Shown: one piece after another, positions 1 to 64,000 of the stretch
Position numbering within the stretch: position 1 is the first letter of the stretch
How the letters are laid out: every line of letters starts with the position of its first letter
Translations under genes and position numbers: made by a program
The notes under the pieces: generated by a model
Told to the model about the DNA's origin: nothing
The model's database searches: none
What the model saw: only the letters and a program-made list of their open reading frames with translations
Source: Escherichia coli
GTDB taxonomy: Bacteria; Pseudomonadota; Gammaproteobacteria; Enterobacterales; Enterobacteriaceae
Length of the DNA: 64,000 nucleotides
Assembly: GCF_044324875.1 (NCBI RefSeq)
Contig: NZ_CP172185.1
Direction: 5' to 3' (one strand)

Positions 1-187
1 TATTCATCACGAAAATGTGATCTGTGCCGAAAAATATCTATTAACCGCCCCGTTTTGTTTTATACATGTCCGGACTACGGACAGATTTTAGTATTGTTGT
101 GAAATTATTCTGCTTTATATTTACCCTCAGAGATGGCAACTGAAGCTCTTCCACATGGGGCTTCTTAATCTGTGATAAGGGTAAAAA

Positions 188-1741
188 ATGCAAATGATTA
201 CCTCGCGACAAAACAGATTATTACGATTCCTTTTACCACGAAGGGAATATACGACTATTGTTACGATTGCCGGCTATTTAAATGTTTCGGAAAAAACCAT
301 TCAACGTGATTTACGTTTACTTGAGCAATGGCTGGAACAATGGCGAATAACCGTTGAGAAGCGTGCTGGCGCAGGTGTGATGTTAGACTCGAAGAATATT
401 ACTGATTTGCTGCATCTTGATCATTTGTTGGGAGCAGAATGTGAAGAGATTGATGGTGTAATGAATAATGCCAGGCGCGTTAAAATAGCGTCGCAGTTAT
501 TAATTGAAACACCGAATGAAACGTCGATCAGTAAATTGTCAGAGCGCTATTTTATCAGTGGAGCCTCTATTGTTAATGACCTGAGAGTGATTGAGTCCTG
601 GCTTGCGCCGTTGGGGTTATCATTGATCCGCAGCCCAAGTGGTACGCATATTGAAGGTAGTGAAGGGCAAGTCCGACAGGCAATGGCATTACTGATTAAC
701 GGCATTATTAACCATAATGAGCCGCAAGGTGTCGTGTATTCACGTCTGGATCCCGGAAGTTATAAAGCATTAGTCCATTATTTTGGAGAAGAAGAGGTGT
801 TATTTGTCCAGTCATTGTTACTGGATATGGAAAATGAATTAAGTTGGTCTTTGGGAGAGCCTTATTACGTTAACATTTTTACTCACATCCTTATTATGAT
901 GTATCGCAACACGCACGGGAATGCGTTATCCAGAGAAGAAGATCAAACCAGGCAATATGATGAAAATATCTTTAATGTTGCCAGTCAGATGATTCATAAG
1001 ATAGAACAACGAATTGCACATACATTGCCCGATGATGAAGTCTGGTTTATTTATCAATATATCATTTCATCAGGTGTGGCGATTGATGGACAAAAAGATG
1101 TTAGCATTATTTCACATATGCAGGCCAGCAATGAAGCGCGTCTGATTACCTGGCGTTTAATTACGGTATTCAGTGACATCGTGGACTGCGATTTTAGTGA
1201 AGACAGCGCATTATATGATGGCTTGTTGGTTCATATTAAGCCGCTGATTAACCGACTAAATTATCGCATTCATATCCGTAATCCATTGCTGGAAGATATT
1301 AAAGCAGAATTAGCGGATGTCTGGCGGTTGACGCAATATGTGGTGAATCAGGTATTTAAAACCTGGGGTGAGAATGCAGTGAGCGAGGATGAAGTAGGTT
1401 ACCTGACCGTTCATTTTCAGGCTGCGATGGAGCGGCAAATTGCCCGTAAACGTGTATTACTGGTCTGTTCAACCGGAATCGGAACTTCGCATCTACTGAA
1501 AAGCCGTATTCTGCGAGCATTTCCTGAATGGACGATTGTTGATGTTATTTCAGCAGCGAATTTATCACAGGTTTTGCCTGACAATATCGAACTGATTATT
1601 TCGACCATTAATTTGCCTACAGTCACTATGCCGGTCGCTTATGTTACCGCTTTTTTTAATGATGCCGATATTAAGCGAGTCACTGAAATGGTGATTACGG
1701 GAAAATTACATCATGCGACATCTCGGGTCGTTGAAATTTAA
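188..1741 (+). CDS. PRD-containing transcriptional regulator of a PTS operon (BglG/MtlR/LicR-like; N-terminal HTH, PRD region, C-terminal EIIB-like domain)
   Basis: 517-aa ORF; N-terminal helix-turn-helix-like segment; Cys-containing EIIB-like motif LLVCSTGIGTSHLL near C-terminus; sits directly upstream of EIIA/B/C genes; ATG at 188 preceded by a G-rich RBS-like stretch. Confidence 0.65.
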   Translation: MQMITSRQNRLLRFLLPRREYTTIVTIAGYLNVSEKTIQRDLRLLEQWLEQWRITVEKRAGAGVMLDSKNITDLLHLDHLLGAECEEIDGVMNNARRVKIASQLLIETPNETSISKLSERYFISGASIVNDLRVIESWLAPLGLSLIRSPSGTHIEGSEGQVRQAMALLINGIINHNEPQGVVYSRLDPGSYKALVHYFGEEEVLFVQSLLLDMENELSWSLGEPYYVNIFTHILIMMYRNTHGNALSREEDQTRQYDENIFNVASQMIHKIEQRIAHTLPDDEVWFIYQYIISSGVAIDGQKDVSIISHMQASNEARLITWRLITVFSDIVDCDFSEDSALYDGLLVHIKPLINRLNYRIHIRNPLLEDIKAELADVWRLTQYVVNQVFKTWGENAVSEDEVGYLTVHFQAAMERQIARKRVLLVCSTGIGTSHLLKSRILRAFPEWTIVDVISAANLSQVLPDNIELIISTINLPTVTMPVAYVTAFFNDADIKRVTEMVITGKLHHATSRVVEI

Positions 1742-1767
1742 TGTCAGAATTTTATGAGGTATGACGA

Positions 1768-2238
1768 ATGGACATAACAAAAATCCTGAATACGAATCGC
1801 GTTATTTTAGATATGCAAGCGACGAATAAAGCGGAGGCGATTGAAGAATTAACTAATCTTCTCAAAAAAGATGGTGCGATCGATTGTCGGGAAACCTTTA
1901 TTAAAGATGTCTGGCAGCGCGAAGCGGAAGGCTCGACTGGTTTTGAAAATCATATTGCGATCCCGCATGGTAAATCTTCTGCGGTAATTAATACCACGCT
2001 GGCTATCGGGCGTACCCGGCAGGATATTCCCTGGGAAACACTGGATGGCAGTAGCGTACGCTGTATTATTTTATTTGCGGTACGTCTTGAAGATCAAAAT
2101 ACCACTCATATCCGTTTACTTTCCCAGGTCGCGGGCGCGCTTGCAGATGATGACATCATAGCGCAATTGCTGGTTGAGACGAGCCCGCAAAAAATCATTG
2201 ATCTCTTTAGTCAGTATGCACAATCCGATGTCTACTAA
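1768..2238 (+). CDS. PTS EIIA component (fructose/mannitol type)
   Basis: 156-aa ORF with HIAIPHG phospho-histidine-like motif typical of EIIA type 2; operon position. Confidence 0.7.
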   Translation: MDITKILNTNRVILDMQATNKAEAIEELTNLLKKDGAIDCRETFIKDVWQREAEGSTGFENHIAIPHGKSSAVINTTLAIGRTRQDIPWETLDGSSVRCIILFAVRLEDQNTTHIRLLSQVAGALADDDIIAQLLVETSPQKIIDLFSQYAQSDVY

Positions 2239-2255
2239 ATAACAGGGAGTATATC

Positions 2256-2570
2256 ATGAATATTGTCTGTGTTGCCGCCTGCACGGCGGGTATTGCTCAC
2301 ACCTATATTGCTCGTGAAAAGTTAATTAAAGGGGCAAAAGCACTGGGCCACACCATTAAAGTTGAAACCCAGGGAACCATTGGTACAGAAAACGAATTAC
2401 AGGCGGCAGAGATCTCTGCTGCTGACGTCGTGATTCTTGCTGTGGATGTGAAAATAAAAGGAGAAGAACGTTTTACCAATAAACGCATTGTGCGAGTAAA
2501 GACAGAGATCGTCATTAAATCGCCCGTTCAATTTCTTGAAAAGGTCGAAAAATCACTGGGAAATAAATGA
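2256..2570 (+). CDS. PTS EIIB component (fructose-like)
   Basis: 104-aa ORF, N-terminal Cys motif VCVAACTAGIAHT typical of fructose-type EIIB. Confidence 0.7.
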   Translation: MNIVCVAACTAGIAHTYIAREKLIKGAKALGHTIKVETQGTIGTENELQAAEISAADVVILAVDVKIKGEERFTNKRIVRVKTEIVIKSPVQFLEKVEKSLGNK

Positions 2571-2594
2571 TCCTTATACTGGAGGGATCTTAAT

Positions 2595-3686
2595 ATGAAA
2601 GAAAATGAAATTCCGGTTTCACAGGAAATTAAAAAACATTTATTAACCGGCATCTCGTGGATGATACCCCTTATTGTGGCCGCCGGGATATGTATTGCGT
2701 TGGGGCAAGTTCTTGGCGGTACAGATGTTGGTGAAAAAACAGGAACAATCCCGTGGATGCTTAATCAGATTGGCGGCTGGGGAATGGGGCTGATTGTGCC
2801 GCTGATTAGCGCGGCAATTGCCTATTCTATTGCCGATCGTCCCGGATTTGCCCCGGGCCTGATTGTCGGCTTTCTCTGTGGGCAAATCCATACCGGATTT
2901 ATTGGCGGTATGTTGGGTGGTTTCCTGGTGGGCTACACCATTTTGCTACTTAAACGCTATATTCGCCTGCCGCAGTCGATGCAAGGACTCATGCCAATCA
3001 TGGTGTTGCCGGTATTAAGCACCATTATCGGTGGGCTGTTAATGATGACGCTGATTGGTAAACCCATCGCCTGGTTACAAGAAGCACTGATTCATTTGCT
3101 CGAGTCGATGCAGGGCGGATCGCGCTTCCTGATGGGGGCCATACTTGGCGCGATGGCAACCTTCGATTTCGGTGGTCCGGTCAACAAAACCATGTCGCTG
3201 TTTTCCGATGGCTTGCTGGTCAGTGGCGTCTACGGACCAGAAGCCGTGAAATTTGTCGGCTCAATCATCCCTCCGTTTGGCATCACACTTTCGTTCTTAC
3301 TGACACGCCATAAATACACCCGTGCGGAGCGCGAGGCGCTGAAAGCCGCGTTTCCGATGGGGATCTGCATGATCACTGAAGGAGTCATTCCGATCGCCGC
3401 GCGTGACCTGTTGCGAGTAGTGGGATCTTGTGTGGTGGCATCGGCGGTCGCGGGCGGCTTAATCATGGTGTGGGGCGTGGAGAGTCCGGTTCCACATGGC
3501 GGCATGTTTGTTGTGCCTCTGTTCACCCATCCTCTGCTGTTTTGCCTGGCGCTGGGTATAGGCACGGTGATTTGTGGCGTGATGCTTTCACTCTGGAAGA
3601 AACCGGTAACGGAACGCGACGAAGAGTTTGACGAACTGAGCGATCAAAAGCTGAAAGATGAAGAGATCATTTTCACCCTCGAATAA
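2595..3686 (+). CDS. PTS EIIC permease (fructose-like family)
   Basis: 363-aa hydrophobic, Gly-rich multi-pass ORF immediately after EIIA/EIIB. Confidence 0.7.
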   Translation: MKENEIPVSQEIKKHLLTGISWMIPLIVAAGICIALGQVLGGTDVGEKTGTIPWMLNQIGGWGMGLIVPLISAAIAYSIADRPGFAPGLIVGFLCGQIHTGFIGGMLGGFLVGYTILLLKRYIRLPQSMQGLMPIMVLPVLSTIIGGLLMMTLIGKPIAWLQEALIHLLESMQGGSRFLMGAILGAMATFDFGGPVNKTMSLFSDGLLVSGVYGPEAVKFVGSIIPPFGITLSFLLTRHKYTRAEREALKAAFPMGICMITEGVIPIAARDLLRVVGSCVVASAVAGGLIMVWGVESPVPHGGMFVVPLFTHPLLFCLALGIGTVICGVMLSLWKKPVTERDEEFDELSDQKLKDEEIIFTLE

Positions 3687-3697
3687 CCGGAGGCCCT

Positions 3698-4549
3698 ATG
3701 TTTGCCGATATGAAAAGTATGGTGATGAAAGCCTGGCATGAACATTACGCCTTGCTGGCGATCAACTGTATGAATCTGGAAAGTGCTCGCGCAGCTATCC
3801 GCGTGGCGGAGAAGAATCGCGCTCCGATCATTCTCAATCTCTATCAGGGGCATCTGGCGCATTTTCCTGCACCCGTCGCGGCGGCAGTGGTTAAAACGCT
3901 CGCGGAATCTGCCTCAGTACCGGTCACTCTGGCGCTTGATCATGGCAAAAATCCGGACTGTATTCGTCAGGCGTTTCGTGCTGGTTTCAGCGGATTAATG
4001 ATTGATGCTTCTGCTTTTCCCTTGGAGGAAAACGTGCGCCAGACCAAGGCGGTGGTGGAACTCGCCGCCAGCGCGCAGCTCTGCGTTGAAGGCGAACTGG
4101 GCCATCTGGCAGATGCGCCGCGTTACGACCAGGCCGCCAATGCAGACATGATGACGCAACCCACTGATGTGGAAGCGTTTATCGCGCAGACAGGCATTGA
4201 TCTACTGGCCGTTTCGGTAGGCACGGCGCACGGCATGTACGCGCCTGGTGTTGTACCTGCTATTGATTTTCAGCGTCTGGCGGAGATTTTCCACTGCTCG
4301 AGCGTGCCTCTGGCATTACATGGTTGTAGCGGTACGCCGTTCGATCAGCTCCAGCTCTGTACGACTCTGGGGGTAGCAAAAATCAACGTGGGGGCGGCCA
4401 TTTTTGAACGGGGGAAATCCGCGCTCCTGCATACCCTCTGTCACGATATATCCATTGAACTGGTGGACGCGCTGAAAGCTATGGAACTGGCCTTCGAAGA
4501 AGCGATTACACCGTATTTACAGGCGAGCGGCTCTATCGGCAAAGCCTGA
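3698..4549 (+). CDS. class II ketose-bisphosphate aldolase paralog 1 (FbaA/GatY/KbaY family)
   Basis: 283 aa; motifs LALDHG, GTAHGMY, LALHGCSG matching the zinc-ligand histidines of class II aldolases. Confidence 0.65.
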   Translation: MFADMKSMVMKAWHEHYALLAINCMNLESARAAIRVAEKNRAPIILNLYQGHLAHFPAPVAAAVVKTLAESASVPVTLALDHGKNPDCIRQAFRAGFSGLMIDASAFPLEENVRQTKAVVELAASAQLCVEGELGHLADAPRYDQAANADMMTQPTDVEAFIAQTGIDLLAVSVGTAHGMYAPGVVPAIDFQRLAEIFHCSSVPLALHGCSGTPFDQLQLCTTLGVAKINVGAAIFERGKSALLHTLCHDISIELVDALKAMELAFEEAITPYLQASGSIGKA

Positions 4550-4629
4550 TTCATTTTCTGTCATGGCCTTTATGCCAGTGCAATAACGCACCGGCAGGGC
4601 GGACTACACGCTGAAACTGGAGATTTAAC

Positions 4630-5490
4630 ATGTTAGTTTCGATGAAAGAATTACTGCAACCTACCCGCCAGCACGGCTTTGCCATTGGCGCATTTAATGT
4701 GGCGGATAACTGTTTCCTTCGCGCAGTCGTGGATGAAGCAGAAGCGACAAATACTCCGGCGATTATTGCCATCCATCCCAGCGAACATGATTTTGTGGGC
4801 GATGCCTTTTTCGCTCACGTTCGCGAAATTACCCAGCGTAGTCCGGTCCCGTTTGTACTGCACCTCGATCATGGTGCCTCTGTAGAGCATGTTTTGCGTG
4901 CGATTCGCTGCGGATTTACCTCAGTAATGATCGACGGTTCGCTGCTGCCGTATGAAGAAAACGTGGCGCTGACCGCAGAAGTGGTTCGCCTCGCTCACGC
5001 GGTTGGAGTGTCGGTTGAGGGTGAACTGGGAACCATCGGACAAACAGGAACGTCGGTAGAAGGTGGTGTTTCACAAGTGACCTACACAGATCCGGCGCAG
5101 GCCGCCGATTTTATTGCTCGTACAGGTGCCGACACTCTGGCTGTGGCGATTGGTACAGCGCATGGCATCTATCCAAAAGGGATGCAGCCGAAGCTGCAAA
5201 TGGACATTTTGCGCGACATTGCCGGACGTATTGATATTCCGCTGGTGCTACACGGTGGTTCGGCAAACCCGGACGCGGAGATTGCTGAATCAGTTACGCT
5301 CGGCGTCGGCAAAATCAATATCTCCAGCGATATGAAATACGCCTATTTCCAGAAAGTGCGTGAAATTCTCGCTAAAGAGAGCTGGTGGGACCCGAACGTC
5401 ATCTATCCGGATGCGATTAACGCGGCGCGGGAAGTCATTCGCCACAAAATGAAACTGTTCGGTTCGCTCGGTAAAGCATCACTGTACTAA
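4630..5490 (+). CDS. class II ketose-bisphosphate aldolase paralog 2 (tagatose/fructose-bisphosphate aldolase-like)
   Basis: 286 aa; motifs GAFNV, LHLDHG, GTAHGIY, LVLHGGS typical of GatY/KbaY/FbaA family. Confidence 0.7.
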   Translation: MLVSMKELLQPTRQHGFAIGAFNVADNCFLRAVVDEAEATNTPAIIAIHPSEHDFVGDAFFAHVREITQRSPVPFVLHLDHGASVEHVLRAIRCGFTSVMIDGSLLPYEENVALTAEVVRLAHAVGVSVEGELGTIGQTGTSVEGGVSQVTYTDPAQAADFIARTGADTLAVAIGTAHGIYPKGMQPKLQMDILRDIAGRIDIPLVLHGGSANPDAEIAESVTLGVGKINISSDMKYAYFQKVREILAKESWWDPNVIYPDAINAAREVIRHKMKLFGSLGKASLY

Positions 5491-5537
5491 GCCAGAAGGG
5501 CGGGGTGACCCGCCTTTTACGCAACAAGGAACGAGAT

Positions 5538-6470
5538 ATGCACTATCTGGGGTTGGATATTGGTGGGACCAAAATCGCCGCCGTCGTCATGGATGCGCAT
5601 GGCTGGGAGATTCGCCGTTACCGCTGCCCGACGCAAAAGTCGACATATCAACAATTTGTCTCATGCGTTGTGGCGTTTATCGAGCAGATTAGGCGGGACG
5701 TTCAACGACCGATGCTGACAGGGATCGCCTTACCCGGCAGTATCTCGCCACTCACTGGCCTGATTAAAAACGCGAATATTCAGGTGATTAACGGTCATGC
5801 GTTACAGGCTGATTTGCAGCAATTGCTTGGGCAACCGGTGGTGATAGCCAATGATGGTAACTGTTTCGCGCTATCAGAAGCTTGCGACGGTGCCGGGCAA
5901 GATTATGACGTGGTATTTGGTATTACGCTTGGTACGGGCTGCGGCGGTGGCATTGCCATCAAGCAACGACCGTTTATAGGGGCCTGGGGAAATGCTGCCG
6001 AATGCGGTCATATCACGTTGCCAGGCTATACGGAGCAGGAAGATGGTCCATCAGTCAGTTGCTATTGCGGCAAACACAACTGCGTGGAGTCGTTTGTTTC
6101 CGGCAGCGGTTTTAGTGAACGCTATCAACAGATGACTGGTAACTTGCTCACTCCTGCGGCGATTGTCACCCTGGCACAACGTGGTGATGCTTGTGCCATG
6201 CAGCAGGTGGCACGTTTTCGCCAACAGCTTGCCCGCACGCTGGCAACCATCGTTAACGTTGTTGACCCTGGCGTGATTGTGATCGGCGGCGGGCTTTCGA
6301 ATGTGGAACTGCTTATCACCGCTCTGAACGCAGAAGTTGCTCCACTGGTTTTCACCGATCAATTCACCACTCCCATTGTAAAAGCACAGCACGGCGACAG
6401 TAGCGGAATGCGTGGCGCTGCCTGGCTTGCTATGCGCAACGGAGAAGCCAATGAAACGTTCACAAATTAA
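5538..6470 (+). CDS. ROK-family sugar kinase
   Basis: ORF track 5505-6470; likely ATG at 5538 (MHYLGLDIGGTK) preceded by AAGGA; LGLDIGGTK ATP-binding motif and CYCGKHNCVE zinc motif typical of ROK kinases. Confidence 0.7.
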   Translation: MHYLGLDIGGTKIAAVVMDAHGWEIRRYRCPTQKSTYQQFVSCVVAFIEQIRRDVQRPMLTGIALPGSISPLTGLIKNANIQVINGHALQADLQQLLGQPVVIANDGNCFALSEACDGAGQDYDVVFGITLGTGCGGGIAIKQRPFIGAWGNAAECGHITLPGYTEQEDGPSVSCYCGKHNCVESFVSGSGFSERYQQMTGNLLTPAAIVTLAQRGDACAMQQVARFRQQLARTLATIVNVVDPGVIVIGGGLSNVELLITALNAEVAPLVFTDQFTTPIVKAQHGDSSGMRGAAWLAMRNGEANETFTN

Positions 6471-7131
6471 TTATGTTATTGATAAAGCACATGCCATTGC
6501 GCAGACCTTCCGCGTTTGTTTGCCAGAGTTCGCCTATTTTACGGTGGATGACTGGCTGCAGCGGGAACGGGATAACTGGCAAGAAGTGGTCGACTTACAG
6601 CTCGGTTGGGATATCACCGATTTTGGTCGTGGTGATTTCAACCAAACGGGACTAACACTGCTAACGATGCGCAACGGCGCGCTGGGGGCGGCGGCATATC
6701 CAAAACCGTATGCTGAGAAAATGTTGCAGATCCAACAAGATCAGCAGACTCCCTGGCATTTTCACACCCACAAAATGGAAGATATCCTCAATCGGGGCGG
6801 TGGAGACTTATGCATGCAGTTGGCCTGGGCCAACGAAGCCAATCTCTGTGATGATCAGCGGGTTATTACCGTGAGTGTTGATGGTCAGCGGCGTGCCGTG
6901 AAACCTGGTGAAACGCTGGTGCTAAAGCCGGGGCAGGGCATTTGCCTGCCGCCGCGTCTGTATCATCGCTTCTGGGCGGAAAAAGCGTTTGTTCTCGGCT
7001 GGGAAATTTCGATGGTAAATGATGACCAACATGATAACCATTTTCTTGAGCCGGGAGGACGTTTTCCGGCGATAGAAGAAGATGAACCGGTGAAATGGTT
7101 ATTGTGTAGTGAGTATGCTGTTTTGCGGTAA
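6451..7131 (+). CDS. cupin-fold sugar isomerase (D-lyxose/D-mannose isomerase-like)
   Basis: ORF track 6412-7131; likely ATG at 6451 (MKRSQINY) preceded by GGAGA; HFH..H...E-type cupin metal motif (WHFHTHK, LYHRFWAE); overlaps kinase 3' end by 20 nt. Confidence 0.55.
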   Translation: MKRSQINYVIDKAHAIAQTFRVCLPEFAYFTVDDWLQRERDNWQEVVDLQLGWDITDFGRGDFNQTGLTLLTMRNGALGAAAYPKPYAEKMLQIQQDQQTPWHFHTHKMEDILNRGGGDLCMQLAWANEANLCDDQRVITVSVDGQRRAVKPGETLVLKPGQGICLPPRLYHRFWAEKAFVLGWEISMVNDDQHDNHFLEPGGRFPAIEEDEPVKWLLCSEYAVLR

Positions 7132-7133
7132 TA

Positions 7134-7170
7134 GCGGGGACGCTAACGTTGATATCCGTTAGCGCCCGCG
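7134..7170. terminator. palindromic hairpin between convergent cupin isomerase gene and yicH (putative bidirectional terminator)
   Basis: inverted repeat CGCTAACG / CGTTAGCG with flanking G/C-rich arms, 3 nt after the stop codon. Confidence 0.4.
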
Positions 7171-7173
7171 TAT

Positions 7174-8883
7174 TTACTGCACCGGCTCCGTCGATGTAAC
7201 TTCGCCACTGGAAACGACGCCTGCATTCATGGTTTGAGTCACTTGCTGCTTTGTGGCGTTCATGGCATGCAATTGCCCGCTAACCGTAGGTTTCAGCGGG
7301 ATATTGGCCTGAATATCGCCGCTGGCGGTAAGCTGAATATTGCCGTCGCCAGTCAACGGTAATTCAGGCCATCCCCACTGTTGCAAAATATTCACCGGCA
7401 CACCGCGTCCATTCAGGCTGATATGGGTCTGACGTTGTGGCGTTTGTGAAACACTGGCGGTGGCTTCCAGAATGCCTTTTTCAGTAAATGCACTCAGTTC
7501 GCTGATATTCACCGTGCTGCTGTTGGCGGTCAGCGCCAGCGATGGGCGACGAACATCAACACGATTGAATGTCGCGGCGGCGGCATTCAGATTCGCCGAA
7601 CCACTCCAGACGCCCCATTTATGATCGGTAACCAGCGTCAGGTTGGCACCGTAACCATCGAGCGCGGTGAGCTGCCACGGGAAGTCAGGGTCGATATCAA
7701 TGATCAGATTGCGGCTGGCGCTAAATCTCTTCAGTTGCAGGCTGTTTAACCAGCCGGGTGTCGTTTCCATCCACAACTGTTGCCAGTTTTTCGGCAAGGT
7801 ATATTCCAGCCCGGCAATTGCCGCATCATCAAGGATCAACGTTTTCCCGTCACGCAGCCAGTTCCCTGACGTTCTGACCATGCCCCCTTCCCAGCGGCTG
7901 GTGAACTGGCGCAGCGCTACGCCCTGCGGGGAAAATTCCGCGTTTATAATCGGGTCAAATAAATGCAGCGAACCATAAATGAACTCGCTGGCGTTCATCG
8001 ACAGTTTGCCTTCCTGTGTCTGCCAGTCATCTTTACTGAAGGTCATGTTGCGCAAGCTGAGATCGAGGTCGGTCACCGCCCAGTCCGGACCTTGCAGACG
8101 AGCGTCAATGACTTCCAGGCGACCAATCTGCAACGACGGGACAGAGCGTAATGGCGCAAAGAAATCGGTTAGCGATTTTTCGCTTTGTAGACGGATATCC
8201 GCCATGCGCAGGTTTTCCACTTGCCAGCTGCCGTCAGCGTTACGCTGCGCGTTTCCGGTTAATGTCCCGCGGGCGATGTCGGCACCCAGGTTAGTCAGCG
8301 TAACGCGATCGTTATCAATACTGCCTTCAATCAGTACATTGGTGGCAGGAACATCATTGAGCGAAAGCGATCCGGCACTAAACTGAATCTGCGCCTTCGT
8401 ACCCAGCACTTTACCGGCTTCTGGTGACCACGGAACCACGCCGCCATTTACCCGCTGCGCGCTCAGTTTCCATTCGCTATTCGGGCTATTAAACGCCATC
8501 TCACGCAGTTGCAGACGATCGGCTTTGAACGGTAGCGGCGCGGTCTGGTCGGTGAGATTCAGCGTCCCGTTTTCCAGCAGGATGGTATCGACATGGCGTG
8601 GTTCGGTCAGTTGCCGACTGCTTAGCGCAATGTCGACACTTTTTGCCACCAGGGTCGCGGGCTGGCCATCACGGCCAAACGTGACGTTCTCCAGCACGAT
8701 ATGAGATGGCGCGGAAAAACGGTGATCCATCGCCCCGAAGGCCAGATGATAGTCGCTATTCTCGGAAACCCATGCGCTGATATGTTCTGCTCCCCAGCGG
8801 GTTTGCAGAAGAAAATAGAGGCCAGCGATCACCACTAACAGAGCGATGAAAATGTAGAGAAGCAGCTTCCCAATAAATTTCAT
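7174..8883 (-). CDS. yicH: AsmA-family protein YicH
   Basis: ORF track 7174-8907; start placed at internal ATG giving MKFIGKLLLYIFIALLVV signal-anchor N-terminus; long ORF recognised as YicH. Confidence 0.8.
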   Translation of the reverse strand: MKFIGKLLLYIFIALLVVIAGLYFLLQTRWGAEHISAWVSENSDYHLAFGAMDHRFSAPSHIVLENVTFGRDGQPATLVAKSVDIALSSRQLTEPRHVDTILLENGTLNLTDQTAPLPFKADRLQLREMAFNSPNSEWKLSAQRVNGGVVPWSPEAGKVLGTKAQIQFSAGSLSLNDVPATNVLIEGSIDNDRVTLTNLGADIARGTLTGNAQRNADGSWQVENLRMADIRLQSEKSLTDFFAPLRSVPSLQIGRLEVIDARLQGPDWAVTDLDLSLRNMTFSKDDWQTQEGKLSMNASEFIYGSLHLFDPIINAEFSPQGVALRQFTSRWEGGMVRTSGNWLRDGKTLILDDAAIAGLEYTLPKNWQQLWMETTPGWLNSLQLKRFSASRNLIIDIDPDFPWQLTALDGYGANLTLVTDHKWGVWSGSANLNAAAATFNRVDVRRPSLALTANSSTVNISELSAFTEKGILEATASVSQTPQRQTHISLNGRGVPVNILQQWGWPELPLTGDGNIQLTASGDIQANIPLKPTVSGQLHAMNATKQQVTQTMNAGVVSSGEVTSTEPVQ

Positions 8884-9003
8884 GGTCTTCCATCCCGTGA
8901 AATGCACATAAGGGAGTTATGCACGATTTACGCGCAATCCTCAAGGCGGGAATGGTGAAAGAGGTGAGACTGCGGCGGTAATTATCTTACCGCCGCCAGT
9001 GAA

Positions 9004-10395
9004 TTACTGTTTTTCTGGTGGGAAAATCAGATTCAGCACGATGGCAGTAATACCGCCCGCGGCGATCCCGGAGGAGAGCAGGTTTTTCAGCCACTCAGGG
9101 GCAAACTGCAAAATCAGCGGCTGCTGAGAGACGCCCAGACCAACCGCCAGCGACAGCGCGATAATCAGAATCGCCCGACGGTTCAGCGGCTCACGAGACA
9201 CAATGCGCACACCGGAGGCGGCGATGGTGCCAAACATTACAAGTGTTGCGCCGCCCAGAACCGGTTCTGGAATATGTTGTACAAAACCGCTCACTGCCGG
9301 GAACAGACCCAGCACGATCAACATCAGCGCGACGACAAAACCGACATAGCGGCTGGCAACCCCGGTCAACTGGATCACTCCGTTGTTCTGCCCGAAGCAG
9401 GAGTTCGGGAAGGTGTTAAACACCGCCGAAACAAACGAGTTCAGGCCGTTTGCTAGCACGCCGCCTTTCAGGCGTTTCATGTACAGTGGACCGGACACTG
9501 GCTGTTCGGAAACGTCAGAGGTCGCCGTGATATCGCCAATGGTTTCCAGTGAAGTGATCATAAAGACCAGCATCAGCGGCAGCAGCAGACTCCATTCAAT
9601 GCCAAGACCGTAATAGAGCGGCGTTGGCACCATAATCAGTTCTTGCGTCATCGGTTCGTTGCTTTCTGGCAACATGCCCATAAACCACGCCAGCGCATAT
9701 CCGGCCGCCATCGCAATCACCAGTGAGGCCACGCGTAAGTAAGGGTTACGTTGACGGTTAAGCAGGATAATTAAGGCTAAGACCACGCCTGCCAGCAGCA
9801 GATTTTTCGGTGCGCCGAAGGTGTTATCGCTCATGGCTGCGTAACCGCCGCCAATGGATGTTAGCCCCACCTGAATTAGCGACAGGCCGATAATCATCAC
9901 CACAACGCCAGAAACCAGCGGCGTAATAATGCGGCGCGCCAGATGCAGAACGCGGGAGATCACCATCTCGGTGCAACTTGCCAGCATCAACGTGCCGAAC
10001 AAAGCCGCCATCATGGTAGGAACATCAGCACCACCGGTTTTCAGCGCGGTACCGCCCATAATCAGTGGGGCAACAAAGTTGAAGCTGGTGCCCTGAATAG
10101 ACAACAGCCCGGAGCCAACCGGACCCCAGGCCTTAATTTGAATAATCGATGCCACACCGGAGGCAAACAGCGACATACTAATAATGTGTTGCGTGTCTTG
10201 TGCCGGTAAACCCAGCGCCTGGCAGATTAATAGCGCTGGCGTGATCACCGCAACGAACATCGCCAGCAAATGCTGACAGGCGGCAAACAGAGTTTGAGGA
10301 AGCGGCGGACGATCTTCAAGACGGTAAATCAGTTCGCTGTTTTGAGTCTGCGCAACCGGTTGCGCATTTTCTGACTCGAGGGTGGAAACAGACAT
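9004..10395 (-). CDS. xanP: xanthine permease (NCS2 family)
   Basis: ORF track 9004-10404; start at [12 protein letters not shown]; nucleobase transporter, multi-pass membrane protein. Confidence 0.85.
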
Positions 10396-10673
10396 CGAAA
10401 ACAATCCCGTGGTAGCAAAGCGGGCATTTTAGCTGACCGAAAGAGAAAAGCAAACGTTTGCTACGGCCTCTGCTAAATATTTAAATGAGATAAATGCACT
10501 TTTTTATATAACTTTTGGTATTTTTCTGCTTAAAATCCATGCCATTTGTTCATTAACAGCTGAGAATTTGACCCAGGAAAGCATAACTCGATACCCGTCA
10601 TAGTTCATAAGTTGCCACTGCGCGATGAAGTATGACGAGTATGAAAGAGTGATGCGGATACAAAGGAGTAACT

Positions 10674-11879
10674 ATGTTTCATCTCGATACTTTAGCAACG
10701 CTTGTTGCCGCAACGCTGACGTTGCTGCTCGGGCGTAAGTTGGTCCATTCCGTCTCCTTTTTGAAGAAATACACCATACCGGAACCTGTTGCGGGTGGTT
10801 TGTTGGTGGCGCTGGCGCTACTGGTACTGAAAAAAAGCATGGGCTGGGAAGTCAACTTTGATATGTCCCTGCGCGATCCGTTAATGCTGGCTTTCTTCGC
10901 CACCATTGGCCTGAACGCCAACATTGCCAGTTTGCGTGCCGGTGGGCGTGTGGTTGGCATCTTCTTGATTGTGGTTGTTGGTCTGTTGGTGATGCAAAAT
11001 GCCATTGGCATTGGTATGGCTAGCCTGTTAGGGCTTGATCCGCTGATGGGGCTGTTGGCCGGTTCTATTACGCTTTCCGGCGGTCACGGTACGGGCGCTG
11101 CGTGGAGTAAATTGTTCATTGAACGCTATGGCTTCACCAATGCGACGGAAGTGGCGATGGCCTGTGCGACGTTTGGTCTGGTGCTGGGCGGCTTGATTGG
11201 CGGTCCGGTAGCGCGCTATCTGGTGAAACACTCCACCACGCCGAACGGTATTCCGGATGACCAGGAAGTCCCGACGGCGTTCGAAAAGCCGGATGTGGGC
11301 CGCATGATCACCTCGCTGGTGCTGATTGAAACTATCGCGCTGATTGCTATCTGCCTGACGGTGGGGAAAATTGTTGCGCAACTTTTGGCTGGCACTGCTT
11401 TTGAACTGCCGACCTTCGTCTGTGTACTGTTTGTTGGCGTGATTCTGAGCAACGGTCTGTCAATGATGGGCTTTTACCGCGTCTTTGAGCGTGCGGTATC
11501 CGTGCTGGGTAACGTAAGCCTGTCGTTGTTCCTGGCGATGGCGCTGATGGGGCTGAAACTATGGGAGCTGGCTTCGCTGGCGCTGCCGATGCTGGCGATT
11601 CTGGTGGTACAGACCATCTTCATGGCGTTGTATGCCATCTTCGTTACCTGGCGCATGATGGGCAAAAACTACGATGCGGCGGTGCTGGCTGCGGGTCATT
11701 GTGGTTTTGGCCTCGGTGCAACGCCAACGGCAATCGCCAACATGCAGGCGATCACTGAACGTTTTGGCCCGTCGCACATGGCGTTCCTGGTAGTGCCGAT
11801 GGTCGGTGCGTTCTTTATTGATATCGTTAACGCGCTGGTGATTAAGCTGTATTTAATGTTGCCGATTTTTGCCGGTTAA
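10674..11879 (+). CDS. gltS: sodium/glutamate symporter
   Basis: 401-aa hydrophobic ORF recognised as GltS. Confidence 0.9.
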   Translation: MFHLDTLATLVAATLTLLLGRKLVHSVSFLKKYTIPEPVAGGLLVALALLVLKKSMGWEVNFDMSLRDPLMLAFFATIGLNANIASLRAGGRVVGIFLIVVVGLLVMQNAIGIGMASLLGLDPLMGLLAGSITLSGGHGTGAAWSKLFIERYGFTNATEVAMACATFGLVLGGLIGGPVARYLVKHSTTPNGIPDDQEVPTAFEKPDVGRMITSLVLIETIALIAICLTVGKIVAQLLAGTAFELPTFVCVLFVGVILSNGLSMMGFYRVFERAVSVLGNVSLSLFLAMALMGLKLWELASLALPMLAILVVQTIFMALYAIFVTWRMMGKNYDAAVLAAGHCGFGLGATPTAIANMQAITERFGPSHMAFLVVPMVGAFFIDIVNALVIKLYLMLPIFAG

Positions 11880-11887
11880 CCGATGAA

Positions 11888-11914
11888 GCGGCGGTCTTCT
11901 CACCGCCGCCTTTT
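11888..11914. terminator. hairpin plus T-run between convergent gltS and recG
   Basis: GCGGCGGT-loop-ACCGCCGC stem followed by CTTTT on the plus strand. Confidence 0.5.
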
Positions 11915-13994
11915 ACGCATTCGAGTAACGTTCCGTCTCCGGCATCCAGCGTTCTATCAGGGCTTTTGCTTGTTGTGGGTAACGTTCGTGAATATGTCGC
12001 GCCAGGCGCTGAACTTCCGGGATCATCGCCTGGTCGCGCAGTAAATCCGCCACTTTAAACTCAGCATTACCCGTCTGACGCGTACCTAACAGTTCACCCG
12101 GTCCGCGAATCTCTAAGTCTTTCTGTGCAATCACAAACCCGTCATTGCTGTCGCGCAGCACTTGCAGGCGAATTTGCGCCGTTTTAGAAAGCGGCGTTTT
12201 GTAGAGCAGCACGCAGTGAGAAGCCACCGCACCACGACCTACACGCCCGCGAAGCTGGTGTAACTGCGCCAGACCCAGACGCTCAGGGTTTTCGATAATC
12301 ATCAGACTGGCGTTAGGCACATCAACGCCGACTTCAATAACGGTAGTGGCAACCAGCAGGTGTAACTCGCCTTGTTTAAATGATGCCATGACGGCCTGCT
12401 TCTCGGCTGGTTTCATCCGTCCGTGTACCAGACCAACATTCAACTCTGGTAGCGCCAGTTTCAACTCTTCCCAGGTAGCTTCCGCCGCCTGCGCTTCCAG
12501 TAACTCTGACTCTTCAATCAACGTACAAACCCAGTATGCCTGACGACCTTCAGTTATGCAGGCGTGGCGCACGCGGTCAATAATGTCGGTACGGCGGGTA
12601 TCAGGAATAGCGACCGTAGTCACTGGCGTGCGGCCTGGCGGCAGCTCATCTATCACCGAGGTATCGAGATCAGCATACGCAGTCATTGCCAGCGTTCGGG
12701 GGATCGGCGTGGCGGTCATGATCAACTGATGAGGATGGAAGCCTTGCTGCTGGCCTTTCTCCCATAACGCCAGACGCTGATGCACGCCAAAACGATGCTG
12801 TTCGTCGATAATCACCAGCGCCAGGCCGTTAAACTGCACCTGTTCCTGGAAGATGGCGTGTGTTCCGACAATCATCTGCACCTGACCGCTGGCGATGGCT
12901 TCCTGCTGTGCCAGCCGCGCTTTACCTTTCTGCTTACCGGCGAGCCAGCCCACTTCGATACCGAGCGGTGCAAACCAGTTACGGAAGTTATTGGCGTGCT
13001 GTTCGGCGAGTAATTCGGTTGGTGCCATCAATGCCACCTGTTTGCCGTGGGCAATCGCACGCAGCGCGGCGATGGCAGCGACCAGCGTTTTACCGGAACC
13101 TACATCGCCCTGTACCAGGCGCATCATCGGCGCATCCAGCGCCATATCGCGCTCGATCTCCGCCACCACGCGTGCCTGTGCGCCCGTTGGCTTGAACGGT
13201 AAGGCTGCGAGGAGTTTATTTTTCAGCGCGTCATTGGCGCTCAGCGGCTGGGCATGGAAACGTTGTGCACCAGCGCGTAACGCCAACATGCTGAGGTTGT
13301 GCGCAAGCAGTTCTTCCAGAATCAGCCGGCGTTGTGCCGGATGCTGCCCGGTTTCCAGATCGCTAAGCTGTAGCGTCGGTGGCGGGCGGTGCAAAGTGCG
13401 CAACGCTTCCGGTAGCGTCATCATTCCTTGTGACAGTTCCGGCGGCAGGAGTTCTTCAATGGCGCAGGTGTCGAGCAGATCCAGCGCCTGGTCGGTTAAT
13501 TTACGCAGCGTGGCCTGCTTTACGCCTTCCGTTGTTGGGTAAACCGGCGTTAGCGTTTCCTGCAACTCTGGCGTACTGAGATCGCCCTGCACGCGGTATT
13601 CCGGGTGGATCATCTCCGCGCCATATTTACCGCGCTTTGCTTCTCCATAGGCCAGCACGCGGCGGCCCGTCGTCAGGCTATTTTTCATTGCCGCGTTGAA
13701 GTTGAAAAAGCGCATGGTGAGAATGCCGGAACCGTCGCTGATCTGGCAGGTCATCATCCGCCGACCGCCGAAGGAGATATTGCAGTTCAGTACTTCGCCT
13801 TCTACCGTGGCATAAACGCCCGGTAGTAGTTCTCCGATGGGGTAGAGATGGGTGCGATCTTCGTAGCGCAGGGGAAGGTGTAAGAGTAGATCCTGCACGG
13901 TATGCAGGTTGATTTTCGCCAGCTTGTTACTAAGCGCTGCACCAACGCCCGTTAGGGAACTGAGCGGGACAGCATCTAACAGGCGACCTTTCAT
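11913..13994 (-). CDS. recG: ATP-dependent DNA helicase RecG
   Basis: ORF track 11913-14027; start at internal ATG (MKGRLLDAVPLSS) 5 nt downstream of the trmH stop; helicase motifs GDVGSGKT, DEQHRFG. Confidence 0.9.
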   Translation of the reverse strand: MKGRLLDAVPLSSLTGVGAALSNKLAKINLHTVQDLLLHLPLRYEDRTHLYPIGELLPGVYATVEGEVLNCNISFGGRRMMTCQISDGSGILTMRFFNFNAAMKNSLTTGRRVLAYGEAKRGKYGAEMIHPEYRVQGDLSTPELQETLTPVYPTTEGVKQATLRKLTDQALDLLDTCAIEELLPPELSQGMMTLPEALRTLHRPPPTLQLSDLETGQHPAQRRLILEELLAHNLSMLALRAGAQRFHAQPLSANDALKNKLLAALPFKPTGAQARVVAEIERDMALDAPMMRLVQGDVGSGKTLVAAIAALRAIAHGKQVALMAPTELLAEQHANNFRNWFAPLGIEVGWLAGKQKGKARLAQQEAIASGQVQMIVGTHAIFQEQVQFNGLALVIIDEQHRFGVHQRLALWEKGQQQGFHPHQLIMTATPIPRTLAMTAYADLDTSVIDELPPGRTPVTTVAIPDTRRTDIIDRVRHACITEGRQAYWVCTLIEESELLEAQAAEATWEELKLALPELNVGLVHGRMKPAEKQAVMASFKQGELHLLVATTVIEVGVDVPNASLMIIENPERLGLAQLHQLRGRVGRGAVASHCVLLYKTPLSKTAQIRLQVLRDSNDGFVIAQKDLEIRGPGELLGTRQTGNAEFKVADLLRDQAMIPEVQRLARHIHERYPQQAKALIERWMPETERYSNA

Positions 13995-13999
13995 GGTAC

Positions 14000-14689
14000 T
14001 TACCCTGCAGCTTGCATAGTGGCCCACCAGTCGGCATCGGCTTCAATTTCGCCCTGCTGATTGACGTGGGGGTAAGGCAGGCCTTTGCGTTTTGCGACTT
14101 TCGCCAGCACCGGATAGCCGCCTTCAAACAGCAGGCGTTGTTGCTCTGCTTCCGGCAACATGCTGTTTTCACGCAGGTACATGCCCGCATTTTGCCGCTG
14201 GCGCTGGGCTTCGTAAAGAATGAGGGCTGAGGCAACGGAAACATTCAGCGATTGCACCATGCCAATCATCGGAATGATGATGTCCCGATCCGCCAGGGCC
14301 AACGCTTCCTGCGTGATGCCTGTTTTCTCCTGTCCCATCAAAATACAGGTCGGGCGAGTGTAATCAATTTCGCGGAAATCGACAGCGTTATCAGAAAGAT
14401 GGGTTGCCAGAATCTGCATGCCCTGGCCTTTCAGATGAGCGACGGCATCGCCAATGGTGCGGTGCGTTTTCACCTGTACCCAGCTGTTACTACCCGCAGC
14501 TGCCGAAGCCATGGTGCGCATCCGGCTACCAGGCCAGACAGCATGAACTTCATGTACACCAACGGCATCTGCGGTACGAATAATCGCAGAAACGTTATGA
14601 GGTTTGTGGACCTGCTCCATGCAGACGGTCAGATCAGGCTGCCGCCTGGCGAGCATTTCGCAGATACGTGCATAACGTGTTGGGTTCAT
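14000..14689 (-). CDS. trmH: tRNA (Gm18) 2'-O-methyltransferase
   Basis: 229-aa SpoU-family ORF between spoT and recG. Confidence 0.85.
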   Translation of the reverse strand: MNPTRYARICEMLARRQPDLTVCMEQVHKPHNVSAIIRTADAVGVHEVHAVWPGSRMRTMASAAAGSNSWVQVKTHRTIGDAVAHLKGQGMQILATHLSDNAVDFREIDYTRPTCILMGQEKTGITQEALALADRDIIIPMIGMVQSLNVSVASALILYEAQRQRQNAGMYLRENSMLPEAEQQRLLFEGGYPVLAKVAKRKGLPYPHVNQQGEIEADADWWATMQAAG

Positions 14690-14695
14690 AAAACA

Positions 14696-16804
14696 TTAAT
14701 TTCGGTTTCGGGTGACTTTAATCACGTCTGGCATCACGCGGATTTTGCGCATGATATTCGCCAGATGCACACGGTCACGGGCGGTCAGACGAATAAAGGC
14801 GCTGTAGACGCGACCATCTTTCTCTTCCGTATTCAAACTTTGAATATTCGAGGTGGTGGTGTTAATTGCCGCTGTCAGGTTTGCCAGCGCGCCCTGATGA
14901 TTGAACATCTCCACCTTGATTTCGGTGATGAACTCCTGCGCCGTCTCTTTATCCCATTCCACAGCCATAAACTTCTCTGGCTCTTTCTGGTAGCCACGGA
15001 TGTTACGGCAGGATTCATGGTGGATCACCAGACCTTTACCGGGGCTGACGTGGGCGATAATCGGGTCGCCAGGAATAGGGCGGCAGCATTTCGCAAAGGT
15101 GATCAACACGCCATCGGCACCTTTAATGGGCAGATGTCCGTGACTTTGGGTTGCCGGTGGAATGGAGGCGTCCCCATGTTGCAGATTTTTCGCGACCACC
15201 ACGCTCATTGCGTTACCAAGGCCGATTTCAGCCAGCAGATCGTCAAGCGTTGCCAGCTTCATGCGGTCCAGCTCGCGCTGAATATTTTCCTGCGGGATTT
15301 CATTGAGCTTGCGGCTGCCACCCAACGCATGGTTGAGCAGACGACGGCCCAGGCTTACAGAATCATCACGCTTGAGGTTTTTCAGCAATTGACGAATTTT
15401 GGCGCGCGCTTTCGAGCTAACGACAAAGTTCAGCCACGCGGCATTCGGGCGAGCGCCAGGTGCGGTAATAATTTCAACGGTTTGACCGCTGGTAAGCGGC
15501 TGCGACAGCGGGTAAGGCTGGCGGTCGACGCGTGCGCCCACGCAGGCATGACCGATATCGGTATGCACCGCATAAGCGAAGTCGACGGGCGTTGCACCGG
15601 CAGGCAGCTCTACAATGCGCCCTTCCGGTGTGAAAACGTAAATTTCATCCGGGAAGAGATCGGATTTAACGCTCTCGATAAATTCAAACGAGCTACCGGC
15701 ACTCTGTTGCAGCTCCAGCAGGCTTTGCATCCAGCGCTGGGCGCGGATTTGTGCGGTGGTACTGGTTTCGCCGTGCTCTTTATAAGCCCAGTGCGCGGCA
15801 ACACCCATCTCTGCCATCTGATCCATATCTTCGGTACGGATCTGGACCTCAACCGGCACGCCGTGCGGGCCAATCATCGAGGTGTGCAACGACTGATAGC
15901 CGTTTGCTTTGGGAATGGCGATGTAGTCTTTCACACGACCCGGACGCGGCTTGTACAGGCTATGCATTTGCCCGAGCACGCGATAACAGGTGTCGGAATC
16001 ATTGACGATCACGCGGAAGGCGTAGATGTCCATAATCGAGTGAAAACGCTGCTCTTTGAGCACCATTTTGCAGTAAATCGAATAAAGATGCTTCTCGCGA
16101 CCACTGACGCGGCACGGTATTCCCGCTTCCTGCAAACGCCCTTCGATTTCAGAGAGGATTTTTTGGATCATCTCTTTACGGTTGCCGCGCGCGGCTTTCA
16201 CCACTTCTTTGATTACGCGGTAACGGTTGGGATACAGCGCCTCAAAACCCAGCTCTTCGAGTTCGGTTTTAATGTGGTGGATACCTAAACGGTGCGCCAG
16301 CGGGCTGTAAATTTCGAGTGTTTCACGGGCGATGCGGCGACGTTTGTCCGGGCGAAGTGAGCCCAGCGTGCGCATGTTGTGGGTACGGTCGGCAAGTTTG
16401 ATGAGAATGACGCGGATATCCTGCACCATCGCCATAATCATCTTGCGAAAGTTTTCGGCCTGCGCCTCTTTCTTATCGCGGAACTTGAGCTTATCAAGTT
16501 TCGACACCCCCTCTACCAGCTCGGCGACGCTTTTACCAAAAAGCTGTTCCATGTCCTGGTAGGTGGCGGGAGTATCTTCAATCACGTCATGCAGCAGCGC
16601 CGCCATAAGCGTTTCATAGTCGAGTTTCATCTCGGCCAGAATGCAGGCAACCGCCACCGGGTGCGTGATATAGGGTTCACCGCTTGAACGTGTTTGCCCC
16701 TCGTGAGCATCACGTGCAACGAGATACGCCTGCCGCAGACGCTTGATTTGGTCTTCCGGCAGGTAGGTTTGAATCAGTTGATTCAGGCTTTCAAACAGAT
16801 ACAA
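14696..16804 (-). CDS. spoT: bifunctional (p)ppGpp synthetase/hydrolase SpoT
   Basis: 702-aa ORF with HD-domain motif and RelA/SpoT architecture. Confidence 0.9.
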   Translation of the reverse strand: MYLFESLNQLIQTYLPEDQIKRLRQAYLVARDAHEGQTRSSGEPYITHPVAVACILAEMKLDYETLMAALLHDVIEDTPATYQDMEQLFGKSVAELVEGVSKLDKLKFRDKKEAQAENFRKMIMAMVQDIRVILIKLADRTHNMRTLGSLRPDKRRRIARETLEIYSPLAHRLGIHHIKTELEELGFEALYPNRYRVIKEVVKAARGNRKEMIQKILSEIEGRLQEAGIPCRVSGREKHLYSIYCKMVLKEQRFHSIMDIYAFRVIVNDSDTCYRVLGQMHSLYKPRPGRVKDYIAIPKANGYQSLHTSMIGPHGVPVEVQIRTEDMDQMAEMGVAAHWAYKEHGETSTTAQIRAQRWMQSLLELQQSAGSSFEFIESVKSDLFPDEIYVFTPEGRIVELPAGATPVDFAYAVHTDIGHACVGARVDRQPYPLSQPLTSGQTVEIITAPGARPNAAWLNFVVSSKARAKIRQLLKNLKRDDSVSLGRRLLNHALGGSRKLNEIPQENIQRELDRMKLATLDDLLAEIGLGNAMSVVVAKNLQHGDASIPPATQSHGHLPIKGADGVLITFAKCCRPIPGDPIIAHVSPGKGLVIHHESCRNIRGYQKEPEKFMAVEWDKETAQEFITEIKVEMFNHQGALANLTAAINTTTSNIQSLNTEEKDGRVYSAFIRLTARDRVHLANIMRKIRVMPDVIKVTRNRN

Positions 16805-16822
16805 GGGCGACCCGCTTTGTGA

Positions 16823-17098
16823 TTAACGACGACCTTCAGCAATAGCGGTAACGGCTTGTAATTCAGCGGCTTCCTGCTCTTGCTGTTCCTGGCGTTCACG
16901 AACGTCGAGGATCTGGTTGTTGATCAGACCTTCTTCGATTTCGCGCAGCGCGATTACAGTGGTTTTATCGTTTTCTTCCGGTACCAGCGGATCCTTTCCG
17001 CCTACCTGCATCTGACGAGCGCGACGCGCGGCGACCAGTACCAGGTCAAAACGGTTACCAATTTTCTCTACAGCGTCCTGAACAGTTACGCGTGCCAT
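16823..17098 (-). CDS. rpoZ: RNA polymerase omega subunit
   Basis: 91-aa [32 protein letters not shown]. Confidence 0.9.
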
Positions 17099-17152
17099 AC
17101 TTAAAAAGCTCCACAGGTGAAGAAATGACTGGGCATGATACTGAAATCAGGT

Positions 17153-17940
<788 letters not shown>

Positions 17941-17941
17941 C

Positions 17942-20330
<2,389 letters not shown>

Positions 20331-20620
20331 GGTTCTCTCCCTAAAAATCTGTCTGGCAGGGTAGCGATTTGTGCGTATTGTCACGATTGAGATTTTTTAA
20401 GGTGAGAGGAAATTGATAACTTGTAGTTATGTGAAATCGCTATTTTCTGTAGCGTAGATGCATTCTTCTGACTTCTTGTCTGAGAAAATGCATAAGAAAA
20501 AATAGGTTAAAATTGAGGGGTGGAAAAGAAAGGTGCAATGTTTAGCCATTGTGTTCACCGCACCTGGACTTTGGCTTACGCATCGGGTATCTCAATCAAC
20601 AAAAGAGTTTTTAGTTTCTG

Positions 20621-21445
20621 CTATTTCTTCTCTGTAATTTTTACACTGTTTTCCAACTGCTTGATGCTGACCTGCGGGGTCGGCAACTCCTCAGGCATGG
20701 TTCCGCCAAGTTCCTGAATGGTTTGCCTCACCTTGCTACCCACGTCAAAGTGTGTGGTATTAGCTTGCTGTTTTGAATTCACGCCATCCCGCTTGAGTTT
20801 TTCTTCTGTTTGGGTAGCTCGAAAGAGATTAGCCGCCAGTTCTGTTGAACCCATATGATCCAGGATCTTCTGACTCTTTTTCAGCCCCTTCCGCTGATGG
20901 ATGGCTTTCTGATCTAATCCACCATACAGCCCCCGGTAACCATGATTCTGAAATATGGCGAAATCGATAGCTGTCGCTACCCCAGCTTGCTGCGCTGCCT
21001 CAACTAATTGTTTGTTATGTTCTTTCAACTCATTTCTCAGAAAAAGACGCTTTTCGTCTTCACGAAGTTGCCTGAAAGCTTCATCGTCAGCCAGCTCCTG
21101 TCGTCGGGTCTGGATAGCAAAATAAGTTTGCCCTGCCGCAATAACCGGTTTCGCAGGGTCGCCGTTTTGTACTACCAGGTAACAGGCATAGCGGGAGAGT
21201 ACGATGTCTTTTAATGCTCTTTTGGCATTTGAGCCAATTTTGACCATATCGAGGATCTCCTCGAAATGGTCATCAATTGTGTGACCACTATTCAGACAAG
21301 CTTCTTTGGCGCGCGTTAATACAGGTATAAAGTGACGATACTCTGAATAACCCAGTAGTTTCCCAAGTTGTCTTGCTGACCATTGTTCTGCTCCGTTTGC
21401 ATTAATCAGCTTTATCTCTTCAAAAGGTTGATGATGTTCGTTCAT
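20621..21445 (-). CDS. dinD: DNA damage-inducible protein D
   Basis: ORF track 20621-21457; start at MNEHHQPFEEIK; LexA box found 46 nt upstream. Confidence 0.8.
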   Translation of the reverse strand: MNEHHQPFEEIKLINANGAEQWSARQLGKLLGYSEYRHFIPVLTRAKEACLNSGHTIDDHFEEILDMVKIGSNAKRALKDIVLSRYACYLVVQNGDPAKPVIAAGQTYFAIQTRRQELADDEAFRQLREDEKRLFLRNELKEHNKQLVEAAQQAGVATAIDFAIFQNHGYRGLYGGLDQKAIHQRKGLKKSQKILDHMGSTELAANLFRATQTEEKLKRDGVNSKQQANTTHFDVGSKVRQTIQELGGTMPEELPTPQVSIKQLENSVKITEKK

Positions 21446-21490
21446 TGCCCACTCCATGTGATATCGATTGCAAGGAAAGTAAGTCTACAA

Positions 21491-21506
21491 CTGTGTTTAT
21501 ATACAG
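21491..21506. promoter_or_regulatory. LexA (SOS) box upstream of dinD
   Basis: CTGTGTTTATATACAG matches CTGT-N8-ACAG consensus, 46-61 nt upstream of dinD start. Confidence 0.6.
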
Positions 21507-21665
21507 TTGTGAGTATCTCACGTTCTCACTGCGCTGGGCAAAAAAACATCGCAAAATCTGGAGCAGGCACGCAAAACAGAATTGAATGTTGCGGGGAAGA
21601 AAAATGCCGCTCTGTTTTAGTGGCGGCATTTGTGAAGGCGGAAAAGTAAGAATTGGCGTTACGAG

Positions 21666-22529
21666 TTACTCGATATTCTGGATCTGCTCGCGCATCTGCT
21701 CAATCAACACTTTCAGCTCAATCGCGGAGTTTGTCACTTCGGCATTGATAGACTTCGACGCAAGAGTGTTCGACTCGCGGTTGAATTCCTGCATCATAAA
21801 GTCCAGACGACGACCAACGGCTTCTTTTTTCTTCAGAATGTTGTAGGTCTCTTTGACATGCGCTTCTAGGCGGTCCAGTTCTTCGGCAACGTCAATTCGT
21901 TGTGCCAGCAGAACCAACTCCTGCTCCAGACGGTTGTTTTCCAACTGAACCTGAGCATCTTCCAGCTTCGCGACCAGACGCTCACGCTGCCATTGCAGGA
22001 TTTCCGGCATATGGGCGCGGACTTTGACCACTTCGGCGGTGACGCCTTCCAGACGCTGCTCGATCAATGCTTTCAGCGCCTGACCTTCGGTTTCGCGCGC
22101 GACGATAAAGTCGTCCAGCGTACCATCCAACGCCGCGAGAATTTCAGCGGCAATCGCGTCGAGATCCTGCTCCTGGGCTGCCATCACGCCCGGCCAGCGT
22201 AGAATATCAACCGGGTTGATTTCCCCTTCGTCACTCTGCATTTTTACCCAGTTCGCGGCAGTTACCAGCTGTTTAGCCAGTTTTTCGTTGAGGATCAGCT
22301 CACCTTGTGCGCTAACATCTGGTTCATAGCGCAGGGTACATTCCACTTTACCGCGCGTCAGGCGAGAACGAATACGCTCGCGAACGACAGGTTCAAGGCT
22401 ACGGAACTGCTCCGGCAGACGAAAGTAAGTTTCCAGATAACGCTGGTTTACCGAGCGCATTTCCCAGGTTGCGCTCCCCCATTCACCCTTGATTTCACGC
22501 CGGGCGTAGGCGGTCATACTGCGGATCAT
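21666..22529 (-). CDS. yicC: YicC-family stress-induced protein
   Basis: 287-aa ORF recognised as YicC. Confidence 0.85.
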   Translation of the reverse strand: MIRSMTAYARREIKGEWGSATWEMRSVNQRYLETYFRLPEQFRSLEPVVRERIRSRLTRGKVECTLRYEPDVSAQGELILNEKLAKQLVTAANWVKMQSDEGEINPVDILRWPGVMAAQEQDLDAIAAEILAALDGTLDDFIVARETEGQALKALIEQRLEGVTAEVVKVRAHMPEILQWQRERLVAKLEDAQVQLENNRLEQELVLLAQRIDVAEELDRLEAHVKETYNILKKKEAVGRRLDFMMQEFNRESNTLASKSINAEVTNSAIELKVLIEQMREQIQNIE

Positions 22530-22655
22530 AGACGTTCCTGTTTATAAAAGGAGAGGTGGAAGGATTATAGCCATCGATGCCTTGTCAGGATAGGAATAAC
22601 CGCCGGAAGTCCGTATAATGCGCAGCCACATTTGTTTCAAGCCGGAGATTTCAAT

Positions 22656-23372
22656 ATGCGTCCAGCAGGCCGTAGCAATAATCAGGTGCGTCCCGTTACC
22701 CTGACTCGTAACTATACAAAACATGCAGAAGGCTCGGTGCTGGTCGAATTTGGCGATACCAAAGTATTGTGTACCGCCTCTATTGAAGAAGGCGTGCCGC
22801 GCTTCCTGAAAGGTCTGGGCCAGGGCTGGATCACCGCAGAGTACGGCATGCTGCCACGTTCTACCCACACCCGTAACGCGCGTGAAGCGGCGAAAGGTAA
22901 GCAGGGTGGACGCACCATGGAAATCCAGCGTCTGATCGCCCGTGCTCTTCGTGCGGCAGTAGATTTGAAAGCGCTGGGTGAGTTCACTATTACGCTGGAC
23001 TGCGACGTGCTTCAGGCTGATGGTGGCACGCGTACCGCTTCGATTACGGGTGCCTGCGTGGCGCTGGCAGATGCGCTACAGAAGCTGGTGGAAAACGGCA
23101 AGCTGAAAACCAACCCGATGAAAGGGATGGTAGCCGCAGTTTCTGTCGGGATTGTGAACGGCGAAGCGGTTTGCGATCTGGAATACGTTGAAGACTCTGC
23201 CGCTGAAACGGACATGAACGTGGTGATGACTGAAGACGGGCGCATCATTGAAGTGCAGGGGACGGCAGAAGGCGAGCCGTTCACCCATGAAGAGCTTCTC
23301 ACCTTGTTGGCGCTGGCCCGAGGGGGAATCGAATCCATTGTAGCGACGCAGAAGGCGGCGCTGGCAAACTGA
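22656..23372 (+). CDS. rph: ribonuclease PH (intact)
   Basis: ORF track 22632-23372; start at ATG 22656 ([14 protein letters not shown]) giving 238 aa with complete C-terminus. Confidence 0.85.
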
Positions 23373-23377
23373 TTTTT

Positions 23378-23406
23378 AAGGCGACTGATGAGTCGCCTTT
23401 TTTTTG
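23378..23406 (+). terminator. rph-pyrE intercistronic attenuator/terminator hairpin
   Basis: AAGGCGACT-GATG-AGTCGCCTT stem-loop followed by run of 8 T, just after rph stop and 32 nt before pyrE ATG. Confidence 0.65.
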
Positions 23407-23437
23407 TCTGTAGAAAAGTAAGATGAGGAGCGAAGGC

Positions 23438-24079
23438 ATGAAACCATATCAGCGCCAGTTTATTGAATTTGCGCTTAGCAAGCAGGTGTTAAAGTTTGGC
23501 GAGTTTACGCTGAAATCCGGGCGCAAAAGCCCCTATTTCTTCAACGCCGGGCTGTTTAATACCGGGCGCGATCTGGCACTGTTAGGCCGTTTTTACGCTG
23601 AAGCATTGGTGGATTCCGGCATTGAGTTCGATCTGCTGTTTGGCCCTGCTTACAAAGGGATCCCGATTGCGACCACTACCGCCGTGGCGCTGGCGGAGCA
23701 TCATGACCTTGACCTGCCGTACTGCTTTAACCGCAAAGAGGCAAAATACCACGGTGAAGGCGGCAATCTGGTTGGTAGCGCGTTACAAGGACGCGTAATG
23801 CTGGTAGATGATGTGATCACCGCCGGAACGGCGATCCGCGAGTCGATGGAAATTATTCAGGCCAATGGCGCGACGCTTGCTGGCGTATTGATTTCGCTCG
23901 ATCGTCAGGAACGGGGGCGCGGCGAGATTTCGGCAATTCAGGAAGTTGAGCGTGATTACAACTGCAAAGTGATCTCTATCATCACCCTGAAAGACCTGAT
24001 TGCTTACCTGGAAGAGAAGCCGGAAATGGCGAAACATCTGGCGGCGGTTAAGGCCTATCGCGAAGAGTTCGGCGTTTAA
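23438..24079 (+). CDS. pyrE: orotate phosphoribosyltransferase
   Basis: ORF track 23423-24079; start at [11 protein letters not shown] giving 213 aa. Confidence 0.9.
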
Positions 24080-24086
24080 AGAAACT

Positions 24087-24110
24087 CGCCGGATGAAAAG
24101 TCATCCGGCG
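24087..24110. terminator. palindromic hairpin between convergent pyrE and slmA (REP-like, bidirectional terminator candidate)
   Basis: CGCCGGATGA-AAAG-TCATCCGGCG perfect 10-bp stem. Confidence 0.45.
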
Positions 24111-24115
24111 TCATA

Positions 24116-24712
24116 TTACTGCAACTGTGCGGCAATTAGCGGCCAGCGGGCGTCAAAATCATCCGTCGGGCGGTATTTAAACTCGCTGCGGACAAAGCGT
24201 GACAGCATACCTTCACAGAAGGCCAGGATCTGGCTTGCCAGCAGGGTTTCATCGGTGGTGTAACCTTCACCCTCACGCATTCTCTTTTCGCGCAATACCT
24301 GACGCAACTGCGCTTCAATACGCTCGAACAGCTGGTTGATGCGCCCTTGCAGGCGATCCTGTTCAAACATTAGTGCATGACCAGTGAGGATGCGAGTCAG
24401 GCCAGGATTACGCTCACCAAAACCGAGAAGCAGCAACACAATCAGACGCAGGCGCGCTGTGGTGTCCTTCTCATCTTTCAGAATCAGATTGATGCGAGTA
24501 ATCAGGCTATCTTCGATAAACTCAATCAGGCTATCGAACATGCGGGTCTTACTGGGGAAGTGGCGATACAGTGCCGCTTCGGAAACGCCGACAGAGGCGG
24601 CCAGTTTTGCCGTCGTGATACGTTGGCTTCCATCGCTGGATTCCAGCATCAGCGCCAGAGACTGAAGTATTTCCTCGCGACGGTTCCTTTTCGCAGTTTG
24701 TTTTTCTGCCAT
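24116..24712 (-). CDS. slmA: nucleoid occlusion factor SlmA (TetR family)
   Basis: ORF track 24116-24754; start at [16 protein letters not shown] giving 198 aa. Confidence 0.85.
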
Positions 24713-24818
24713 GTTACAAAATACCCCTGAAAATAAGCACTTGCCAGGCGGCACCCACGCTATGACCGCAAACGAAATGTTTGCGGCTATGTTATGACGT
24801 TATTCGGATGCGTATGTG

Positions 24819-25274
24819 TTACTGACGACCAGAGTGACCAAAGCCGCCTTCACCGCGGTCGGTGGCGTCGAAATCTTCCACCAGATTAAATTCAGCCTGT
24901 ACTACCGGAACAAAAATCATCTGGGCGATGCGTTCACCAGGTTGAATGGTGAAGCTGTCCTGACCACGGTTCCACACGGAAATCATTAACTGGCCCTGAT
25001 AGTCGGAATCGATCAATCCTACCAGGTTACCAAGCACGATACCGTGCTTATGTCCCAATCCGGAGCGCGGCAGCATCATTGCCGCCAGTGAAGGATCGGC
25101 AATATGAATCGCCAGCCCGGTCGGAACCAGCGTAGTGTCACCCGGAGCCAGTTCTACGGCGTCGTCGAGACAGGCACGCAGGTCAAGTCCGGCAGAGCCA
25201 GAGGTGGCATAAGTCGGGAGCGGAAATTCCTTCCCAACGCGCGGGTCCAGAATCTTAACGTCGATTTTTTTCAT
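24819..25274 (-). CDS. dut: dUTP diphosphatase
   Basis: ORF track 24819-25277 (two tandem ATG); [14 protein letters not shown]. Confidence 0.9.
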
Positions 25275-26475
25275 CATAACGGGTCACGATCTCGTCGAGT
25301 AATAATTGGCCAAGGAGCTCTTTGCGCTCAAGCGGTAAGACTTTATCTCCGTCCTGCCAGAAAAGGTGTAATGCGTTGTTGTCGCTGTTAAATCCTTGAG
25401 TTGGCTGGGAAACATCGTTCGCGCAGATCAGATCAAGGTTTTTACGGATACGTTTTTGCCGGGCGTATTCTTCCACATTATTTGTTTCGGCGGCAAATCC
25501 AACGACGTAGGGTCGATGGTCTTTTAGTGCGGCAACGCCTGCGACGATATCGGGGTTTTTAACCATTTTTATTGTTAATTCATCACCCTGCGTGGCCTGC
25601 TTTTTGATTTTTTCTGGGGCCACGGTAGCTGCGCGATAATCCGCCACGGCGGCGCAACCGATAAAAATATTTTGCTGCTGTACAGAAGCATTCACGGCGG
25701 CTTCCATTTCCAGCGCGGTCATCACATCAACACGTTTAACAAACGGTGGCGTCGGTAGTGAAACTGGACCTGATACCAGCGTGACGTTCGCGCCACGACG
25801 GGCAGCAGCGGCGGCGATAGCAAAACCCATCTTGCCGGAGCTGTGATTAGAGATATAACGCACCGGATCGAGCGGTTCACGCGTCGGGCCGGCGGTAATC
25901 ATAATGTTCAGATGTTTCAGGTCGTTGACGGGCGAAAAATGCGCTACTGCCATATCCACAATGGTTAACGGATCGAGCATTCGCCCAGGACCGATATCAC
26001 CACAAGCCTGACTGCCACTGTCTGGCCCCCAGATGAGCAAACCACGGGAAGCAAGCACCTCTAAATTATGCTGCGTGGCAGCGGCACGGTACATCTGCTG
26101 GTTCATGGCGGGGAGCACGGCTACAGGCGCAGGTGTAGCCAGACAAATCGTCGATACCAGGTCATTCGCCATTCCGGCAGCAACACGGGCAATCAAATCT
26201 GCCGTGGCAGGGGCGAGAATCACTAAATCAGCCCATTTACCCAGCTCAATATGGCCCATAGCGGCTTCGGCTGCCGGGTCCAGCAAACTGTCGGAAACGG
26301 GATAACCAGAAACCGCCTGCAAGCTAAGTGGGGTGATAAAGGCTTTTGCCGCTTCGGTCATGGCTACGCGGACGTCGGCCCCGCGATCGCGCAAACGACG
26401 CACCAGTTCAGGGGTTTTATAGGCAGCAATACCGCCGCTGACGCCGAGAACGATTTTTTTACCGGCCAGGCTCAT
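25255..26475 (-). CDS. coaBC: bifunctional phosphopantothenoylcysteine decarboxylase / phosphopantothenate-cysteine ligase
   Basis: ORF track 25255-26547; start at [20 protein letters not shown] giving 406 aa; 3' end overlaps dut start by 20 nt. Confidence 0.9.
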
Positions 26476-26640
26476 GATGATTTTTCCTGTTTGGTGACAC
26501 CAGAAGTTGGCGATTTTATCACAATACTTTTGTTGTCGTGCCTTCACCTGAGAATCACTTTGCGAGGCGCTTTCCAGGATTGAAAACTGGCCGTCGATTT
26601 AACGGAACGGCTATGACAGGATGCGAGCACCACAAAGGAG

Positions 26641-27315
26641 GTGAAGGTGAAAAACAATTCACAGCTGTTGATGCCGCGCGAAAAAATGCTGAAGTTTGGT
26701 ATTAGCGCCTTAACGGATGTCGAGCTGCTGGCGCTATTTCTGCGTACCGGAACGCGCGGTAAAGATGTATTAACCCTGGCAAAAGAGATGCTGGAGAATT
26801 TCGGCTCTCTTTATGGCTTGTTAACCTCTGAATATGAACAATTTAGTGGCGTTCATGGAATTGGCGTGGCGAAATTTGCCCAGTTAAAGGGGATTGCTGA
26901 ACTGGCGCGGCGTTACTACAACGTGCGGATGCGTGAAGAAAGCCCTTTACTCAGCCCGGAGATGACGAGGGAATTTTTACAAAGCCAGCTCACGGGTGAG
27001 GAGCGGGAGATCTTTATGGTGATCTTTCTCGACTCCCAACACCGGGTTATAACGCATAGCCGCCTTTTTTCCGGCACGCTAAACCATGTTGAAGTCCATC
27101 CTCGGGAAATTATCCGCGAAGCGATAAAAATAAATGCCTCGGCGCTGATCCTTGCACATAATCACCCTTCGGGTTGTGCTGAACCCAGTAAAGCGGATAA
27201 ACTCATTACTGAACGGATAATAAAGAGTTGTCAGTTCATGGATTTACGCGTGCTCGACCATATCGTGATTGGGCGTGGAGAGTATGTTTCTTTTGCCGAA
27301 CGCGGCTGGATTTAA
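26641..27315 (+). CDS. yicR: UPF0758/RadC-like JAB-domain protein YicR
   Basis: 224-aa ORF (GTG start in track) with C-terminal HNHPSG JAMM-like motif; exact start uncertain. Confidence 0.8.
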
Positions 27316-27510
27316 CCCGCTATGCGCGATCCTTCGGGATCTTTGTCTGTTCGGGACTTGAGCACATCGCTGAGTCAGCGTATACTACGCCACCTTTGAG
27401 AATCTCGGGTTTGGCATTTGGGCCTGGCAATCGAGAGTTCACATAGAACTGCGATGACCGGGCTGTAAAGCCTGACGAGGCGCCAATACCCCATACGAAG
27501 CTCGAGCTAA

Positions 27511-27768
<258 letters not shown>

Positions 27769-27785
27769 GTACTTAGAGGAAATAA

Positions 27786-27956
<171 letters not shown>

Positions 27957-27980
27957 TTCTCGCTTTGATGTAACGAAAAA

Positions 27981-28002
27981 CCTCGCTCCGGCGGGGTTTT
28001 TT
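27981..28002 (+). terminator. rpmBG operon intrinsic terminator
   Basis: CCTCGC-TCCG-GCGGGG hairpin followed by TTTTTT. Confidence 0.55.
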
Positions 28003-28053
28003 GTTATCTGCTTACCCCCATATTGATTGCATCTGTTCATTCCTGGAGATGCT

Positions 28054-28863
28054 ATGCCTGAATTACCCGAAGTTGAAACCAGCCGTCGCGGCATAGAACC
28101 GCATCTCGTTGGTGCAACCATTCTTCATGCGGTGGTGCGCAACGGACGCTTGCGCTGGCCGGTTTCAGAAGAGATTTACCGATTAAGTGATCAACCAGTG
28201 CTTAGCGTGCAGCGGCGGGCTAAATATCTGCTGCTGGAGCTGCCGGAGGGCTGGATTATCATTCATTTGGGGATGTCTGGCAGCCTGCGCATCCTTCCAG
28301 AAGAATTTCCCCCTGAAAAGCATGACCATGTTGATTTGGTGATGAGCAACGGTAAAGTGCTGCGCTACACCGATCCGCGCCGCTTTGGTGCCTGGCTGTG
28401 GACCAAAGAGCTGGAAGGGCATAATGTGCTGGCCCATCTTGGACCGGAGCCGCTTAGCGACGATTTCAACGGTGAGTACCTGCATCAGAAGTGCGCGAAG
28501 AAAAAAACGGCGATTAAACCGTGGCTGATGGATAACAAGCTGGTGGTAGGCGTAGGGAATATCTATGCCAGCGAATCTCTGTTTGCGGCGGGGATCCATC
28601 CGGATCGGCTGGCGTCATCACTGTCGCTGGCAGAGTGTGAATTGTTAACTCAGGTGATTAAAGCGGTGTTGCTGCGTTCGATTGAGCAGGGCGGTACAAC
28701 GCTGAAAGATTTTCTGCAAAGCGACGGTAAACCGGGCTATTTCGCTCAAGAATTGCAGGTTTACGGGCGAAAAGGCGAGCCGTGTCGGGTGTGCGGTACG
28801 CCGATTGTGGCGACTAAACATGCGCAGCGGGCAACGTTTTATTGTCGGCAGTGCCAGAAGTAA
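28054..28863 (+). CDS. mutM: formamidopyrimidine-DNA glycosylase
   Basis: ORF track 28027-28863; start at [13 protein letters not shown] (N-terminal Pro after Met removal is catalytic); C-terminal zinc finger CxxC...CxxC. Confidence 0.9.
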
Positions 28864-28872
28864 TTCATGCGC

Positions 28873-28894
28873 GCCGGATGGCGTACCATCCGGC
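28873..28894. repeat. REP-like palindrome between convergent mutM and coaD
   Basis: GCCGGATGG-CGTA-CCATCCGGC perfect inverted repeat. Confidence 0.45.
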
Positions 28895-28901
28895 ATAAAC
28901 G

Positions 28902-30666
<1,765 letters not shown>

Positions 30667-31017
30667 AGTAAATAGCTGACTTATGGATGTGCTGGGGATT
30701 CTATGTATTTAGCTGTGGCTTTACCATTACTTTTCCCGTTTTTGACTTAAATAGCAATTTAGCCGCCAATTCTTGCTGAACATCTATACTTTTTTTGTAT
30801 TTTTATGCGTTTCATTGATTTCTGCAGTACGTGCAGGAAGGAATCGCAGAGCAACAGTGAAAGAATATGGTTGCTAATGATTTTATTTGATTGATTTCTT
30901 TATTGAAAATCAACAATGTGCTTAAAAATCATTCGGGTCGGATTGCCGCGAAAGAAGTGATACACTAGCGCGTCAATATCAGTGCGGTATCAGTATTCAG
31001 GTAGCTGTTGAGCCTGG

Positions 31018-31029
31018 GGCGGTAGCGTG
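31018..31029 (+). promoter_or_regulatory. ops element (RfaH recruitment site, part of JUMPstart) in waaQ operon leader
   Basis: exact GGCGGTAGCGTG in the waaA-waaQ divergent region, about 50 nt upstream of waaQ start. Confidence 0.7.
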
Positions 31030-31078
31030 CTTTTTCTGCTTCACCTTAATCGGATAATCTCAACAAAAAGAGTTACTT

Positions 31079-32137
31079 GTGGATAAGCCATTTCGAAGAA
31101 TTTTGCTCATTAAGATGCGTTTTCATGGGGATATGTTATTAACTACTCCCGTCATTAGTTCGCTGAAAAAAAATTACCCTGACGCAAAAATCGATGTGCT
31201 GCTTTATCAGGACACCATCCCGATCCTATCTGAAAATCCAGAGATTAACGCGCTCTACGGCATAAAAAATAAAAAAGCAAAAGCCGCAGAAAAAATTGCC
31301 AACTTTTTTCATCTCATCAAGGTATTACGTGCCAATAAGTATGACCTTATCGTTAATCTTACCGAACAATGGATGGTTGCTATACTGGTTCGCTTATTAA
31401 ATGCCCGTGTGAAAATTTCCCAGGATTATCATCATCGGCAGTCTGCTTTTTGGCGTAATAGTTTCACTCATTTGGTGCCGTTGCAGGGTGGAAATGTGGT
31501 GGAAAGTAACTTATCCGTGCTGACACCATTGGGACTTGATTCGTTGGTGAAGCAGACAACCATGAGTTACCCGCCTGCAAGCTGGAAACGTATGCGTCGC
31601 GAACTTGATCACGCTGGTGTTGGACAAAATTATGTGGTTATCCAACCTACGGCGCGGCAAATCTTCAAATGTTGGGACAACGCCAAGTTTTCCGCTGTGA
31701 TTGATGCCTTACATGCTCGTGGTTATGAAGTCGTTCTGACGTCCGGCCCAGATAAAGACGATCTGGCCTGCGTCAATGAAATTGCGCAGGGATGCCAGAC
31801 GCCACCAGTAACGGCGCTGGCTGGAAAGGTGACCTTCCCGGAACTTGGTGCGTTAATCGATCATGCGCAGCTGTTTATTGGCGTTGATTCCGCACCGGCG
31901 CATATTGCCGCTGCAGTTAATACGCCGCTGATATCGCTGTTTGGTGCGACAGACCATATTTTCTGGCGTCCATGGTCAAATAACATGATTCAATTCTGGG
32001 CGGGAGATTACCGGGAAATGCCAACGCGCGATCAGCGTGACCGAAATGAGATGTATCTTTCGGTTATTCCGGCGGCAGATGTCATTGCTGCTGTCGATAA
32101 ATTACTGCCCTCCTCCACGACAGGTACGTCGTTATGA
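31079..32137 (+). CDS. waaQ: LPS heptosyltransferase III
   Basis: 352-aa GT9-like ORF (GTG start in track), first gene after ops element; precise start uncertain. Confidence 0.8.
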   Translation: MDKPFRRILLIKMRFHGDMLLTTPVISSLKKNYPDAKIDVLLYQDTIPILSENPEINALYGIKNKKAKAAEKIANFFHLIKVLRANKYDLIVNLTEQWMVAILVRLLNARVKISQDYHHRQSAFWRNSFTHLVPLQGGNVVESNLSVLTPLGLDSLVKQTTMSYPPASWKRMRRELDHAGVGQNYVVIQPTARQIFKCWDNAKFSAVIDALHARGYEVVLTSGPDKDDLACVNEIAQGCQTPPVTALAGKVTFPELGALIDHAQLFIGVDSAPAHIAAAVNTPLISLFGATDHIFWRPWSNNMIQFWAGDYREMPTRDQRDRNEMYLSVIPAADVIAAVDKLLPSSTTGTSL

Positions 32138-33258
32138 TCGTTGCTTTTTGTTTATATAAATATTTTCCCTTTGGCGGTTTGCAGCGCGATTTCATGCGTA
32201 TTGCTCAGACAGTCGCCGCTCGAGGTCATCATGTTCGGGTTTATACCCAGTCGTGGGAAGGCGAATGCCCTGATGTATTTGAACTGATCAAAGTGCCGGT
32301 TAAATCGCATACCAATCACGGGCGCAATGCGGAGTATTTTGCCTGGGTGCAAAAACATTTACGCGAACATCCCGTCGATAGAGTCGTTGGATTCAACAAA
32401 ATGCCGGGGCTGGACGTTTATTATGCCGCTGATGTTTGTTATGCCGAGAAAGTAGCGCAGGAGAAAGGCTTTTTCTATCGCCTGACGTCACGTTATCGCC
32501 ATTATGCCGCCTTTGAGCGAGCAACCTTTGAACAGGGTAAGCCGACACAGCTGCTGATGCTGACAGATAAGCAAATCGCCGATTTCCAGAAACATTATCA
32601 GACTGAAGCGGAGCGTTTTCATATTCTGCCACCGGGGATTTACCCTGATCGTAAATATAGCCAGCAGCCAGCCAATAGCCGTGAAATCTTCCGTAAGAAG
32701 AATGGAATAACCGAACAGCAATATTTATTGTTGCAGGTCGGTTCAGACTTCACGCGTAAAGGTGTCGATCGCTCCATTGAAGCACTTGCTTCGTTACCGG
32801 ATTCGCTGCGCCACAACACATTGCTATATGTTGTTGGGCAGGATAAACCGCGAAAATTTGAGGCGCTGGCAGAAAAACGCGGCGTGCGCAGTAATGTTCA
32901 CTTCTTCTCGGGGCGCAATGATGTCTCGGAATTAATGGCGGCGGCGGATTTATTACTGCATCCTGCCTACCAGGAAGCGGCGGGAATTGTGCTGCTGGAA
33001 GCGATTACTGCAGGATTACCGGTACTAACAACTGCCGTTTGTGGCTATGCGCATTATATTGTCGACGCCAATTGCGGCGAGGCTATTGCTGAGCCATTCC
33101 GCCAGGAAACATTGAATGAGATTTTACGCAAAGCGTTAACGCAATTTTCATTGCGCCAGGCCTGGGCGGAAAATGCGCGACATTATGCTGATACACAAGA
33201 TTTGTACAGTCTGCCAGAGAAAGCGGCGGATATCATAACGGGTGGTCTGGATGGTTGA
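32134..33258 (+). CDS. waaG: LPS core glucosyltransferase I
   Basis: 374-aa ORF recognised as WaaG (GT4). Confidence 0.85.
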
Positions 33259-34048
33259 ACTTAAAGAGCCGTTTGCCACGTTATGGCGCGGAAAAGATCC
33301 TTTTGAGGAAGTTAAAACTTTGCAGGGTGAGGTATTTCGTGAACTGGAAACTCGCCGTACTCTGCGCTTTGAAATGGCGGGCAAAAGCTATTTTCTCAAA
33401 TGGCATCGCGGCACGACCCTGAAAGAGATAATCAAAAATTTACTCTCATTGCGGATGCCAGTATTAGGCGCAGACCGCGAATGGAATGCGATTCATCGAC
33501 TGCGGGATGTCGGCGTTGATACTATGTATGGGGTGGCATTCGGCGAAAAAGGCATTAATCCGCTGACCAGAACCTCGTTTATTATAACCGAAGATCTGAC
33601 ACCAACCATCAGTCTGGAAGATTACTGTGCTGACTGGGCGACTAACCCTCCAGATGTTCGCGTAAAGCGTATGCTTATTAAGCGTGTCGCGATGATGGTG
33701 CGCGATATGCATGCTGCGGGCATTAACCACCGTGACTGTTATATCTGTCATTTCCTGCTGCACTTGCCTTTTTCCGGTAAGGAAGAGGAGTTAAAAATTT
33801 CGGTAATTGACCTGCACCGGGCGCAGCTTCGCACGCGCGTTCCACGTCGTTGGCGCGATAAAGATCTTATTGGGCTTTATTTTTCTTCGATGAATATTGG
33901 CCTGACTCAGCGGGATATCTGGCGGTTTATGAAAGTGTATTTTGCCGCCCCGCTTAAAGACATTCTCAAGCAGGAACAAGGACTGCTGTCGCAAGCAGAA
34001 GCAAAAGCCACAAAAATCAGGGAAAGAACGATTAGAAAATCGTTGTAA
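33251..34048 (+). CDS. waaP: LPS core heptose(I) kinase
   Basis: ORF track 33242-34048; start at ATG 33251 ([14 protein letters not shown]) giving 265 aa; overlaps waaG end. Confidence 0.85.
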
Positions 34049-34090
34049 CCCGTAACTTATTTTTGCCAAAATTTTGGATACAGAATAAAT

Positions 34091-35098
34091 ATGTCTCAAC
34101 TCAATGATAGTGACATCATCCTTTTTGAGTATAACTTTCATTATCAAAATATAAGATCTAAAAATACTCTTGATATCGCATTTGGTATTGACAGAAATTT
34201 TCTTTTTGGATGTGGTGTAGCCATCGCATCTATTCTATTAAACAATAGCGAAATCTCTTGTGAATTTCATGTTTTCACAGATTATATCAGTGATAAAGAC
34301 AAGTTATATTTTTCCGATTTAGCAAAACAATATAATTCAAGAATTAATATTTATGTTATCAATTGTGATAAGCTGAAGTCATTACCAAGCACGAAAAACT
34401 GGACTTACGCTACATATTTTCGATTTATAATTGCAGATTATTTCTATAATAAACATGAAAAAATACTATACCTTGATGCAGATATTGCTTGCAAGGGTAG
34501 TATTAAAGAACTCTTAGATTATCAATTCTCTACTAATGAAATTGCCGCAGTTGTAGCTGAAAGAGATGTTGAATGGTGGCAGAATCGAGCCTCGGTATTA
34601 ACTACACCACAATTAGCTTCTGGATATTTCAATGCTGGTTTTTTGCTGATAAATATTGATGAGTGGAATCTAAATAACATTTCGTCAAAAGCTATTGAAA
34701 TGTTGCGTGACCCAGATTGGGTAAGTAAAATCACCCACCTTGATCAAGATGTACTGAATGTATTATTGAATGGTAAAGTGAAGTTTATTTCGGGGAAATA
34801 TAATACCCGATATAGTATTAACTATGAATTAAAAGACAAAGTTGATAATCCAGTCAATGATGACACCGTGTTTATACACTATGTGGGACCTACAAAACCC
34901 TGGCATGAGTGGGCTGATTATCCGGTGTCACGTAGTTTTTTGATCGCCAAAGCAGCTTCTCCGTGGTGTAAAGAAGATTTACTTAAACCTGTGAATAGCA
35001 ATCAGTATCGGTATTGTGCAAAACATAAATTTAAACAAAAGCATTATATGGCAGGCATTTTTAATTATTTAAAGTATTATAAAGAAAAATGCTTCTAA
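34091..35098 (+). CDS. waaI: LPS outer-core glycosyltransferase, GT8 family (WaaI-like)
   Basis: 335-aa AT-rich ORF with GT8 DxD motif (YLDADIACKG); position after waaP as in R3-type loci; symbol assigned by gene order, not verified. Confidence 0.55.
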   Translation: MSQLNDSDIILFEYNFHYQNIRSKNTLDIAFGIDRNFLFGCGVAIASILLNNSEISCEFHVFTDYISDKDKLYFSDLAKQYNSRINIYVINCDKLKSLPSTKNWTYATYFRFIIADYFYNKHEKILYLDADIACKGSIKELLDYQFSTNEIAAVVAERDVEWWQNRASVLTTPQLASGYFNAGFLLINIDEWNLNNISSKAIEMLRDPDWVSKITHLDQDVLNVLLNGKVKFISGKYNTRYSINYELKDKVDNPVNDDTVFIHYVGPTKPWHEWADYPVSRSFLIAKAASPWCKEDLLKPVNSNQYRYCAKHKFKQKHYMAGIFNYLKYYKEKCF

Positions 35099-35123
35099 AG
35101 ATTTAAGGTTAAAATAATTCATT

Positions 35124-35831
35124 ATGATATATAATAAAACGATAAATGGGTTGAAAGTTTTCATAAAAGATAATGATCCCTTTTATGAGCAAGTGCTGAA
35201 TGACTTTTTAACTTGCAGGGTTAAAACATTAAAAGTTTTTCGTTCTATTGATGATACTAAAGTCATTCTTATTGACACTGCTCGTGGACCTCTTGTACTT
35301 AAAGTTTATGCGCCAAAGCATAAAATGATCGAACGTTTCTTAAAATCTTGCGTAAAAAAAGATTATTATGAAAATTTAATTTATCAAACCGATCGGGTAC
35401 GTGGTGAAGGCATTCAATCAATTAATGACTATTTTTTGCTTGCTGAACGTAAAACATTAAATTTCGCGCATTATTATATTATGCTCATTGAGTATATTGA
35501 AGGTGTCGGGTTAAATGAGTATTTGGAAATTTCTGAAGATCTGAAGGAACAATTATCAGAATCGATAAAAGAGTTGCATCAGCATGGAATGGTGTCTGGC
35601 GATCCTCATAAAGGAAATTTTATAGTATCCGAAAAAGGTTTAAGACTAATTGACCTTTCAGGTAAAAAAACAACCGCAGTTTTAAAAGCAAAAGATCGCA
35701 TTGATCTTGAACGGCACTATAATATAAAAAATGAATTGAAAGACTTTGGCTATACATATCTCATATTCAAAAAGAAAATTAAAAAAGCAATCAGGGATGT
35801 AAAAGTAAAACTAGGATTGAAGAGCAAATAA
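35124..35831 (+). CDS. waaY: LPS core heptose(II) kinase WaaY-like
   Basis: 235-aa kinase-like ORF between two GT8 genes. Confidence 0.65.
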   Translation: MIYNKTINGLKVFIKDNDPFYEQVLNDFLTCRVKTLKVFRSIDDTKVILIDTARGPLVLKVYAPKHKMIERFLKSCVKKDYYENLIYQTDRVRGEGIQSINDYFLLAERKTLNFAHYYIMLIEYIEGVGLNEYLEISEDLKEQLSESIKELHQHGMVSGDPHKGNFIVSEKGLRLIDLSGKKTTAVLKAKDRIDLERHYNIKNELKDFGYTYLIFKKKIKKAIRDVKVKLGLKSK

Positions 35832-35855
35832 TGATTATGATGAAGGGTAATTAAA

Positions 35856-36869
35856 TTGGATTTTAAACATCTTACTCAATTTAAAGATATAATTGAACTG
35901 GACAAGCGCCCCGTTAAACTTGATGAACGGGAAACGTTTAATGTCTCATGGGGTATTGATGAGAACTACCAGGTTGGGGCTGCGATTTCAATTGCTTCAA
36001 TTCTTGAAAATAATAAACAAAACAAATTTACCTTTCACATAATCGCTGATTACTTAGACAAAGAGTATATTGAATTATTATCACAATTAGCAACGAAGTA
36101 TCAAACAGTAATTAAATTATATCATATTGATTCTGAGCCATTGAAGGCGCTACCTCAATCAAATATCTGGCCAGTATCTATTTATTATCGTTTGCTTTCA
36201 TTTGATTATTTTTCTGCGCGATTGGATTCATTATTATATCTTGATGCTGATATCGTCTGTAAGGGTTCATTGAACGAGTTAATAGCATTAGAGTTTAAAG
36301 ATGAATATGGGGCTGTGGTAATTGATGTAGATGCTATGCAAAGTAAAAGCGCTGAGCGTTTATGTAATGAGGATTTTAACGGTAGCTATTTTAACTCTGG
36401 TGTAATGTATATTAATTTACGGGAATGGTTACAACAAAGACTAACGGAGAAATTTTTTGATCTATTATCAGATGAGTCAATTATCAAAAAATTAAAGTAT
36501 CCGGATCAAGATATTTTAAACTTAATGTTTTTACATCATGCTAAAATATTACCGAGAAAATATAATTGTATTTATACTATAAAGTCAGAATTTGAAGAAA
36601 AAAATAGTGAATATTACACCCAGTTTATTAATGATGAAACTGTCTTCATACATTATACTGGTGTAACTAAGCCATGGCATGATTGGGCGGACTACGCATC
36701 TGCAGATTATTTTCGTAATATTTATAATATATCTCCATGGAGAAATATACCTTATAAAAAAGCTGTTAAAAAACATGAGTACAAAGAAAAATATAAACAC
36801 TTGCTTTACCAGAAAAAATTTCTCAATGGTGTTTTTACAGCAATTAAATATAATGTTATGAAAGGTTAA
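35856..36869 (+). CDS. waaJ: LPS outer-core glycosyltransferase, GT8 family (WaaJ-like)
   Basis: 337-aa AT-rich ORF with YLDADIVCKG motif; symbol by order. Confidence 0.55.
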   Translation: MDFKHLTQFKDIIELDKRPVKLDERETFNVSWGIDENYQVGAAISIASILENNKQNKFTFHIIADYLDKEYIELLSQLATKYQTVIKLYHIDSEPLKALPQSNIWPVSIYYRLLSFDYFSARLDSLLYLDADIVCKGSLNELIALEFKDEYGAVVIDVDAMQSKSAERLCNEDFNGSYFNSGVMYINLREWLQQRLTEKFFDLLSDESIIKKLKYPDQDILNLMFLHHAKILPRKYNCIYTIKSEFEEKNSEYYTQFINDETVFIHYTGVTKPWHDWADYASADYFRNIYNISPWRNIPYKKAVKKHEYKEKYKHLLYQKKFLNGVFTAIKYNVMKG

Positions 36870-36877
36870 TATTCGAG

Positions 36878-38020
36878 ATGGTTGATAAAATAATATTTAC
36901 AGTTACTCCTATTTTTTCAATTCCTCCCCGCGGAGCGGCCGCTGTTGAAACGTGGATGTATCAGGTTGCTCAGCGTACCAATTTCCCAAATCGCATTGTT
37001 TGTATCAAGAATCCAGGATACTCAAATTACACCTTTGTTAATGATAATTGTAGTATTCATAGGGTTGGATTCAGTCGCATATATAAGCGGTTATTTCAAA
37101 AATGGACAAGACTTGATCCTCTACCATATTCACAGAGAATATTGAATATTGCCCATGATTTTCCTATAACGAAAGAAAGTGTTATTGTAGTTCATAATAG
37201 CATGAAGCTATACACTCAAATTCGTAAGCGAGCTCCTCAGGCAAGAGTGGTTATTCATATGCATAATGCATTTGAACCAAAATTGCTTGAGCAAAATGTT
37301 AAAATGATAGTGCCTAGTTTATACTTGAAAAAGTATTACCAATCTTATTTAGCAAATGCAGATATTGAGATTGTACCAAATGGAATTGATTTAGAAACCT
37401 ATCAATCTACTTTTCAGCCGATCACTAGAAGCGAACTTAATATCTCCCCTGAAGAGAAAATTATTTTTTATGCTGGGCGTATCGTCCCTGACAAAGGCAT
37501 ATTACTGTTGATGCAATCATTCGAAAAATTGGCCGTTGCTCACAAAAATTTAAAATTAGTTGTGATTGGTGATTATACAGAAATGAGTAAAAGTGACAAA
37601 GGTGCATATCAACACAATGTCAGGGAAATTGCAAAACGTTTGAAGGATCGTTGCATTATGTTAGGAAGCATACCGCCTGAAAAGATGCATTGTTATTACC
37701 CACTGGCAGATTTAGTTGTCATTCCTTCCCAGTTCCAGGAACCATTTTGCATGGTGGCAATTGAAGCTATGGGGGCTGGTAAGCCTGTTTTAGTGAGTAC
37801 GCGTGGGGGGATGACGGAATTTGTCAAAGAAAATACTACGGGATTCCATTTAAAAGAACCTATGACTGCAGACTCCATAAGCAGCGATATTTTAAAAACG
37901 TTAGCGAATCCTGAATTAACAGCAGTTGCAAAGCAAGGTCAGGATTTTGTGTTTGATCACTACAGTTGGGATGGCGTAACTCAAAGATTCGAAGAGGTCA
38001 TTCATAATTGGTTTGAATAA
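36878..38020 (+). CDS. waaD: LPS outer-core glycosyltransferase, GT4-like (WaaD-like)
   Basis: 380-aa ORF with EX7E motif (EPFCMVAIE) of retaining GT-B glycosyltransferases; last gene of waaQ operon before convergent waaL; symbol tentative. Confidence 0.45.
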   Translation: MVDKIIFTVTPIFSIPPRGAAAVETWMYQVAQRTNFPNRIVCIKNPGYSNYTFVNDNCSIHRVGFSRIYKRLFQKWTRLDPLPYSQRILNIAHDFPITKESVIVVHNSMKLYTQIRKRAPQARVVIHMHNAFEPKLLEQNVKMIVPSLYLKKYYQSYLANADIEIVPNGIDLETYQSTFQPITRSELNISPEEKIIFYAGRIVPDKGILLLMQSFEKLAVAHKNLKLVVIGDYTEMSKSDKGAYQHNVREIAKRLKDRCIMLGSIPPEKMHCYYPLADLVVIPSQFQEPFCMVAIEAMGAGKPVLVSTRGGMTEFVKENTTGFHLKEPMTADSISSDILKTLANPELTAVAKQGQDFVFDHYSWDGVTQRFEEVIHNWFE

Positions 38021-38022
38021 AT

Positions 38023-38049
38023 AAAAAGGCCGCATTATGCAGCCTTTTT
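38023..38049. terminator. bidirectional terminator hairpin between convergent waaD-like gene and waaL
   Basis: AAAAAGGC-c-GCATtATGC-a-GCCTTTTT palindrome with A-run on one side and T-run on the other. Confidence 0.5.
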
Positions 38050-38056
38050 TATTTTT

Positions 38057-39265
38057 TTACTTGTTTTTCATTGCTAATAATAAGCCGGCGTAAACGCCTA
38101 ATAAATTTGGTTCAATTTGTTCTACGTTTCCACGGATAACAAAATAACCTATAAAAGATAGTAAGATTATATAATATGCATTATATGGTGAGCGGTTTTT
38201 ATTCTGGACGCCATTTTTTATACACTCTTTCAATATTGCGCAGTATAGCATCATAAGACTTATCAGCCCTAATAAACCAGTGCCAAACCAGATGAATAGC
38301 GCAAAATTATGTGGCCCTATCGATTGTCTAAAGGTCCATTCTGGATAATCAACGACACGTTTATTATAGACATCTTTATATGCAACGTTACCGTAACCGT
38401 AACCAATAACAGGATTTTCTAATATTAGATCGAGTGCGCTGCCTTGAGTACCATTTGCATAGCGATAAGAACTATTAGTTTGTTGAAGTTTATACGTTAG
38501 ATTTGCGGTCATCTCCTTATGTGTGAAAATAACCGATAATGCAATGATGGAAACCATTACTCCTACTAATAGTAACTTCCATTGTTTAAACATCAGAATC
38601 CATATTAATCCAATGACTAACACGGAAAGCCAGGCTCCTCTGGATAAAGTTCCTAATATCAGAAAAATAAAAATAACGCTTAGAACCGCAAAAGAAATGC
38701 GGTATTTTGCTGATTTGATAAGCCAGAGATTTAACAATGCAGGAAATAAAAAGACCATCGAGTCAGAAATGCTACGGTGTCTATAATCTGCAAATGGCAT
38801 TACCCCTTGTTGATAGTCCTTATAATAGGCAATCAATTCAGAAAAACAACGTAAGCCCAACGCACTTATAAATGAGAAGAAAACGATTTTTTCGACATCT
38901 TCTCTTTTCTCGTCTCTCAATATGACCGGTATTGCTATTGTGCATAGTAAAGTATTTTCAATGATAGCTTTGAAAATTTCCTTCATGCTAGCACCTGCAT
39001 CTGGGGATTGAAGAAGTGATAGCAATGCAGCAATAGTTAATATGGCAACACTACCAAAAAGACATGTTTTAAATAGTGAAAGATAGTGTTTTGGCCGTTT
39101 GCAGAGATAGACGATTGTCGTTATTGTCATAAGAATAACAATAAGATGTTTATACCTTGTAATCCCACCCAAAAAATAGGTGGTAATGAATAAGAATACG
39201 AGAGCTCTGTTCCAGTACGCTATCCAGTTTTTTTTCTCGAGAGAGAAAAATAATGTTGAGGTCAT
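38057..39265 (-). CDS. waaL: O-antigen ligase
   Basis: 402-aa multi-pass membrane ORF downstream of waaC; start overlaps waaC stop (ATGA). Confidence 0.75.
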   Translation of the reverse strand: MTSTLFFSLEKKNWIAYWNRALVFLFITTYFLGGITRYKHLIVILMTITTIVYLCKRPKHYLSLFKTCLFGSVAILTIAALLSLLQSPDAGASMKEIFKAIIENTLLCTIAIPVILRDEKREDVEKIVFFSFISALGLRCFSELIAYYKDYQQGVMPFADYRHRSISDSMVFLFPALLNLWLIKSAKYRISFAVLSVIFIFLILGTLSRGAWLSVLVIGLIWILMFKQWKLLLVGVMVSIIALSVIFTHKEMTANLTYKLQQTNSSYRYANGTQGSALDLILENPVIGYGYGNVAYKDVYNKRVVDYPEWTFRQSIGPHNFALFIWFGTGLLGLISLMMLYCAILKECIKNGVQNKNRSPYNAYYIILLSFIGYFVIRGNVEQIEPNLLGVYAGLLLAMKNK

Positions 39266-40254
39266 CTTATCTCCGATGTCAACTTATTGGTTATTATTTC
39301 AAGATTTAAATTTTGAAAAACGGTTTGAGCTGGCAAATCTGCAAGAGACATACTTGTAGAACGACACTCTACTTGATTCTTCCCATACCCGCCAATTAAT
39401 CCCGGATCGGTAGGTCCATAAACCGTGATATTGGGTCTATCCAGTGCCGCCGTTAAATGGCTTAACCCCGTATCCACCGACACTACAAATTTAGCCCCGG
39501 CCAGCACGCGGGCAACGCCTTCCAGACTCATCTTCGGCAATACTTCAACATAAGCAAATCCTTCCGCCAGTCGTTTCGCCCGTTCTTCCTCATGCGGCGC
39601 GCCCCACGGAAGTTTAATCCGTATTCCTGAATCTGCCAGTAAACCAATCAAATCTCGCCAGTGTTCTTCCGGCCAGTGTTTATCATCACGGGTCGTCGCA
39701 TGAAGAAATACGGCATATTCGCCAGCATCTGTAGGCAGGTTCGTCAGGAAATGCTGTGCAATAGCATAATCGCCCTGGGTTTGCGGTTTGCTATAGCCCA
39801 GACTTTTGGCAAACAGTTCGCGGGTGCGTTCTACGGCGTGCTGCTGTTTCGCAATATGATGCTTACGATTGTAAAACAAGCTTGCCAGTGGTTCGCGAGC
39901 GGTTTGCCAGTCCATTCCATGCTTTACGCCATGTGCCAGACGCGTCACCAGCGCCGCGCTTTTTACCAGCCCCTGAGCGTCGATAACTGCGTCATAGTTC
40001 TCTGCTTGTAGCGCTTCACGAAACGCTTTCCGTTCAGCTTTTATGGGGGCCGAGAACCAGGCTTTACGCCAGCGACGTATTGCCACAGGAATAACTCGCT
40101 CAACAGCGGCGTGCCAGGAAGGAATTTGTGCGAACCCTTCTTCCACCACCCAGTCAAACTTAATCCCTGGGATTGCCTGCTGGGCATCAGTGAGTGCGGG
40201 CAACGTATGGAGAACATCGCCCATCGACGATGTTTTAACGATCAAAACCCGCAT
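39262..40254 (-). CDS. waaC: LPS heptosyltransferase I
   Basis: MRVLIVKTSSMGDVLHTLPALTDA N-terminus; GT9. Confidence 0.85.
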   Translation of the reverse strand: MRVLIVKTSSMGDVLHTLPALTDAQQAIPGIKFDWVVEEGFAQIPSWHAAVERVIPVAIRRWRKAWFSAPIKAERKAFREALQAENYDAVIDAQGLVKSAALVTRLAHGVKHGMDWQTAREPLASLFYNRKHHIAKQQHAVERTRELFAKSLGYSKPQTQGDYAIAQHFLTNLPTDAGEYAVFLHATTRDDKHWPEEHWRDLIGLLADSGIRIKLPWGAPHEEERAKRLAEGFAYVEVLPKMSLEGVARVLAGAKFVVSVDTGLSHLTAALDRPNITVYGPTDPGLIGGYGKNQVECRSTSMSLADLPAQTVFQNLNLEIITNKLTSEIR

Positions 40255-40257
40255 CCG

Positions 40258-41304
40258 TCAGGCTTCCTCTTGTAACAATAGCGCGTTGAGTTCTTCCAGT
40301 GCGCGCTGGGGAGTAATGTCGATCAAGCTCTGGTGATAACCCTCCGCAGCGTCACCTTTACGCACTTTGTGATAGCCGGTAATCAGGCGGATCACGCGTG
40401 CTTTATGGGATAGCGGCGGTGTGAAGTCCGGGCTACTCGGACCATACAGGGCAACCAGCGGACGATTGAGCGCCGCCGCAACGTGCATCAGGCCAGAATC
40501 GTTAGTGACAATGGCTTTACAGGCTGCAATCAGGATAACCGCTTGATCAAGCTGTGTTTCCCCCGCCAGGTTCCGGCACCATGCCTGCTGCTCGGTATTC
40601 AAAGCGGCAAGAATCTCATTGCCCGCTTCATGATCTTTCGCCGAGCCAAACAGAACCACCTGATAACCTTCATCAATCAGCTGCTTTGCCAGTTCCGCAT
40701 AGTGGTAGTGTGGCCAGCGTTTTGCCGGACCAAACTCCGCACCCGGGCAAAAGCCAATCATCGGACGTTCTGATGAAAGCGAAAATTGATTACAGGTATA
40801 TGATTTTTCACCTTCGCTCACCTGCAACTGCGGCCATAACAATGGCTGCGGCAGATCTTGTGCTGTACGCATAATGCCTTTGTCATAGGCCAGCGCGACA
40901 TAGCGTTCCACCATTAGCGGCCAGGCTTCTTTATCGAGCACGCGTACATCGTTAAGTAAACCGTAGCGCATCTCGCCGCGCCAGCCGGTGCGATGAGGAA
41001 TACCCGCGAAGAAAGGCACTAATGCGGACTTGAAGGAGTTGGGTAAGACGTAGGCGCGGTCGTAGCGCTTTTCACGCAGACTATGACCCAGTTTGCGGCG
41101 TTCGCCGATTTCCAGCGCTCCGTGACCGAGAGGCATAGGGATAGCTTCGTTAACTTCCGGCATCCGCGATAATAATGGACGGCACCATGCCGGTGCCATC
41201 ACGTCGATTATCGCCTGGGGATAGCGCGCCTGGAGCGTGCGATAGAGACTTTGCGACATCATCATGTCGCCAACCCAAGACGGGCCGATCACCAGTATTT
41301 TCAT
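40258..41304 (-). CDS. waaF: LPS heptosyltransferase II
   Basis: 348-aa ORF MKILVIGPSWVGDMMMSQSLYRTL. Confidence 0.9.
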   Translation of the reverse strand: MKILVIGPSWVGDMMMSQSLYRTLQARYPQAIIDVMAPAWCRPLLSRMPEVNEAIPMPLGHGALEIGERRKLGHSLREKRYDRAYVLPNSFKSALVPFFAGIPHRTGWRGEMRYGLLNDVRVLDKEAWPLMVERYVALAYDKGIMRTAQDLPQPLLWPQLQVSEGEKSYTCNQFSLSSERPMIGFCPGAEFGPAKRWPHYHYAELAKQLIDEGYQVVLFGSAKDHEAGNEILAALNTEQQAWCRNLAGETQLDQAVILIAACKAIVTNDSGLMHVAAALNRPLVALYGPSSPDFTPPLSHKARVIRLITGYHKVRKGDAAEGYHQSLIDITPQRALEELNALLLQEEA

Positions 41305-41313
41305 GCAGAGCTC

Positions 41314-42246
41314 TTATGCGTCGCGATTCAGCCAGGCCATGTATTCCGTTACACCTTCAGCAACGGTTTTGAACGGTTTGTCGTAACCCGCCGCGCGCAG
41401 ATTTGTCAGATCAGCCTGAGTGAACGCCTGATAGCGGCCTTTCAGTTTATCCGGGAACGGAATGTATTCGATCTGCCCTTTCTTGTGATAAGCAAGCGTA
41501 GCATCTGCTACTGCCTGGAAGGATTCTGCACGACCGGTGCCGAGGTTGAAGATACCGGAAACGCCATTTTCCAGGAACCACAGGTTTACATCTGCTACGT
41601 CGCCCACATAGACGAAGTCACGTTTGAAGTTCTCGCTACCTTCAAACAGCTTCGGTGATTCACCGTTGTTAAGCTGAGTGTTGAGATGGAAAGCGACGCT
41701 CGCCATGCTACCTTTATGGCCTTCACGCGGTCCATAAACGTTGAAATAGCGGAAGCCAACAATCTGCGAGTTCGCTTCAGGCAGGATTTGGCGAACATAT
41801 TCATCAAACAGGAATTTTGAGTAACCGTAGACATTCAACGGTTTTTCATATTCGCGGGATTCAATAAAGTCGGAGGTGCGACCGCCGTAAGTGGCTGCAG
41901 AAGAAGCGTACAGGAACGGGATTTCGCGCTCAAGGCAGTAGTGCAGCAGCTCCTTGGAGTATTGATAGTTGTTATCCATCATATATTTGCCGTCCCACTC
42001 GGTGGTGGAAGAGCACGCGCCTTCGTGGAAAATCGCTTCGACATCGCCGAACTCTTCGCCAGCCATAATCTGGATCAGGAAGTCTTCCTTATCCATATAG
42101 TCCGCGATATCCAGATCCACCAGGTTCACAAACTTGGTGCCGTCTTTCAGGTTGTCCACCACCAGAATATCGGTGATGCCTTTGTCATTCAGGGCTTTAA
42201 CGATGTTGCTGCCGATAAAGCCCGCGCCGCCGGTAACGATGATCAT
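41314..42246 (-). CDS. hldD: ADP-L-glycero-D-manno-heptose 6-epimerase
   Basis: 310-aa [23 protein letters not shown] (NAD-binding Rossmann). Confidence 0.9.
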
Positions 42247-42534
42247 AACTGTAACCTTCGAATTATGGAGTCAGAGACAATCTCAGACACGAATGTCTGT
42301 AATCATACCATCACATCCGAATCCCTTCAGCCCTTTACATAGAGATGCAAGGATGCTAATTGCAACAAACTAGTTTGGGTTTTAGCCAGTCCTTCATGGC
42401 GGATGTTGGATTTGCACGTGAATAGTGCTTTAGTATCAATATTCCGATGTATGATAAATAACTGAAACATTTGAATGGATAATATACAGTATACATTCTG
42501 TTAATATTTATGATATAATTCTTTTTTTATATTA

Positions 42535-43407
42535 ATGGTCTTATTAGTAATGAAATCATCCACCACAATTATCACTGCATATTTTGACATTGGTAGAGGG
42601 GATTGGACTGCTAATAAAGGGTTCCGTGAAAAACTAGCTCGTTCAGTTGATGTTTATTTTAGTTACTTTGAGCGTCTGGCCGCACTTGAAAATGAGATGA
42701 TTATTTTCACTTCTCCCGATTTGAAATCAAGGGTTGAAGCGATTCGCAACGGAAAACCAACAACGGTTATCGTTATCGATATAAAAAAGAAATTTAGATA
42801 TATCAGAAGTCGTATCGAAAAAATTCAAAAAGATGAGTCGTTTACAAATAGACTTGAGCCTCGACAATTAAAAAACCCAGAGTACTGGTCACCAGAGTAT
42901 GTTTTGGTATGTAACCTTAAGGCCTATTTTGTAAATAAAGCTATCAACATGGGCTTAGTGAAAACGCCTCTTGTTGCGTGGATAGATTTTGGCTATTGCC
43001 GTAAGCCAAATGTAACTCGAGGATTGAAAATTTGGGATTTCCCATTTGATGAAAATAAGATGCATCTTTTCACTATAAAAAAAGGGCTTACTGTCACATC
43101 TCAACAACAGGCTTTTGATTTCATGATTGGCAATCATGTATATATTATTGGTGGCGCAATTGTTGGTTCACAGCATAAATGGAAAGAATTCTATAAATTA
43201 GTTCTGGAAAGTCAAAAAATAACCCTAAACAATAACATTGTGGACGATGACCAGGGCATCTTTGTCATGTGCTATTACAAACGTTCCGATCTCTTCAACC
43301 TAAACTATCTGGGGAGAGGAAAATGGTTCGATTTGTTTCGCTGCTTCAGGAGTAACACTTTAGGGGCAAAAATGCAGGCGCTGAGAATTTTCCTTTCAAG
43401 AAAATAG
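42535..43407 (+). CDS. htrL: HtrL/YibB-family protein
   Basis: 290-aa AT-rich ORF divergent from hldD; alternative start possible at 42550 (MKSSTTIITAYF). Confidence 0.7.
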   Translation: MVLLVMKSSTTIITAYFDIGRGDWTANKGFREKLARSVDVYFSYFERLAALENEMIIFTSPDLKSRVEAIRNGKPTTVIVIDIKKKFRYIRSRIEKIQKDESFTNRLEPRQLKNPEYWSPEYVLVCNLKAYFVNKAINMGLVKTPLVAWIDFGYCRKPNVTRGLKIWDFPFDENKMHLFTIKKGLTVTSQQQAFDFMIGNHVYIIGGAIVGSQHKWKEFYKLVLESQKITLNNNIVDDDQGIFVMCYYKRSDLFNLNYLGRGKWFDLFRCFRSNTLGAKMQALRIFLSRK

Positions 43408-43454
43408 GTTTCCCTCCATTAGTGGGTAGCGTTTTGATGCCAACTGAGATAGGA

Positions 43455-43486
43455 AAAAATGATGCTTTGGCATCATTTTTTCTTTT
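43455..43486 (+). terminator. htrL intrinsic terminator
   Basis: ATGATGC-TTTG-GCATCAT hairpin followed by T-rich run TTTTTTCTTTTT. Confidence 0.5.
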
Positions 43487-43682
43487 TATATCAATGCAGT
43501 AAAATCACTCATCATTATGCCCAGCCAAAACTGTACAGTTTTTCTACTATCTATAGGTGTTGAGAGACATCAAGATTCACGTTATTTATCCTGAATTTTG
43601 CAGAAGTGTTAACGCGTCATCTCGTCGCAACCTATAAGTTTGGGTAATATGTGCTGGAATTTGCCCTGTCTGGAGAATCGCA

Positions 43683-44879
43683 ATGCGTGGAGAATTTTAT
43701 CAGCAGTTAACCAACGATCTGGAAACCGCACGGGCGGAAGGGTTGTTTAAAGAAGAGCGCATTATTACGTCTGCGCAGCAAGCAGATATCACTGTGGCTG
43801 ATGGAAGCCACGTCATTAACTTTTGTGCCAATAACTATCTCGGACTGGCGAATCATCCGGATCTGATTGCGGCGGCAAAGGCGGGAATGGATTCTCACGG
43901 TTTCGGCATGGCTTCGGTGCGTTTTATTTGCGGCACTCAGGACAGCCATAAAGAGCTTGAACAAAAACTGGCGGCCTTCCTGGGGATGGAAGATGCGATT
44001 CTCTACTCTTCCTGCTTTGATGCTAACGGTGGCCTGTTTGAAACGCTGTTGGGCGCGGAAGACGCCATTATCTCCGACGCACTGAACCACGCGTCTATTA
44101 TTGATGGTGTGCGTCTGTGCAAAGCTAAACGCTATCGTTATGCCAACAACGATATGCAGGAGCTGGAAGCACGTCTGAAAGAAGCGCGTGAAGCCGGTGC
44201 GCGTCATGTGCTGATTGCCACCGATGGTGTGTTCTCGATGGACGGCGTGATTGCCAATCTGAAAGGCGTTTGCGATCTGGCAGATAAATATGATGCCCTG
44301 GTGATGGTAGATGACTCCCACGCGGTAGGTTTTGTCGGTGAAAACGGTCGTGGTTCCCATGAATACTGCGATGTGATGGGCCGGGTCGATATTATCACCG
44401 GCACGCTCGGTAAAGCGCTGGGCGGGGCTTCTGGTGGTTATACCGCGGCGCGCAAAGAAGTGGTTGAGTGGCTGCGCCAGCGTTCTCGTCCGTATCTGTT
44501 CTCCAACTCGCTGGCACCGGCCATTGTTGCCGCTTCCATCAAAGTGCTGGAGATGGTTGAAGCGGGTAGCGAGCTGCGTGACCGTCTCTGGGCGAACACG
44601 CGTCAGTTCCGTGAGCAAATGTCGGCGGCGGGCTTTACCCTAGCGGGAGCCGATCACGCCATTATTCCGGTCATGCTTGGTGATGCGGTAGTAGCGCAGA
44701 AATTTGCCCGTGAGCTGCAAAAAGAGGGCATTTACGTCACCGGTTTCTTCTATCCGGTCGTTCCGAAAGGTCAGGCGCGTATTCGTACCCAGATGTCTGC
44801 GGCGCATACCCCTGAGCAAATTACGCGTGCAGTAGAAGCATTCACGCGTATTGGTAAACAACTGGGCGTTATCGCCTGA
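43683..44879 (+). CDS. kbl: 2-amino-3-ketobutyrate CoA ligase (glycine C-acetyltransferase)
   Basis: 398-aa PLP-enzyme [23 protein letters not shown]. Confidence 0.9.
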
Positions 44880-44888
44880 GGATGTGAG

Positions 44889-45914
44889 ATGAAAGCGTTA
44901 TCCAAACTGAAAGCGGAAGAGGGCATCTGGATGACCGACGTTCCTGTACCGGAACTCGGGCATAACGATCTGCTGATTAAAATCCGTAAAACAGCCATCT
45001 GCGGGACTGACGTTCACATCTATAACTGGGATGAGTGGTCGCAAAAAACCATCCCGGTGCCGATGGTCGTGGGCCATGAATATGTCGGTGAAGTGGTAGG
45101 TATTGGTCAGGAAGTGAAAGGCTTCAAGATTGGCGATCGCGTTTCTGGCGAAGGCCATATCACCTGCGGTCACTGTCGCAACTGTCGTGGCGGTCGTACC
45201 CATCTGTGCCGCAACACGATCGGCGTCGGCGTTAACCGTCCGGGCTGCTTCGCCGAGTATCTGGTGATTCCGGCGTTCAACGCTTTCAAAATCCCTGACA
45301 ATATCTCCGATGATCTGGCTTCCATTTTTGATCCCTTCGGTAACGCCGTGCATACCGCGCTGTCGTTTGATCTGGTGGGCGAGGATGTGCTGGTCTCTGG
45401 TGCAGGCCCGATTGGTATTATGGCGGCGGCGGTGGCGAAACACGTTGGTGCACGTAACGTGGTGATTACTGATGTTAACGAATACCGCCTTGAGTTGGCG
45501 CGTAAAATGGGTGTCACCCGTGCGGTTAACGTCGCTAAAGAGAACCTCAATGATGTGATGGCAGAACTGGGCATGACCGAAGGCTTTGATGTCGGTCTGG
45601 AAATGTCCGGTGCGCCGCCAGCGTTTCGTACCATGCTCGACACCATGAACCACGGCGGTCGTATTGCGATGCTGGGTATTCCACCATCTGATATGTCTAT
45701 CGACTGGACCAAAGTGATCTTTAAAGGCTTGTTCATTAAAGGTATTTACGGTCGTGAGATGTTTGAAACCTGGTACAAGATGGCGGCGCTGATTCAGTCT
45801 GGCCTCGATCTCTCGCCGATCATTACCCATCGTTTCTCTATCGATGATTTCCAGAAGGGCTTTGACGCCATGCGTTCGGGCCAGTCCGGGAAAGTTATCC
45901 TGAGCTGGGATTAA
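44889..45914 (+). CDS. tdh: L-threonine 3-dehydrogenase
   Basis: 341-aa zinc-dependent alcohol dehydrogenase family ORF 10 nt after kbl. Confidence 0.9.
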
Positions 45915-45923
45915 CACAAACAA

Positions 45924-45946
45924 GGGCTGGTATTCCAGCCCTTTTT
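45924..45946 (+). terminator. kbl-tdh operon intrinsic terminator
   Basis: GGGCTGG-TATT-CCAGCCC hairpin followed by TTTTT. Confidence 0.6.
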
Positions 45947-46152
45947 CCTGAGGATAATCCGTTAAATATGTAAAATCCTGTCAGTGTAATAAAGAGTTCG
46001 TAATTGCGCTGATCTCTTATATAGCTGTTCTCATTATCTCTCTACCCTGAAGTGACTCTCTCACCTGTAAAAATAATATCTCACAGGCTTAATAGTTTCT
46101 TAATACCAAGCCTGTAAAACGTCAGGATAACTTCAGAGGTTGTCGGTAATTT

Positions 46153-47187
46153 ATGATGAACAGCACCAATAAACTTAGTGTTATTATCCCGTTATATAAT
46201 GCGGGTGATGATTTCCGCACTTGTATGGAATCTTTAATTACGCAAACCTGGACTGCTCTGGAAATCATTATTATTAACGATGGTTCAACGGATAATTCTG
46301 TTGAAATAGCAAAGCATTACGCAGAAAACTATCCGCACGTTCGTTTGTTGCATCAGGCGAATGCTGGCGCATCGGTGGCGCGTAATCGTGGGATCGAGGT
46401 GGCGACGGGCAAATATGTCGCTTTTGTCGATGCTGATGATGAGGTGTATCCCACCATGTACGAAACGCTGATGACCATGGCGTTAGAGGACGACCTCGAC
46501 GTGGCGCAGTGCAACGCTGACTGGTGTTTTCGTGAAACGGGAGAAACCTGGCAATCCATCCCCACCGATCGCCTTCGCTCAACCGGCGTATTAACCGGCC
46601 CGGATTGGTTGCGGATGGGGCTTTCTTCCCGCCGTTGGACTCACGTTGTCTGGATGGGGGTTTATCGCCGCGATGTTATTGTTAAAAATAACATTAAATT
46701 TATTGCCGGATTACATCATCAGGATATTGTCTGGACAACAGAATTTATGTTTAATGCGCTGCGTGCGCGATATACCGAGCAATCGTTATATAAATATTAT
46801 CTGCATAATACGTCAGTGAGTCGGTTGAATAGACAAGGGAATAAAAACCTTAATTATCAACGTCACTATATTAAGATTACCCGCCTGCTAGAGAAATTAA
46901 ATCGAAATTATGCCGACAAAATTACGATTTATCCGGAATTTCATCAGCAAATAACTTACGAAGCATTGCGTGTTTGCCATGCGGTGCGCAAAGAGCCGGA
47001 TATTATTACCCGCCAACGGATGATTGCCGAGATATTTACTTCCGGTATGTATAAGCGCCTGATTACCAATGTGCGCAGCGTGAAGGTGGGTTATCAGGCG
47101 TTACTGTGGTCTTTCCGCTTATGGCAATGGCGCGACAAAACGCGGTCGCACCATCGCATTACGCGTAGCGCCTTTAATTTGCGCTAG
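46153..47187 (+). CDS. waaH: GT2-family glycosyltransferase WaaH (YibD)
   Basis: 344-aa ORF with N-terminal GT2 signature (LSVIIPLYNAG...DDE). Confidence 0.75.
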   Translation: MMNSTNKLSVIIPLYNAGDDFRTCMESLITQTWTALEIIIINDGSTDNSVEIAKHYAENYPHVRLLHQANAGASVARNRGIEVATGKYVAFVDADDEVYPTMYETLMTMALEDDLDVAQCNADWCFRETGETWQSIPTDRLRSTGVLTGPDWLRMGLSSRRWTHVVWMGVYRRDVIVKNNIKFIAGLHHQDIVWTTEFMFNALRARYTEQSLYKYYLHNTSVSRLNRQGNKNLNYQRHYIKITRLLEKLNRNYADKITIYPEFHQQITYEALRVCHAVRKEPDIITRQRMIAEIFTSGMYKRLITNVRSVKVGYQALLWSFRLWQWRDKTRSHHRITRSAFNLR

Positions 47188-48133
47188 CGTTAAGTTTTGC
47201 CGCTTCAGGCTGTTTGCCCCAGCCTTGCCACTGATGCTGGAAGTAAACGATCAGCGTGCTCTGGCTGATGCTTTCGCTTAATACTTCAAAGAAGCGATTA
47301 GCATAAACAGGTTCTATCGGTTTCTTCGGTTTGCACAGCTTCACGCCACGGAACGGATTACGCGGTGTGTCAGGCACAGTGTTTTTCGGCGGTGTAGACG
47401 TATCAACCTGCGGTTCATTCAGCAAGCTGCTGGCTTTCACCAGCGTAATGTCTGGCGGCAGGTTATAAACCATCTGTTGTAGCACGCGTACCGTTGAAGG
47501 GTGAGGATGCCCAATGGCAATGGTTGAACCGTTGCGACGCGCCAGATCAATTGCGCGATTGAACTGCACACGGATGTCCGCTTCATTTTGCGAATCGTCG
47601 AGGAACACTTTCCGTTTGATCACCTTCACGCCAGTGCCTTGCGCTGCGCGCATCGCCTGGGTATTACCGATGGTTACGCTGTCGAGGAAGTAAAGATTGT
47701 AACGCTCCAGCGCCTGCATCACTTTCTGCATACCAAACAGGTTAGAGGTCATCTTGCTGCCCATGTGGTTGTTGATCCCCACGGCATAGGGCACGTTATT
47801 GACCGCACTACGAATAATGCGCTCAATTTCGTCGCTGCTCATCTCCGGGCGTAGCGTATTTTTCTCCAGCGGCTGTTTACTCAGTGGTGCCATCGGTAGA
47901 TGAATCAACACTTCGTGACCGCTGTTATGCGCTTTGGTCGCCATCTCTCTGGCGTGCGGTGAATCGGGTAATACAGCGACGGAGATAGCGGAAGGCATCG
48001 CCAGCACCTGGTTTTCGTTGTGCGGGCGATACCCAAAATCATCAATGACGATGGCAAGTTTGCCAGCAATTACGGGGGAGGAGAGCGCCAACAGAGCGGC
48101 AAATGCAAGAACGTTACGACGAAATGGAAACAA
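47174..48133 (-). CDS. yibQ: divergent polysaccharide deacetylase family protein YibQ
   Basis: 319-aa ORF with signal peptide, upstream of waaH 3' end (convergent overlap 14 nt). Confidence 0.8.
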   Translation of the reverse strand: MFPFRRNVLAFAALLALSSPVIAGKLAIVIDDFGYRPHNENQVLAMPSAISVAVLPDSPHAREMATKAHNSGHEVLIHLPMAPLSKQPLEKNTLRPEMSSDEIERIIRSAVNNVPYAVGINNHMGSKMTSNLFGMQKVMQALERYNLYFLDSVTIGNTQAMRAAQGTGVKVIKRKVFLDDSQNEADIRVQFNRAIDLARRNGSTIAIGHPHPSTVRVLQQMVYNLPPDITLVKASSLLNEPQVDTSTPPKNTVPDTPRNPFRGVKLCKPKKPIEPVYANRFFEVLSESISQSTLIVYFQHQWQGWGKQPEAAKLNASAN

Positions 48134-48136
48134 AAC

Positions 48137-49396
48137 TTATCTTCCCAACCACGGCTGTGGATTGACCGCCTGACCCTGGCGGCGAATTTCGAAATAGAGT
48201 GAAGGCCGACCCTGACCGCCACTGCTGCCCACCAGTGCAATCGGCTGGCCCGCGCGAACCTGCGAACCAACGCTCACCAGTGCGCTCTGATTATAGCCGT
48301 AAAGACTCATGTCGCCTTTACCATGCTCAACCACCACCACCAGACCGTAGCCTTGCAGCCAGTCAGCCAGAATCACCCGACCGTCGGCAATGGCTTTAAC
48401 TTCAGTACCTTCAGAGGCACCGATAACCATTCCTTTCCAGCGTAATTCACCCTGTAGCTGCTCGCCATAGCGATGTAGCGTCGGCCCGCGAACCGGCCAG
48501 AATGCCTGACCACGCGGCGCGCCCAGGCCACCAGTTCGGGACATCAGCGATTTTTCGCTTTCGGTCGGTTTGTAGGTGGTGCCTTTGCGCGTCGCTTCTT
48601 TCTGGCGGTCGCGAACCGCCTGGGCCTCACGCGCTTCTCGTTCAGCACGCGCTTTCGCCGCGGCTTCCGCACGGGCAATGCTGTTACGCAGACGGGATTC
48701 GTTGGCACGCAGTTCACTTAGCTGCTGCTGACCTTGCTGGATGGAAGATTCCAGCCCCGCCAGCGTCTTTTTACGCTCGTTCAGCGCCTGGGTCAGCTTC
48801 GCCTGTTGGGCGCGCTGTTCATATAACAGCGTTTGTTGCTCGCTCTGTTTCTCTTCCAGTTCAGCACGCTGCATGGCGACTTCTTCACGCGTTTGCTTCA
48901 ACTGGGCAATGGTTTCTTGTCGCGCCTGGTTGAGATAGCCGAAATAAGCCTGTAAACGCTGTCCACGCTGGCTTTCTTCACCGCTGAGAATCAGCTGAAT
49001 ACCGGTATGCTCGCCCTGACGGAATGCGGCATCCAGTTGTGCGGCGAGGCTGCGCTCCTGGGCGGCTTTTTGCTGCTCCAGTTTGGCAATCGACGCGTTC
49101 ATCTCATCAATCTGTTTATTCAGTTGATTGAGAGTGTTTTGCGTTTCGCGCAGCTTACGGGTGGCTTCCGAGATCGCTTCTTCCTGCTTTTTCAACTGAG
49201 CAAGCAGGCTGGAGCGTTGTTGTTGCTTTTGGCGTACCGCGCGCTCTTTCGCGGCGATATCGGCCTGAATAGATTTGAGTTGGTCACGCTCATCCGCGTG
49301 GGCGGAAAAGGCGCACAACAATACGCCAGCGCTAAGAACGCTGGCGTAGATGATGGGCCTGATTGTAAACCTGCGCGGTTTCACGGCCCGTGTCAT
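48137..49396 (-). CDS. envC: murein hydrolase activator EnvC
   Basis: ORF track 48137-49420; start at MTRAVKPRRF; coiled-coil region plus C-terminal LytM (M23-like) domain. Confidence 0.85.
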   Translation of the reverse strand: MTRAVKPRRFTIRPIIYASVLSAGVLLCAFSAHADERDQLKSIQADIAAKERAVRQKQQQRSSLLAQLKKQEEAISEATRKLRETQNTLNQLNKQIDEMNASIAKLEQQKAAQERSLAAQLDAAFRQGEHTGIQLILSGEESQRGQRLQAYFGYLNQARQETIAQLKQTREEVAMQRAELEEKQSEQQTLLYEQRAQQAKLTQALNERKKTLAGLESSIQQGQQQLSELRANESRLRNSIARAEAAAKARAEREAREAQAVRDRQKEATRKGTTYKPTESEKSLMSRTGGLGAPRGQAFWPVRGPTLHRYGEQLQGELRWKGMVIGASEGTEVKAIADGRVILADWLQGYGLVVVVEHGKGDMSLYGYNQSALVSVGSQVRAGQPIALVGSSGGQGRPSLYFEIRRQGQAVNPQPWLGR

Positions 49397-49429
49397 GGTA
49401 TTAATCGCCTTTCCCCTCATGGGGAGGGA

Positions 49430-50974
49430 TTATTCCACGATGAACAGCGGCTTACCAGTCATCTCTTGCGGGATTTCCATACCCATCAGCGACAACATGG
49501 TCGGCGCGATGTCAGAAAGTTTGCCGCCTTCAACCGCTTTCACGTTCTTATCACCAACGTAAATCAGCGGAACTGGCAGGTTGGTGTGTGCCGTGTGTGC
49601 CTGACCCGTTGCCGGATCGCGCATCTGTTCAGCGTTACCGTGGTCAGCGGTGATCAGCAGTTGTCCACCCACGGACTCAACCGCTTTCGCGACTTCTTCC
49701 ACGCAGTGATCCAGCGCTTCAACCGCTTTAACCGCCGCTTCCATCACCCCGGTGTGACCTACCATGTCGCCGTTCGGATAGTTACAGATAATGGTGTCGT
49801 ATTTGCCGCTCTTGATTGCCGCAACCAGTTTTTCGGTCAGCTCTGCGGAGCTCATTTCCGGTTGCAGATCGTAGGTAGCCACTTTCGGTGAGTTGATCAG
49901 AATGCGATCTTCGCCTTTGAACGACTCTTCTACGCCACCGTTGAAGAAGAAAGTAACGTGGGCATATTTTTCGGTTTCGGAAATACGCAACTGAGTTTTG
50001 TCGTTTTTCGCCATCCACTCGCCGAAGGTGTTAACCAGGGACGCTGGTGGGTAAGCAACCGCAGTTTTGATGTCAGCGGCGTATTCGGTCAGCATCACGA
50101 AATCGACGTTAACCACTTTCTTGCGCGCGAAGCCATCGAAATCAGCGTTCACGAATGCACGAGTGATTTCACGCGCGCGGTCAGCACGGAAGTTCATGAA
50201 AATCAGCGCATCGCCGTCTTCCATTGCCGCGTCTGGCTGACCTTCTGCACGAATAACGGTCGCTTTCACGAATTCGTCGTTTTCGTCGCGAGCATAAGCA
50301 GCCTGCAAACCAGCAACGGCGGTATCGGCCTGGAACTCACCCTGCGCCAGAGTCAGCAGGTCATAAGCTTTTTCAACGCGATCCCAGCGGTTATCGCGGT
50401 CCATGGCGTAGTAACGACCAATGATGGACGCTACGCGGCCTTTACCCAGCGCGGCAAATTTCTCTTCGAATTTTTTCAGCGAGGATTCAGCACTGCGCGG
50501 CGGAGTGTCGCGACCGTCAAGGAATGCGTGCAGGTAGATTTTTTCTGCGCCGCGTTCAGCGGCCAGTTCTACCATCGCCATGATGTGATCTTCGTGGCTG
50601 TGTACGCCGCCTGCGGAGAGCAGACCCATAATGTGAACTGCTTTGCCTGCGTTTTTCGCTTTATCTACCGCGCCAGTCAGTACCGGGTTAGCGAAGAAAG
50701 CGCGATCTTTGATTTCAACGTCCAGACGAGTCAGGTCCTGATACACGATGCGGCCGGCACCCAGGTTAACGTGACCTACTTCGGAGTTACCCATCTGACG
50801 GTCAGGCAGACCGACTTCCAGACCGGAAGCGTCGATCAGGGTATGCGGACGATTGGCCCACAGTGCATCCATTACCGGGGTTTTAGCACTAAAAATGGCG
50901 TTATCCTGCTGTTCTTCACGATAGCCATAGCCATCCAGAATCACCAGTACCATAGGTTTTTTAGAAACCGACAT
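49430..50974 (-). CDS. gpmI: 2,3-bisphosphoglycerate-independent phosphoglycerate mutase
   Basis: ORF track 49430-51118; start at internal ATG ([19 protein letters not shown]) giving 514 aa. Confidence 0.9.
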
Positions 50975-51218
50975 TGCGACAACCTCATACTCAAGAGTCA
51001 AAATTTGCGTAATTTTACTACAGCTGAATCGATAAAATAGCCTCTGAAGATCAAAATATACGACCGCTCGCAGCAAGCCGATGCCAGATTTGCGCTTTTT
51101 TTTCGTCGCGCCCCGCAAAATTGCATTCCAGTTAACGCGCTGGCTGTATTTGCCGCACCGCGCAGGTATACTCCTTTCCTGGTTTTTTTAATCACTACGT
51201 CGGGAGTTGTTACCCCCC

Positions 51219-51650
51219 ATGCAAGAAATTATGCAATTTGTTGGCCGTCATCCCATACTGAGTATCGCCTGGATCGCGTTACTGGTGGCGGTTCTTGTGA
51301 CTACGTTTAAGAGCCTGACCTCGAAAGTGAAGGTGATTACTCGTGGTGAAGCTACGCGTCTGATCAACAAAGAAGATGCTGTGGTTGTGGATTTACGTCA
51401 GCGTGATGACTTCCGTAAAGGCCATATCGCAGGTTCTATCAACCTGTTGCCGAGCGAAATCAAAGCCAACAATGTTGGTGAGCTTGAGAAGCACAAAGAC
51501 AAACCGGTTATCGTGGTAGACGGTTCTGGCATGCAGTGCCAGGAGCCTGCAAACGCGCTGACGAAAGCTGGTTTTGCGCAAGTATTCGTGCTGAAAGAGG
51601 GCGTTGTTGGCTGGGCTGGCGAAAACTTACCTCTGGTGCGCGGCAAATAA
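51219..51650 (+). CDS. yibN: rhodanese-domain protein YibN
   Basis: ORF track 51207-51650 (TTG); ATG at 51219 (MQEIMQFVG); N-terminal TM helix plus rhodanese domain. Confidence 0.8.
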
Positions 51651-51791
51651 TTTACCTGTCGTCTTTCATGATGCAGGCCGTTAGCTGCAATTAGGCCCCC
51701 AGCGACTTATTGTTATAAGCTTCTGGGGACACTCCATTTTGCAGCCGCCCTGCAACAAGAAATTTCAGGGTAAAAAAACAGGAGCTAAGTT

Positions 51792-52043
51792 ATGGCCAAT
51801 GTTGAAATCTATACCAAAGAAACCTGCCCGTATTGCCATCGTGCGAAAGCACTGCTGAGCAGCAAGGGCGTGAGTTTTCAGGAGTTGCCGATCGATGGCA
51901 ACGCCGCTAAGCGTGAAGAGATGATCAAACGCAGCGGTCGCACCACGGTTCCCCAGATTTTTATTGACGCACAGCACATTGGCGGCTGTGATGACTTGTA
52001 TGCATTGGATGCACGTGGTGGACTGGATCCCCTGCTGAAATAA
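51792..52043 (+). CDS. grxC: glutaredoxin 3
   Basis: 83-aa ORF with CPYC active site. Confidence 0.9.
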
Positions 52044-52105
52044 CGTGTGAACGTTGGCATTACATTGCGCAGTATTTAAGGACAACACTTAAGGGTTTTC
52101 TACAC

Positions 52106-52573
52106 ATGTCAGAACAAAACAACACCGAAATGACTTTCCAGATCCAACGTATTTATACCAAGGATATTTCTTTCGAAGCGCCGAACGCGCCGCACGTTTT
52201 CCAGAAAGATTGGCAGCCAGAAGTTAAACTTGATCTGGATACGGCATCTTCTCAACTGGCAGATGACGTTTACGAAGTGGTACTGCGTGTTACCGTAACG
52301 GCCTCCCTGGGCGAAGAAACCGCGTTCCTGTGTGAAGTTCAGCAGGGCGGTATTTTCTCCATCGCGGGTATCGAAGGCACCCAGATGGCACATTGCCTGG
52401 GTGCATACTGCCCGAACATTCTGTTCCCGTATGCTCGTGAGTGCATCACCAGCATGGTATCCCGCGGTACATTCCCGCAACTGAACCTTGCGCCGGTTAA
52501 CTTCGATGCGCTGTTCATGAACTATTTGCAGCAGCAGGCTGGCGAAGGTACTGAAGAACATCAGGATGCCTGA
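52106..52573 (+). CDS. secB: protein-export chaperone SecB
   Basis: 155-aa [29 protein letters not shown]. Confidence 0.9.
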
Positions 52574-53592
52574 TGAACCAACGTAATGCTTCAATGACTG
52601 TGATCGGTGCCGGCTCGTACGGCACCGCTCTTGCCATCACCCTGGCAAGAAATGGCCACGAGGTTGTCCTCTGGGGCCATGACCCTGAACATATCGCAAC
52701 GCTTGAACGCGACCGCTGTAACGCCGCGTTTCTCCCCGATGTGCCTTTTCCCGATACGCTCCATCTTGAAAGCGATCTCGCCACTGCGCTGGCAGCCAGC
52801 CGTAATATTCTCGTCGTCGTACCCAGCCATGTCTTTGGTGAAGTGCTGCGTCAGATTAAACCGCTGATGCGTCCTGATGCGCGTCTGGTGTGGGCGACCA
52901 AAGGGCTGGAAGCGGAAACCGGGCGTCTGTTGCAGGACGTGGCGCGTGAGGCGTTAGGCGATCAAATTCCGCTGGCGGTTATCTCTGGCCCAACGTTTGC
53001 GAAAGAACTGGCAGCAGGTTTACCGACGGCTATTTCGCTGGCCTCTACCGACCAGACCTTTGCTGATGATCTCCAGCAGCTGCTGCACTGCGGCAAAAGT
53101 TTCCGCGTTTACAGCAATCCGGATTTCATCGGTGTGCAGCTTGGCGGCGCGGTGAAAAACGTCATTGCCATTGGCGCGGGAATGTCCGACGGTATCGGTT
53201 TTGGTGCGAATGCGCGTACGGCGCTGATCACTCGTGGGCTGGCTGAGATGTCGCGTCTTGGCGCGGCGCTGGGTGCCGATCCTGCCACCTTTATGGGCAT
53301 GGCGGGGCTGGGCGATCTGGTGCTTACCTGTACCGACAACCAGTCGCGTAACCGCCGTTTTGGCATGATGCTCGGTCAGGGCATGGATGTACAAAGCGCG
53401 CAGGAGAAGATTGGTCAGGTGGTGGAAGGCTACCGCAATACGAAAGAAGTCCGCGAACTGGCGCATCGCTTCGGCGTTGAAATGCCAATAACCGAGGAAA
53501 TTTATCAAGTATTATATTGCGGAAAAAACGCGCACGAGGCAGCATTGACGTTATTAGGGCGTGCACGCAAGGACGAGCGCAGTAGCCACTAA
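52573..53592 (+). CDS. gpsA: NAD(P)H-dependent glycerol-3-phosphate dehydrogenase
   Basis: 339-aa ORF; ATG overlaps secB TGA (TGATG). Confidence 0.9.
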
Positions 53593-53671
53593 ACCCAGGG
53601 AACCTTTGTTACCGCTATGACCCGGCCCGCGCAGAACGGGCCGGTCATTATCTCATCGTGTGGAGTAAGCA

Positions 53672-54493
53672 ATGTCGTGTGAAGAACTGGAAATTGTCTG
53701 GAACAATATTAAAGCCGAAGCCAGAACGCTGGCGGATTGTGAGCCAATGCTGGCCAGTTTTTACCACGCGACGCTACTCAAGCACGAAAACCTGGGCAGT
53801 GCACTGAGCTACATGCTGGCGAACAAGCTGTCATCGCCAATTATGCCTGCCATTGCTATCCGCGAAGTGGTGGAAGAGGCCTACGCCGCCGACCCGGAAA
53901 TGATCGCTTCTGCGGCCTGTGATATTCAGGCAGTGCGTACCCGCGACCCGGCGGTGGATAAATACTCGACTCCATTGTTATATCTGAAAGGTTTTCATGC
54001 CTTGCAGGCCTATCGTATCGGTCACTGGCTGTGGAATCAGGGCCGCCGCGCACTGGCAATATTTCTGCAAAACCAGGTTTCTGTAACGTTCCAGGTTGAT
54101 ATTCACCCGGCAGCAAAAATTGGCCGCGGTATCATGCTTGACCACGCCACGGGCATCGTTGTGGGTGAAACGGCGGTGATTGAAAACGACGTATCGATTC
54201 TGCAATCTGTGACGCTTGGCGGTACGGGTAAATCTGGTGGCGACCGTCATCCGAAAATTCGTGAAGGTGTGATGATTGGCGCGGGCGCGAAAATCCTCGG
54301 CAATATTGAAGTTGGGCGCGGCGCGAAGATTGGCGCAGGTTCCGTGGTGCTGCAACCGGTGCCGCCGCATACCACCGCCGCTGGCGTTCCGGCACGCATT
54401 GTCGGCAAGCCGGATAGCGATAAACCGTCAATGGATATGGATCAGCATTTCAACGGTATTAACCATACGTTTGAATATGGGGATGGGATCTGA
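53672..54493 (+). CDS. cysE: serine O-acetyltransferase
   Basis: 273-aa ORF with hexapeptide-repeat C-terminal half. Confidence 0.9.
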   Translation: MSCEELEIVWNNIKAEARTLADCEPMLASFYHATLLKHENLGSALSYMLANKLSSPIMPAIAIREVVEEAYAADPEMIASAACDIQAVRTRDPAVDKYSTPLLYLKGFHALQAYRIGHWLWNQGRRALAIFLQNQVSVTFQVDIHPAAKIGRGIMLDHATGIVVGETAVIENDVSILQSVTLGGTGKSGGDRHPKIREGVMIGAGAKILGNIEVGRGAKIGAGSVVLQPVPPHTTAAGVPARIVGKPDSDKPSMDMDQHFNGINHTFEYGDGI

Positions 54494-54575
54494 CGTCCTG
54501 TGATTGTGCCGGATGCGATGTAATTGAACTGCACCCCAAATGTTGGACATAATCTGACATCTGAAGGTGCAGTTT

Positions 54576-55097
54576 ATGAAACATTCATTTGAAGTAAAAC
54601 TTGCCGCTGTAAATCACTACCTGGCCGGTCATGCAGGCATCATTTCTACGGCAAAACTCTTTCAACTTTCTCACACCAGCCTCTCACACTGGATTAATCT
54701 TTTTCTTCTTCACGGTCCTCGGGCACTGGATTGCAGACACAAGCGTAGCTATTCTCCTGAAGATAAACTTTGCGTGGTTCTTTATGCTCTCGGGCATTCT
54801 GAGTCTCTACCCCGGGTAGCTGCCCGGTTTAACATTCCCAGCCACAACACGGTTAAAAACTGGATAAAAGGCTACCGCAAATCTGGTAATGAGGCCTTTA
54901 TCAGGCGCTGGAAGGAGAAAAGCATGACCCGTTCTGATGATACCCATGAAAACGAGGCAAACATGACGCCGGAAGAGATGAAGAATGAGCTGCGTTATCT
55001 TCGCGCAGAAAATGCATATCTGAAAGCCATGCAGGAGCATCTCCTGGAAAAAAAGCGCCAGGAGCTGGAGAAAAAACGAAAGTCATCCGGAGCCTGA
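54576..55097 (+). CDS. IS3-family transposase OrfA (HTH/leucine-zipper part)
   Basis: ORF track 54567-55097 (GTG); ATG at 54576 with AAGGTG RBS; product MKHSFEVKLAAVNHY... Confidence 0.8.
   Translation: MKHSFEVKLAAVNHYLAGHAGIISTAKLFQLSHTSLSHWINLFLLHGPRALDCRHKRSYSPEDKLCVVLYALGHSESLPRVAARFNIPSHNTVKNWIKGYRKSGNEAFIRRWKEKSMTRSDDTHENEANMTPEEMKNELRYLRAENAYLKAMQEHLLEKKRQELEKKRKSSGA
55049..55055 (+). other. programmed -1 ribosomal frameshift slippery heptamer A_AAA_AAG (OrfA to OrfB)
   Basis: AAAAAAG lies in the orfA zero frame within the 54950-55097 overlap with the orfB frame. Confidence 0.6.
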
Positions 55098-55201
55098 GGT
55101 GCGGACACTGCCAGTCTGACCTGTTAAAGGCTGCAGGGCTGGCCAGAAGCACGCTGTACTACCAGCTGTCACTGCAGAAGGCTAAGGACAAGTATGCTGA
55201 T

Positions 55202-55956
<755 letters not shown>

Positions 55957-55980
55957 AATCATCTATCCGGCATACAGTAA

Positions 55981-56454
55981 CTAATCTCTCAACACCGCTC
56001 CCGGATATCCCAGCTGCCGCCAGGCTTCATACACCACGACCGACACCGCATTGGACAGGTTCATGCTGCGGCTGTCCGGCACCATTGGAATGCGAATTTT
56101 TTGTTCAGCGGGCAGGGCATCGAGAATGCTTGCTGGCAGGCCGCGCGTTTCCGGGCCGAACATCAGATAATCGCCATCCTGATAGCTTACGGCGCTGTGA
56201 GCAGGCGTACCTTTCGTGGTGAGGGCAAACAGGCGCTGGGGATTTTCTGCTTCGAGGAACGCGCGATAGTCATGATGACGCGTAACGGCGGTAAACTCGT
56301 GATAGTCCAGCCCCGCGCGGCGCAGGCGCTTATCGTCCCAGGCAAATCCCATCGGTTCGATGATATGCAGACGAAAGCCGGTATTAGCGCAAAGACGGAT
56401 GATGTTGCCAGTATTTGGCGGAATTTCTGGTTCGTAAAGTACGATGTTTAGCAT
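55981..56454 (-). CDS. trmL: tRNA (cytidine/uridine-2'-O)-methyltransferase TrmL
   Basis: 157-aa SPOUT-family [29 protein letters not shown]. Confidence 0.9.
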
Positions 56455-56526
56455 ACTGCCCCCTTAGTGCGGGGGCAGGATAGCAGAAAATTGGTGATTG
56501 GTACGGCCTTTTCCCCTCACCCCCAA

Positions 56527-57717
56527 CTATGCCGCATTCCCTTTCGCCATCGGAGCCAGTGCCGCAGGCAACTCTTTACCCAGCCCTTGCACCAGCGAAT
56601 CTTGCGTAATTTCACTGATCGATTTCGCGCCAGTCAGCGTCATTGCCACTTTCATCTCTTTCTCGATTAGATTAAGCAGATTTGCCACGCCCGCCTGGCC
56701 CGCTGTTGCCAGCGCATACAGGAAAGCACGACCCAGCAGTACGGTGTCGGCACCGAGCGCAATCATACGCACGACATCAAGCCCGTTACGAATCCCGCTA
56801 TCCGCCAGAATGGCGATATCACCTTTCACGGCATCCGCAATAGCAGGCAGTGCACGGGCAGAAGAGAGCACACCGTCCAGCTGGCGGCCACCGTGGTTAG
56901 AAACCACAATTCCATCAGCACCAAAACGTACTGCATCGCGCGCATCTTCCGGATCGAGGATCCCTTTGATCACCATCGGGCCATCCCAGAAATCGCGGAT
57001 CCACTCAAGGTCTTTCCATGAGATGGACGGATCGAAATTATTCCCCAGCCAGCCGATGTAATCTTCCAGTCCGGTCGGTTTGCCGAGGTAAGCCGAGATA
57101 TTACCTAAATCATGTGGACGACCGTTCAGGCCCACATCCCACGCCCATTGCGGATGCGTCACCGCCTGTAAGTAACGGCGCATTGCCGCATTTGGGCCGC
57201 TCATACCCGAGTGTGCATCACGGTAACGCGCGCCCGGTGTCGGCATATCCACGGTGAAAACCAGCGTCGAGCAGCCTGCCGCTTTTGCTCGCTCCAGTGC
57301 GTTACGCATAAAGCCGCGATCGCGCAGCACATAAAGCTGGAACCACATCGGACGTTTGATAGCTGGAGCGACTTCTTCAATCGGGCAAACGGAAACCGTC
57401 GAGAGAGTAAACGGAATGCCATGCGCATCCGCCGCTTTGGCAGCCTGAACTTCGCCACGACGCGCATACATGCCACACAAACCCACCGGAGCCAGCGCCA
57501 CCGGCATCGACAATTTCTCATTAAACAGCGTCGTTTCCAGGCTTAAGTCAGACATGTTTTTCAGAATACGCTGGCGCAGCGCCACTTCTGACAAATCTTC
57601 CACGTTGCGGCGCAGCGTGTATTCAGAATATGCACCCCCATCCATATAGTGGAACAGGAACGGCGGCAGAATGCGTTGTGCTGCGGCGCGATAATCGCTG
57701 GCTGCGGAAATAATCAT
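56527..57717 (-). CDS. lldD: L-lactate dehydrogenase (FMN-dependent)
   Basis: 396-aa [33 protein letters not shown]. Confidence 0.9.
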
Positions 57718-58490
57718 GCGTTTTTCTCCCTCGAATGCTCATTATGGTCACCAGGCAGGCGGGTAATGCGTGCATGGCGAGCTTGATCTTCATCGAATCG
57801 TTTCATGGTAGTGTGAACAAAGCTAAGGTGCGCCATCATTGCTTTACGCGCCCCGTCAGCATCACCGGCAAAAATGGCGTCAATGACTGCCTGATGTTGT
57901 TCGGTCAGCTGTGAAAAAACCGGGGGTACCAGATACATCCGCTGGCGGCTATGCTTCACAGAGGATTGCAGGACATCGAAGAAACCGCGCATGGTTTGCA
58001 GCAGCACGATGTTATGTGAGGCTTCGGCAATCGCCAGATGAAAACGAACGTCCGCTTGTGAGGCGAGATCCGGGTCTTCACTTAGCGTTGCTTCAAAGCA
58101 AAGCTGAATTTTCTCTTTTTCGCCTGGTGTGGCGCGCATTGCCGCATGCCACGCGGTGCTGGCTTCAATGGCGTAGCGGGCTTCCAGAATATCGAAACTG
58201 TAATCCGGATCATCGGCCATCAGCGTTTTCAGCGGCTGGACGATGTTTTGCTCCGACCATGTGTCATGACGCCAGCGAATAAACGTCCCGCCGCCGCGTC
58301 GACTAAGCAGCACGCCTTCGCTCACCAGTTTTGCCAGCGCCTCGCGCAGTGAATTACGCGATACGCCGAGTTGCATCGCCAGTTGACGTTCAGCGGGCAA
58401 CTTCATGCCCGCCTCCAGGTTTTTTTCATCAATCAGCGCCCGCACACGATCGGCAACCTCGTCTGACAGGCGTCTGGGTAAAACAATCAT
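57714..58490 (-). CDS. lldR: GntR-family regulator of the lld operon
   Basis: ORF track 57714-58505; start at ATG ([16 protein letters not shown]) overlapping lldP stop by 1 nt; 3' end overlaps lldD start by 4 nt. Confidence 0.85.
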
Positions 58491-60145
58491 TAAGGAATCA
58501 TCCACGTTAAGACATAAGCCTGAAGCGTGGTGATCACGCCCACCATACAGGTGAAGATCAGGCTGTGTTTGACGGTAAAGCGGAACAGATCTGACTCTTT
58601 GCCTACCAGGCCTACCGCCGCACAGGCGATAGCGATAGATTGCGGAGAGATCATCTTACCGGTGACACCACCGGTGGTGTTGGCGGCAACCAACAACAGG
58701 TCAGAAACGCCAATTTGTTGTGCTGCAGTGGCTTGCAGGGCGGCGAACAGGGCGTTAGATGAGGTATCCGATCCGGTCAGGAAGACACCAAGCCAGCCGA
58801 GGAACGGCGAGAAGAAGGTGAATGCATGGCCGGTGTGCGCCAGTGCCAGCGCCAGCGTTGATGATAGTCCGGAATAGTTCGAGATAAAGGCGAACGCCAG
58901 CACCATACCGATGGAGTAGATAGGCAGAGCCAGTTCTTTCAGCGTGCTGCCGAAGGTGCTGATAGCGTCAGATGGTTTCATCTTCAGCCAGACAATCGAG
59001 AGCAGGGCAGCAAAAAGAATGGCGGTACCGGTGGCAGAGAACCAGTCGAACTTAAACACGGCGGCATACGCTGTCGCTTCGCTGACCACTGGCGGCATAC
59101 GGGCAACCAGTTTATCGAGGTACGGCACCGGAATATTGATCACCCATTCATACAGCGCACCACCCGAAGCGAACAGGGCTTTAAACGGTGGAATACTCCA
59201 CAGCGTTACGGTGGCGGTCAGGAACAGGAACGGTGTCCAGGCGCGAAGCACCTGACCTGCGGTGTAACCGGTGTGAGCCAGCGTCATATCAACCTGTGAC
59301 GCCCCCAAGTCACCGAAGCGGAATACGCGCACTGGTTGCCAGCGTTTGAGGAACAGCGTCAGGCAGAGCAGTGATACCAGCGAAGAGATAATGTCTGGCA
59401 GTTCCGGCCCAATGAAGTTAGAGCTGAGGTATTGAGCAATGGCAAACGAACCACCTGCAACCACGACCGCAGGCCACGTCTCTTTGATACCGCGCCAACC
59501 GTCCATAATCGCCATGATCCAGAACAGCACGATAATGGTCATAAACGGCAGCTGACGCCCCACCATCTGACCAATCTCAAAGCTGTCGATGCCTGTTACC
59601 TGCCCGGCGACCAGAATCGGAATACCCATCGCGCCAAATGCCACTGGCGCGGTGTTAACAATCAGGCACAGTCCGGCGGCGTACAGTGGTTTAAAGCCCA
59701 GACCGACCAGTAATGCGGCGGTAATTGCTACCGGTGCGCCAAAGCCTGCGGCTCCTTCAAGGAAAGCGCCGAAACAGAAACCGACGATCAGCATTTGCAG
59801 GCGCTGGTCAGGGGTTATCGAAAGAATAGACGAGCGGATGATGTCAAACTGCCCGGTTTTCACCGAGATCTTATAGACGAACACTGCCGCAATAATGATC
59901 CACGCGATGGGCCACAAACCGTAGAAGAAGCCATAAATCACCGAGGCCAGCGCGTTAGCGACCGGCATTTTATAGAACAGCAAAGCCACGGCAAGGGCGA
60001 TTGCCACCGTCCATGAGGCGGCGACATAACCTTTGAGTTTGAGCTTAATCAGCGCAAAGAAGAAAAACAGGATGGGAAGCGATGCTATCAGGCTGGAAAG
60101 CCAGATATTCCCGGCGGGATCGTAGTTTTGTTGCCAGAGATTCAT
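58490..60145 (-). CDS. lldP: L-lactate permease
   Basis: ORF track 58490-60172; start at [15 protein letters not shown] giving 551 aa. Confidence 0.9.
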
Positions 60146-60380
60146 TGCAGGTCTCCTGGAGTCCACGCACATCGTGTAATGAGTCTGATGCTCATCTCCT
60201 TGTCACACGTTGTGTAAAAGTGGTACTGCCAATTGTGTTGTGTAGGGATAATGACAATGAATGGTTAACTAAATGTTATGCATTGGCAACATTGATGTGA
60301 GTTTTAATTGGAGATCTGTGAACCAGAGGTCAGATAAGCGAAGAATTGGTAGGGCCAATCTTGGTGGAGGGAGATGTCTG

Positions 60381-60417
60381 GTAAAGAAAAGGGCAATCCT
60401 CATCAGAGAATTGCCCT
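60381..60417 (-). terminator. intrinsic terminator downstream of the adhesin gene (minus strand)
   Basis: AGGGCAAT / ATTGCCCT stem; on the minus strand the hairpin is followed by TTTTCTTTAC. Confidence 0.5.
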
Positions 60418-60441
60418 TAGTCACACTAAGTTAATGGATCA

Positions 60442-63400
60442 TTACCACTGAATACCGGCACCGAGTGCGGCGGAGTATTCACCCTGGCTATTGGTACTAC
60501 CTTGTAATTTGTAGACCCAACGACCATTGGCGCTCACCATCGACACACCTAAAGCAACAGCCGATTCACCATTGTAAGTACCGCCACCAATAGAGGCCAT
60601 GCTGGCACCTGGAGTGTAAGCCTGCGGCAGACCGGTCATTGCCATTGCAGAAGCGATACCACCGCTCAACTTGCTTTCGGTTTTGGACAGTTTGTTATCC
60701 ATCTCAACCATCCGCTGATCGGTGTATTGCTTCGTTTCCTGCACGCTTTGCTTCAACTGCGCATAGTTCACTGCGTCGTTGTTGTTGACGCCAGCAGAGA
60801 CGTTGCTGATGCGAGTCGTACCGCCATTACCACCACCGAGAGTGATGTTGCTGTAGTCTATAGAACCATCAGCTTTGGTGTCGTAACGAACGCCGCCTGC
60901 CTCAGAAGACTTCAGCTGCGAAACGTTAACCGCATCGGTGGCATTAACACCTGCAGCAACGTTGGTGATACGACGCTGGTTGGTAGAAGAACCCACAGAG
61001 ATGGTGTTTTCTTCGTTGGCCACGGAACCGGTACCCAGCGCGACGCTGTTGTCAGCGGCAGCAATGGAACCAGAACCAATTGCAACACTGTCTTTACCCT
61101 GCGCGTTGGCATCTACGCCATCGGTGTTGGTCTTGAAGTATTTGGTGCTACCGGTGGTTACGATATCGCCAATGCCGTTTTCGATATTGGTAACGCGAGT
61201 ATCCAGATTCGTCACCTGATTGTTCAGGTTAGTAATGCTCTGGGTATTCTGGGAAACCTGCGCGTCCGTTACTTTCAACTGACCCACGTTAACCGCATCG
61301 GTATCAGCCGAACCAGCCGCGACGTTGGTGATCTGACGTTGACCGTCTTCACTGCCGACAGAGAACTCACCCACAGAGTTCTGCGGTGCGTCCATGTTGT
61401 AGGCGGCGTAGCCAGTTTGAGCACCACGAGTCGTCTGTGAGCCATTACCCATAGCAATGCTGTTTGCATGGTTTGCACGCGCGTTGCTACCGATAGCAAT
61501 GCCATTAAGTGCATTCGCGTCCACGTAGGCACCATAACCGATACCAATACCCGCATTACCATTAACGATAGTTTTCGCGCCCATTGCTAGCGAGTCTTCA
61601 CCTACTGCCAGTGAATCTTCTTCCGTTGAGTTGGCGTGGAAGTATTTGGTCGGCGTGGTAGCGACTGCACCAATGGCATTTTGCAACTGGCGAACCGTAA
61701 CGGCGTCATGGGCTTCGGAACCATCGGCTACGTTGATGATTTGACGATATTTACCGTCATCACCAATAGACAACGCACCAAGTAGTTCGCCATCCGTGGT
61801 GTCATAACCAATCACAACACCTTCTTCCGACACGCTGGTGTCACGAGAACCTTTAACTATTACACGGCTGGAAACGGAACTGCTACCCAGGGCGATACCC
61901 GTATCAACGGAGCTGCTGCTACCTTGACCAATGGCTACGCTGCTTTCGCCTGAGGCGACAGCGTTATAACCCACAGCCGTAGCGCCAATACCTGAAGCGC
62001 TGGCATCGTTGAACGCTAAGCCGTTGTCGTTGGTACGTACATAGTTAATGTCCGCACCGTTATCTTCGATGTAGGTTTCGCTGGTGTTACCGGCAAGCTG
62101 ATTGATGATTTCGCTGTTCTGCTGGATCAGCATATTGGTGTTAAACAGCTGAGAACCGTTGATGGCGTCAGTGCTGCCTTCGCCAATGTTACCATCAGCA
62201 ACATTTGTGATGATGCTGGCCTTGCCGTCATGGCTGGCGTTGTAGGCACCTGCGCCGTCATTGGCTGTTGCATCCCACAGCAGAGCGTTATCGTCGAGCG
62301 CATCCAGGGCGTCACCGACGTTGTTGTACTCGGCATTTGCAATGGTGTAACTCGGCGCAGTGATAGTGCCATCAGCGTTGACTTCTGCGTCACCACCCAG
62401 CGCATCAGCGATGTACTTGTTGGTGGTATACAGTTGTGAACCGTTAATGGCATCGCTGCTGGTGGAGGAAATTGCACCGTTAGCGACGTTAGTGATTACA
62501 CTGGCTGTTTTATCTTTTCCGTGAGCGGCGCTAAATGCACCATTACCATCATTGGCTGTGGCATCCCACAGCAGGGCGTCATCCAGCGTGGTATCGATCG
62601 CTTCCAGCGCGTCACCGACGTTGCTGTAACTGCCGCCAGCGATGGCATAAGTCGGTGCGGTGATTGTGCCGTCAGCATTGACTTCTGCGTCACCACCCAG
62701 AGTATCGGCAATGTACTTGCTGGTGTCATAGAGCTGTGAGCCGTTAATAGCGTCGCTGCTGGTAGAGGAAATTGCACCGTCTGCAACATTAGTAATGATG
62801 CTGGCCGTGTTATCTTTTCCGCGACCGGCGCTAAACGCACCGTCACCGCCCTTGGCGGTCGCATCCCAGAGTAGGGCGTCACCCAGTGATGTGCTAAATG
62901 ACGTGTTAATGGCAGCCAGAGCATCACCGACGTTATTGTAGTCAGTACCACCAATAGTGTAGGTTGGCCCGGTTAATACACCCGCATCACTGATATCAGC
63001 ACCACCGCCAAGGTATGACGTAAATGAATCAGCTAAGCCATAAAGTTGTGAGCCATTAATGGCGTCAGTGCTATCAGAGGATACCGTGCCTGCCAGTAAG
63101 TTGGTGATTTTGCTGTCAGTACCGTTGGTGCCGTGTTTGGCACTGAATGCACCCGCCGTAGCGTTCCACAGCAGGGAATCGTCACCGAGACTGTCAACAG
63201 CGTCAGTCAGGTTGGTGATGTTGGTGGTGTTCGTGGCGATATTGGTGGTGTTGGTTGCCACGGCATCGTTAGTGGTTTTCAGCTGAGAGCCGTTTACCGC
63301 GTCAGTGCTGCCAGCCGTCAGGTCACCGTCTTTGACGTTGGTGATTTTGCTGGTGGCTTCGGTACCGTGCGCGGCGCTGAATGCACCCGCCGTAGCGTTC

Positions 63401-64000: not shown

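Follow-up and report, generated by a model that had tools for sequence, protein, structure and literature searches.

The 64,000 nucleotides of Escherichia coli DNA analyzed here (the window) carry, next to yicH, a cluster of genes for PTS-dependent sugar catabolism, which raises the questions of whether this cluster is new, how it came to its site and by which route it would process a sugar. As the initial annotation had claimed, eight co-directional genes, all on the plus strand and intact in the ORF list of the window, fill positions 188-7131 (Table 1). Since the gene lengths equal those in the RefSeq annotations of UTI89 and ETEC1738, none of them is truncated. Families were assigned using NCBIfam and Pfam profiles with their cut-offs as well as sequence comparison with PDB entries, and these matches agreed with every gene identity proposed initially. 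For the last two genes the ORF list offered two starts each (5505 or 5538 and 6412 or 6451). The ATG codons at 5538 and 6451 are most likely the true starts, because the family matches begin at them and RefSeq agrees.

Table 1. Features of the cluster and its borders, in window coordinates
Feature	Coordinates	Strand	Description	Basis or remark
Upstream regulatory region of frz operon (partial)	1..187	+		Left end of unit just past yicI terminator hairpin
frzR	188..1741	+	PRD-containing DNA-binding transcriptional activator (predicted)	Pfam; NCBIfam matches all below cut-off
EIIA	1768..2238	+	Fructose-family PTS EIIA, 156 aa	TIGR00848
EIIB	2256..2570	+	Fructose-family PTS EIIB, 104 aa	TIGR00829
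EIIC	2595..3686	+	Fructose-family PTS EIIC membrane permease, 363 aa, fourth operon gene	TIGR01427
Ald1	3698..4549	+	Divergent class II (PF01116) aldolase paralogue	Below every NCBIfam cut-off
Ald2	4630..5490	+	Well conserved class II aldolase paralogue, unnamed subfamily NF006042/PRK08185	NF006042
ROK kinase	5538..6470	+	ROK-family sugar kinase, closest to manno(fructo)kinase Mak and NagK	Alternative GTG start 5505
Cupin	6451..7131	+	D-lyxose/D-mannose isomerase family (Lyx_isomer, PF07385), 226 aa	20-nt overlap with kinase gene
Hairpin	7134..7169	.	Strong hairpin, likely bidirectional terminator and right end of unit	Folding energy, z-scores

Apart from the overlapping ends of the kinase and cupin genes, intergenic spacing within the cluster was 11-80 bp. 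Including some 270 bp in front of its first gene, the unit starts about 84 bp to the left of position 1 of the window; homology with frz-negative genomes ended 23 bp after the yicI stop codon in the sequence comparison. The upstream region contains a weak hairpin (67-83), no convincing match to a sigma-70 promoter was present in the window upstream of 188, and an Rfam search found no RNA element for the cluster. The hairpin at the right end had a folding energy of -24.5 kcal/mol on one strand and -23.4 kcal/mol on the other (z-scores of -4.1 and -5.8, respectively) and lies inside the 42 bp that separate frz from the convergently oriented yicH. Beyond it follow yicH (7174-8907, minus strand), xanP, gltS and recG.

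The cluster is a named and published operon and not a new one, so that the initial expectation of uncharacterised biology at this place did not stand. Very probably it is an intact copy of the frz operon known from extraintestinal pathogenic E. coli, located at the usual site between yicI and yicH and working by the mechanism proposed below. Both 20-mer frz primers matched the window with 0 mismatches (593-612 on the plus and 1416-1435 on the minus strand), both sites fall within frzR, and the predicted product of 843 bp has the published length (PMC6238794). The frz region is listed as GR27, located from yicH to yicI with 7,227 bp, absent from MG1655 and carried by UTI89 among others, with Rouquet et al. 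2009 cited as the source (PMC12928451). Its location is reflected in our data, as yicH directly follows the cluster in the window and yicJ-yicI directly precedes it in the closest genomes. The gene content (activator, EIIA, EIIB, EIIC, two aldolases, ROK kinase and cupin) likewise agrees with what has reportedly been described: Rouquet et al. (2009; J Bacteriol 191:4427) are said to have studied frz from BEN2908, an ExPEC strain of avian origin, and their abstract reportedly gives the same eight functions in the same order. Known as a fitness and virulence marker, frz is in routine use as a marker of APEC/ExPEC. According to published work, it raises fitness late in stationary phase, when oxygen is restricted, in serum and in the gut, and biases the type 1 fimbriae switch to ON (PMC8777976, PMC6238794, PMC6727828).

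Within E. coli, the cluster proved strain-variable, as anticipated. The full set of genes was found in 1,603 of 5,426 complete genomes (about 30%), including UTI89, Nissle 1917 and ST131, and was absent from the corresponding place in K-12-type genomes, where the gap between yicI and yicH measures 52 bp. The allele in the window was at least 99% identical to that of 262 genomes and belongs to a minor allele group with about 98% identity to UTI89, ST131 and Nissle-type strains, and its Frz proteins are 96-100% identical to those of UTI89. Calling the cluster accessory, as the initial annotation did, is thus correct for E. coli but not beyond it, given that it is syntenic in Citrobacter, Klebsiella, Kosakonia and others. 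The arrangement yicJI-frz-yicH was present in a cryptic clade of Escherichia and in Citrobacter, Klebsiella, Superficieibacter and Phytobacter. Synteny was partial in Kosakonia, where only the yicH side was seen, and in Mangrovibacter, where only the yicJI side was. Because of this synteny across several enterobacterial genera, frz is most likely ancestral at the site and was lost from K-12, an account that fits better than a strain-specific gain. Strain HS-02 retains a 266-bp remnant of frzR adjoining yicH and hence documents loss by deletion.

Regulator, EIIA, EIIB, EIIC, Ald1 and Ald2 form a six-gene core of fixed order, which was detected in about 70 species belonging to the Enterobacterales, the lactic acid bacteria and Sebaldella. 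This core with its optional kinase and cupin, the genus-level synteny and the absence of an arginine from both aldolases detailed below are the new results of this analysis. The core has clearly moved between phyla: EIIB and EIIC of Sebaldella are 79-80% identical to the Frz proteins (80% for EIIB, which shares 57-62% in Enterococcus species). Such movement, the presence of the cluster in only about 30% of the complete genomes, the reported association with ExPEC virulence (PMC12928451) and the lower G+C of the regulator, EIIA and EIIB genes (0.41-0.44 compared to 0.50-0.55 in the rest of the operon and 0.55 in the flanks) would all suit a pathogenicity islet that is specific to virulent lineages of E. 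coli and was acquired recently. We consider such an origin improbable, since other enterobacterial genera have the same yicJI-frz-yicH arrangement, the G+C step is common to Klebsiella, Citrobacter and Pectobacterium, no integrase, IS or flanking repeats were found around frz, and the HS-02 remnant reflects a deletion.

The initial reading as PTS-dependent sugar catabolism holds on the family assignments. EIIA (TIGR00848, 126.9 bits, cut-off 103.5), EIIB (TIGR00829, 99.4 bits, cut-off 76.85) and EIIC (TIGR01427, 311.7 bits, cut-off 157.55) are shown at the family level to constitute a fructose-family PTS (TC 4.A.2), which is predicted to import and phosphorylate a sugar. In the translations, the phosphorylatable histidine of EIIA is His67 (in AIPHG) and the active-site cysteine of EIIB is Cys9 (in AACTAGIAHT). 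All NCBIfam equivalog models for individual systems (FruA, FrvA/B, FrwC and MngA) scored the Frz subunits below cut-off, in line with the earlier view that the substrate cannot be read from the sequence. The operon is known, and the secondary sources consulted on frz name no sugar as its substrate, fructose included.

Closer examination of the two aldolases narrows the possible chemistry. The closest PDB entries to Ald1 were AgaY, 7NCC and YdjI at about 140 bits. Ald2 exceeded the cut-off of NF006042 (525.9 bits, cut-off 405) and otherwise only that of the generic TIGR00167. Neither protein reached an NCBIfam equivalog cut-off for FBP or TBP aldolases. The roles of the zinc histidines, Glu182 and Asp109 in class II aldolases have been described (PMC11194214). 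Both paralogues possess the zinc ligands and the catalytic Asp, and the D-H-H-H-N pattern was present in Ald1 and Ald2 at all loci compared. Their residues align with Asp109, His110, Glu174, His226, His264 and Asn286 of EcFbaA, with Arg331 being replaced; Ald1 has no conserved loop Glu. An Arg occupies the Arg331/Arg257 position in FbaA, GatY, KbaY and five solved FBP aldolases (as DPR in the latter, according to PDB alignments). Over the cluster loci compared, Ald2 had Asn in its place (DPN) 69 times and Arg 0 times, and Ald1 had V, A, S or P. Arg331 is reportedly the 6-phosphate ligand (Qamar et al. 1996, Hall et al. 2002); within this analysis, the support for that role is the conservation pattern. 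The two aldolases are always paired in the cluster.

Loss of this Arg from both paralogues suggests cleavage of a ketose 1-phosphate. Because the core is without a kinase, the zinc ligands, catalytic Asp and Asn286 equivalent are kept and the 6-phosphate Arg is absent, we propose a route in which the PTS product would be a ketose 1-phosphate that the Ald1/Ald2 pair would split into DHAP and an unphosphorylated aldehyde without a second phosphorylation. The loss is no proof of monophosphate specificity, as a bisphosphate could be gripped by other residues or be supplied via the housekeeping 1-phosphofructokinase.

The remaining two enzymes appear peripheral to this route. The ROK kinase carries the DIGGT ATP motif (LGLDIGGTK) and the CxCGxxxC zinc motif (CYCGKHNC), scored 316.7 bits with the Mak equivalog NF007108 (under its cut-off of 443) and matched NagK in the PDB at 1e-53. 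The cupin reached 270.8 bits with NF051472, under the cut-off of 350, and in the alignment to 3KMH its metal motif HxH...E...H is conserved as HFH, E and YH. In Firmicutes and Sebaldella, Ald2 is followed by Lyx_isomer cupins and by ROK fructokinases that belong to different subfamilies; neither kinase nor cupin is obligatory for the cluster, and they have been recruited more than once. They may form an optional side branch in which a free mannose- or lyxose-configured aldose would be isomerized to a ketose and then phosphorylated. Such a branch needs a free aldose, whereas the PTS delivers phosphorylated sugar.

These accessory enzymes also bear on two other routes. D-Tagatose is used through a PTS pathway via a bisphosphate in Bacillus licheniformis and Klebsiella oxytoca, and the Frz set of a PTS, a kinase and class II aldolases follows an analogous scheme, with aldolases that are similar to GatY and KbaY. 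A corresponding route for a rare, tagatose-like ketohexose would have the PTS form a ketose 1-phosphate, the ROK kinase convert it to the 1,6-bisphosphate and the aldolases cleave the latter. However, most clusters, including those of Pantoea, Erwinia and Pectobacterium and of the majority of Citrobacter and Firmicutes, have no kinase, which is therefore not an obligatory step, ROK kinases are to our knowledge not known to phosphorylate sugar phosphates, and the 6-phosphate Arg is absent. We thus regard this route as very unlikely.

Alternatively, frz could encode a redundant fructose/mannose system, with the PTS yielding fructose 1-phosphate, the housekeeping FruK converting it to FBP, the paralogues serving as extra FBP aldolases, and cupin and kinase turning mannose into fructose 6-phosphate. 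All Frz proteins fall into families related to fructose or mannose, Mak fructokinase is the closest match of the kinase, the neighbors in Firmicutes are ScrK-type fructokinases, and the cupin family isomerizes mannose to fructose. Even so, we find such redundancy unlikely, considering that the Arg331 equivalent present in every FBP/TBP aldolase compared is absent from both paralogues, that neither reaches any FBP-aldolase equivalog cut-off, that strict retention of a dedicated, divergent aldolase pair across phyla is hard to explain for a sugar in use by all these hosts anyway, and that the secondary sources consulted on frz do not name fructose either.

Control of the ketose 1-phosphate route would fall to FrzR. 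Pfam identified HTH_11, Mga HTH, PRD1, PRD2 and EIIB-like domains (the last at residues 422-498) in this protein, which ends at residue 517, and found neither an RNA-binding CAT domain nor a C-terminal EIIA domain. The RefSeq name 'BglG family antiterminator' does not fit, as the N-terminus consists of HTH_11 and Mga and not of CAT; the GlcT and LicT models matched only the PRD part, far below cut-off. His233, His349 and Cys427 were invariant in 11 sequences from three phyla, ranging from E. coli to Enterococcus and Sebaldella. Domains and invariant residues together suggest that FrzR is a PRD activator that binds DNA in the manner of the MtlR/LicR/ManR class. HPr-dependent phosphorylation at one of the PRD histidines would turn it on, and phosphorylation of Cys427 in the EIIB-like domain would keep it off as long as the Frz transporter is idle. 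With such a switch and brake, frz would be induced only when substrate is transported and better sugars are absent.

The fitness and type 1 fimbriae phenotypes would then follow from Frz metabolism or from its effect on the phosphorylation state of the PTS. The conserved PTS-regulated sites in FrzR, together with published phenotypes that comprise stress fitness, adhesion and fimS orientation and not growth on a named sugar (PMC8777976; PMC6727828), could likewise indicate that frz is mainly a sensing device, in which transport alters phosphorylation of the PTS or FrzR and in this way the expression of genes, the fim switch among them, the carbon gained being unimportant. This seems unlikely in view of enzyme genes that are intact, with conserved catalytic residues, in about 70 mostly non-pathogenic species of three phyla, a pattern that marks a functioning catabolic pathway. 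The 2009 abstract reportedly states that the phenotypes required both the activator and the metabolic enzymes.

Comparison with known systems places the cluster closest to frz of BEN2908, with which it shares the locus (yicI-yicH), the size (about 7.2 kb), the exact primer match and the amplicon length; the window differs in its allele group, with no functional difference evident. Activators of the MtlR/LicR/ManR class share with FrzR the N-terminal HTH and Mga domains, two PRDs with histidines and an EIIB(Gat)-like domain with cysteine, but enterobacterial FrzR stops after the EIIB-like domain, without the EIIA(Mtl)-like domain of that class. The homologue of Sebaldella is longer (654 aa). 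The D-lyxose isomerase Z5688 of E. coli O157:H7 (3KMH/3MPB), with which a comparison had been suggested, is of the same family and length as the Frz cupin (49% identity over 224 residues, E = 6e-65). As the cupin scored under the equivalog cut-off, it is a paralogue and not an orthologue of Z5688, which presumably lies at another chromosomal locus than frz.

The gat/aga pathways of E. coli (GatYZ, KbaYZ) and the D-tagatose pathway of B. licheniformis and K. oxytoca resemble Frz in combining a PTS with class II PF01116 aldolases and in having two aldolase-related genes work together. Unlike Frz, whose core is without a kinase, they employ a PfkB kinase or a dehydrogenase to give tagatose 1,6-bisphosphate. 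GatY and KbaY retain Arg257 and are partnered by GatZ or KbaZ of another family, whereas the Frz partner is a second PF01116 paralogue and neither Frz aldolase has that Arg. YdjI of E. coli K-12, a class II PF01116 enzyme annotated as L-glycero-L-galacto-octuluronate-1-phosphate aldolase, matches Ald1 and Ald2 with only about 138-171 bits, and the cluster to which it belongs contains a PfkB-type kinase and dehydrogenases but no PTS. It nevertheless acts on a ketose monophosphate, is without the Arg331/Arg257 residue like both Frz aldolases and has the ELGH...Y loop pattern in common with Ald1.

Eight open reading frames were confirmed on the plus strand of the window at the positions proposed in the initial annotation, and family searches supported each of its gene-by-gene identities, as detailed in the table below. 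The intergenic gaps within the cluster range from 11 to 80 bp and the last two genes, encoding the kinase and the cupin, overlap. Since the lengths of all eight genes equal those in UTI89 and ETEC1738, the cluster is intact. The cupin, for which a comparison with the D-lyxose isomerase of O157:H7 had been suggested, is 49% identical to this solved enzyme (Z5688). For the neighboring yicH, the mechanical ORF (7174-8907) has a GTG start and encodes 577 aa; this start is probably not used, because RefSeq gives 569 aa in the closest genomes.

Genes of the cluster and its downstream neighbor, with window coordinates and basis of assignment
Feature	Coordinates	Strand	Basis or remark
FrzR regulator	188-1741	+	Pfam: HTH_11, Mga-HTH, two PRD domains, PTS EIIB-like domain
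Fructose-family EIIA	1768-2238	+	passes curated TIGR00848
Fructose-family EIIB	2256-2570	+	passes curated TIGR00829
Fructose-family EIIC	2595-3686	+	passes curated TIGR01427
Ald1, class II PF01116 aldolase	3698-4549	+	family searches
Ald2, class II PF01116 aldolase	4630-5490	+	family searches
ROK kinase, closest to Mak and NagK	5505-6470; start ATG 5538	+	family match and RefSeq of near-identical genomes
Cupin	6412-7131; start ATG 6451	+	family match and RefSeq of near-identical genomes
yicH	7174-8907	convergent to frz	followed by xanP, gltS, recG

The cluster is the frz operon of ExPEC, with position and content as in strain BEN2908. The same eight functions are reportedly named in the abstract by Rouquet et al. 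(2009): besides a cupin protein and a ROK sugar kinase, these comprise a PTS activator of the Mga family, three PTS subunits of the fructose subfamily and two type II ketose-1,6-bisphosphate aldolases. The 2026 genome paper of BEN2908 designates genomic region 27, which spans 7,227 bp from yicH to yicI, as the 'frz operon' and describes it as absent from MG1655 and common to UTI89, RS218, CFT073 and others (PMC12928451). An independent test of this identity at the sequence level was provided by the frz PCR primers, which have been printed with a stated product of 843 bp (PMC6238794): both match the window with 0 mismatches (593-612 on the plus strand and 1416-1435 on the minus strand), spanning exactly 843 bp. 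The published phenotypes cover fitness during late stationary phase, when oxygen is restricted, and in both serum and gut; in addition, the switch of type 1 fimbriae is biased to ON (PMC8777976, PMC6727828, PMC6238794), and a secondary source associates the operon with virulent strains. Because frz has been named, studied and put to use as a marker, the expectation that this locus holds uncharacterised biology was not borne out, and finding a recognised ExPEC/APEC fitness and virulence marker again adds nothing by itself. Caution about the substrate proved right, as the accessible papers, 17 years after the operon's description, name none. In the literature on frz, its neighbors and related enzymes we found no description of the six-gene core (regulator, EIIA, EIIB, EIIC, Ald1 and Ald2) in another organism. 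The locus is thus already known, and its residual interest lies in the unassigned substrate and in a conserved, kinase-free core with an atypical aldolase pair.

The cluster had been predicted to be strain-variable and missing from K-12, and this prediction held. Among 5,426 complete E. coli genomes, megablast of window 1-7200 identified 1,603 that contain the entire cluster; 262 of these are at >=99% identity to the window, and about 1,340, including UTI89, Nissle 1917 and O25b:H4-ST131, are near 98%. Synteny comparison of the yicH flank placed the cluster between yicI and yicH in UTI89 and in ETEC1738, which is the closest genome, both with the order selC, yicJ, yicI, [cluster], yicH, xanP, gltS, recG, and showed it to be absent from K-12-type genomes, where only 52 bp with one hairpin separate yicI and yicH. 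In E. coli N54 (H31, NZ_CM165885.1) an IS1A is located between yicI and frzR and splits the upstream region of the operon.

At the left border, homology to frz-negative genomes stops 23 bp past the yicI stop codon, ~84 bp before window position 1. The right border carries a strong hairpin (7134-7169; -24.5 kcal/mol on one strand and -23.4 on the other, z-scores -4.1 and -5.8) inside the 42-bp gap before the yicH stop codon. A repeat search at the cluster revealed no flanking direct or inverted repeats and neither an integrase nor an IS was present at its borders, and a mobile-element reading was therefore rejected. No Rfam family matched within window 1-7400, thus no riboswitch or leader RNA of a described family is present there. 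A consensus scan for promoters and terminators returned fewer sites than in shuffled controls, none of them convincing upstream of frzR, and a hairpin at 67-83 was not significant.

Querying one genome per species with aligned Ald1 orthologues yielded 71 loci. A complete yicJI-[frz]-yicH order was observed in a cryptic Escherichia clade, numerous species of Citrobacter, Superficieibacter, Phytobacter ursingii, Klebsiella aerogenes, K. grimontii and K. michiganensis, while Kosakonia and a second Phytobacter exhibited only the yicH side of this synteny and Mangrovibacter only the yicJI side. In the otherwise frz-negative E. coli HS-02 (NZ_CP172818.1, L081:4188-4453), a 266-bp frameshifted pseudogene fragment of the 5' end of frzR abuts yicH and is the footprint of an operon deletion. 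Base composition changes sharply inside the operon, from 41-44% G+C (GC3 38-42%) in the regulator, EIIA and EIIB genes (188-2570) to 50-55% in the EIIC, aldolase, kinase and cupin genes (2595-7131). This step is old, since it is also seen in Klebsiella, Citrobacter and Pectobacterium; it is not found in Pantoea or Enterococcus. Synteny across genera and the HS-02 remnant do not fit a virulence islet recently acquired by pathogens. Together with the shared G+C step and the lack of mobile-element traces, they lead us to favor an ancestral enterobacterial locus that was deleted in lineages such as K-12.

Comparison of all loci by tblastn with the eight proteins revealed the six-gene core in fixed order in every complete locus. 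Its holders include Pantoea, Erwinia, Pectobacterium and Brenneria among the Enterobacterales and, outside this order, Firmicutes (Enterococcus, Pediococcus, Lactobacillus and Marinilactibacillus) as well as Sebaldella. The kinase and cupin genes were optional: both were present in Escherichia, Klebsiella, most Kosakonia, Phytobacter, Buttiauxella and a few Citrobacter, the cupin without the kinase in most Citrobacter, Superficieibacter and Izhakiella, and the kinase without the cupin in Mangrovibacter and several Brenneria loci. Neither orthologue was detected by tblastn in the Pantoea, Erwinia, Pectobacterium, Firmicute and Sebaldella loci, some of which (Firmicutes and Sebaldella) carry a non-orthologous kinase or cupin instead. 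In Marinilactibacillus and Sebaldella, the gene directly after Ald2 encodes a short cupin (160-178 aa, only 24% identical to the E. coli cupin) that matched no NCBIfam model and was then assigned to the Lyx_isomer family by Pfam, while in one Lactobacillus and one Enterococcus species a ScrK-type ROK fructokinase follows Ald2. From these non-orthologous forms it follows that isomerase and kinase functions joined the core more than once, and this repeated attachment points to a genuine functional connection with a free sugar, either of the mannose/fructose or of the lyxose/xylulose type.

Conservation differed among the core proteins and was much higher for Ald2, EIIB and EIIC than for Ald1 and the regulator, as in Enterococcus durans, where tblastn gave 62% identity for Ald2 and 38% for Ald1. 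EIIB and EIIC from Sebaldella share 79-80% identity with the E. coli proteins, which suggests a fairly recent inter-phylum transfer. Several loci displayed individual features. Klebsiella aerogenes harbors an extra module between the frz cupin gene and yicH (L003:13503-17671), with the same added spacing in two further loci (L015, L024); it consists of an RpiR regulator, a GH4 6-phospho-glycosidase and a glucose-family EIICB and is similar to agl, the system that handles sucrose isomers and liberates free fructose. In a Brenneria locus (Logan SRR9097969, L005:1-20852), a nitrogen-fixation (nif) gene cluster is interrupted midway by an insertion of the frz core and the ROK kinase. Pediococcus acidilactici encodes YicI (51% identity) and YicJ (35%) homologues (L073:16677-18956 and about 19221) 5-8 kb downstream of its frz-like core, echoing the enterobacterial yicJI-frz adjacency, though possibly by coincidence because unrelated genes intervene.

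The RefSeq name of the regulator, 'BglG family transcription antiterminator', is misleading, since FrzR contains DNA-binding HTH/Mga domains and no CAT domain according to Pfam, and an antiterminator function was rejected on this domain content. Three FrzR residues show no variation across homologues ranging from E. coli to Enterococcus and Sebaldella: His233 in PRD1, His349 in PRD2, and Cys427, which lies within the CxxGxGxS loop of the EIIB-like domain. In the MtlR/ManR/LicR model, activation of the regulator by HPr goes through a PRD histidine and its inactivation by the idle cognate EII through the EIIB-like cysteine; the invariant sites of FrzR fit this model. Unlike MtlR, ManR and LicR, enterobacterial FrzR has no C-terminal EIIA-like domain. 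The homologue in a Sebaldella MAG (L076:6065-8029; 654 aa, ~135 aa longer than enterobacterial FrzR) may keep this domain.

Ald1 and Ald2 from nine taxa were aligned with E. coli GatY, KbaY, YdjI and FbaA. The literature numbering of FbaA fits its sequence exactly (Asp109, His110, Glu174, Glu182, His226, His264, Asn286, Asp288 and Arg331), and the roles of its three histidines, Glu182 and Asp109 have been summarised (PMC11194214). Equivalents of Asp109, His110, Glu174, His226, His264 and Asn286 are kept in both Frz paralogues at all loci, and by this residue pattern both look like functional metal enzymes. At the Arg331 position, FbaA, GatY and KbaY carry an arginine, as do five aligned FBP aldolases of solved structure. 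We take this residue, the arginine of the DPR motif and equivalent to KbaY Arg257, to be the 6-phosphate ligand, as Qamar et al. 1996 and Hall et al. 2002 are said to have reported. In Ald2 it is replaced by Asn, with DPN counted 69 times and Arg never in a best-hit count over loci that includes a few cross-hits, and in Ald1 by a variable small residue. In this respect the frz aldolases resemble YdjI, annotated as a ketose-monophosphate aldolase, which likewise lacks the arginine. Ald1 shows no conserved equivalent of Glu182, the loop glutamate, and Ald2 has a Glu in VEGG a few residues downstream; the alignment of this loop is uncertain.

As no kinase is encoded in the core, it would be simplest to assume that the Ald1/Ald2 pair acts on a ketose 1-phosphate rather than a 1,6-bisphosphate. 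In the mechanism we consider most likely, the fructose-family PTS, substrate-induced and catabolite-controlled, would import a ketose-type sugar as its 1-phosphate, the aldolases would split this into DHAP and an aldehyde, and the cupin and kinase, where present, would salvage a related free aldose, via the ketose, as a sugar phosphate. The analysis shows the families of the genes, their identity with frz and the patterns of conservation and of residues; the site of phosphorylation on the sugar, cleavage of a monophosphate, the logic of regulation and the function of the side branch are inferred. The absence of the ROK kinase from most clusters counts against a tagatose-like bisphosphate route in which it would act as the second kinase, and the missing arginine together with the dedicated, divergent aldolase pair counts against plain redundant use of fructose or mannose. 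A mainly sensory role agrees poorly with enzymes that are intact and conserved in about 70 species, most of them non-pathogenic. The constant pairing of Ald1 and Ald2 could reflect a heteromer, two stereospecificities, or an epimerase working with an aldolase, the last suggested by the proton-transfer residue missing in Ald1. More speculatively, with no conserved loop glutamate, Ald1 might be a partner subunit or a 4-epimerase and not the releasing aldolase.

Taken together, the kinase-free core across phyla, the aldolases without the 6-phosphate arginine, the repeated recruitment of a mannose/lyxose isomerase and a fructokinase and the ancestral synteny narrow the biochemical search, and we argue from them that frz is an old catabolic module lost by some E. 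coli lineages and not a virulence gene gained by pathogens. More tentatively, and at a likelihood we consider rather low, the six-gene core may constitute an undescribed route common to enterobacteria, lactic acid bacteria and Fusobacteria, in which the ketose 1-phosphate delivered by the PTS is split directly, without a second phosphorylation, by an obligatory pair of class II aldolase paralogues without this arginine, the substrate being a sugar not assigned to any PTS and the lyxose/mannose isomerase and fructokinase having been recruited independently several times. The frz operon would work like the PTS-plus-aldolase sugar routes encoded by gat and aga and the D-tagatose PTS pathway; its aldolases lack the 6-phosphate arginine, one of the defining features of FBP/TBP aldolases.

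Follow-up and report, generated by a model that had tools for sequence, protein, structure and literature searches.

The window examined here is a 64,000-nucleotide stretch of Escherichia coli contig NZ_CP172185.1 (assembly GCF_044324875.1). Near its start, on the plus strand, lies a cluster of genes for a PRD/Mga-type regulator, the EIIA, EIIB, and EIIC subunits of a PTS transporter, two class II aldolase-fold proteins termed Ald1 and Ald2, an ROK kinase, and a D-lyxose/mannose isomerase (Table 1). This eight-gene operon is an insertion between yicI and yicH. The two adjacent aldolase reading frames lie where the original prediction had placed them, and the Pfam family PF01116 matches each over its full length. 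Their placement in one operon is likewise borne out by the single plus-strand arrangement and by a consensus scan of the Ald1-Ald2 spacer, wherein neither promoter-like nor terminator-like sites were found.

Table 1. Genes and features of the aldolase-containing cluster in the window
Feature	Position	Strand	Evidence or annotation
frz regulator, HTH + Mga + two PRD domains, PTS-controlled activator type	188..1741	+	Pfam HTH_11, Mga, PRD; RefSeq name 'BglG family transcription antiterminator'
PTS EIIA, fructose/mannitol type	1768..2238	+	TIGR00848 fruA IIA 126.9 bits (cutoff 103.5); Pfam PTS_EIIA_2
PTS EIIB, fructose type	2256..2570	+	TIGR00829 99.4 bits (cutoff 76.85)
PTS EIIC, fructose type	2595..3686	+	TIGR01427 PTS_IIC_fructo 311.7 bits (cutoff 157.55)
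Ald1, divergent class II aldolase-fold protein, 283 aa	3698..4549	+	PF01116 E = 1.2e-74
Ald1-Ald2 spacer hairpin	4566..4600	+	7-9 bp stem in 80-nt spacer 4550-4629
Ald2, PRK08185-type class II aldolase, 286 aa	4630..5490	+	NF006042 525.9 bits (cutoff 405); PF01116 E = 7.9e-91
ROK-family sugar kinase, closest to manno(fructo)kinase Mak, 310 aa	5538..6470 (RefSeq start)	+	Pfam ROK
Cupin D-lyxose/D-mannose isomerase family protein	6451..7131	+	PF07385 E = 1.6e-86; RefSeq CDS

RefSeq names the aldolase pair 'class II fructose-bisphosphate aldolase' and 'ketose-bisphosphate aldolase'. The ROK kinase scores 316.7 bits against the fructokinase model PRK09557, which is below the cutoff of 443, and its longest open reading frame begins at position 5505. 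The isomerase gene overlaps the end of the kinase gene by 20 nt.

The cluster corresponds to a published operon. The frz primers match the window without mismatches at positions 593-612 (plus strand) and 1416-1435 (minus strand), and the resulting 843-bp amplicon has the published size. Genomic region GR27, spanning yicH to yicI, is identified as the frz operon in another report (PMC12928451) and occupies the same insertion site as the window cluster. The published size of ~7.2 kb for frz is compatible with the eight genes seen here. Thus, Ald1 and Ald2 of the window are the two aldolases of frz, an accessory fructose-family PTS operon of ExPEC, and the pair is already known through the publication of that operon. 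Among 5426 complete E. coli genomes, 1606 carry the frz locus.

The operon was reportedly first presented from the ExPEC/APEC strain BEN2908 by Rouquet et al. in J Bacteriol in 2009, in an abstract said to list a regulator, three PTS subunits, two class II aldolases, an ROK kinase, and a cupin, and to call the aldolases type II ketose-1,6-bisphosphate aldolases. The BEN2908 operon and that of the window are alike in structure, except for a Gly210Cys substitution in Ald1 that is private to the window. According to later papers (PMC12928451 among them), frz aids fitness during oxygen restriction and late stationary phase, is linked to fitness in serum or gut, biases the type 1 fimbriae switch toward ON, and serves as a marker for virulent extraintestinal E. 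coli from birds and humans. Our searches on frz and aldolase revealed neither a biochemical follow-up nor a substrate in the searchable literature.

Three other connections were considered. Two 'TBP aldolases' enriched in B2 strains may be the frz genes, but the text gives no identifiers, so the match is not relied on here (PMC5996543). The cluster for D-tagatose in E. coli Nissle 1917 is of the ABC-transporter type and is not the window locus (PMC9720028). A link to the lyxose isomerase z5688 cluster of O157:H7, for which a literature search returned nothing relevant, was dropped because the window isomerase reaches only 270.8 bits against the NCBIfam equivalog NF051472 (cutoff 350).

At 80 nt, the spacer between Ald1 and Ald2 is unusually long. 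Each enterobacterial lineage has a stem of 7-9 bp at the equivalent position, formed by a different sequence and not followed by a U-run. RNAalifold yielded no consensus structure from a MAFFT alignment of 17 spacers because this alignment is out of register, and the folding energy of whole spacers was no better than that of shuffled sequences.

Ald1 and Ald2 are old lineages with distinct active sites

The paralogs had been described as clearly diverged, and indeed they share 33% identity (BLASTP E = 4e-44), a distance about equal to that separating each from GatY, KbaY, and YdjI. In a neighbor-joining tree of the aldolase family, built without support values, Ald1 and Ald2 fall into separate old clades of matching topology that are not sisters. 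An origin by tandem duplication is ruled out by the low identity and the separate clades, and the possibility that the two are recent, near-identical duplicates is contradicted by the same tree. Ald1 and Ald2 therefore represent separate, old branches of the class IIb zinc aldolases, neither redundant nor recently duplicated.

Both proteins match PF01116 from end to end (Ald1 residues 4-282, 251.7 bits; Ald2 residues 3-282, 304.8 bits). The AlphaFold2 model of Ald1 has a pLDDT of 90.6, and its best Foldseek matches are all class II aldolases, with a TM score of 0.91 to AgaY (1GVF); residues 141-150, in the mobile loop, are modeled with low confidence (pLDDT 54). By sequence, the nearest solved structures are AgaY (E = 7.9e-41) and Thermus aquaticus FBA (E = 4.1e-58). 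Neither protein attains an NCBIfam equivalog cutoff for FBA or TBA enzymes: Ald1 scores 211 bits against 343 required for TIGR01859, 187 against 383 for PRK12737, and 180 against 444 for TIGR01858, and Ald2 scores 279 against 423 for PRK12857 and 247 against 383 for PRK12737. The broad subfamily TIGR00167 (cutoff 215.6) is passed by Ald2 only, with 259.5 bits. Ald1 lies below every NCBIfam cutoff, including that of NF006042/PRK08185 (171 bits; cutoff 405), of which it is consequently a non-member.

The active-site motifs read LALDHGKN, VGTAHGMY, and LHGCSG in Ald1, and LHLDHGAS, IGTAHGIY, and LHGGSA in Ald2. As had been noted, both retain the zinc-ligand histidines (H83, H180, and H208 of KbaY; H110, H226, and H264 of FbaA), which are invariant in 73 of 73 Ald1 and 73 of 73 Ald2 sequences. 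The same invariance applies, in KbaY numbering, to N24, D82, D104, E132, E134, S211, K228, and N230.

The roles of class II aldolase active-site residues, including the mobile-loop Glu that deprotonates DHAP, have been described previously (PMC11194214). At the position of this Glu (FbaA Glu182, KbaY/GatY Glu142), Ald1 has Pro in 64 of 64 enterobacterial sequences and N, A, S, D, K, or G in the other nine, a call that depends on an uncertain alignment of the flexible loop. No conserved acidic loop position was found across the 73 sequences of the Ald1 family. The loop varies between phyla (DAPRY, DANHY, SSGNY, AVNG-D) and shows strong conservation among Enterobacterales (H136, D139, A140, P141, and Y143), with Asp139 in 63 of 64 sequences. 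Ald2 carries Gly at the loop Glu position (73 of 73) in a loop that is three residues longer, and has a Glu four positions on, within TG..[VI]EGG, in 72 of 73 sequences; it is shifted in one Pediococcus sequence (HIKEH). Of the two, Ald2 is probably the operon's main aldolase. The expectation that both enzymes are catalytically competent stands as regards the zinc site and the Asp-His pair, but it relied on zinc motifs only and is doubtful for Ald1. The absence of the loop Glu from Ald1, whose zinc core is kept, goes some way toward contradicting it.

The end of the site that would contact a second phosphate is also altered. The distal-phosphate Arg (FbaA Arg331; KbaY Arg257, in 'DPR') is replaced by Asn in 73 of 73 Ald2 sequences (WWDPN) and by A, V, P, S, D, T, or F in Ald1. 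The position of FbaA Ser61/KbaY Thr50 holds His in 73 of 73 Ald2 sequences, and Tyr (Enterobacterales) or Leu/Val in Ald1. Ald1 has its own conserved substrate-end motif, Q50 and H52, and the invariant motifs of Ald2 are IHP[ST]E, TG..[VI]EGG, and WWDPN. These losses cast doubt on the ketose-bisphosphate substrates originally proposed for the pair.

Conservation of the pair and a private allele

The gene order regulator-IIA-IIB-IIC-Ald1-Ald2 was found in 72 of 75 loci; of the three exceptions, two are truncated by the end of the sequence and one is a different system, which leaves 72 of 72 informative loci in the same order. Paired loci occur in Enterobacterales, Enterococcus, Pediococcus, Lactobacillus, Streptococcus, Marinilactibacillus, and Sebaldella, representing three phyla. 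Ald1 and Ald2 form an obligate pair that is inherited together, with Ald1 always first, in a sample that was seeded with Ald1 and therefore covers close Ald2 orthologs only where Ald1 is present, being blind to those without it. The Ald2-like genes that were seen alone are only more distant ones (45-54% identity). Unlike the paired core, the ROK kinase and the lyxose isomerase are present or absent by lineage, and most plant-associated genera and most Firmicutes have the core without isomerase or kinases. A distant frz-type locus also carries a ScrK-like fructokinase and ManA. Neither the frz operon nor any of the relatives examined contains a PfkB-type 1-phosphate kinase.

The pairwise distances among Ald1 sequences track those among their Ald2 partners (r = 0.94), and Ald1 is ~2.1 times more diverged. 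Values of dN/dS are 0.05-0.17 for Ald1, which corresponds to purifying selection, and 0.00-0.06 for Ald2; judged by these ratios, both genes are functional. A pseudogene reading of Ald1 is rejected, since its dN/dS and its invariant active-site core speak against it.

The cysteine in the LHGCSG motif of Ald1, which had been regarded as a feature of this paralog, is real and is encoded by codon 210 (TGT, positions 4325-4327), but it is a private allele of the window strain rather than a trait of the Ald1 lineage. Gly occupies this position in 63 of 64 enterobacterial orthologs, with Cys private to the window sequence, and residue 210 is the sole difference between the window protein and the Ald1 of the nearest E. 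coli genome. A 40-mer with the T allele occurs in none of the 5426 complete E. coli genomes, whereas its G version occurs in 121. In some E. coli, Ald1 is frameshifted through loss of 1 nt at gene position 325 or through an insertion at 331, and these loci have breaks in other frz genes as well.

Substrates and roles of the two enzymes

Several known systems bear on how the pair might function. The tagatose-1,6-bisphosphate aldolase systems GatY/GatZ and KbaY/KbaZ resemble it in that a class II aldolase gene lies beside, or is clustered with, a second aldolase-related gene in a PTS sugar operon. The partners GatZ and KbaZ, long thought to be non-catalytic, have now been shown to epimerize at C4. 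They are proteins of ~420 aa from another family with a His-His-Glu metal site, whereas Ald1, at 283 aa, belongs to PF01116, has a His-His-His site, and lies outside the GatZ/KbaZ family. GatY and KbaY also differ from both frz enzymes in possessing the residues that hold the distal phosphate, namely Thr50 and the arginine of DPR. A closer parallel in this respect is YdjI of E. coli K-12 (PDB 6OFU), which is similar in fold and size (~31-36% identity) and likewise lacks the distal-phosphate Arg. RefSeq names it L-glycero-L-galacto-octuluronate-1-phosphate aldolase, a ketose-1-phosphate aldolase that by its name would produce DHAP and an unphosphorylated aldehyde, which speaks for a monophosphate substrate. 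YdjI differs in being a single aldolase of a non-PTS cluster with the kinase YdjH, in having a Glu in the loop (GNETVYEE), and in other pocket residues. SqiA, a class II sulfofructose-phosphate aldolase (PDB 8Q57-8Q5A), is another class IIb enzyme with a non-bisphosphate substrate and is among the top matches of Ald1 (Foldseek TM 0.89; sequence E about 1e-38). It shares only ~30% identity, however, and presumably acts in sulfoquinovose catabolism, as its name implies; sulfosugar genes independent of a PTS are missing from the frz cluster.

The single PRK08185 (NF006042) aldolases L085, L086, L087, and that of the cluster upstream of L004 belong to the Ald2 subfamily. Like frz, they are associated with a fructose-type PTS, no 1-phosphate kinase, and, recurrently, a lyxose-isomerase cupin and a free-sugar kinase; unlike frz, they comprise one aldolase with no Ald1 partner. 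L085 (412.7 bits; NF006042 cutoff 405) lies in a fructose-type PTS operon and is followed by a lyxose isomerase and a xylulokinase (XylB 537.9 bits; cutoff 380). L086, which falls just short of the cutoff with 388.4 bits, also lies in such an operon and is followed by a DUF1537-type acid-sugar kinase. These neighborhoods, like the ScrK-like fructokinase and ManA of the distant frz-type locus, also hint at a monophosphate substrate.

The reading that we tentatively favor, although with confidence that falls somewhat short of even, is that Ald1 and Ald2 are distinct enzymes acting on ketose 1-phosphates made by the PTS, with Ald2 as the direct cleaver and Ald1 as a second catalyst. The fructose-type PTS would deliver a ketose as its 1-phosphate, which Ald2, with its zinc site, Asp-His pair, and Glu on a longer loop, would split into DHAP and a free, unphosphorylated aldose. 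Such a pathway would include no 1-phosphate kinase step and no bisphosphate. The freed aldose would be salvaged by the variable accessory genes, namely the D-lyxose/mannose isomerase and the ROK fructo/mannokinase in the window, and a xylulokinase or a mannose-6-phosphate isomerase in relatives; this functional link between aldolase, isomerase, and kinase is predicted from gene neighborhood. Ald1, which has the zinc site, the C-C cleavage residues, and Q50/H52 without the loop Glu, would be a second catalyst and not a spare copy, and its target may be a different stereoisomer or a related sugar phosphate of the same pathway.

Much of the argument turns on whether the substrate carries one phosphate or two. 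That the pair comprises two ordinary ketose-1,6-bisphosphate aldolases, acting on epimeric FBP-like and TBP-like substrates after a host kinase has made the bisphosphate, seems to us quite improbable. The RefSeq product names point in this direction, as do the term reportedly used for the aldolases in the original frz abstract and AgaY and T. aquaticus FBA as the nearest solved structures, and the canonical PTS ketohexose routes for fructose and tagatose run through 1,6-bisphosphates. Those routes need a PfkB-type 1-phosphate kinase, however, and this is the kinase missing from the operon and its relatives; the ROK family acts on free sugars. Both enzymes also lack the distal-phosphate Arg and Ser/Thr of FbaA, GatY, and KbaY, and both miss the FBA/TBA equivalog cutoffs. 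A second phosphate site is conceivable in that His49 of Ald2 or His52/His55 of Ald1 could bind an anion, and host FruK could supply a 1,6-bisphosphate. On the sequence evidence, the substrate is probably not the bisphosphate that annotation implies. The notion that Ald1 is a dispensable or degenerating duplicate is far less probable still. Its twofold faster evolution, the frameshifted alleles of some E. coli, and the unusual Gly210Cys in the phosphate-binding loop of the window protein could be taken as decay, but dN/dS remains low, full-length Ald1 with an invariant active-site core is present in all informative loci of three phyla, and the breaks in other frz genes indicate whole-operon decay or assembly errors instead of Ald1-specific loss. 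Selection and conservation data have thus largely refuted this notion.

The lack of the loop Glu disfavors Ald1 as an efficient ordinary aldolase and favors rivals in which it is an epimerase or an accessory subunit. Ald1 might use zinc to catalyze an epimerization, or some other reaction that stops short of DHAP release; it would break and re-form the C3-C4 bond and supply the right stereoisomer to Ald2. We consider this unlikely. In its favor, Ald1 keeps the zinc site and the cleavage-initiating Asp while the loop Glu that would protonate or deprotonate the enediolate is gone, and without this proton transfer the intermediate would not be released as DHAP. There is precedent in the C4 epimerase activity of GatZ and KbaZ, which had long been regarded as aldolase chaperones, and of FbaA in vitro, for which a retro-aldol/aldol route has been proposed. 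Ald1 also precedes Ald2 in gene order, and the strong conservation of its loop in Enterobacterales suggests that the loop is functional and not degenerate. Yet the loop differs between phyla, which would be odd for a special catalytic device, Asp139 might serve as the base of an ordinary though slower aldolase, and the structural model is of low confidence precisely at the loop. A heteromer in which Ald2 is catalytic and Ald1 has an accessory or stabilizing function, in effect a GatZ/KbaZ-like role recruited within the aldolase family, we would likewise not expect to prove correct. Consistent with such a complex are the strict adjacency and fixed order of the genes in every informative locus, the asymmetric rates of a conserved partner and one evolving twice as fast, the missing loop Glu, and the precedent of aldolase genes paired with a partner that raises aldolase activity. 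In class II aldolase dimers such as FbaA and AgaY, the C-terminal arm of one subunit enters the active site of the other, and this arm bears the invariant WWDPN in Ald2 and is variable in Ald1. Against a mere scaffold role, however, Ald1 retains across phyla the zinc histidines, the Asp-His pair, Glu132/Glu134, the phosphate-loop Ser, and Asn230 (73 of 73), along with conserved Q50 and H52. Furthermore, Ald2-type aldolases that stand as single genes in related PTS operons indicate that the family needs no partner, and the 80-nt spacer with its hairpin disfavors tight translational coupling in Enterobacterales.

A bolder version of the monophosphate proposal is that the frz-type module represents a PTS pathway not described so far, serving a ketose that is rare or has a longer carbon chain, wherein Ald1 is a new functional type within the FBA-II fold, either a C4 epimerase or a specialized partner preparing the substrate for Ald2. 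This is speculative and rather unlikely in our estimation. Cleavage would act on the ketose 1-phosphate directly, with no further phosphorylation; the lyxose/mannose isomerase and a kinase would recycle the freed aldose, of manno or lyxo configuration; and Ald1 would be a zinc enzyme from which the Glu that protonates the enediolate has been lost.

The fixed gene order, the separate lineages, the rate asymmetry, the residue losses, and the private Cys allele are new in this analysis, and the ideas that the two proteins use different substrates or epimers, or form a heteromer, remain live hypotheses. The names 'fructose-bisphosphate aldolase' and 'ketose-bisphosphate aldolase' probably misdescribe a pair that occurs in dozens of enterobacterial and lactic acid bacterial species. 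For the frz operon, these results narrow the question to whether the substrate is a monophosphate or a bisphosphate, and to whether the pair operates as aldolases, with an epimerase, or as a heteromer.

The frz operon and its two aldolase genes

Ald1 and Ald2 are encoded by the fifth and sixth genes of an eight-gene plus-strand cluster that lies between yicI and yicH in E. coli genomes and was found in 1606 of the 5426 complete genomes of this species. It is the operon known as frz in extraintestinal pathogenic E. coli. The frz PCR primers of PMC6238794 match the window with no mismatches at positions 593 to 612 (plus strand) and 1416 to 1435 (minus strand), and the predicted product of 843 bp is equal to the published size. 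In strain BEN2908, the frz operon is listed as genomic region GR27 (yicH..yicI, 7227 bp), after Rouquet et al. 2009 (PMC12928451). Later papers report that frz aids fitness under oxygen restriction and in late stationary phase, and that it biases the type 1 fimbrial switch toward ON (e.g., PMC12928451).

The ORF list contains both genes where the original prediction had placed them, and the motifs it had quoted (LDHG, GTAHG, and LHG.S) are found in Ald1 and Ald2 alike. The original frz paper of 2009 by Rouquet and colleagues reportedly names "two type II ketose-1,6-bisphosphate aldolases" among the contents of the operon, and so, as gene content, the pair is not new. The observation itself is confirmed, but it concerns a published and annotated operon component. 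No biochemical follow-up on the frz aldolases was found in the literature searched.

The frz island is compositionally mosaic, with a G+C content of 40 to 43% across the regulator, EIIA, and EIIB genes (positions 1–2500) versus 51 to 54% from EIIC on (2500–7100). The low-G+C 5′ part falls far short of the E. coli average, which would fit a foreign origin or a separate history for the regulatory half. At the other end of the operon, the longest ROK ORF begins with a GTG codon at 5505, and the RefSeq start is an ATG at 5538. The first 20 nt of the isomerase gene (6451–6470) overlap the 3′ end of the ROK gene, which suggests that the two may be translationally coupled. The isomerase scores 270.8 bits against an NCBIfam equivalog cutoff of 350 (NF051472) and is therefore a paralog of the characterized Gram-negative lyxose/mannose isomerases rather than the same enzyme.

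Features of the frz operon in the window, and loci of other genomes (L-numbers) in which an aldolase related to Ald2 stands alone; positions in L-numbered rows are those of the locus
Feature	Position	Strand	Description
PRD/Mga-type regulator	188–1741	+	first gene of the frz cluster
EIIA, EIIB, EIIC	1768–3686	+	fructose-type PTS; three genes upstream of Ald1
Ald1	3698–4549	+	283 aa; Pfam PF01116 (class II fructose-bisphosphate aldolase), full-length match, E = 1.2e-74
Ald1-Ald2 spacer	4550–4629		80 nt
Spacer hairpin	about 4566–4600	+	7–9 bp stem, same place in each enterobacterial lineage, stem sequences different
Ald2	4630–5490	+	286 aa; Pfam PF01116, full-length match, E = 7.9e-91
ROK-family kinase	3′ of Ald2	+	nearest to manno(fructo)kinase Mak
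Cupin	6451–7131	+	D-lyxose/D-mannose isomerase family; last frz gene; RefSeq start 6451
L085	1–5007		IIA, aldolase, IIB, IIC, lyxose-isomerase cupin, bona fide xylulokinase (TIGR01312, 537.9 bits vs cutoff 380)
L086	646–6820		regulator, IIA, IIB, IIC, aldolase, DUF1537-type acid-sugar kinase
L087			regulator, IIA, IIBC, aldolase
L004	1–3470		PRK08185-type aldolase as sole aldolase of a fructose-type PTS operon; the distant frz-type locus of L004 adds a ScrK-like fructokinase and a class I mannose-6-phosphate isomerase after its lyxose isomerase

Active sites of Ald1 and Ald2

As originally predicted, the two proteins are clearly diverged from each other (33% identity; BLASTP E = 4e-44). Among solved structures, Ald1 is nearest in sequence to the tagatose-bisphosphate aldolase AgaY (1GVF; E = 7.9e-41) and Ald2 to the FBP aldolase of Thermus aquaticus (1RV8; E = 4.1e-58). 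A confident AlphaFold2 model of Ald1 (pLDDT 90.6, pTM 0.90) has only class II aldolases as its top structural matches, with a TM score of 0.91 to 1GVF. In the NCBIfam scan, Ald1 falls below every cutoff, and Ald2 passes only those of the uncharacterized subfamily NF006042/PRK08185 (525.9 bits vs 405) and the broad subfamily TIGR00167. Neither protein reaches the FBA or TBA equivalog thresholds of that collection.

Both families were aligned to E. coli FbaA, GatY, KbaY, and YdjI, and the numbering was verified against literature positions. In E. coli FbaA, zinc is bound by His110, His226, and His264, along with Glu174 in the buried site (review PMC11194214). Asp109 is the proton donor, and Glu182, which resides in a very flexible loop, deprotonates DHAP (PMC11194214). 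Residues N24, D82, H83, D104, E132, E134, H180, H208, S211, K228, and N230 (KbaY numbering) are the same in every one of the 73 Ald1 and 73 Ald2 sequences, and therefore the zinc-motif argument of the original prediction holds.

The same cannot be said for the reading of both proteins as catalytically competent bisphosphate aldolases, which is an over-reading given the Ald1 loop glutamate and the distal-phosphate sites of both proteins. The loop alignment is uncertain, and in it the glutamate position is occupied by Pro in 64 of 64 enterobacterial Ald1 sequences. The enterobacterial Ald1 loop is strongly conserved (GH-[LI]-[AG]-D-A-P-x-Y), but its counterparts in other phyla are very unlike it (DANHY, SSGNY, AVNG-D), and thus there is no family-wide conserved acidic position. 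The Ald1 model is weak in this same loop (pLDDT 54, residues 141–150), as expected if the element is mobile. By the same uncertain alignment, the Ald2 loop is three residues longer, with a Glu four residues further on (TG..[VI]EGG) in 72 of 73 sequences, and this residue could fill the role of the mobile-loop glutamate. At the distal-phosphate site, the "DPR" arginine (FbaA Arg331, KbaY Arg257) is replaced by Asn in every Ald2 sequence (WWDPN, 73/73) and by a variable small residue in Ald1. In place of the Ser/Thr of this site (FbaA Ser61, KbaY Thr50), Ald2 has His (IHP[ST]E) and Ald1 has Tyr or Leu, which in Ald1 precedes conserved Gln50 and His52. YdjI, a ketose-1-phosphate aldolase by its RefSeq name, likewise does not carry the distal-phosphate arginine.

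The cysteine of the LHGCSG motif, which had been presented as a feature of the first paralog, is indeed present in the window, but 63 of 64 enterobacterial Ald1 orthologs have Gly at this residue. It results from a single GGT-to-TGT change at position 4325 (codon 4325–4327), which converts Gly210 of the phosphate-binding loop LHGGSG to Cys. The Ald1 protein of the closest E. coli genome differs from that of the window at residue 210 alone. Among 5426 complete E. coli genomes, a 40-mer carrying the T occurs in none and its counterpart with G in 121. Gly210Cys is a private allele or strain-specific mutation, or possibly a sequencing error.

Conservation and descent of the pair

A profile of Ald1 orthologs scanned over one genome per species yielded 71 loci, which together with four further loci made 75. 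ORFs were called in these loci and then assigned by comparison with the eight window proteins. The census was seeded with Ald1, and close Ald2 orthologs without Ald1 are invisible to it. The order regulator-IIA-IIB-IIC-Ald1-Ald2 is observed in 72 of the 75 loci. In two of the three exceptions the sequence stops right after Ald1, and the third, L077 from an Erysipelotrichaceae MAG, belongs to another kind of system, which includes a transaldolase and a dehydrogenase. The loci span Escherichia, Citrobacter, Klebsiella, Kosakonia, Phytobacter, Mangrovibacter, Pantoea, Erwinia, Pectobacterium, and Brenneria within the Enterobacterales and, beyond this order, Firmicutes (Enterococcus, Pediococcus, Lactobacillus, Streptococcus, and Marinilactibacillus) and Sebaldella. 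The last two genes vary by lineage: ROK and isomerase genes occur together in Escherichia, Klebsiella, and Kosakonia; the isomerase without ROK in many Citrobacter, Marinilactibacillus, and Sebaldella; ROK without the isomerase in Mangrovibacter, Brenneria, one Enterococcus, and a Lactobacillus; and neither in Pantoea, Erwinia, and Pectobacterium. The PTS and the two aldolases thus form the conserved core, and Ald1-Ald2 is an ancient, deeply conserved two-enzyme module whose members are always together in the Ald1-seeded census.

Several neighboring genes were also seen in these searches. Short cupins (160–180 aa) of the same Pfam family as the isomerase lie 3′ of Ald2 in Marinilactibacillus, Sebaldella, and a metagenome clade. 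In Enterococcus sp. 665A, a further divergent class II aldolase related to Ald1 (L080, 760–1659) is located upstream of the frz-like operon. In L077 (2453–6134), a divergent Ald1-related aldolase is followed by genes for a transaldolase/FSA-family protein, a 3-hydroxyisobutyrate-dehydrogenase-like protein, and a 430-aa protein without a Pfam match.

In a neighbor-joining tree computed without support values, the Ald1 and Ald2 sequences fall into a separate clade each, and the branching orders within the two clades match. Ald2 is nested among PRK08185-type aldolases that occur singly in PTS operons, and Ald1 is nearer to other divergent aldolases and YdjI. By alignment, Ald1 is 32% identical to Ald2 versus 31 to 34% to GatY, KbaY, and YdjI. 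The separate clades and this similar distance rule out a tandem duplication. Nor are the genes, at 32 to 33% identity, recent duplicates with near-identical active sites, an outcome that would have counted against the original prediction. Pairwise distances of Ald1 and Ald2 across 73 gene pairs are correlated (r = 0.94), with Ald1 the more diverged in 99.8% of comparisons (median ratio 2.09). Both genes are under purifying selection (dN/dS, unsaturated comparisons only, of 0.05–0.17 for Ald1 and 0.00–0.06 for Ald2), and Ald1 is not a recent copy, nor is it in decay. Some E. coli assemblies (frz loci L088, L089, and L090) have a frameshifted Ald1 that has lost one nucleotide at gene position 325 or gained one at 331, in an A-run, and from which the gene caller recovers only the C-terminal 171 aa. 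Breaks also occur there in EIIA, EIIB, ROK, or isomerase genes, and these frameshifts may reflect whole-operon decay in those strains or assembly errors.

The spacer between the two genes is longer than the operon gaps upstream of it (11–26 nt). Its length is mostly 73 to 95 nt in Enterobacterales and roughly 11 to 60 nt in Firmicutes. The differences in hairpin stem sequence between lineages look like compensatory changes, and the hairpin could be an intercistronic mRNA stabilizer or a processing site that sets the Ald1:Ald2 ratio. No U-run follows the hairpin, RNAalifold found no consensus for the spacers, and folding z-scores were not significant.

Proposed pathway chemistry and possible roles of the two aldolases

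In the canonical PTS route for ketohexoses, the ketose is converted to a ketose 1-phosphate, then by a PfkB-type 1-phosphate kinase to a 1,6-bisphosphate, which is the substrate of a class II aldolase. The PfkB-type kinase is absent from the frz cluster and from every relative examined. A search of representatives at 50% identity revealed distant Ald2-type proteins (45–54% identity) that serve as the sole aldolase in fructose-type PTS operons (L085, L086, and L087). Free-sugar isomerases and kinases downstream of a PTS are hard to explain, but make sense if a free aldose arises inside the cell. From active-site residues and gene neighborhoods, we infer that the ketose 1-phosphate made by the PTS would be split by the Ald2-type aldolase, with release of DHAP and a free aldose. 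The aldose would then be isomerized (lyxose to xylulose, mannose to fructose) and next phosphorylated. The sole-aldolase operons look like a family of uncharacterized "PTS, ketose-1-phosphate aldolase, free-fragment salvage" pathways.

Why frz encodes two aldolases has several candidate answers. We rank first, tentatively, the reading that Ald1 and Ald2 are separate catalysts differing in substrate or stereochemical preference, which fits the invariant zinc and cleavage core of Ald1, its own conserved pocket residues, and strong purifying selection. Ranked second, and in our judgment unlikely, is that Ald1 acts as a C4 epimerase or as some other enzyme from which DHAP is not released. An enzyme of this kind would have to lose the enediolate-protonating glutamate but keep the cleavage machinery. 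The "chaperones" GatZ and KbaZ, which partner GatY and KbaY, have C4 epimerase activity, proposed to proceed by a retro-aldol/aldol route.

The active site of a class II aldolase is completed by the C-terminal arm of a partner subunit. Such shared sites, an arm that has the invariant motif WWDPN in Ald2 and is variable in Ald1, the strict adjacency of the genes, and their asymmetric rates would all suit an Ald1-Ald2 heteromer in which Ald1 is an accessory subunit. However, Ald2-type enzymes stand alone elsewhere, in operons of the L085 to L087 type, and this third-ranked explanation seems doubtful. That the pair acts as annotated, as two ordinary bisphosphate aldolases for two epimers, is quite improbable because the distal-phosphate residues and the kinase are missing, and redundancy or decay of Ald1 is essentially excluded. 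The original interpretation is partly supported, and the different substrates or the heteromer that it put forward are still candidate explanations of the pair.

If the Ald2-type aldolase does cleave a 1-phosphate to give a free aldose, the frz substrate would be a ketose of more than six carbons or another unusual compound. The residue and comparative results make this substrate question directly testable, and they recast the aldolase pair as a deeply conserved two-enzyme module.

Follow-up and report, generated by a model that had tools for sequence, protein, structure and literature searches.

LexA is presumed here, on the strength of older papers, to bind the dinD box of E. coli K-12. This box was reportedly described in the mid-1990s (by Lundegaard and Jensen in 1994, Lewis et al. 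in 1994 and Ohmori et al. in 1995) and is said to be among the sites of Fernandez de Henestrosa et al. 2000 and of Courcelle et al. 2001, while Uranga et al. 2011 reportedly found that the DinD protein inhibits RecA filaments in vitro. The dinD LexA motif of K-12 is listed as AACTGTATATAAATACAGTT (PMC3009722, Table 4), and for K-12 dinD a heterology index of 2.2, a 9.8-fold induction by AZT and a 12-fold dependence on LexA cleavage have been published (PMC11228462, Table 1).

The locus described here lies in a window of 64,000 nucleotides, by which we mean the whole stretch of E. coli DNA that was analysed. Positions 21446-21665 of this window are exactly the dinD-yicC intergenic region, bounded by the dinD ATG (21445) and by the stop codon of yicC, which starts at 21666 (Table 1). 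The original prediction had placed CTGTGTTTATATACAG, as a good match to the LexA box, at 21491-21506; these coordinates were found to be exact, and the site scores 23.5 bits. On the plus strand, this sequence is the palindromic core CTGT-N8-ACAG, with CTG and CAG intact, of a 20-mer that reads AACTGTGTTTATATACAGTT on the same strand. The spacer between the CTGT and ACAG arms is 8 bp long and is A+T at 7 of its 8 positions, and the box lies upstream of the dinD ATG at a distance of 44 nt. Judging from the sequence, the weight matrix and the alignment with K-12, we are highly confident that this palindrome is the LexA operator of the minus-strand dinD gene, in the form of a one-base natural variant of the K-12 operator. 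What is directly established for the box is its sequence identity, its score and its orthology to the K-12 site.

Table 1. Coordinates of the features of the dinD-yicC region within the window.
Feature	Position	Strand	Basis
Coding sequence of dinD (274 aa and stop codon), encoding a Bro-N domain protein	20621..21445	-	ORF, RefSeq start, Pfam Bro-N E = 9e-8
Shine-Dalgarno sequence GGAG, 6 nt upstream of the dinD ATG	21452..21455	-	read from sequence
LexA box (SOS operator) of dinD, 20-mer AACTGTATATAAACACAGTT	21489..21508	-	sequence, weight matrix, K-12 alignment
Single base that differs from K-12, box position 14: C (G on the plus strand) instead of T	21495	-	MG1655 alignment
Putative extended -10: TG 21520-21519, one base, GATACT 21517-21512	21512..21520	-	lenient scan
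Putative -35 element of the dinD promoter, TTGCCC	21536..21541	-	lenient sigma-70 scan
Terminator-like hairpin downstream of yicC (stem 21631-21602), then UUUUUCUU	21597..21631	-	RNA fold
yicC (YicC/YloC endoribonuclease), upstream neighbour	21666..22529	-	ORF, RefSeq annotation

The gene behind the box had been named as dinD, and both the RefSeq annotation of an identical sequence and the alignment with K-12 agree with this. Over window 21400-21720, the stretch that was compared, E. coli CFSAN061763 shows 100% identity, and RefSeq names the gene dinD there. The annotated start of dinD is the ATG at 21445, and not the in-frame ATG at 21457. Downstream, dinD is followed by yicG on the minus strand, and the gene order ligB-yicG-dinD-yicC-rph-pyrE is common to the window and K-12. 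Of these genes, rph is intact in the window at 22656-23372 (plus strand); K-12 MG1655 has the rph-1 frameshift, so the window does not come from a laboratory strain of K-12.

A comparison with the K-12 operator had been proposed as a check on the prediction. It bore out the orthology of the two sites but not their full identity, the window carrying a minority C allele. The K-12 dinD (pcsA) box is found at the same locus, between the same neighbours, at the same 44-nt distance from the ATG and with the same candidate -35 and -10 elements, and 19 of its 20 bases are identical to those of the window. The remaining base, at box position 14, is T in K-12 and C in the window, and the window box scores about 2 bits lower. 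Over the 321-nt region, the alignment with MG1655 shows a match of about 96%, with three more differing positions just downstream of the box. With neighbours, spacing and 19 of 20 bases in common, the window box and the dinD operator of K-12 are orthologous. The dinD operator is already known and nothing about it is new; the window holds a widespread natural form of it, one base away from that of K-12. Given that the dinD SOS box is a classical high-affinity LexA operator, the site has little importance beyond correct annotation, and the small additions that it provides are at the level of the population.

For the weight matrix, the 18 K-12 LexA motifs of PMC3009722 Table 4 were taken without that of dinD (leaving 17), the counts were made symmetric, and every 20-mer of the window was scored. 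In this leave-dinD-out scan, which had likewise been proposed as a check, the dinD box reaches 23.5 bits and ranks first in the 64 kb; the next best position has 9.5 bits, 14 bits below it. The 18 published operators range from 12.9 to 28.8 bits on the same matrix, so the dinD box falls in the upper-middle of their range, and it outscores the operators of recA, sulA, lexA, uvrB and uvrD. Simulating the window 300 times with a first-order Markov model never gave 23.5 bits; the best score per run had a mean of 11.4 and a maximum of 20.9. A second LexA box was considered and rejected, as nothing else in the intergenic region or in the window is above 9.5 bits.

Simple pattern matching is less informative at this site. 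Compared with the idealised gammaproteobacterial consensus TACTG(TA)5CAGTA, the window box has both arms intact and four mismatches elsewhere (positions 1, 12, 14 and 20), none of them in the CTGT and ACAG arms. Because of these four mismatches, a search of the window with the same consensus, allowing up to three mismatches, returned no matches. The bare CTGT-N8-ACAG pattern occurs four times in the window, with 0.59 occurrences expected; this enrichment is partly an artefact, since the matches at 62265 and 62556 are copies of one coding repeat of about 300 nt. All three matches other than the dinD box have G+C-rich spacers, and none of them is among the 15 best weight-matrix scores. The repeat itself belongs to a 1,095-aa ORF at 60442-63729 (minus strand), which is made up of tandem coding repeats of about 300 nt and is the source of two of the four matches. 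Judged from its translation, this ORF looks like a trimeric autotransporter adhesin.

The box had also been assigned to the dinD promoter region. By consensus matching, the box would lie 3 nt past the end of the sole sigma-70-like candidate; the strand of the gene and of this candidate is now refined to minus. That candidate is the only one found by a lenient sigma-70 scan on the minus strand of the intergenic region, and it falls below the threshold of a stricter scan. Its TTGCCC and GATACT hexamers are separated by an 18-nt spacer with the TG inside, and it matches the consensus at 8 of 12 positions in addition to the extended -10 TG. The candidate -35, TG and -10 are unchanged in 8 other aligned E. 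coli genomes. No mapped dinD transcription start was found in the literature searched, which included transcription-start studies. With the -10 ending 3 nt ahead of the box, transcription would be expected to start at approximately 21503-21506, within the first arm, where bound LexA would cover the start. We thus infer both the position of the promoter and a steric occlusion of the start by LexA from the layout of the sequence. By the standard mechanism, the most likely one here, a LexA dimer in the undamaged cell would occupy the CTGT and ACAG arms of the box, which extends from about -3 to +17 relative to the predicted start, and would block initiation by RNA polymerase. Upon DNA damage, RecA filaments would trigger the self-cleavage of LexA, the operator would be vacated and dinD would be transcribed.

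On the side of yicC, the terminator-like hairpin has a folding energy of -12.2 kcal/mol (z = -2.5) and a U-run after its stem. It probably ends yicC transcription, and it separates yicC from the dinD promoter. A stricter consensus scan of 21300-21800 for terminators and promoters returned none at its thresholds, the yicC hairpin included. A search of 20300-22800 against Rfam at a permissive E-value gave no match, and hence no known RNA element was detected in that interval.

Two other readings of the palindrome compete with that of a LexA operator at a promoter of dinD's own. One holds that it is an A+T-rich inverted repeat arisen by chance, or that it serves a different regulator, and that LexA has no function there. 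Other CTGT-N8-ACAG matches without function do exist in the window, which is what such a reading would expect. However, the dinD box stands 14 bits clear of any other position in the 64 kb and was not equalled in the 300 simulations; it is also orthologous to the site of K-12 dinD, a gene whose expression is LexA-dependent. Furthermore, it has a single variable position among the aligned E. coli haplotypes, and the region has no Rfam match. We regard a palindrome devoid of LexA function as extremely improbable. It is also very unlikely that the box serves mainly as a roadblock or attenuator of read-through from yicC. The hairpin and U-run directly after yicC argue against this, as do the candidate -35, TG and -10, which are unchanged across the aligned haplotypes. 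The box also lies just past the candidate -10 element, and a box directly after the -10 is the typical layout of SOS promoters. In favour of a roadblock are the observations that yicC and dinD are co-oriented and 220 nt apart, and that the promoter candidate, with 8 of 12 consensus positions, is a weak one. The palindrome is best read as the LexA operator of dinD.

To place the window allele within the species, 5,426 complete E. coli genomes were queried with 31-mers that require the allele for a match; the counts obtained are minimum values, since a 31-mer no longer matches when there is a mismatch nearby. The C allele of the window is present in at least 807 of these genomes (approximately 15%) and the T allele of K-12 in at least 3,351. 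A one-base operator polymorphism divides E. coli into two main alleles. Among the carriers of the C allele are Nissle 1917, ATCC 25922, 83972, NRG 857C and an APEC O1:K1:H7 strain; Nissle 1917 and some other carriers are B2-type strains. When the window is aligned with 8 genomes, at an intergenic difference of about 5%, the box varies at position 14 only; right next to it, on either side, several positions vary in the same 9 sequences. A divergent dinD allele, with 84% amino-acid identity, keeps an identical box at 44 nt from the ATG.

The T-to-C change at position 14 costs 2.2 bits on the weight matrix (25.6 to 23.5). A heterology-index-like score of the Berg-von Hippel form, derived from the same sites as the matrix, was also computed. 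It gives 2.65 for the window box versus 2.14 for K-12 dinD, with the published sites at 0.3-9.3, and the value for K-12 is close to the published heterology index of 2.2. With symmetrised counts, the values are 4.7 for the window box versus 3.1 for K-12 dinD. The change therefore amounts to +0.5 unsymmetrised units, as against +1.5 to +1.6 symmetrised ones. The operators of lexA, yebG, uvrD and polB also have C at box position 14, and those of lexA, yebG and polB share the half-site CTGTG with the window box. These four operators differ from it in that they control other genes and have lower overall scores. Hence, a C at this position is within the natural range of working sites. The C allele is predicted to bind LexA slightly less than the T allele, and still to be among the stronger SOS boxes.

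A larger effect can be envisaged, in which the change weakens the dinD operator enough to bring about higher basal expression of dinD, or its earlier induction, than in K-12. The 2.2-bit cost on the symmetric matrix and the rise of 1.5 to 1.6 symmetrised units are in keeping with this, and the C allele has become fixed in a considerable minority (807 of 5,426 genomes, with Nissle 1917, ATCC 25922 and 83972 included). Nevertheless, on the weight matrix the C-allele box still outscores the operators of recA, sulA, lexA, uvrB and uvrD, the unsymmetrised score changes by only +0.5, and the base in question lies outside the CTGT arm and is found in four working operators. We therefore consider a weakening of this extent unlikely. 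In the farthest-reaching reading, the C allele would measurably reduce LexA affinity and move dinD earlier in the SOS order of induction, and the SOS control of the gene would more broadly be labile in evolution within E. coli, with the operator split in 268 genomes, dinD missing from about 710 and no LexA box at the homologs of other genera; this we likewise consider unlikely. The preferred reading remains that of a LexA operator with a predicted slight loss of binding.

Several genomes differ at this locus by more than one base. In E. coli WCHEC025157 (positions 2674-2683 and 3990-3998 of the extracted locus), the ISL3-family element ISKox3 is located in the A+T-rich centre of the dinD box, at a point that matches window 21493-21500. 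The target duplication is 8 bp long, ATTTATAT. The insertion splits the operator and cuts dinD off from the predicted promoter. An identical junction between ISKox3 and the dinD box is present in 268 of the 5,426 complete genomes; the A+T-rich centre of the box has been an IS insertion target.

In E. coli APEC17, dinD is absent together with its promoter and operator (3746-3998 of the extracted locus, equivalent to window 20385-21680). Approximately 250 nt of unrelated sequence lie between yicG and yicC in this strain, and the 3' end of yicC is different. The dinD-less junction of APEC17 is common to about 710 of the 5,426 genomes, and dinD is for this reason an accessory gene in E. coli. Where the gene is present, two deeply divergent coding haplotypes are found, with about 84% amino-acid identity (window 20621-21410 versus five other loci). 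They part about 35 nt into the gene, and the operator and promoter upstream are nearly identical. A divergence that starts inside the gene, next to a near-identical upstream region, suggests that the dinD haplotypes are a recombination mosaic.

Full-length homologs of DinD are also found outside E. coli, in Streptococcus satellite phages, gut phages, a Bacteroides phage and assorted plasmids. Upstream of the dinD homologs of Klebsiella pneumoniae, a Thiothrix plasmid and Neisseria gonorrhoeae, no LexA-like box was found, the best score being below 5 bits. The identity of these three homologs is 59-71%; that of K. pneumoniae (70.6%) is at a different locus, where it adjoins ibpB. Given that none of the three has a box, the evidence for conservation of the operator is confined to E. 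coli, and cross-genus footprinting neither supports nor undermines the E. coli dinD site. To judge from these upstream regions, SOS control seems to belong to the E. coli locus and not to the protein family. The name "DNA damage-inducible protein D" was probably transferred to the three homologs without evidence of SOS control.

Finally, positions 1-5822 of GenBank MG065686 ("UNVERIFIED: Campylobacter phage A18a") are 97% identical to the E. coli chromosome over at least 5.8 kb. This stretch is equivalent to window 18123-23946, the dinD operator included, and is probably an assembly contaminant. A further record, MG065691, matches DinD at the same identity as MG065686, with DinD alone compared.

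Follow-up and report, generated by a model that had tools for sequence, protein, structure and literature searches.

The window, a stretch of 64,000 nucleotides of Escherichia coli DNA, almost certainly carries the ordinary wild-type rph-pyrE junction of a non-K-12 E. coli strain. The rph+ signature, a run of five G residues within GAGGGGGAA, is present, and upon translation the rph frame is open to ...KAALAN*. The features of the gene that are relevant to this assignment are as follows.

22644..22647, + strand: Shine-Dalgarno sequence of rph, GGAG, located 8 nt 5' of the ATG (read from the sequence).
22656..23372, + strand: intact rph coding sequence (rph+), 238 codons plus TGA with an ATG start (open reading frame list, TIGR01966 and RefSeq annotation of relatives).
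22816, + strand: A>T, CAG>CTG, yielding RNase PH Q54L, a lineage variant that differs from MG1655, AF39, Nord58 and strain 746.
23322..23326, + strand: run of five G residues, of which MG1655 (rph-1) has four (pairwise alignments with NC_000913.3).
23341..23343, + strand: TAG, which serves as the in-frame premature stop in rph-1 strains but is not read in the rph frame of the window (MG1655 allele translated).
23370..23372, + strand: TGA stop codon of rph, 5 nt 5' of the attenuator stem.

A preliminary description of this DNA had proposed an alignment with the MG1655 rph-pyrE junction as a check on its view that rph is intact. This alignment was performed globally with positions 22560-24100 of the window, using positions 3813000-3819000 of NC_000913.3 as the MG1655 reference, and the K-12 frameshift is absent. 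Across 1,541 nt, the two sequences differ by 34 substitutions and by only one indel, which is the extra G in the window. The G-run reads CCCGAGGGGGAATC in the window (five G) versus CCCGAGGGGAATC in MG1655 (four G), and from this run through the ATG of pyrE the two sequences are 100% identical, attenuator included. The frameshift described for MG1655 near the 3' end of rph is indeed a 1-bp deletion. It shifts the frame at codon 224 so that the reading ends in ...ARGESNPL*, and RefSeq annotates the 687-nt MG1655 gene as a 'truncated RNase PH' of 228 aa.

Two known allelic states of this locus can thus be compared with the window. The rph-1 allele of K-12 (MG1655, W3110 and EMG2) shares with it the locus, the gene order yicC / rph-pyrE / slmA and the sequence of the attenuator, but has one G fewer, encodes 228 aa and ends at a TAG located 34 nt before the hairpin, whereas the stop codon in the window lies 5 nt from it. 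The rph+ allele of non-K-12 strains and of K-12 rph+ revertants resembles the window in its 238 aa, its five G residues and its stop 5 nt before the hairpin, and the intercistronic attenuator and pyrE leader of the window are identical to those of K-12. Differences from the rph+ allele are confined to allelic SNPs, with Q54L as the one change that separates the protein from the common WP_001247093.1.

In E. coli the intact allele is the norm, and rph-1 is a peculiarity of a laboratory lineage: of 5,354 complete E. coli genomes, only 167 perfectly match a 70-mer of MG1655 that covers the four-G run. Perfect matches include MG1655 and J53, which both derive from K-12. Within a spread sample of 40 rows, all 38 imperfect matches to the 70-mer span 71 nt and therefore carry the extra base. 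About 97% of complete E. coli genomes have five G residues at this site. Of the 5,426 complete RefSeq genomes of this species, 5,424 carry rph-pyrE once, on the chromosome. The view of rph-1 as a K-12 laboratory peculiarity agrees with published accounts (PMC9997739, PMC5933015, PMC2784333). The preliminary description had also taken the intact allele as a mark of a non-MG1655 strain. That the strain is not MG1655 is upheld by the 34 substitutions and the indel, but the intact allele itself carries hardly any information on strain identity, as almost all E. coli have it.

The claim that rph is intact and encodes 238 aa is borne out by the open reading frame list, by the match to TIGR01966 and by the translation. 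The listed open reading frame spans 22632-23372, which is the rph frame counted from an upstream TTG, and the RefSeq annotation of rph in the three closest genomes (AF39, Nord58 and strain 746) corresponds to positions equivalent to 22656-23372. The originally described span, 22656-23406, extends beyond the gene: the rph open reading frame ends at 23372, and 23406 is the first base past the T-run of the attenuator.

Against the NCBIfam equivalog profile TIGR01966, the protein scores 378.6 bits (cut-off 141.5), and its residues 2-236 correspond to profile positions 1-235 of 236. The protein can be aligned end to end with the solved structures 1R6L (Pseudomonas aeruginosa) and 1OYP (Bacillus subtilis), and this alignment reveals that the C-terminal helix lost by K-12 is present in the RNase PH of the window. 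A GGTRTAS stretch is identical in the alignment with these structures. Two stretches, of 12 and 11 residues, are identical to 1OYP, and the second of these reads GGRTLEIQRLI in 1R6L, with one substitution. The rph product is a full-length RNase PH, for which phosphorolytic 3'-5' exoribonuclease activity is predicted. A sigma-70 scan revealed no convincing promoter for rph. By eye, a TATAAT is visible upstream of the gene at 22614-22619, with no -35 element scored.

The region between rph and pyrE carries an intrinsic terminator, composed of a hairpin and a T-run, and the upstream open reading frame stops just before the hairpin. Its features, and the Shine-Dalgarno sequence of the downstream gene, are listed here.

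23378..23399, + strand: pyrE attenuator hairpin of 9 bp, AAGGCGACT / loop GATG / AGTCGCCTT, identical to that of MG1655 (terminator scan and RNA fold).
23400..23405, + strand: T-run of the attenuator, TTTTTT, which becomes 8 consecutive T residues with two from the stem (terminator scan).
23425..23430, + strand: Shine-Dalgarno sequence of pyrE, GAGGAG (read from the sequence).

A TTTTT spacer (23373-23377) provides the 5 nt between the TGA of rph and the first base of the stem, in keeping with the initial claim that rph ends within a few nucleotides of the attenuator hairpin. When the segment 23340-23440 was folded as RNA, this hairpin was the dominant element. The only match in an Rfam scan of 22400-24200 was RyhB at 23360-23405, over the attenuator hairpin. 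Its 24.5 bits (E = 0.097) fall short of the gathering score of 55, and this sub-threshold candidate was rejected, chance resemblance to a terminator stem-loop being its most likely origin.

Expression of pyrE is known to require the coupling of translation at the end of rph with transcription across the attenuator (PMC2784333, citing Bonekamp 1984 and Jensen 1993). When the stop codon is moved farther from the loop, which is what rph-1 does, pyrE expression falls and partial pyrimidine starvation follows (PMC2784333), and mutations that return the stop toward the loop have been selected repeatedly in MG1655 (PMC2784333, PMC5933015). The statement in the preliminary description that the rph frameshift lowers pyrE expression thus has a footing in the literature, where the link is made in PMC9997739, PMC2784333 and PMC5933015.

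In the established mechanism (Bonekamp 1984 and Jensen 1993, via PMC2784333), the 5' arm of the hairpin is masked by a ribosome that follows RNA polymerase closely while it translates the last part of rph, and termination is thereby suppressed. When low UTP slows the polymerase, more read-through into pyrE results. The rph-1 deletion halts ribosomes about 30 nt earlier, causing uncoupling and lower pyrE expression. The stop codon in the window is 5 nt from the stem, and therefore the footprint of a terminating ribosome would cover the 5' arm. Normal coupling and attenuation can reasonably be inferred for this junction, given an attenuator identical to that of K-12 and a stop codon at the wild-type position. 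Read-through that depends on UTP is known for K-12 (Bonekamp 1984 and Jensen 1993, via PMC2784333), and from the sequence identity with K-12 we infer that read-through in the strain of the window would likewise respond to UTP.

A wild-type junction is no guarantee of normal orotate phosphoribosyltransferase (OPRTase) output, because the PyrE protein of this strain carries a private D104Y substitution in its catalytic loop. Furthermore, with Q54L in RNase PH and D104Y in PyrE, 'normal' output of the two enzymes is presumptive. The features of this part of the locus are given below.

23438..24079, + strand: pyrE coding sequence, orotate phosphoribosyltransferase of 213 aa (TIGR00336, 236.6 bits versus a cut-off of 106.8).
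23747, + strand: G>T, GAC>TAC, yielding PyrE D104Y, a strain-private change that adjoins the catalytic Lys103 (alignments, 61-mer search and protein look-up).
24087..24110, no strand assigned: terminator-like GC-rich hairpin between the convergent genes pyrE and slmA (terminator scan, scored on the - strand).

The 213-aa enzyme closely resembles the OPRTase of E. coli / S. typhimurium (PDB 1ORO, 6TAK and 1LH0), and is identical to 1ORO at 211 of 213 residues. The two differences are D104Y, which is strain-private, and E199K, which AF39 shares. The latter change (24032, codon 199) also distinguishes the window from K-12, Nord58 and strain 746, and OPRTases vary greatly at this position.

A less likely rival reading is that the junction is wild type, yet D104Y lowers OPRTase activity, so that the strain would experience an rph-1-like pyrimidine limitation or carry a lesion of the fluoroorotate-resistance type. 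The rarity of the change speaks for this reading. A 61-mer that covers the D104Y site has no perfect match among the 5,426 complete E. coli genomes, the lineage-mate SRR25551183 retains Asp104, and the exact D104Y protein is confined to records of this strain (WP_395762549.1 / XJR45535.1, encoded on a 5.75-Mb chromosome, and Logan assemblies). Its location is also suggestive, as residue 104 lies beside Lys103 in a loop, residues 99-109, that is described as 'highly conserved' and that shuts over the adjacent subunit's active site; modification of Lys103 decreases kcat by 150- to 300-fold (PMC10087573). Among 150 diverse OPRTase representatives, residues R99, K100, K103, H105, G106 and G109 are nearly invariant, and E101 is retained in 144 of 150, E107 in 135 of 150 and G108 in 135 of 150. 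None of the 150 has an aromatic residue at position 104.

Set against these points is the tolerance of the position itself. Of the core positions in the catalytic loop, residue 104 is the least conserved, with D in 98 of the 150 representatives and otherwise T (16), A (13), N (8), S (4), Q (4), E (3), K (2), P (1) or H (1). In the OPRTase of Mycobacterium tuberculosis, the corresponding residue is Ala (PMC5430920). This pattern of variability suggests that the side chain of residue 104 may face the solvent. In the PyrE protein of the window, R99, K100, K103, H105, G106, E107 and G109 are all kept within loop 99-109, and only residue 104 is changed. Moreover, 5 sites in 20.7 kb separate SRR25551183 from the window, and one private SNP among about this number is unremarkable. 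A significant loss of OPRTase function through D104Y is unlikely in our judgment, and the reading in which D104Y lowers OPRTase activity behind a wild-type junction is improbable to a similar degree.

The second coding change, Q54L in RNase PH, has a different distribution. Its 61-mer likewise has a perfect match in none of the 5,426 complete E. coli genomes, but the exact protein occurs in 289 blocks of a public collection, and Q54L is for this reason considered a natural lineage allele. Position 54 varies in the structure alignment, with Q in Pseudomonas but G in Bacillus, and tRNA 3'-end phosphorolysis by the Q54L enzyme is accordingly predicted to be normal. One carrier of Q54L, GCA_012437475.1, has only about 98% identity in the flanks, and the allele therefore exists on more than one background.

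The best local match to the window, AF39 (NZ_OZ547136.1), differs from it at only two positions in 20760-24935, which are the Q54L and D104Y sites (22816 and 23747), and both differences are nonsynonymous transversions. We considered whether these represent artificial edits or selection on the operon. This view was rejected: both proteins exist in public data, Q54L is naturally widespread, and D104Y is among the roughly 5 SNPs that set the window apart from a lineage-mate over 20.7 kb. Similarity to AF39 is mosaic, with 1-5% divergence in the flanks and up to 53 SNPs per kb, and over the 24 kb from 12000 to 36000 of the window, the identity of complete RefSeq E. coli genomes does not exceed 98.8%. 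The sequence of the window suggests that it may come from a recombinant and poorly represented lineage.

That the open rph frame is instead a sequencing or assembly miscount in a strain that is really rph-1-like is hardly credible, and this candidate was rejected: although the difference resides in a G homopolymer, a type of site prone to miscounts in long-read assemblies, five G residues are the species norm, an independent read-based Logan assembly (SRR31072984) contains a 6,642-nt locus that is an exact substring of the window (20438-27079), the lineage-mate SRR25551183 has an identical G-run, and the flanking SNPs point to a non-K-12 background. The Logan assembly SRR31072984 was traced through the exact PyrE protein of the window. 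The locus is best regarded as a wild-type junction.

Two further observations concern regions of the window remote from rph-pyrE. An IS3-family element of 1.4 kb (54525-55957) is located between cysE and trmL, and is absent at that site in AF39. Its two open reading frames, of 176 and 240 aa, overlap, and copies annotated as 'IS3-like element IS1397 family transposase' match it with 99.9% identity. Near the end of the window, 63100-64000 yields overlapping BLAST matches with 83-96% identity inside a gene that is annotated as 'YadA-like family protein' in AF39. These matches represent tandem-like repeats inside an adhesin gene, the rest of which lies beyond the window end.

The state of rph-pyrE described here is already known: the operon is well studied, and the window shows its textbook wild-type form. 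Since E. coli has an intact rph gene by default, with the K-12 frameshift as the exception, the significance of the finding is very small. The rph check is of use only as housekeeping: it excludes a K-12 laboratory strain as the source of the window, and it indicates that a full-length RNase PH followed by a canonical pyrE attenuator is what annotation pipelines ought to assign to this locus. The only item of follow-up value is PyrE D104Y, though it resides at a residue-tolerant position. If this substitution does partly disable OPRTase, then a natural isolate would be pyrimidine-limited, orotate-excreting or fluoroorotate-resistant despite a wild-type attenuator, and the rph-1 phenotype would be mimicked via the enzyme rather than via attenuation.

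Follow-up and report, generated by a model that had tools for sequence, protein, structure and literature searches.

Does the spacer between the divergent waaA and waaQ genes of Escherichia coli carry a complete RfaH-dependent switch when the genes that follow specify an R3-type lipopolysaccharide (LPS) core? We examined this question in a 64-kb stretch of E. coli DNA (hereafter, the window), for which an original prediction had proposed that an exact ops element in the spacer makes the outer-core operon RfaH-dependent. On the sequence evidence, the spacer very probably contains the control region typical of the LPS core (waaQ) operon in E. coli, with RfaH loading at ops. RfaH dependence of the operon is supported by three lines of evidence: a match to the JUMPstart element, identity to the uropathogenic strain CFT073 over the relevant DNA, and transcription starts that map upstream of ops.

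Gene boundaries were set using the ORF map, NCBIfam matches, and the RefSeq annotation of L001, an E. coli locus 99.8% identical to the window that was also the source of gene names and coordinates (Table 1). Because the ORF map ends waaA at 30666 and starts waaQ at 31079, the spacer spans positions 30667-31078 (412 bp), exactly as predicted. Its description as AT-rich and flanked by divergent genes also holds, with a G+C content of 38.3% versus 50.0% across the 64-kb window. The operon on the waaA side, which had been written coaD-waaA, does diverge from waaQ, but its gene order is the reverse, with waaA first and coaD second. The spacer was found in 5,424 of 5,426 complete E. coli genomes, waa being chromosomal core-genome DNA, and falls into two main allele classes in that collection, with 4,112 genomes at 99% identity or more and 934 at 60-80%. 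Repeats in the spacer are limited to short and weak ones, and small ORFs of 21-34 aa were rejected as features since they sit in poorly conserved DNA. In E. coli strain E2, an IS4-like element, ISVsa5, is inserted in the waaA-waaQ spacer (L005, 7696-8904), upstream of the promoter/JUMPstart block, which is intact. As for waaA itself, MarA binds the K-12 kdtA (waaA) regulatory region in vitro with no measured regulatory effect (PMC12052159), and a Reg-Seq study lists one regulatory site for waaA-coaD (PMC7567609).

Table 1. Genes, control elements, and spacer segments of the waaA-waaQ region, in window coordinates.
Feature	Position	Strand	Evidence and remarks
coaD, second in the waaA-coaD operon	28902-29381	-	TIGR01510; coordinates from the RefSeq annotation of L001
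waaA (Kdo transferase)	29389-30666	-	NF004385, 906 bits, full length; RefSeq annotation of L001
Spacer, waaA-proximal segment	30667-30755		89/89 identical to MG1655; waaA leader/promoter presumed here
Spacer, allele-specific segment	30756-30920		165 bp; 55% identical to MG1655; 33% G+C; conserved island 30789-30817
Spacer, third segment	30921-30990		87% identical to MG1655
Extended -10, TGaTACACT	30958-30966 (hexamer 30961-30966)	+	Read from sequence; putative promoter
RirA homologue	30973-31044	+	First 72 nt of the waaQ leader; aligned to MG1655 rirA
JUMPstart	30991-31029	+	Rfam RF01707; stem 30998-31002/31012-31016, loop 31003-31011, ops at 3' end; JUMPstart/ops 39/39 identical to MG1655
ops element GGCGGTAGCGTG	31018-31029	+	Exact single match; pause at U11 = 31028
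Spacer, waaQ-proximal segment	31030-31078		65% identical to MG1655
AAGAG, weak Shine-Dalgarno-like motif	31068-31072	+	Read from sequence; 6 nt before GTG
Probable RfaH-target operon, R3-type core cluster	31079-38020	+	ORFs, NCBIfam, L001 annotation; ~7 kb
waaQ	31079-32137	+	GTG start; RfaQ NF007742, 712 bits, full-length equivalog match
waaG	32134-33258	+	Generic GT4 models below cut-off; name from the L001 RefSeq annotation
waaP	33242-34048	+	NCBIfam match
waaI/O	34091-35098	+	NCBIfam match
waaY	35124-35831	+	NCBIfam match
waaJ-like GT8 gene	35856-36869	+	Below family cut-off
waaD (GlcNAc transferase)	36878-38020	+	NCBIfam match

The ops 12-mer GGCGGTAGCGTG occurs once in the window, at the predicted coordinates and on the waaQ coding strand; a single-mismatch search added no second site, and the pattern GGCGGTAGnnTG is likewise fitted by this site only. 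From base composition, 0.0077 exact copies are expected in the window on both strands, and 3e-5 on the plus strand of the spacer. The element is carried by the non-template (coding) strand, on which the genes from waaQ to waaD are also encoded, and starts 61 nt and ends 49 nt before the waaQ start codon. In structural work, ops is a consensus pause in which T11-G12 induce pausing at U11; in its non-template strand, pairing of C3 with G8 gives a small hairpin, T6 is flipped into an RfaH pocket, and G4, G5, A7, and G8 are indispensable (PMC5995543). All of the bases used by RfaH (G4, G5, T6, A7, G8, and the C3:G8 pair), together with the T11-G12 pause dinucleotide, are present in the window ops. 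The shorter 8-mer GGCGGTAG has three more copies, at 20118 (+), 23676 (-), and 58612 (-), which were rejected as ops elements as they lie inside ORFs and lack T11/G12, two of them being antisense to the gene. The total of four compares with 1.3 expected and was reached in 3 of 100 shuffles. Similarly, 34 of the 42 ops-like sites in CFT073 are within genes, without RfaH binding (PMC9765446).

Comparison with known JUMPstart sequences, the check proposed with the original prediction, shows the 12-mer to be the 3'-terminal part of a complete RF01707 element. The covariance-model match, at 55.2 bits where the gathering score is 35 (E 4e-11), covers model positions 1-38 of 38, with a 5-bp stem-loop followed by GGGCGGTAGCGTG. 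The element adjoins a polysaccharide cluster, ending at the same 49-nt distance from waaQ, with which the LPS core operon begins.

The same arrangement recurs well beyond E. coli. A scan of one genome per species for the exact JUMPstart pattern returned at least 120 loci and, among the matches listed, at least 24 further loci have JUMPstart directly upstream of a WaaQ homologue. They belong to another E. coli assembly and to 12 or more further enterobacterial genera, the hosts listed being Escherichia albertii, E. whittamii, Citrobacter, Enterobacter, Pluralibacter, Kosakonia, Shimwellia, Cedecea, Silvania, Intestinirhabdus, Pectobacterium, Symbiopectobacterium, and Serratia. Since the JUMPstart pattern was the search key, conservation of the element in this set is by construction; the features that count independently are where it lies with respect to waaQ, together with the -10 region, the start codon, and the stem pair left free by the pattern. 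Among the matches listed, the GTG start of the waaQ homologues is kept in all aligned loci. TGnTACACT or TACAAT precedes waaQ in most Enterobacteriaceae loci and is not seen in Pectobacterium, Symbiopectobacterium, or Serratia; AAGAG is kept in most Enterobacteriaceae loci, and the same three genera have AAGGAAA. Of the 119 distinct elements among the matches listed, 106 have a Watson-Crick and 9 a wobble combination at the free stem pair, i.e., 115 paired versus 72 expected if the two positions were independent, with three Watson-Crick types represented.

Three side observations emerged from these comparisons. MG1655 waaQ is annotated from an ATG 12 codons downstream, giving 344 aa versus 356 aa by PGAP; judging from the sequence, the longer, GTG-started form is probably correct and the MG1655 annotation 12 codons too short. 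The divergent waaA/waaQ arrangement is not universal, since in Citrobacter sp. Cu233 and C. youngae a JUMPstart-preceded waaQ-like gene (66% identical) is found ~3 kb from waaA. Finally, exact JUMPstart/ops sequences were found on contigs labelled Arthrobacter, Erysipelotrichia MAG, Wohlfahrtiimonas MAG, Chryseobacterium, and Peptococcaceae MAG; these five contigs are probably contaminating or mis-binned enterobacterial DNA.

The conserved block also corresponds to a small RNA. MG1655 rirA (b4760) is an annotated 73-nt ncRNA in the same spacer, identical to the window at 67 of 73 positions. Its homologue in the window has the same location, the first ~72 nt at the 5' end of the waaQ leader, and likewise contains JUMPstart and ops; it differs by five substitutions and by a T-run after ops that is one T shorter. 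RirA has been described as part of the waaQ 5' UTR, having its 5' end in common with the waaQ mRNA and containing JUMPstart and ops; carrying ops as RNA, it is reported to damp RfaH activity, and as a discrete RfaH-binding RNA of ~73 nt it is known from K-12 only (PMC8745692, PMC5736990, PMC6358824).

It is possible, if on the whole somewhat unlikely, that the conserved block acts mainly as RNA, through the JUMPstart hairpin or a 72-nt RirA-like sRNA, and that recruitment of RfaH at the DNA level is secondary. The identity to MG1655 rirA fits such a role, and so do the conservation, which reaches 5' of ops over the whole of JUMPstart, and the stem covariation, which includes G-T wobbles as RNA pairing would give. 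These points are set against structural and mutational work in which RfaH reads ops as a hairpin in the non-template DNA (PMC5995543) and against the origin of the RirA data in over-expression experiments in K-12. Moreover, a terminator search of the spacer predicted none, and folding of the whole leader RNA was no better than that of shuffled sequence (z = 0.56), so neither approach offers a terminator-like structure that would set a 3' end near 31044. A hairpin or sRNA that titrates RfaH or acts in cis, which we entertain tentatively, would be an added layer and not an exclusive alternative to RfaH loading at the ops DNA, the reading that we prefer.

Comparison with K-12 delimits what has been conserved in this spacer. 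The spacer is a mosaic relative to K-12: identity to MG1655 drops from 100% to ~55% at 30755/30756 and remains low through waaQ-G-P, except for the promoter-JUMPstart-ops island. The waaQ-G-P genes share 63-85% nucleotide identity with those of K-12, and the WaaQ protein 72%, versus 98-100% for waaA. Because an element without a single change sits among diverged flanks and next to a WaaQ of only 72% identity, JUMPstart/ops is a conserved island in old, diverged DNA, a pattern that argues for purifying selection. The window WaaQ is nearer to the WaaQ of Citrobacter, Silvania, and Pluralibacter (~80%) than to that of K-12.

The K-12-like spacer allele occurs with K-12/R2-type clusters and the window allele with R1 and R3 clusters. 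It is doubtful, yet conceivable, that the spacer, instead of being one control region, is a junction at which an ancient, diverged 'waa allele' begins, at 30755/30756, bringing differing upstream inputs to waaQ/waaA initiation. The diverged allele would then comprise the central 165 bp together with waaQ-G-P, 55-85% identical to K-12 and linked to core type, with the promoter-JUMPstart-ops island preserved in it almost without change by selection. Were this the case, R1/R3 and K-12/R2 operons would share RfaH elongation control and differ in the initiation of waaQ and/or waaA, and a private T at 30810 could be a regulatory variant. This T, within 30789-30817, the one island of conservation in the variable segment, replaces an A present in K-12, GMF054, and CFT073. 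The segment 30780-30840 has an exact match in 0 of 5,426 complete E. coli genomes, the best having one mismatch, and the T may represent either a rare variant or an error in sequencing. On a larger scale, no complete E. coli genome exceeds 98.9% identity to the conserved left part, positions 27000-34000 (mutM to waaP); strain 042 and many others match the AT-rich outer core at 34000-39300 with 100% identity. This distribution suggests a mosaic ancestry of the locus, or a source lineage absent from the genome collection.

That ops is transcribed is indicated by two start sites transferred by homology only, from the MG1655 annotation, reviews, and a CFT073 data set. The 5' end of MG1655 rirA, taken as the waaQ 5' end, aligns 45 nt before ops, to window position 30973; for CFT073, RNA-seq places the start of the transcription unit at the equivalent of window position 30991, 27 nt before ops. 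The two differ by 18 nt and both are upstream of ops, placing it by homology within the transcribed untranslated leader, which runs from the promoter side to the start codon at 31079. A promoter downstream of 31029, named with the original prediction as the finding that would overturn it, is at odds with both positions. The extended -10 lies 7 nt upstream of the putative start at 30973, without a good -35. A consensus sigma70 scan of the spacer gave two weak sites only, no more than in shuffles, and its sole plus-strand site is at 30903-30932; the extended -10 promoter goes uncalled because its -35 is poor. The view of this operon as one without a ribosome-binding site is only partly true here, because AAGAG and the GTG start are conserved.

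The closest experimental reference is CFT073. Window positions 30937-31078 (142 bp) are base-for-base identical to CFT073, and the whole spacer differs from it by 5 substitutions in 412 positions. As all five, the private T at 30810 among them, fall upstream of 30937, the two sequences agree throughout the promoter, leader, JUMPstart, ops, and ribosome-binding region. In Data set S2A of the CFT073 study, 27 nt separate the unit start from ops and 61 nt separate ops from rfaQ, and the rfaQ unit has an 88-nt UTR and a length of 7,940 nt; sigma70 ChIP peaks at the predicted start, upstream of ops (PMC9765446). It is very improbable that in this strain the effective promoter overlaps ops or lies downstream of it, in which case the element would be untranscribed and unable to act as ops. 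Both the 30903-30932 scan site and the extended -10 are predictions, which leaves some room for this scenario; against it stand the two transferred starts, the identity to CFT073 from 30937 to the start codon together with the sigma70 signal there, and the shortness of the interval from ops to GTG, 49 nt in which the consensus sigma70 scan found no promoter-like site.

The CFT073 data extend to RfaH itself. The RfaH ChIP-seq signal starts at the rfa locus, covers the operon, and is gone in an rfaH deletion (PMC9765446). Without RfaH, the RNA polymerase (RNAP) travelling ratio falls to 0.1-0.34 or less, and RNAP occupancy 5.4 kb downstream collapses (PMC9765446). The rfaQ, wzx, wza, and tssH sites that RfaH binds in CFT073 have exactly the same 12-mer as the window. 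The gene rfaH is outside the 64-kb window, so its presence in the source strain is presumed; it is found in 5,425 of 5,426 complete E. coli genomes. A chance occurrence of the 12-mer, with no role and with the operon read through without RfaH, is effectively refuted: ops-like 8-mers do arise in coding DNA, as the three in the window and the unbound intragenic majority in CFT073 illustrate, but this copy was hardly to be expected on the spacer plus strand, is embedded in a 39-nt JUMPstart 20 bits over the Rfam threshold, is unchanged (39/39) across alleles whose flanks are 55-65% identical, occupies the same place before waaQ in many genera, and has a sequence that is bound by RfaH in CFT073.

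In the DNA downstream, G+C content is 27-40% from about 33900 to 39300, making the distal half of the operon AT-rich, and waaL, waaC, waaF, and hldD converge on it from the opposite strand. RfaH suppresses pausing and Rho/H-NS-dependent termination and recruits the ribosome (reviews; PMC9765446), and in CFT073 it counter-silences H-NS over such AT-rich DNA (PMC9765446).

Taken together with the published mechanism, these features suggest the following course of events. RNA polymerase would start near 30973 at the extended -10 and, after 45 nt, reach ops within an untranslated waaQ leader of ~106 nt, whose first 72 nt would be the counterpart of the K-12 sRNA RirA. The polymerase would pause at U11 (31028), and the exposed non-template strand would form the small hairpin with its C3:G8 pair and flipped-out T6. 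RfaH, reading this hairpin, would open and displace NusG from the elongation complex. It would then suppress pausing and Rho/H-NS-dependent termination and bring the ribosome to a GTG start that lies 49 nt downstream and is weakly signalled, allowing the polymerase to complete the ~7-kb waaQ-G-P-I-Y-J-D operon through its AT-rich distal half. For this strain, we infer the same start site, RfaH loading, and polarity suppression, as well as any RirA-like RNA, from homology.

The ops element, its mechanism, and its location before waaQ are already documented for other E. coli by genetic, structural, and ChIP-seq work, and the JUMPstart/ops and RirA region is known; here, it is found in another strain, before an R3 core gene set. 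The window thus adds no new biology, and indicates that an R3-core strain probably carries an intact RfaH-dependent switch for its core-oligosaccharide operon, which is relevant for annotation and for RfaH or ops as an anti-virulence target. Compared with the waaQ (rfaQ) leaders of K-12 and CFT073, the window has the same ops, 39-nt JUMPstart, 61-nt spacing, strand, and divergence from waaA. Unlike CFT073 (R1) and K-12, it continues into an R3-type core operon, waaQGPIYJD, and has waaL on the opposite strand. Other RfaH-dependent 5' leaders, those of rfb/wzx (O-antigen), kps (capsule), hly (haemolysin), and tra, likewise contain one ops each and precede envelope or virulence operons that are long, AT-rich, and bound by H-NS. 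In the window, the distance from ops to the start codon is within the 40-71 nt reported for wzx, kps, and rfa, whereas hly and kps use variant ops sequences (GGCGGTAGCATG, GGCGGTAGCATA) and the hly leader is much longer than that of waaQ.

Follow-up and report, generated by a model that had tools for sequence, protein, structure and literature searches.

Gene content and limits of the R3 cassette

The analysed window, a stretch of 64,000 nucleotides of Escherichia coli DNA, includes a block of 5325 bp (34049–39373, GC 0.334) that can be assigned from its sequence to the R3-type allele of the E. coli waa outer-core and ligase slot. The cassette begins and ends where homology with other core types breaks off. 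On the plus strand it carries waaO (waaI; 34091–35098, GC 0.32), encoding a GT8 family LPS alpha-1,3 hexosyltransferase (NF011718, 616 bits with a cut-off of 461), the heptose II kinase gene waaY (35124–35831, GC 0.31), identified by annotation and a profile match, a waaJ-like gene for a GT8 family alpha-1,2 glucosyltransferase (35856–36869, GC 0.30) and waaD (36878–38020, GC 0.37), whose product belongs to GT4 and to the RfaK-type GlcNAc transferase family (NF012028, 766 bits, cut-off 618). The R3-specific O-antigen ligase gene waaL (38057–39265, GC 0.35) lies on the minus strand. The convergent stop codons of waaD and waaL are separated by a 36-bp gap containing a bidirectional terminator-like hairpin (38023–38049; A5, a 12-bp stem and a T run). 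Gene names were taken from the RefSeq annotation of a 100%-identical region in strain 042, and the Pfam and NCBIfam scores of the cassette genes exceed the cut-offs.

The order of the open reading frames, waaQ-G-P-O(I)-Y-J-D on one strand and a convergent waaL ending hldD-waaF-waaC, is that of R3. Published R3 typing primers directed at waaD and waaJ give a 1021-bp product (PMC13293308), and a product of the same length was obtained in silico, with 0 mismatches at the R3-R site in the waaJ-like gene (35940–35962, plus strand) and at the R3-F site in waaD (36941–36960, minus strand). The waaL allele has also been used for core typing (PMC8715443) and here likewise indicates R3, as WaaL shares 98% identity with the large RfaL cluster P0001 of E. 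coli and the block matches the DNA of O157:H7 and O111:H8 at 98.2% identity. No WaaL match was detected in the examined loci of other E. coli core types. Gene content and order agree with the known E. coli R3 waa locus and nothing essential differs; the copy in the window is of the phylogroup-D type, does not differ from the R3 allele of strain 042 and differs by 1.7% from the O157/B1-type allele. In the Heinrichs/Whitfield nomenclature the R3 waa locus occurs in O157:H7, O111 and Shigella flexneri. The cassette would determine the outer LPS core sugars together with the matching O-antigen ligase, waaO-waaY-waaJ-waaD forming the end of the waaQ operon and waaL the end of the hldD-waaF-waaC operon.

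To the left, the cassette is preceded by the conserved waaQ-waaG-waaP genes (31079–34048, plus strand) with an intermediate GC content of 0.476 and, further upstream, by the AT-rich divergent control region of waaA and waaQ (30667–31078, GC 0.38). On the right side it includes a core-type-specific 3′ tail of waaC (39262–39373, minus strand) with a GC content of 0.34 compared with 0.53 in the remaining waaC, and is followed by the rest of waaC, waaF and hldD (39374–42294, minus strand, GC approximately 0.52). Mobility genes (integrase, IS, tRNA site) are absent from the annotation of the block, and a search for flanking repeats around the cassette yielded only short AT-rich chance repeats.

An ops element, GGCGGTAGCGTG (31018–31029, plus strand), is located in a JUMPStart-like leader, and waaQ starts 50 bp further downstream at 31079. 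This places the GGCGGTAGnnTG motif within the transcribed leader, as in operons under RfaH/ops control. The ops element is the recruitment site of the anti-terminator RfaH, and control of waa by RfaH, H-NS and Rho has been reported for K-12 and CFT073 (PMC5449661, PMC9765446). By analogy, the AT-rich operon would be a target of silencing by H-NS and Rho and would need RfaH recruited at ops for transcription to reach its end.

The same haplotype has another AT-rich accessory segment (42295–43578, 1284 bp, GC 0.36), in which yibB/htrL (42550–43407, plus strand) is followed by a terminator-like hairpin at 43451–43484. Strains without the segment have 61 bp instead. YibB gives full-length matches to the HtrL_YibB family profiles PF09612 (421 bits, cut-off 24.1) and NF008462 (547 bits, cut-off 342). 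Distant members of this family are named WlaTC/HtrL family glycosyltransferase by NCBI.

Base composition and codon usage of the block

The initial annotation had described a sharp drop in GC content between 34050 and 39300, and this was confirmed. The GC content of this part is 0.333 compared with 0.515 in the remaining window (z = -9.5 against 964 windows of the same length at non-overlapping positions; mean 0.5205, sd 0.0197, minimum 0.462), so that it does not equal the window mean, and the sliding window starting at 34051 has the lowest GC content of that size in the whole window. In steps of 300 bp, GC falls from 0.46–0.50 to 0.28 across 33900–34350 and rises from 0.35 to 0.49–0.52 across 39150–39600. 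These steps coincide with the homology breakpoints at the waaP stop codon (34048) and inside the 3′ end of waaC (39374). The further descriptions in the initial annotation were borne out as well: the flanks are richer in GC (waaQGP 0.476, waaC-waaF-hldD 0.519), the htrL region (42250–43410) is likewise AT-rich with a GC content of 0.362, A/T runs are frequent and the proteins are rich in Lys, Asn, Ile and Tyr. Runs of at least six A/T occur 4.1 times per kb in the block and 0.95 times per kb outside, and their number in the block (22) exceeds that in composition-matched shuffles (9.6 ± 3.2).

Codon usage is atypical too. All five cassette genes have a GC content of 0.30–0.37, with 0.42/0.30/0.28 at codon positions 1/2/3 compared with 0.61/0.40/0.56 in the 43 other genes of the window. 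Rare codons make up 11.4% versus 3.5%, and codon adaptation indices, calculated with the weights of Sharp & Li 1987, are 0.17–0.22 versus a mean of 0.38. The dinucleotide signature distance of the block is 88, that of other windows 39 ± 14. Atypical base composition and codon usage of this kind (GC 0.333 versus 0.515, GC3 0.28 versus 0.56) are expected of horizontally acquired DNA. The trough and its reading as horizontal transfer have already been published. Leclercq et al. (2021) reported a GC content of approximately 51% for waaDFC and waaA that falls slightly in waaQGP and markedly in the central variable genes, interpreted this by horizontal transfer and noted that phage, IS and transposon remnants are absent (PMC8715443). 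All these features are reproduced in the window.

It is hardly credible that protein composition alone causes the trough, in the sense that a high demand for Lys, Asn, Ile, Tyr and Phe in membrane proteins and glycosyltransferases would make the block AT-rich. These five amino acids do account for 35% of the cassette residues compared with 21% elsewhere in the window genes, and amino-acid composition explains approximately 48% of the GC deficit. The other 52% or so, however, is due to synonymous codon choice, and the same proteins encoded with the codon usage of the flanks would give a GC content of 0.44, not 0.34. Moreover, glycosyltransferase genes of the same locus (waaG, waaC, waaF, waaQ) have GC contents of 0.47–0.54, and the intergenic parts and the waaC 3′ tail are AT-rich too. 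As a sole cause, protein composition was rejected by the GC3 values.

The cassette is passed on or replaced as one unit

Among 5426 complete E. coli genomes, the R3 cassette was found in 1363 (25%), all of which cover at least 80% of it, so that its presence is all-or-none, while the waaC-F-hldD flank is present in 5424. Such a patchy distribution beside a conserved flank is a second property expected of horizontally acquired DNA. The yibB segment occurs in 36% of E. coli genomes and in 1363 of the 1363 R3 genomes, i.e. within E. coli R3 is never found without it. The slot holds alternative cassettes with little or no common sequence between conserved arms, and the cassette is passed on or replaced as one unit. 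The window and strain 042 show only 5 differences over approximately 33.6–47.0 kb, a near-identical tract of 13 kb, compared with approximately 1.3% difference on either side. Between O157:H7 and O111:H8 the cassettes differ by 0.17% and the flanks by 0.88%. Strain 23CRST028 carries a mosaic within the cassette. These tract patterns suggest that replacement would proceed by homologous recombination in the waaQGP and waaC-F-hldD arms, both from one E. coli lineage to another and, on a longer time scale, among genera of the Enterobacteriaceae.

The strongly atypical GC content and codon usage at all three codon positions, the dinucleotide signature and the patchy distribution among strains might suggest that the block came recently from an AT-rich organism into this E. 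coli lineage and that its composition has not yet been ameliorated. We consider this very improbable. R3 copies across deep lineages differ by 1.5–3.5% in the cassette and by 1.7–3.1% in the flanks, whereas a recent arrival would show less divergence than its surroundings. Similarly, the cassette of a non-coli Escherichia species is 95.2% identical and its flanks are 94.6–95.8% identical. Polarised substitutions in the cassette (43 GC-to-AT versus 35 AT-to-GC) reveal no net gain of GC, in a test of low power (approximately p = 0.07 against flank rates), and imply an equilibrium GC content of 0.26–0.33, near the present 0.31–0.36. The lack of mobility genes and of flanking repeats argues in the same direction, as it does against a classical genomic or pathogenicity island. 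The R3 cassette resembles such islands in its atypical GC content and codon usage and in being patchily distributed among strains, but an integrase, a tRNA target, direct repeats and IS elements are all missing, and it replaces an allele rather than being an insertion.

Relatives in other genera and age of the AT-rich slot

The cassette proteins are 64–79% identical to those of Citrobacter, Cedecea, Silvania and Enterobacter sp. Ag1, compared with 45–60% for Salmonella and 41–56%, or no match, for other E. coli core types. The flanking proteins reverse this order, with Salmonella and Citrobacter closest. Since cassette and flanks rank their relatives oppositely in these identity comparisons, the history of the cassette is decoupled from that of the chromosome, a conflict of relationships that is also expected after horizontal acquisition. 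At the DNA level the cassette is 71% identical to Citrobacter and Cedecea alike, whereas the flanks are 78–85% and 72–82% identical, respectively. Identity of the cassette to other genera is flat, about 71–75%, and does not scale with species distance, which fits inter-genus transfer but would equally fit ancient allelic lineages sorted among genera. The R3-like cassettes of Citrobacter, Cedecea, Silvania and Enterobacter sp. Ag1 are syntenic and colinear across the boundaries. This contrasts with the statement that the central region has no homologue outside Escherichia and Shigella (PMC8715443), the DNA identity of these cassettes being approximately 71%. With R3-like cassettes at the same site in four other genera, the R3 allele lineage would be old.

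The trough itself is not confined to R3. Alternative E. coli cassettes sampled have a GC content of 0.33–0.35, and GC falls in the same way across the cassettes at the syntenic position in Salmonella, Citrobacter, Cedecea, Silvania, Enterobacter sp. Ag1 and Providencia, which further argues against a recent import. In 18 of 18 non-Xenorhabdus loci, the window included, the cassette has a GC3 0.11–0.29 lower than that of the flanks. The waaL homologue of Xenorhabdus has a GC3 about equal to that of its flanks; the trough is therefore not universal in the Enterobacterales. The waa (rfa) locus of Salmonella enterica (waaB-I-J-Y-Z-K and waaL) occupies the same waaP-waaC slot with homologous GT8 genes, waaY, a GlcNAc transferase gene and waaL, and has the same trough (GC 0.34–0.41). 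It differs by the additional waaB and waaZ, by gene order and by the absence of yibB from this site. Capsule gene clusters, which depend on RfaH and ops, are also AT-rich allelic cassettes exchanged by recombination in conserved flanks; they have JUMPStart/ops leaders, and H-NS binds to them (PMC9765446). Unlike these and the O-antigen clusters, the waa slot is embedded in a core-biosynthesis locus that is conserved in its other parts.

An AT-rich donor of matching genome composition was not found among the WaaL relatives. The nearest are all Enterobacteriaceae with a GC content of 52–57% in the flanking genes, again contrary to a recent import, and homologues from Morganellaceae are only 37–42% identical. 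All relatives found lie in the Enterobacterales, which speaks neither for nor against an ancient AT-rich donor.

Without any transfer, a vertically inherited, fast-evolving slot could have turned AT-rich in place, its alleles being ancient, balanced and sorted among lineages. AT-biased mutation would remain uncorrected owing to weak expression, divergent alleles would rarely recombine and hence escape GC-biased gene conversion, and selection may have favoured control by H-NS and RfaH. This agrees with a trough in all hosts checked except Xenorhabdus, with the nearly balanced substitution flux, for which the low power of the test has to be kept in mind, with the synonymous half of the GC deficit and with the fact that Escherichia and Cedecea each have R3-like as well as Salmonella-like cassettes. 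In addition, GC3 of the cassette rises in part with that of the host (slope 0.52, r = 0.76, n = 18 phylogenetically non-independent loci). Evolution in place does not account for the tract shared with strain 042, for near-identical E. coli cassettes in lineages whose flanks differ 5–10 times more, or for a cassette identity that does not track species distance, and a history entirely without transfer thus appears unlikely.

Probably, the block is the R3 allele of a swappable, old, AT-rich slot and is replaced as a unit by recombination in the arms. Because other cassettes and genera are equally AT-rich, R3 copies have diverged like their flanks and neither mobility genes nor a donor were found, low GC is an old property of the slot and no date stamp; common to the slot in all examined hosts except Xenorhabdus, it can neither date an import into this strain nor name its source. 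Low GC would be inherited along with the allele lineage, and our best guess is an old AT-rich allele pool kept low in GC by AT-biased mutation on weakly expressed, fast-evolving genes. Horizontal acquisition, as proposed in the initial annotation, is therefore upheld in so far as the cassette has its own history (presence in 25% of genomes, sharp breakpoints, Citrobacter/Cedecea-like proteins against the opposite order of the flanks), and the htrL/yibB segment, present or absent as a whole, points the same way. Its derivation from low GC is not supported, and the searches for mobility genes, flanking repeats and an AT-rich donor gave nothing in its favour.

Outer core and ligase decide which O antigens can be attached and affect recognition by phages, protists and immune receptors. 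O157:H7 and most EHEC strains have the R3 core type. The O-antigen (rfb) locus is another RfaH/ops-dependent, AT-rich allelic cassette swapped through conserved flanks, with a JUMPStart/ops leader and H-NS binding, and comprises more than 180 O-antigen types compared with only about five E. coli alleles of the waa slot. The trough recurs at the syntenic position in at least six other genera and is therefore unusable as a clock or source label for the cassette. Our analysis adds to the published picture the R3-like cassettes outside Escherichia and Shigella, against one published statement, and the complete linkage of yibB to R3 in E. coli. Tentatively, and with the odds somewhat against it, the R3 cassette and yibB might together form an ancient cross-genus haplotype whose AT-richness is stably maintained, with balanced flux and partial tracking of host GC, rather than foreign DNA that has not yet drifted. 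This idea covers Escherichia, Citrobacter, Cedecea and Enterobacter sp. Ag1; Silvania lacks yibB. If it is true, low GC in polysaccharide loci would not indicate that they came from a foreign source, and YibB would act as an accessory glycosyltransferase linked with cores of the R3 type.

GC trough and gene content of the cassette

Earlier reading of the sequence had described a sharp drop in GC content from a waaI-like gene through waaL, and this drop is confirmed. Positions 34050-39300 have a GC content of 33.3% compared with 51.5% in the rest of the window, a deviation beyond chance (z = -9.5 against 964 windows of the same length elsewhere in the 64 kb); among all windows of this length, the minimum starts at 34051. 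Measured over 300 bp, GC declines between 33900 and 34350 and rises back between 39150 and 39600. GC at codon positions 1, 2 and 3 was 0.42, 0.30 and 0.28 for the cassette genes compared with 0.61, 0.40 and 0.56 for the 43 other genes of the window. Rare codons were three times as frequent as in the other window genes, and codon adaptation indices were 0.17-0.22. The long A/T runs and the Lys/Asn/Ile/Tyr-rich proteins noted by eye were likewise evident: runs of at least 6 nt are four times as dense as elsewhere, which is above the prediction from composition only, and K, N, I, Y and F account for 35% of cassette residues but for 21% in the 43 other genes. About half of the GC deficit stems from the amino-acid composition and about half (52%) from synonymous codon choice, which rules out amino-acid composition as the sole cause. 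Promoter-like sites were not enriched in the AT-rich block (30 compared with 37 ± 6 expected from composition). The htrL (yibB) region, said to be similarly AT-rich, has a GC content of 36%.

The gene order waaQGP-waaO-waaY-waaJ-waaD, followed by a convergent waaL and waaC-waaF-hldD, is that of the R3 core type, and published R3 typing primers match the window perfectly with a product of 1021 bp, as in PMC13293308. Pfam and NCBIfam assignments of the cassette genes (34049-39373) agree, all with scores over the cut-offs; the cassette encodes outer-core glycosyltransferases, a heptose II kinase and the matching ligase. Its sequence is approximately 100% identical to that of E. coli 042, the sole difference being a T run whose length differs by 1 bp, at 38051, and O157:H7 and O111:H8 share the block with 98.2% identity. 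A symmetric hairpin (38023-38049), bordered by an A run and, on the opposite side, by a T run, occupies the 36 bp that separate the convergent stop codons of waaD and waaL and is probably a bidirectional terminator. The waaQ leader contains an ops element (GGCGGTAGCGTG, 31018-31029), where RfaH would be recruited. Being AT-rich, the waa operon is reportedly bound and silenced by H-NS and Rho, and its read-through requires RfaH loaded at ops (PMC5449661, PMC9765446).

Boundaries and exchange within E. coli

Boundaries were mapped in alignments of the window with E. coli waa loci that have a different core type. On the left, identity of approximately 98% extends as far as the waaP stop at 34048 (the breakpoint relative to the K-12-type locus lies at 33944), and on the right identity restarts at 39374, within waaC and 112 bp from its 3′ end. 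Between these breakpoints, DNA similarity to the other core types is confined to waaO and waaY and is weak (64-68%). GC is 34% in the type-specific waaC tail compared with 53% in the remainder of the gene. The GC steps thus coincide with the homology breakpoints. Direct and inverted repeats in 33500-44000 were only short AT-rich chance matches, and the annotation around the cassette holds no integrase, IS or tRNA features; an origin from a mobile element was therefore rejected. Leclercq et al. (2021; PMC8715443) also described the waa variable region as being without mobile-element remnants.

The adjacent waaQGP genes (31079-34048) are of intermediate composition (GC 0.476, GC3 0.46-0.48), as they are in Salmonella, Citrobacter, Cedecea and Silvania (GC3 0.46-0.53). 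Of 5426 E. coli genomes, only 4474 gave a megablast hit to this stretch, which means that there is also a more divergent class of waaQGP alleles.

The cassette is present in 1363 of 5426 complete E. coli genomes, full length and chromosomal in every case, compared with 5424 for waaC-waaF-hldD. The strain of the window is itself absent from this set, in which the best match has 99.3% identity over 24.9 kb. From approximately 33.6 to 47.0 kb (about 13.4 kb) the window differs from 042 at five positions, whereas divergence is approximately 1.3% on either side. This pattern resembles that of a recent recombination tract of about 13 kb carrying the R3 cassette. The region 33600-47000, which holds the cassette, yibB, kbl-tdh and waaH, is also near-identical to O17 strains. 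The LPS glycosyltransferase gene waaH (yibD; 46153-47187) has a below-average GC content of 0.458; in the O157:H7 strain that was examined it carries a frameshift. The cassettes of O157:H7 and O111:H8 differ by 0.17% compared with 0.88% in the flanks. In strain 23CRST028 the cassette (positions 9042-14215 of its locus) is a mosaic, with waaO-waaY-waaJ diverging from the window by 3.8-5.4% and waaD-waaL by only 0.25-0.9%, and recombination has thus occurred inside the cassette too. The 042 tract, the unequal divergence of O157:H7 and O111:H8, the 23CRST028 mosaic and the lack of mobility features together make it likely that the cassette is replaced via homologous recombination in the conserved arms.

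Further differences between the window and 042 were noted outside this region. A sugar-utilisation cluster (188-7131; a PRD/HTH regulator, PTS EIIA, EIIB and EIIC, two class II aldolases, a ROK kinase and D-lyxose isomerase) sits where 042 has yicI-yicJ, and its first 2.6 kb have only 41% GC. At the yicC-dinD junction (21666-21668) the window is without the 20-kb integrase/prophage-like island present in 042 (8136-27751 of that locus). An IS3-family insertion (54524-55957) between cysE and trmL, with orfA (HTH domain; 54567-55097) and orfB (rve integrase core; 55202-55924), is not found in 042.

Linkage with yibB and relatives in other genera

The yibB CDS (42550-43407) lies in a presence/absence segment of 1284 bp (42295-43578), which is replaced by 61 bp in strains without it. 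yibB was found in all 1363 R3 genomes compared with 595 of 4063 non-R3 genomes, an association that may be partly due to close physical linkage and clonal structure. In 23CRST028, yibB differs from the window by 5.2% and the whole segment by 7.3%. In other species, five of seven R3-like loci (Citrobacter, Cedecea, Enterobacter sp. Ag1 and Escherichia sp. MOD1) carry yibB at the hldD-kbl site, compared with none of the Salmonella-like loci checked. Distant YibB relatives are named WlaTC/HtrL family glycosyltransferase by NCBI, and a member of the family is also encoded in an outer-core locus of Acinetobacter (PMC4172580); YibB had no significant match among sequences of solved structures.

Outside E. 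coli, the nearest WaaL proteins are those of Cedecea (71%), Citrobacter (65-68%), Silvania and Enterobacter sp. Ag1 (64%), followed by Salmonella (54%). The loci of these genera are syntenic with the window, and that of Citrobacter sp. R56, which shows the R3 arrangement in full, with waaY and yibB, is colinear with the window DNA over both boundaries. Leclercq et al. stated that the central region has no homologue beyond Escherichia and Shigella (PMC8715443), which is not borne out by these R3-like cassettes. Two short contigs (L030 and L032), filed as Bacillota and Flavihumibacter MAGs, align at 90-92% identity with waa sequences from Escherichia whittamii and E. coli E69 and are almost certainly mis-binned Escherichia contigs.

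Cassette proteins share 64-79% identity with those of the R3-like genera and 45-60% with Salmonella; other E. coli core types gave 41-56% or no match. For the flanking proteins the order is the opposite, with Salmonella and Citrobacter ranking nearest and Cedecea most distant. At the DNA level cassette identity is flat, 71% to Citrobacter and Cedecea alike, whereas the flank identities differ between these two. R3-like and Salmonella-like cassettes both occur within Cedecea and within Escherichia. Such a decoupled history would fit transfer from genus to genus, or alternatively the sorting of very old alleles into different lineages.

Low GC content and acquisition of the cassette

Horizontal acquisition, which the initial annotation had read from the AT-richness, is thus partly supported: the history of the cassette is decoupled from that of its flanks, but the evidence says that low GC is not the mark of its acquisition. 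This follows from four observations. First, R1/R4-like and K-12-type cassettes, the other E. coli cassettes that were sampled, are equally AT-rich (33-35% GC). Second, deep R3 lineages are as diverged in the cassette (1.5-3.5%) as in the flanks (1.7-3.1%), and in a non-coli Escherichia species the cassette is 95.2% identical compared with 94.6-95.8% for the flanks. Third, syntenic loci of other genera show the same trough (cassette 0.36-0.41, flanks 0.52-0.57), as does Providencia, a host of lower GC (0.32 compared with 0.44); Xenorhabdus was the sole case without an offset. Fourth, substitutions polarised between the window and O157:H7 were about balanced in the cassette (43 GC-to-AT, 35 AT-to-GC), with small counts, low power and an outgroup, 23CRST028, that fails in waaD-waaL; the flanks had 166 and 100, respectively. 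Cassette composition may thus be stationary, with no drift toward host GC seen.

When cassette GC3 was regressed on the GC3 of the host flanks over 30 loci, which are not phylogenetically independent, the slope was 0.15 and not significant with Xenorhabdus, and 0.52 (r = 0.76) without it. This is compatible both with a shared mobile allele pool and with maintenance in place. Donor GC contents back-calculated after Muto-Osawa and Lawrence-Ochman were mutually inconsistent (approximately 24%, 11% and 36% from positions 1, 2 and 3) and are at most compatible with a composition that is specific to these proteins or has partly adapted to the host.

The GC trough, the intermediate GC of waaQGP and the interpretation as horizontal transfer were already described by Leclercq et al. 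(PMC8715443), and the finding is therefore already known: the trough is an ordinary, published feature of the waa locus.
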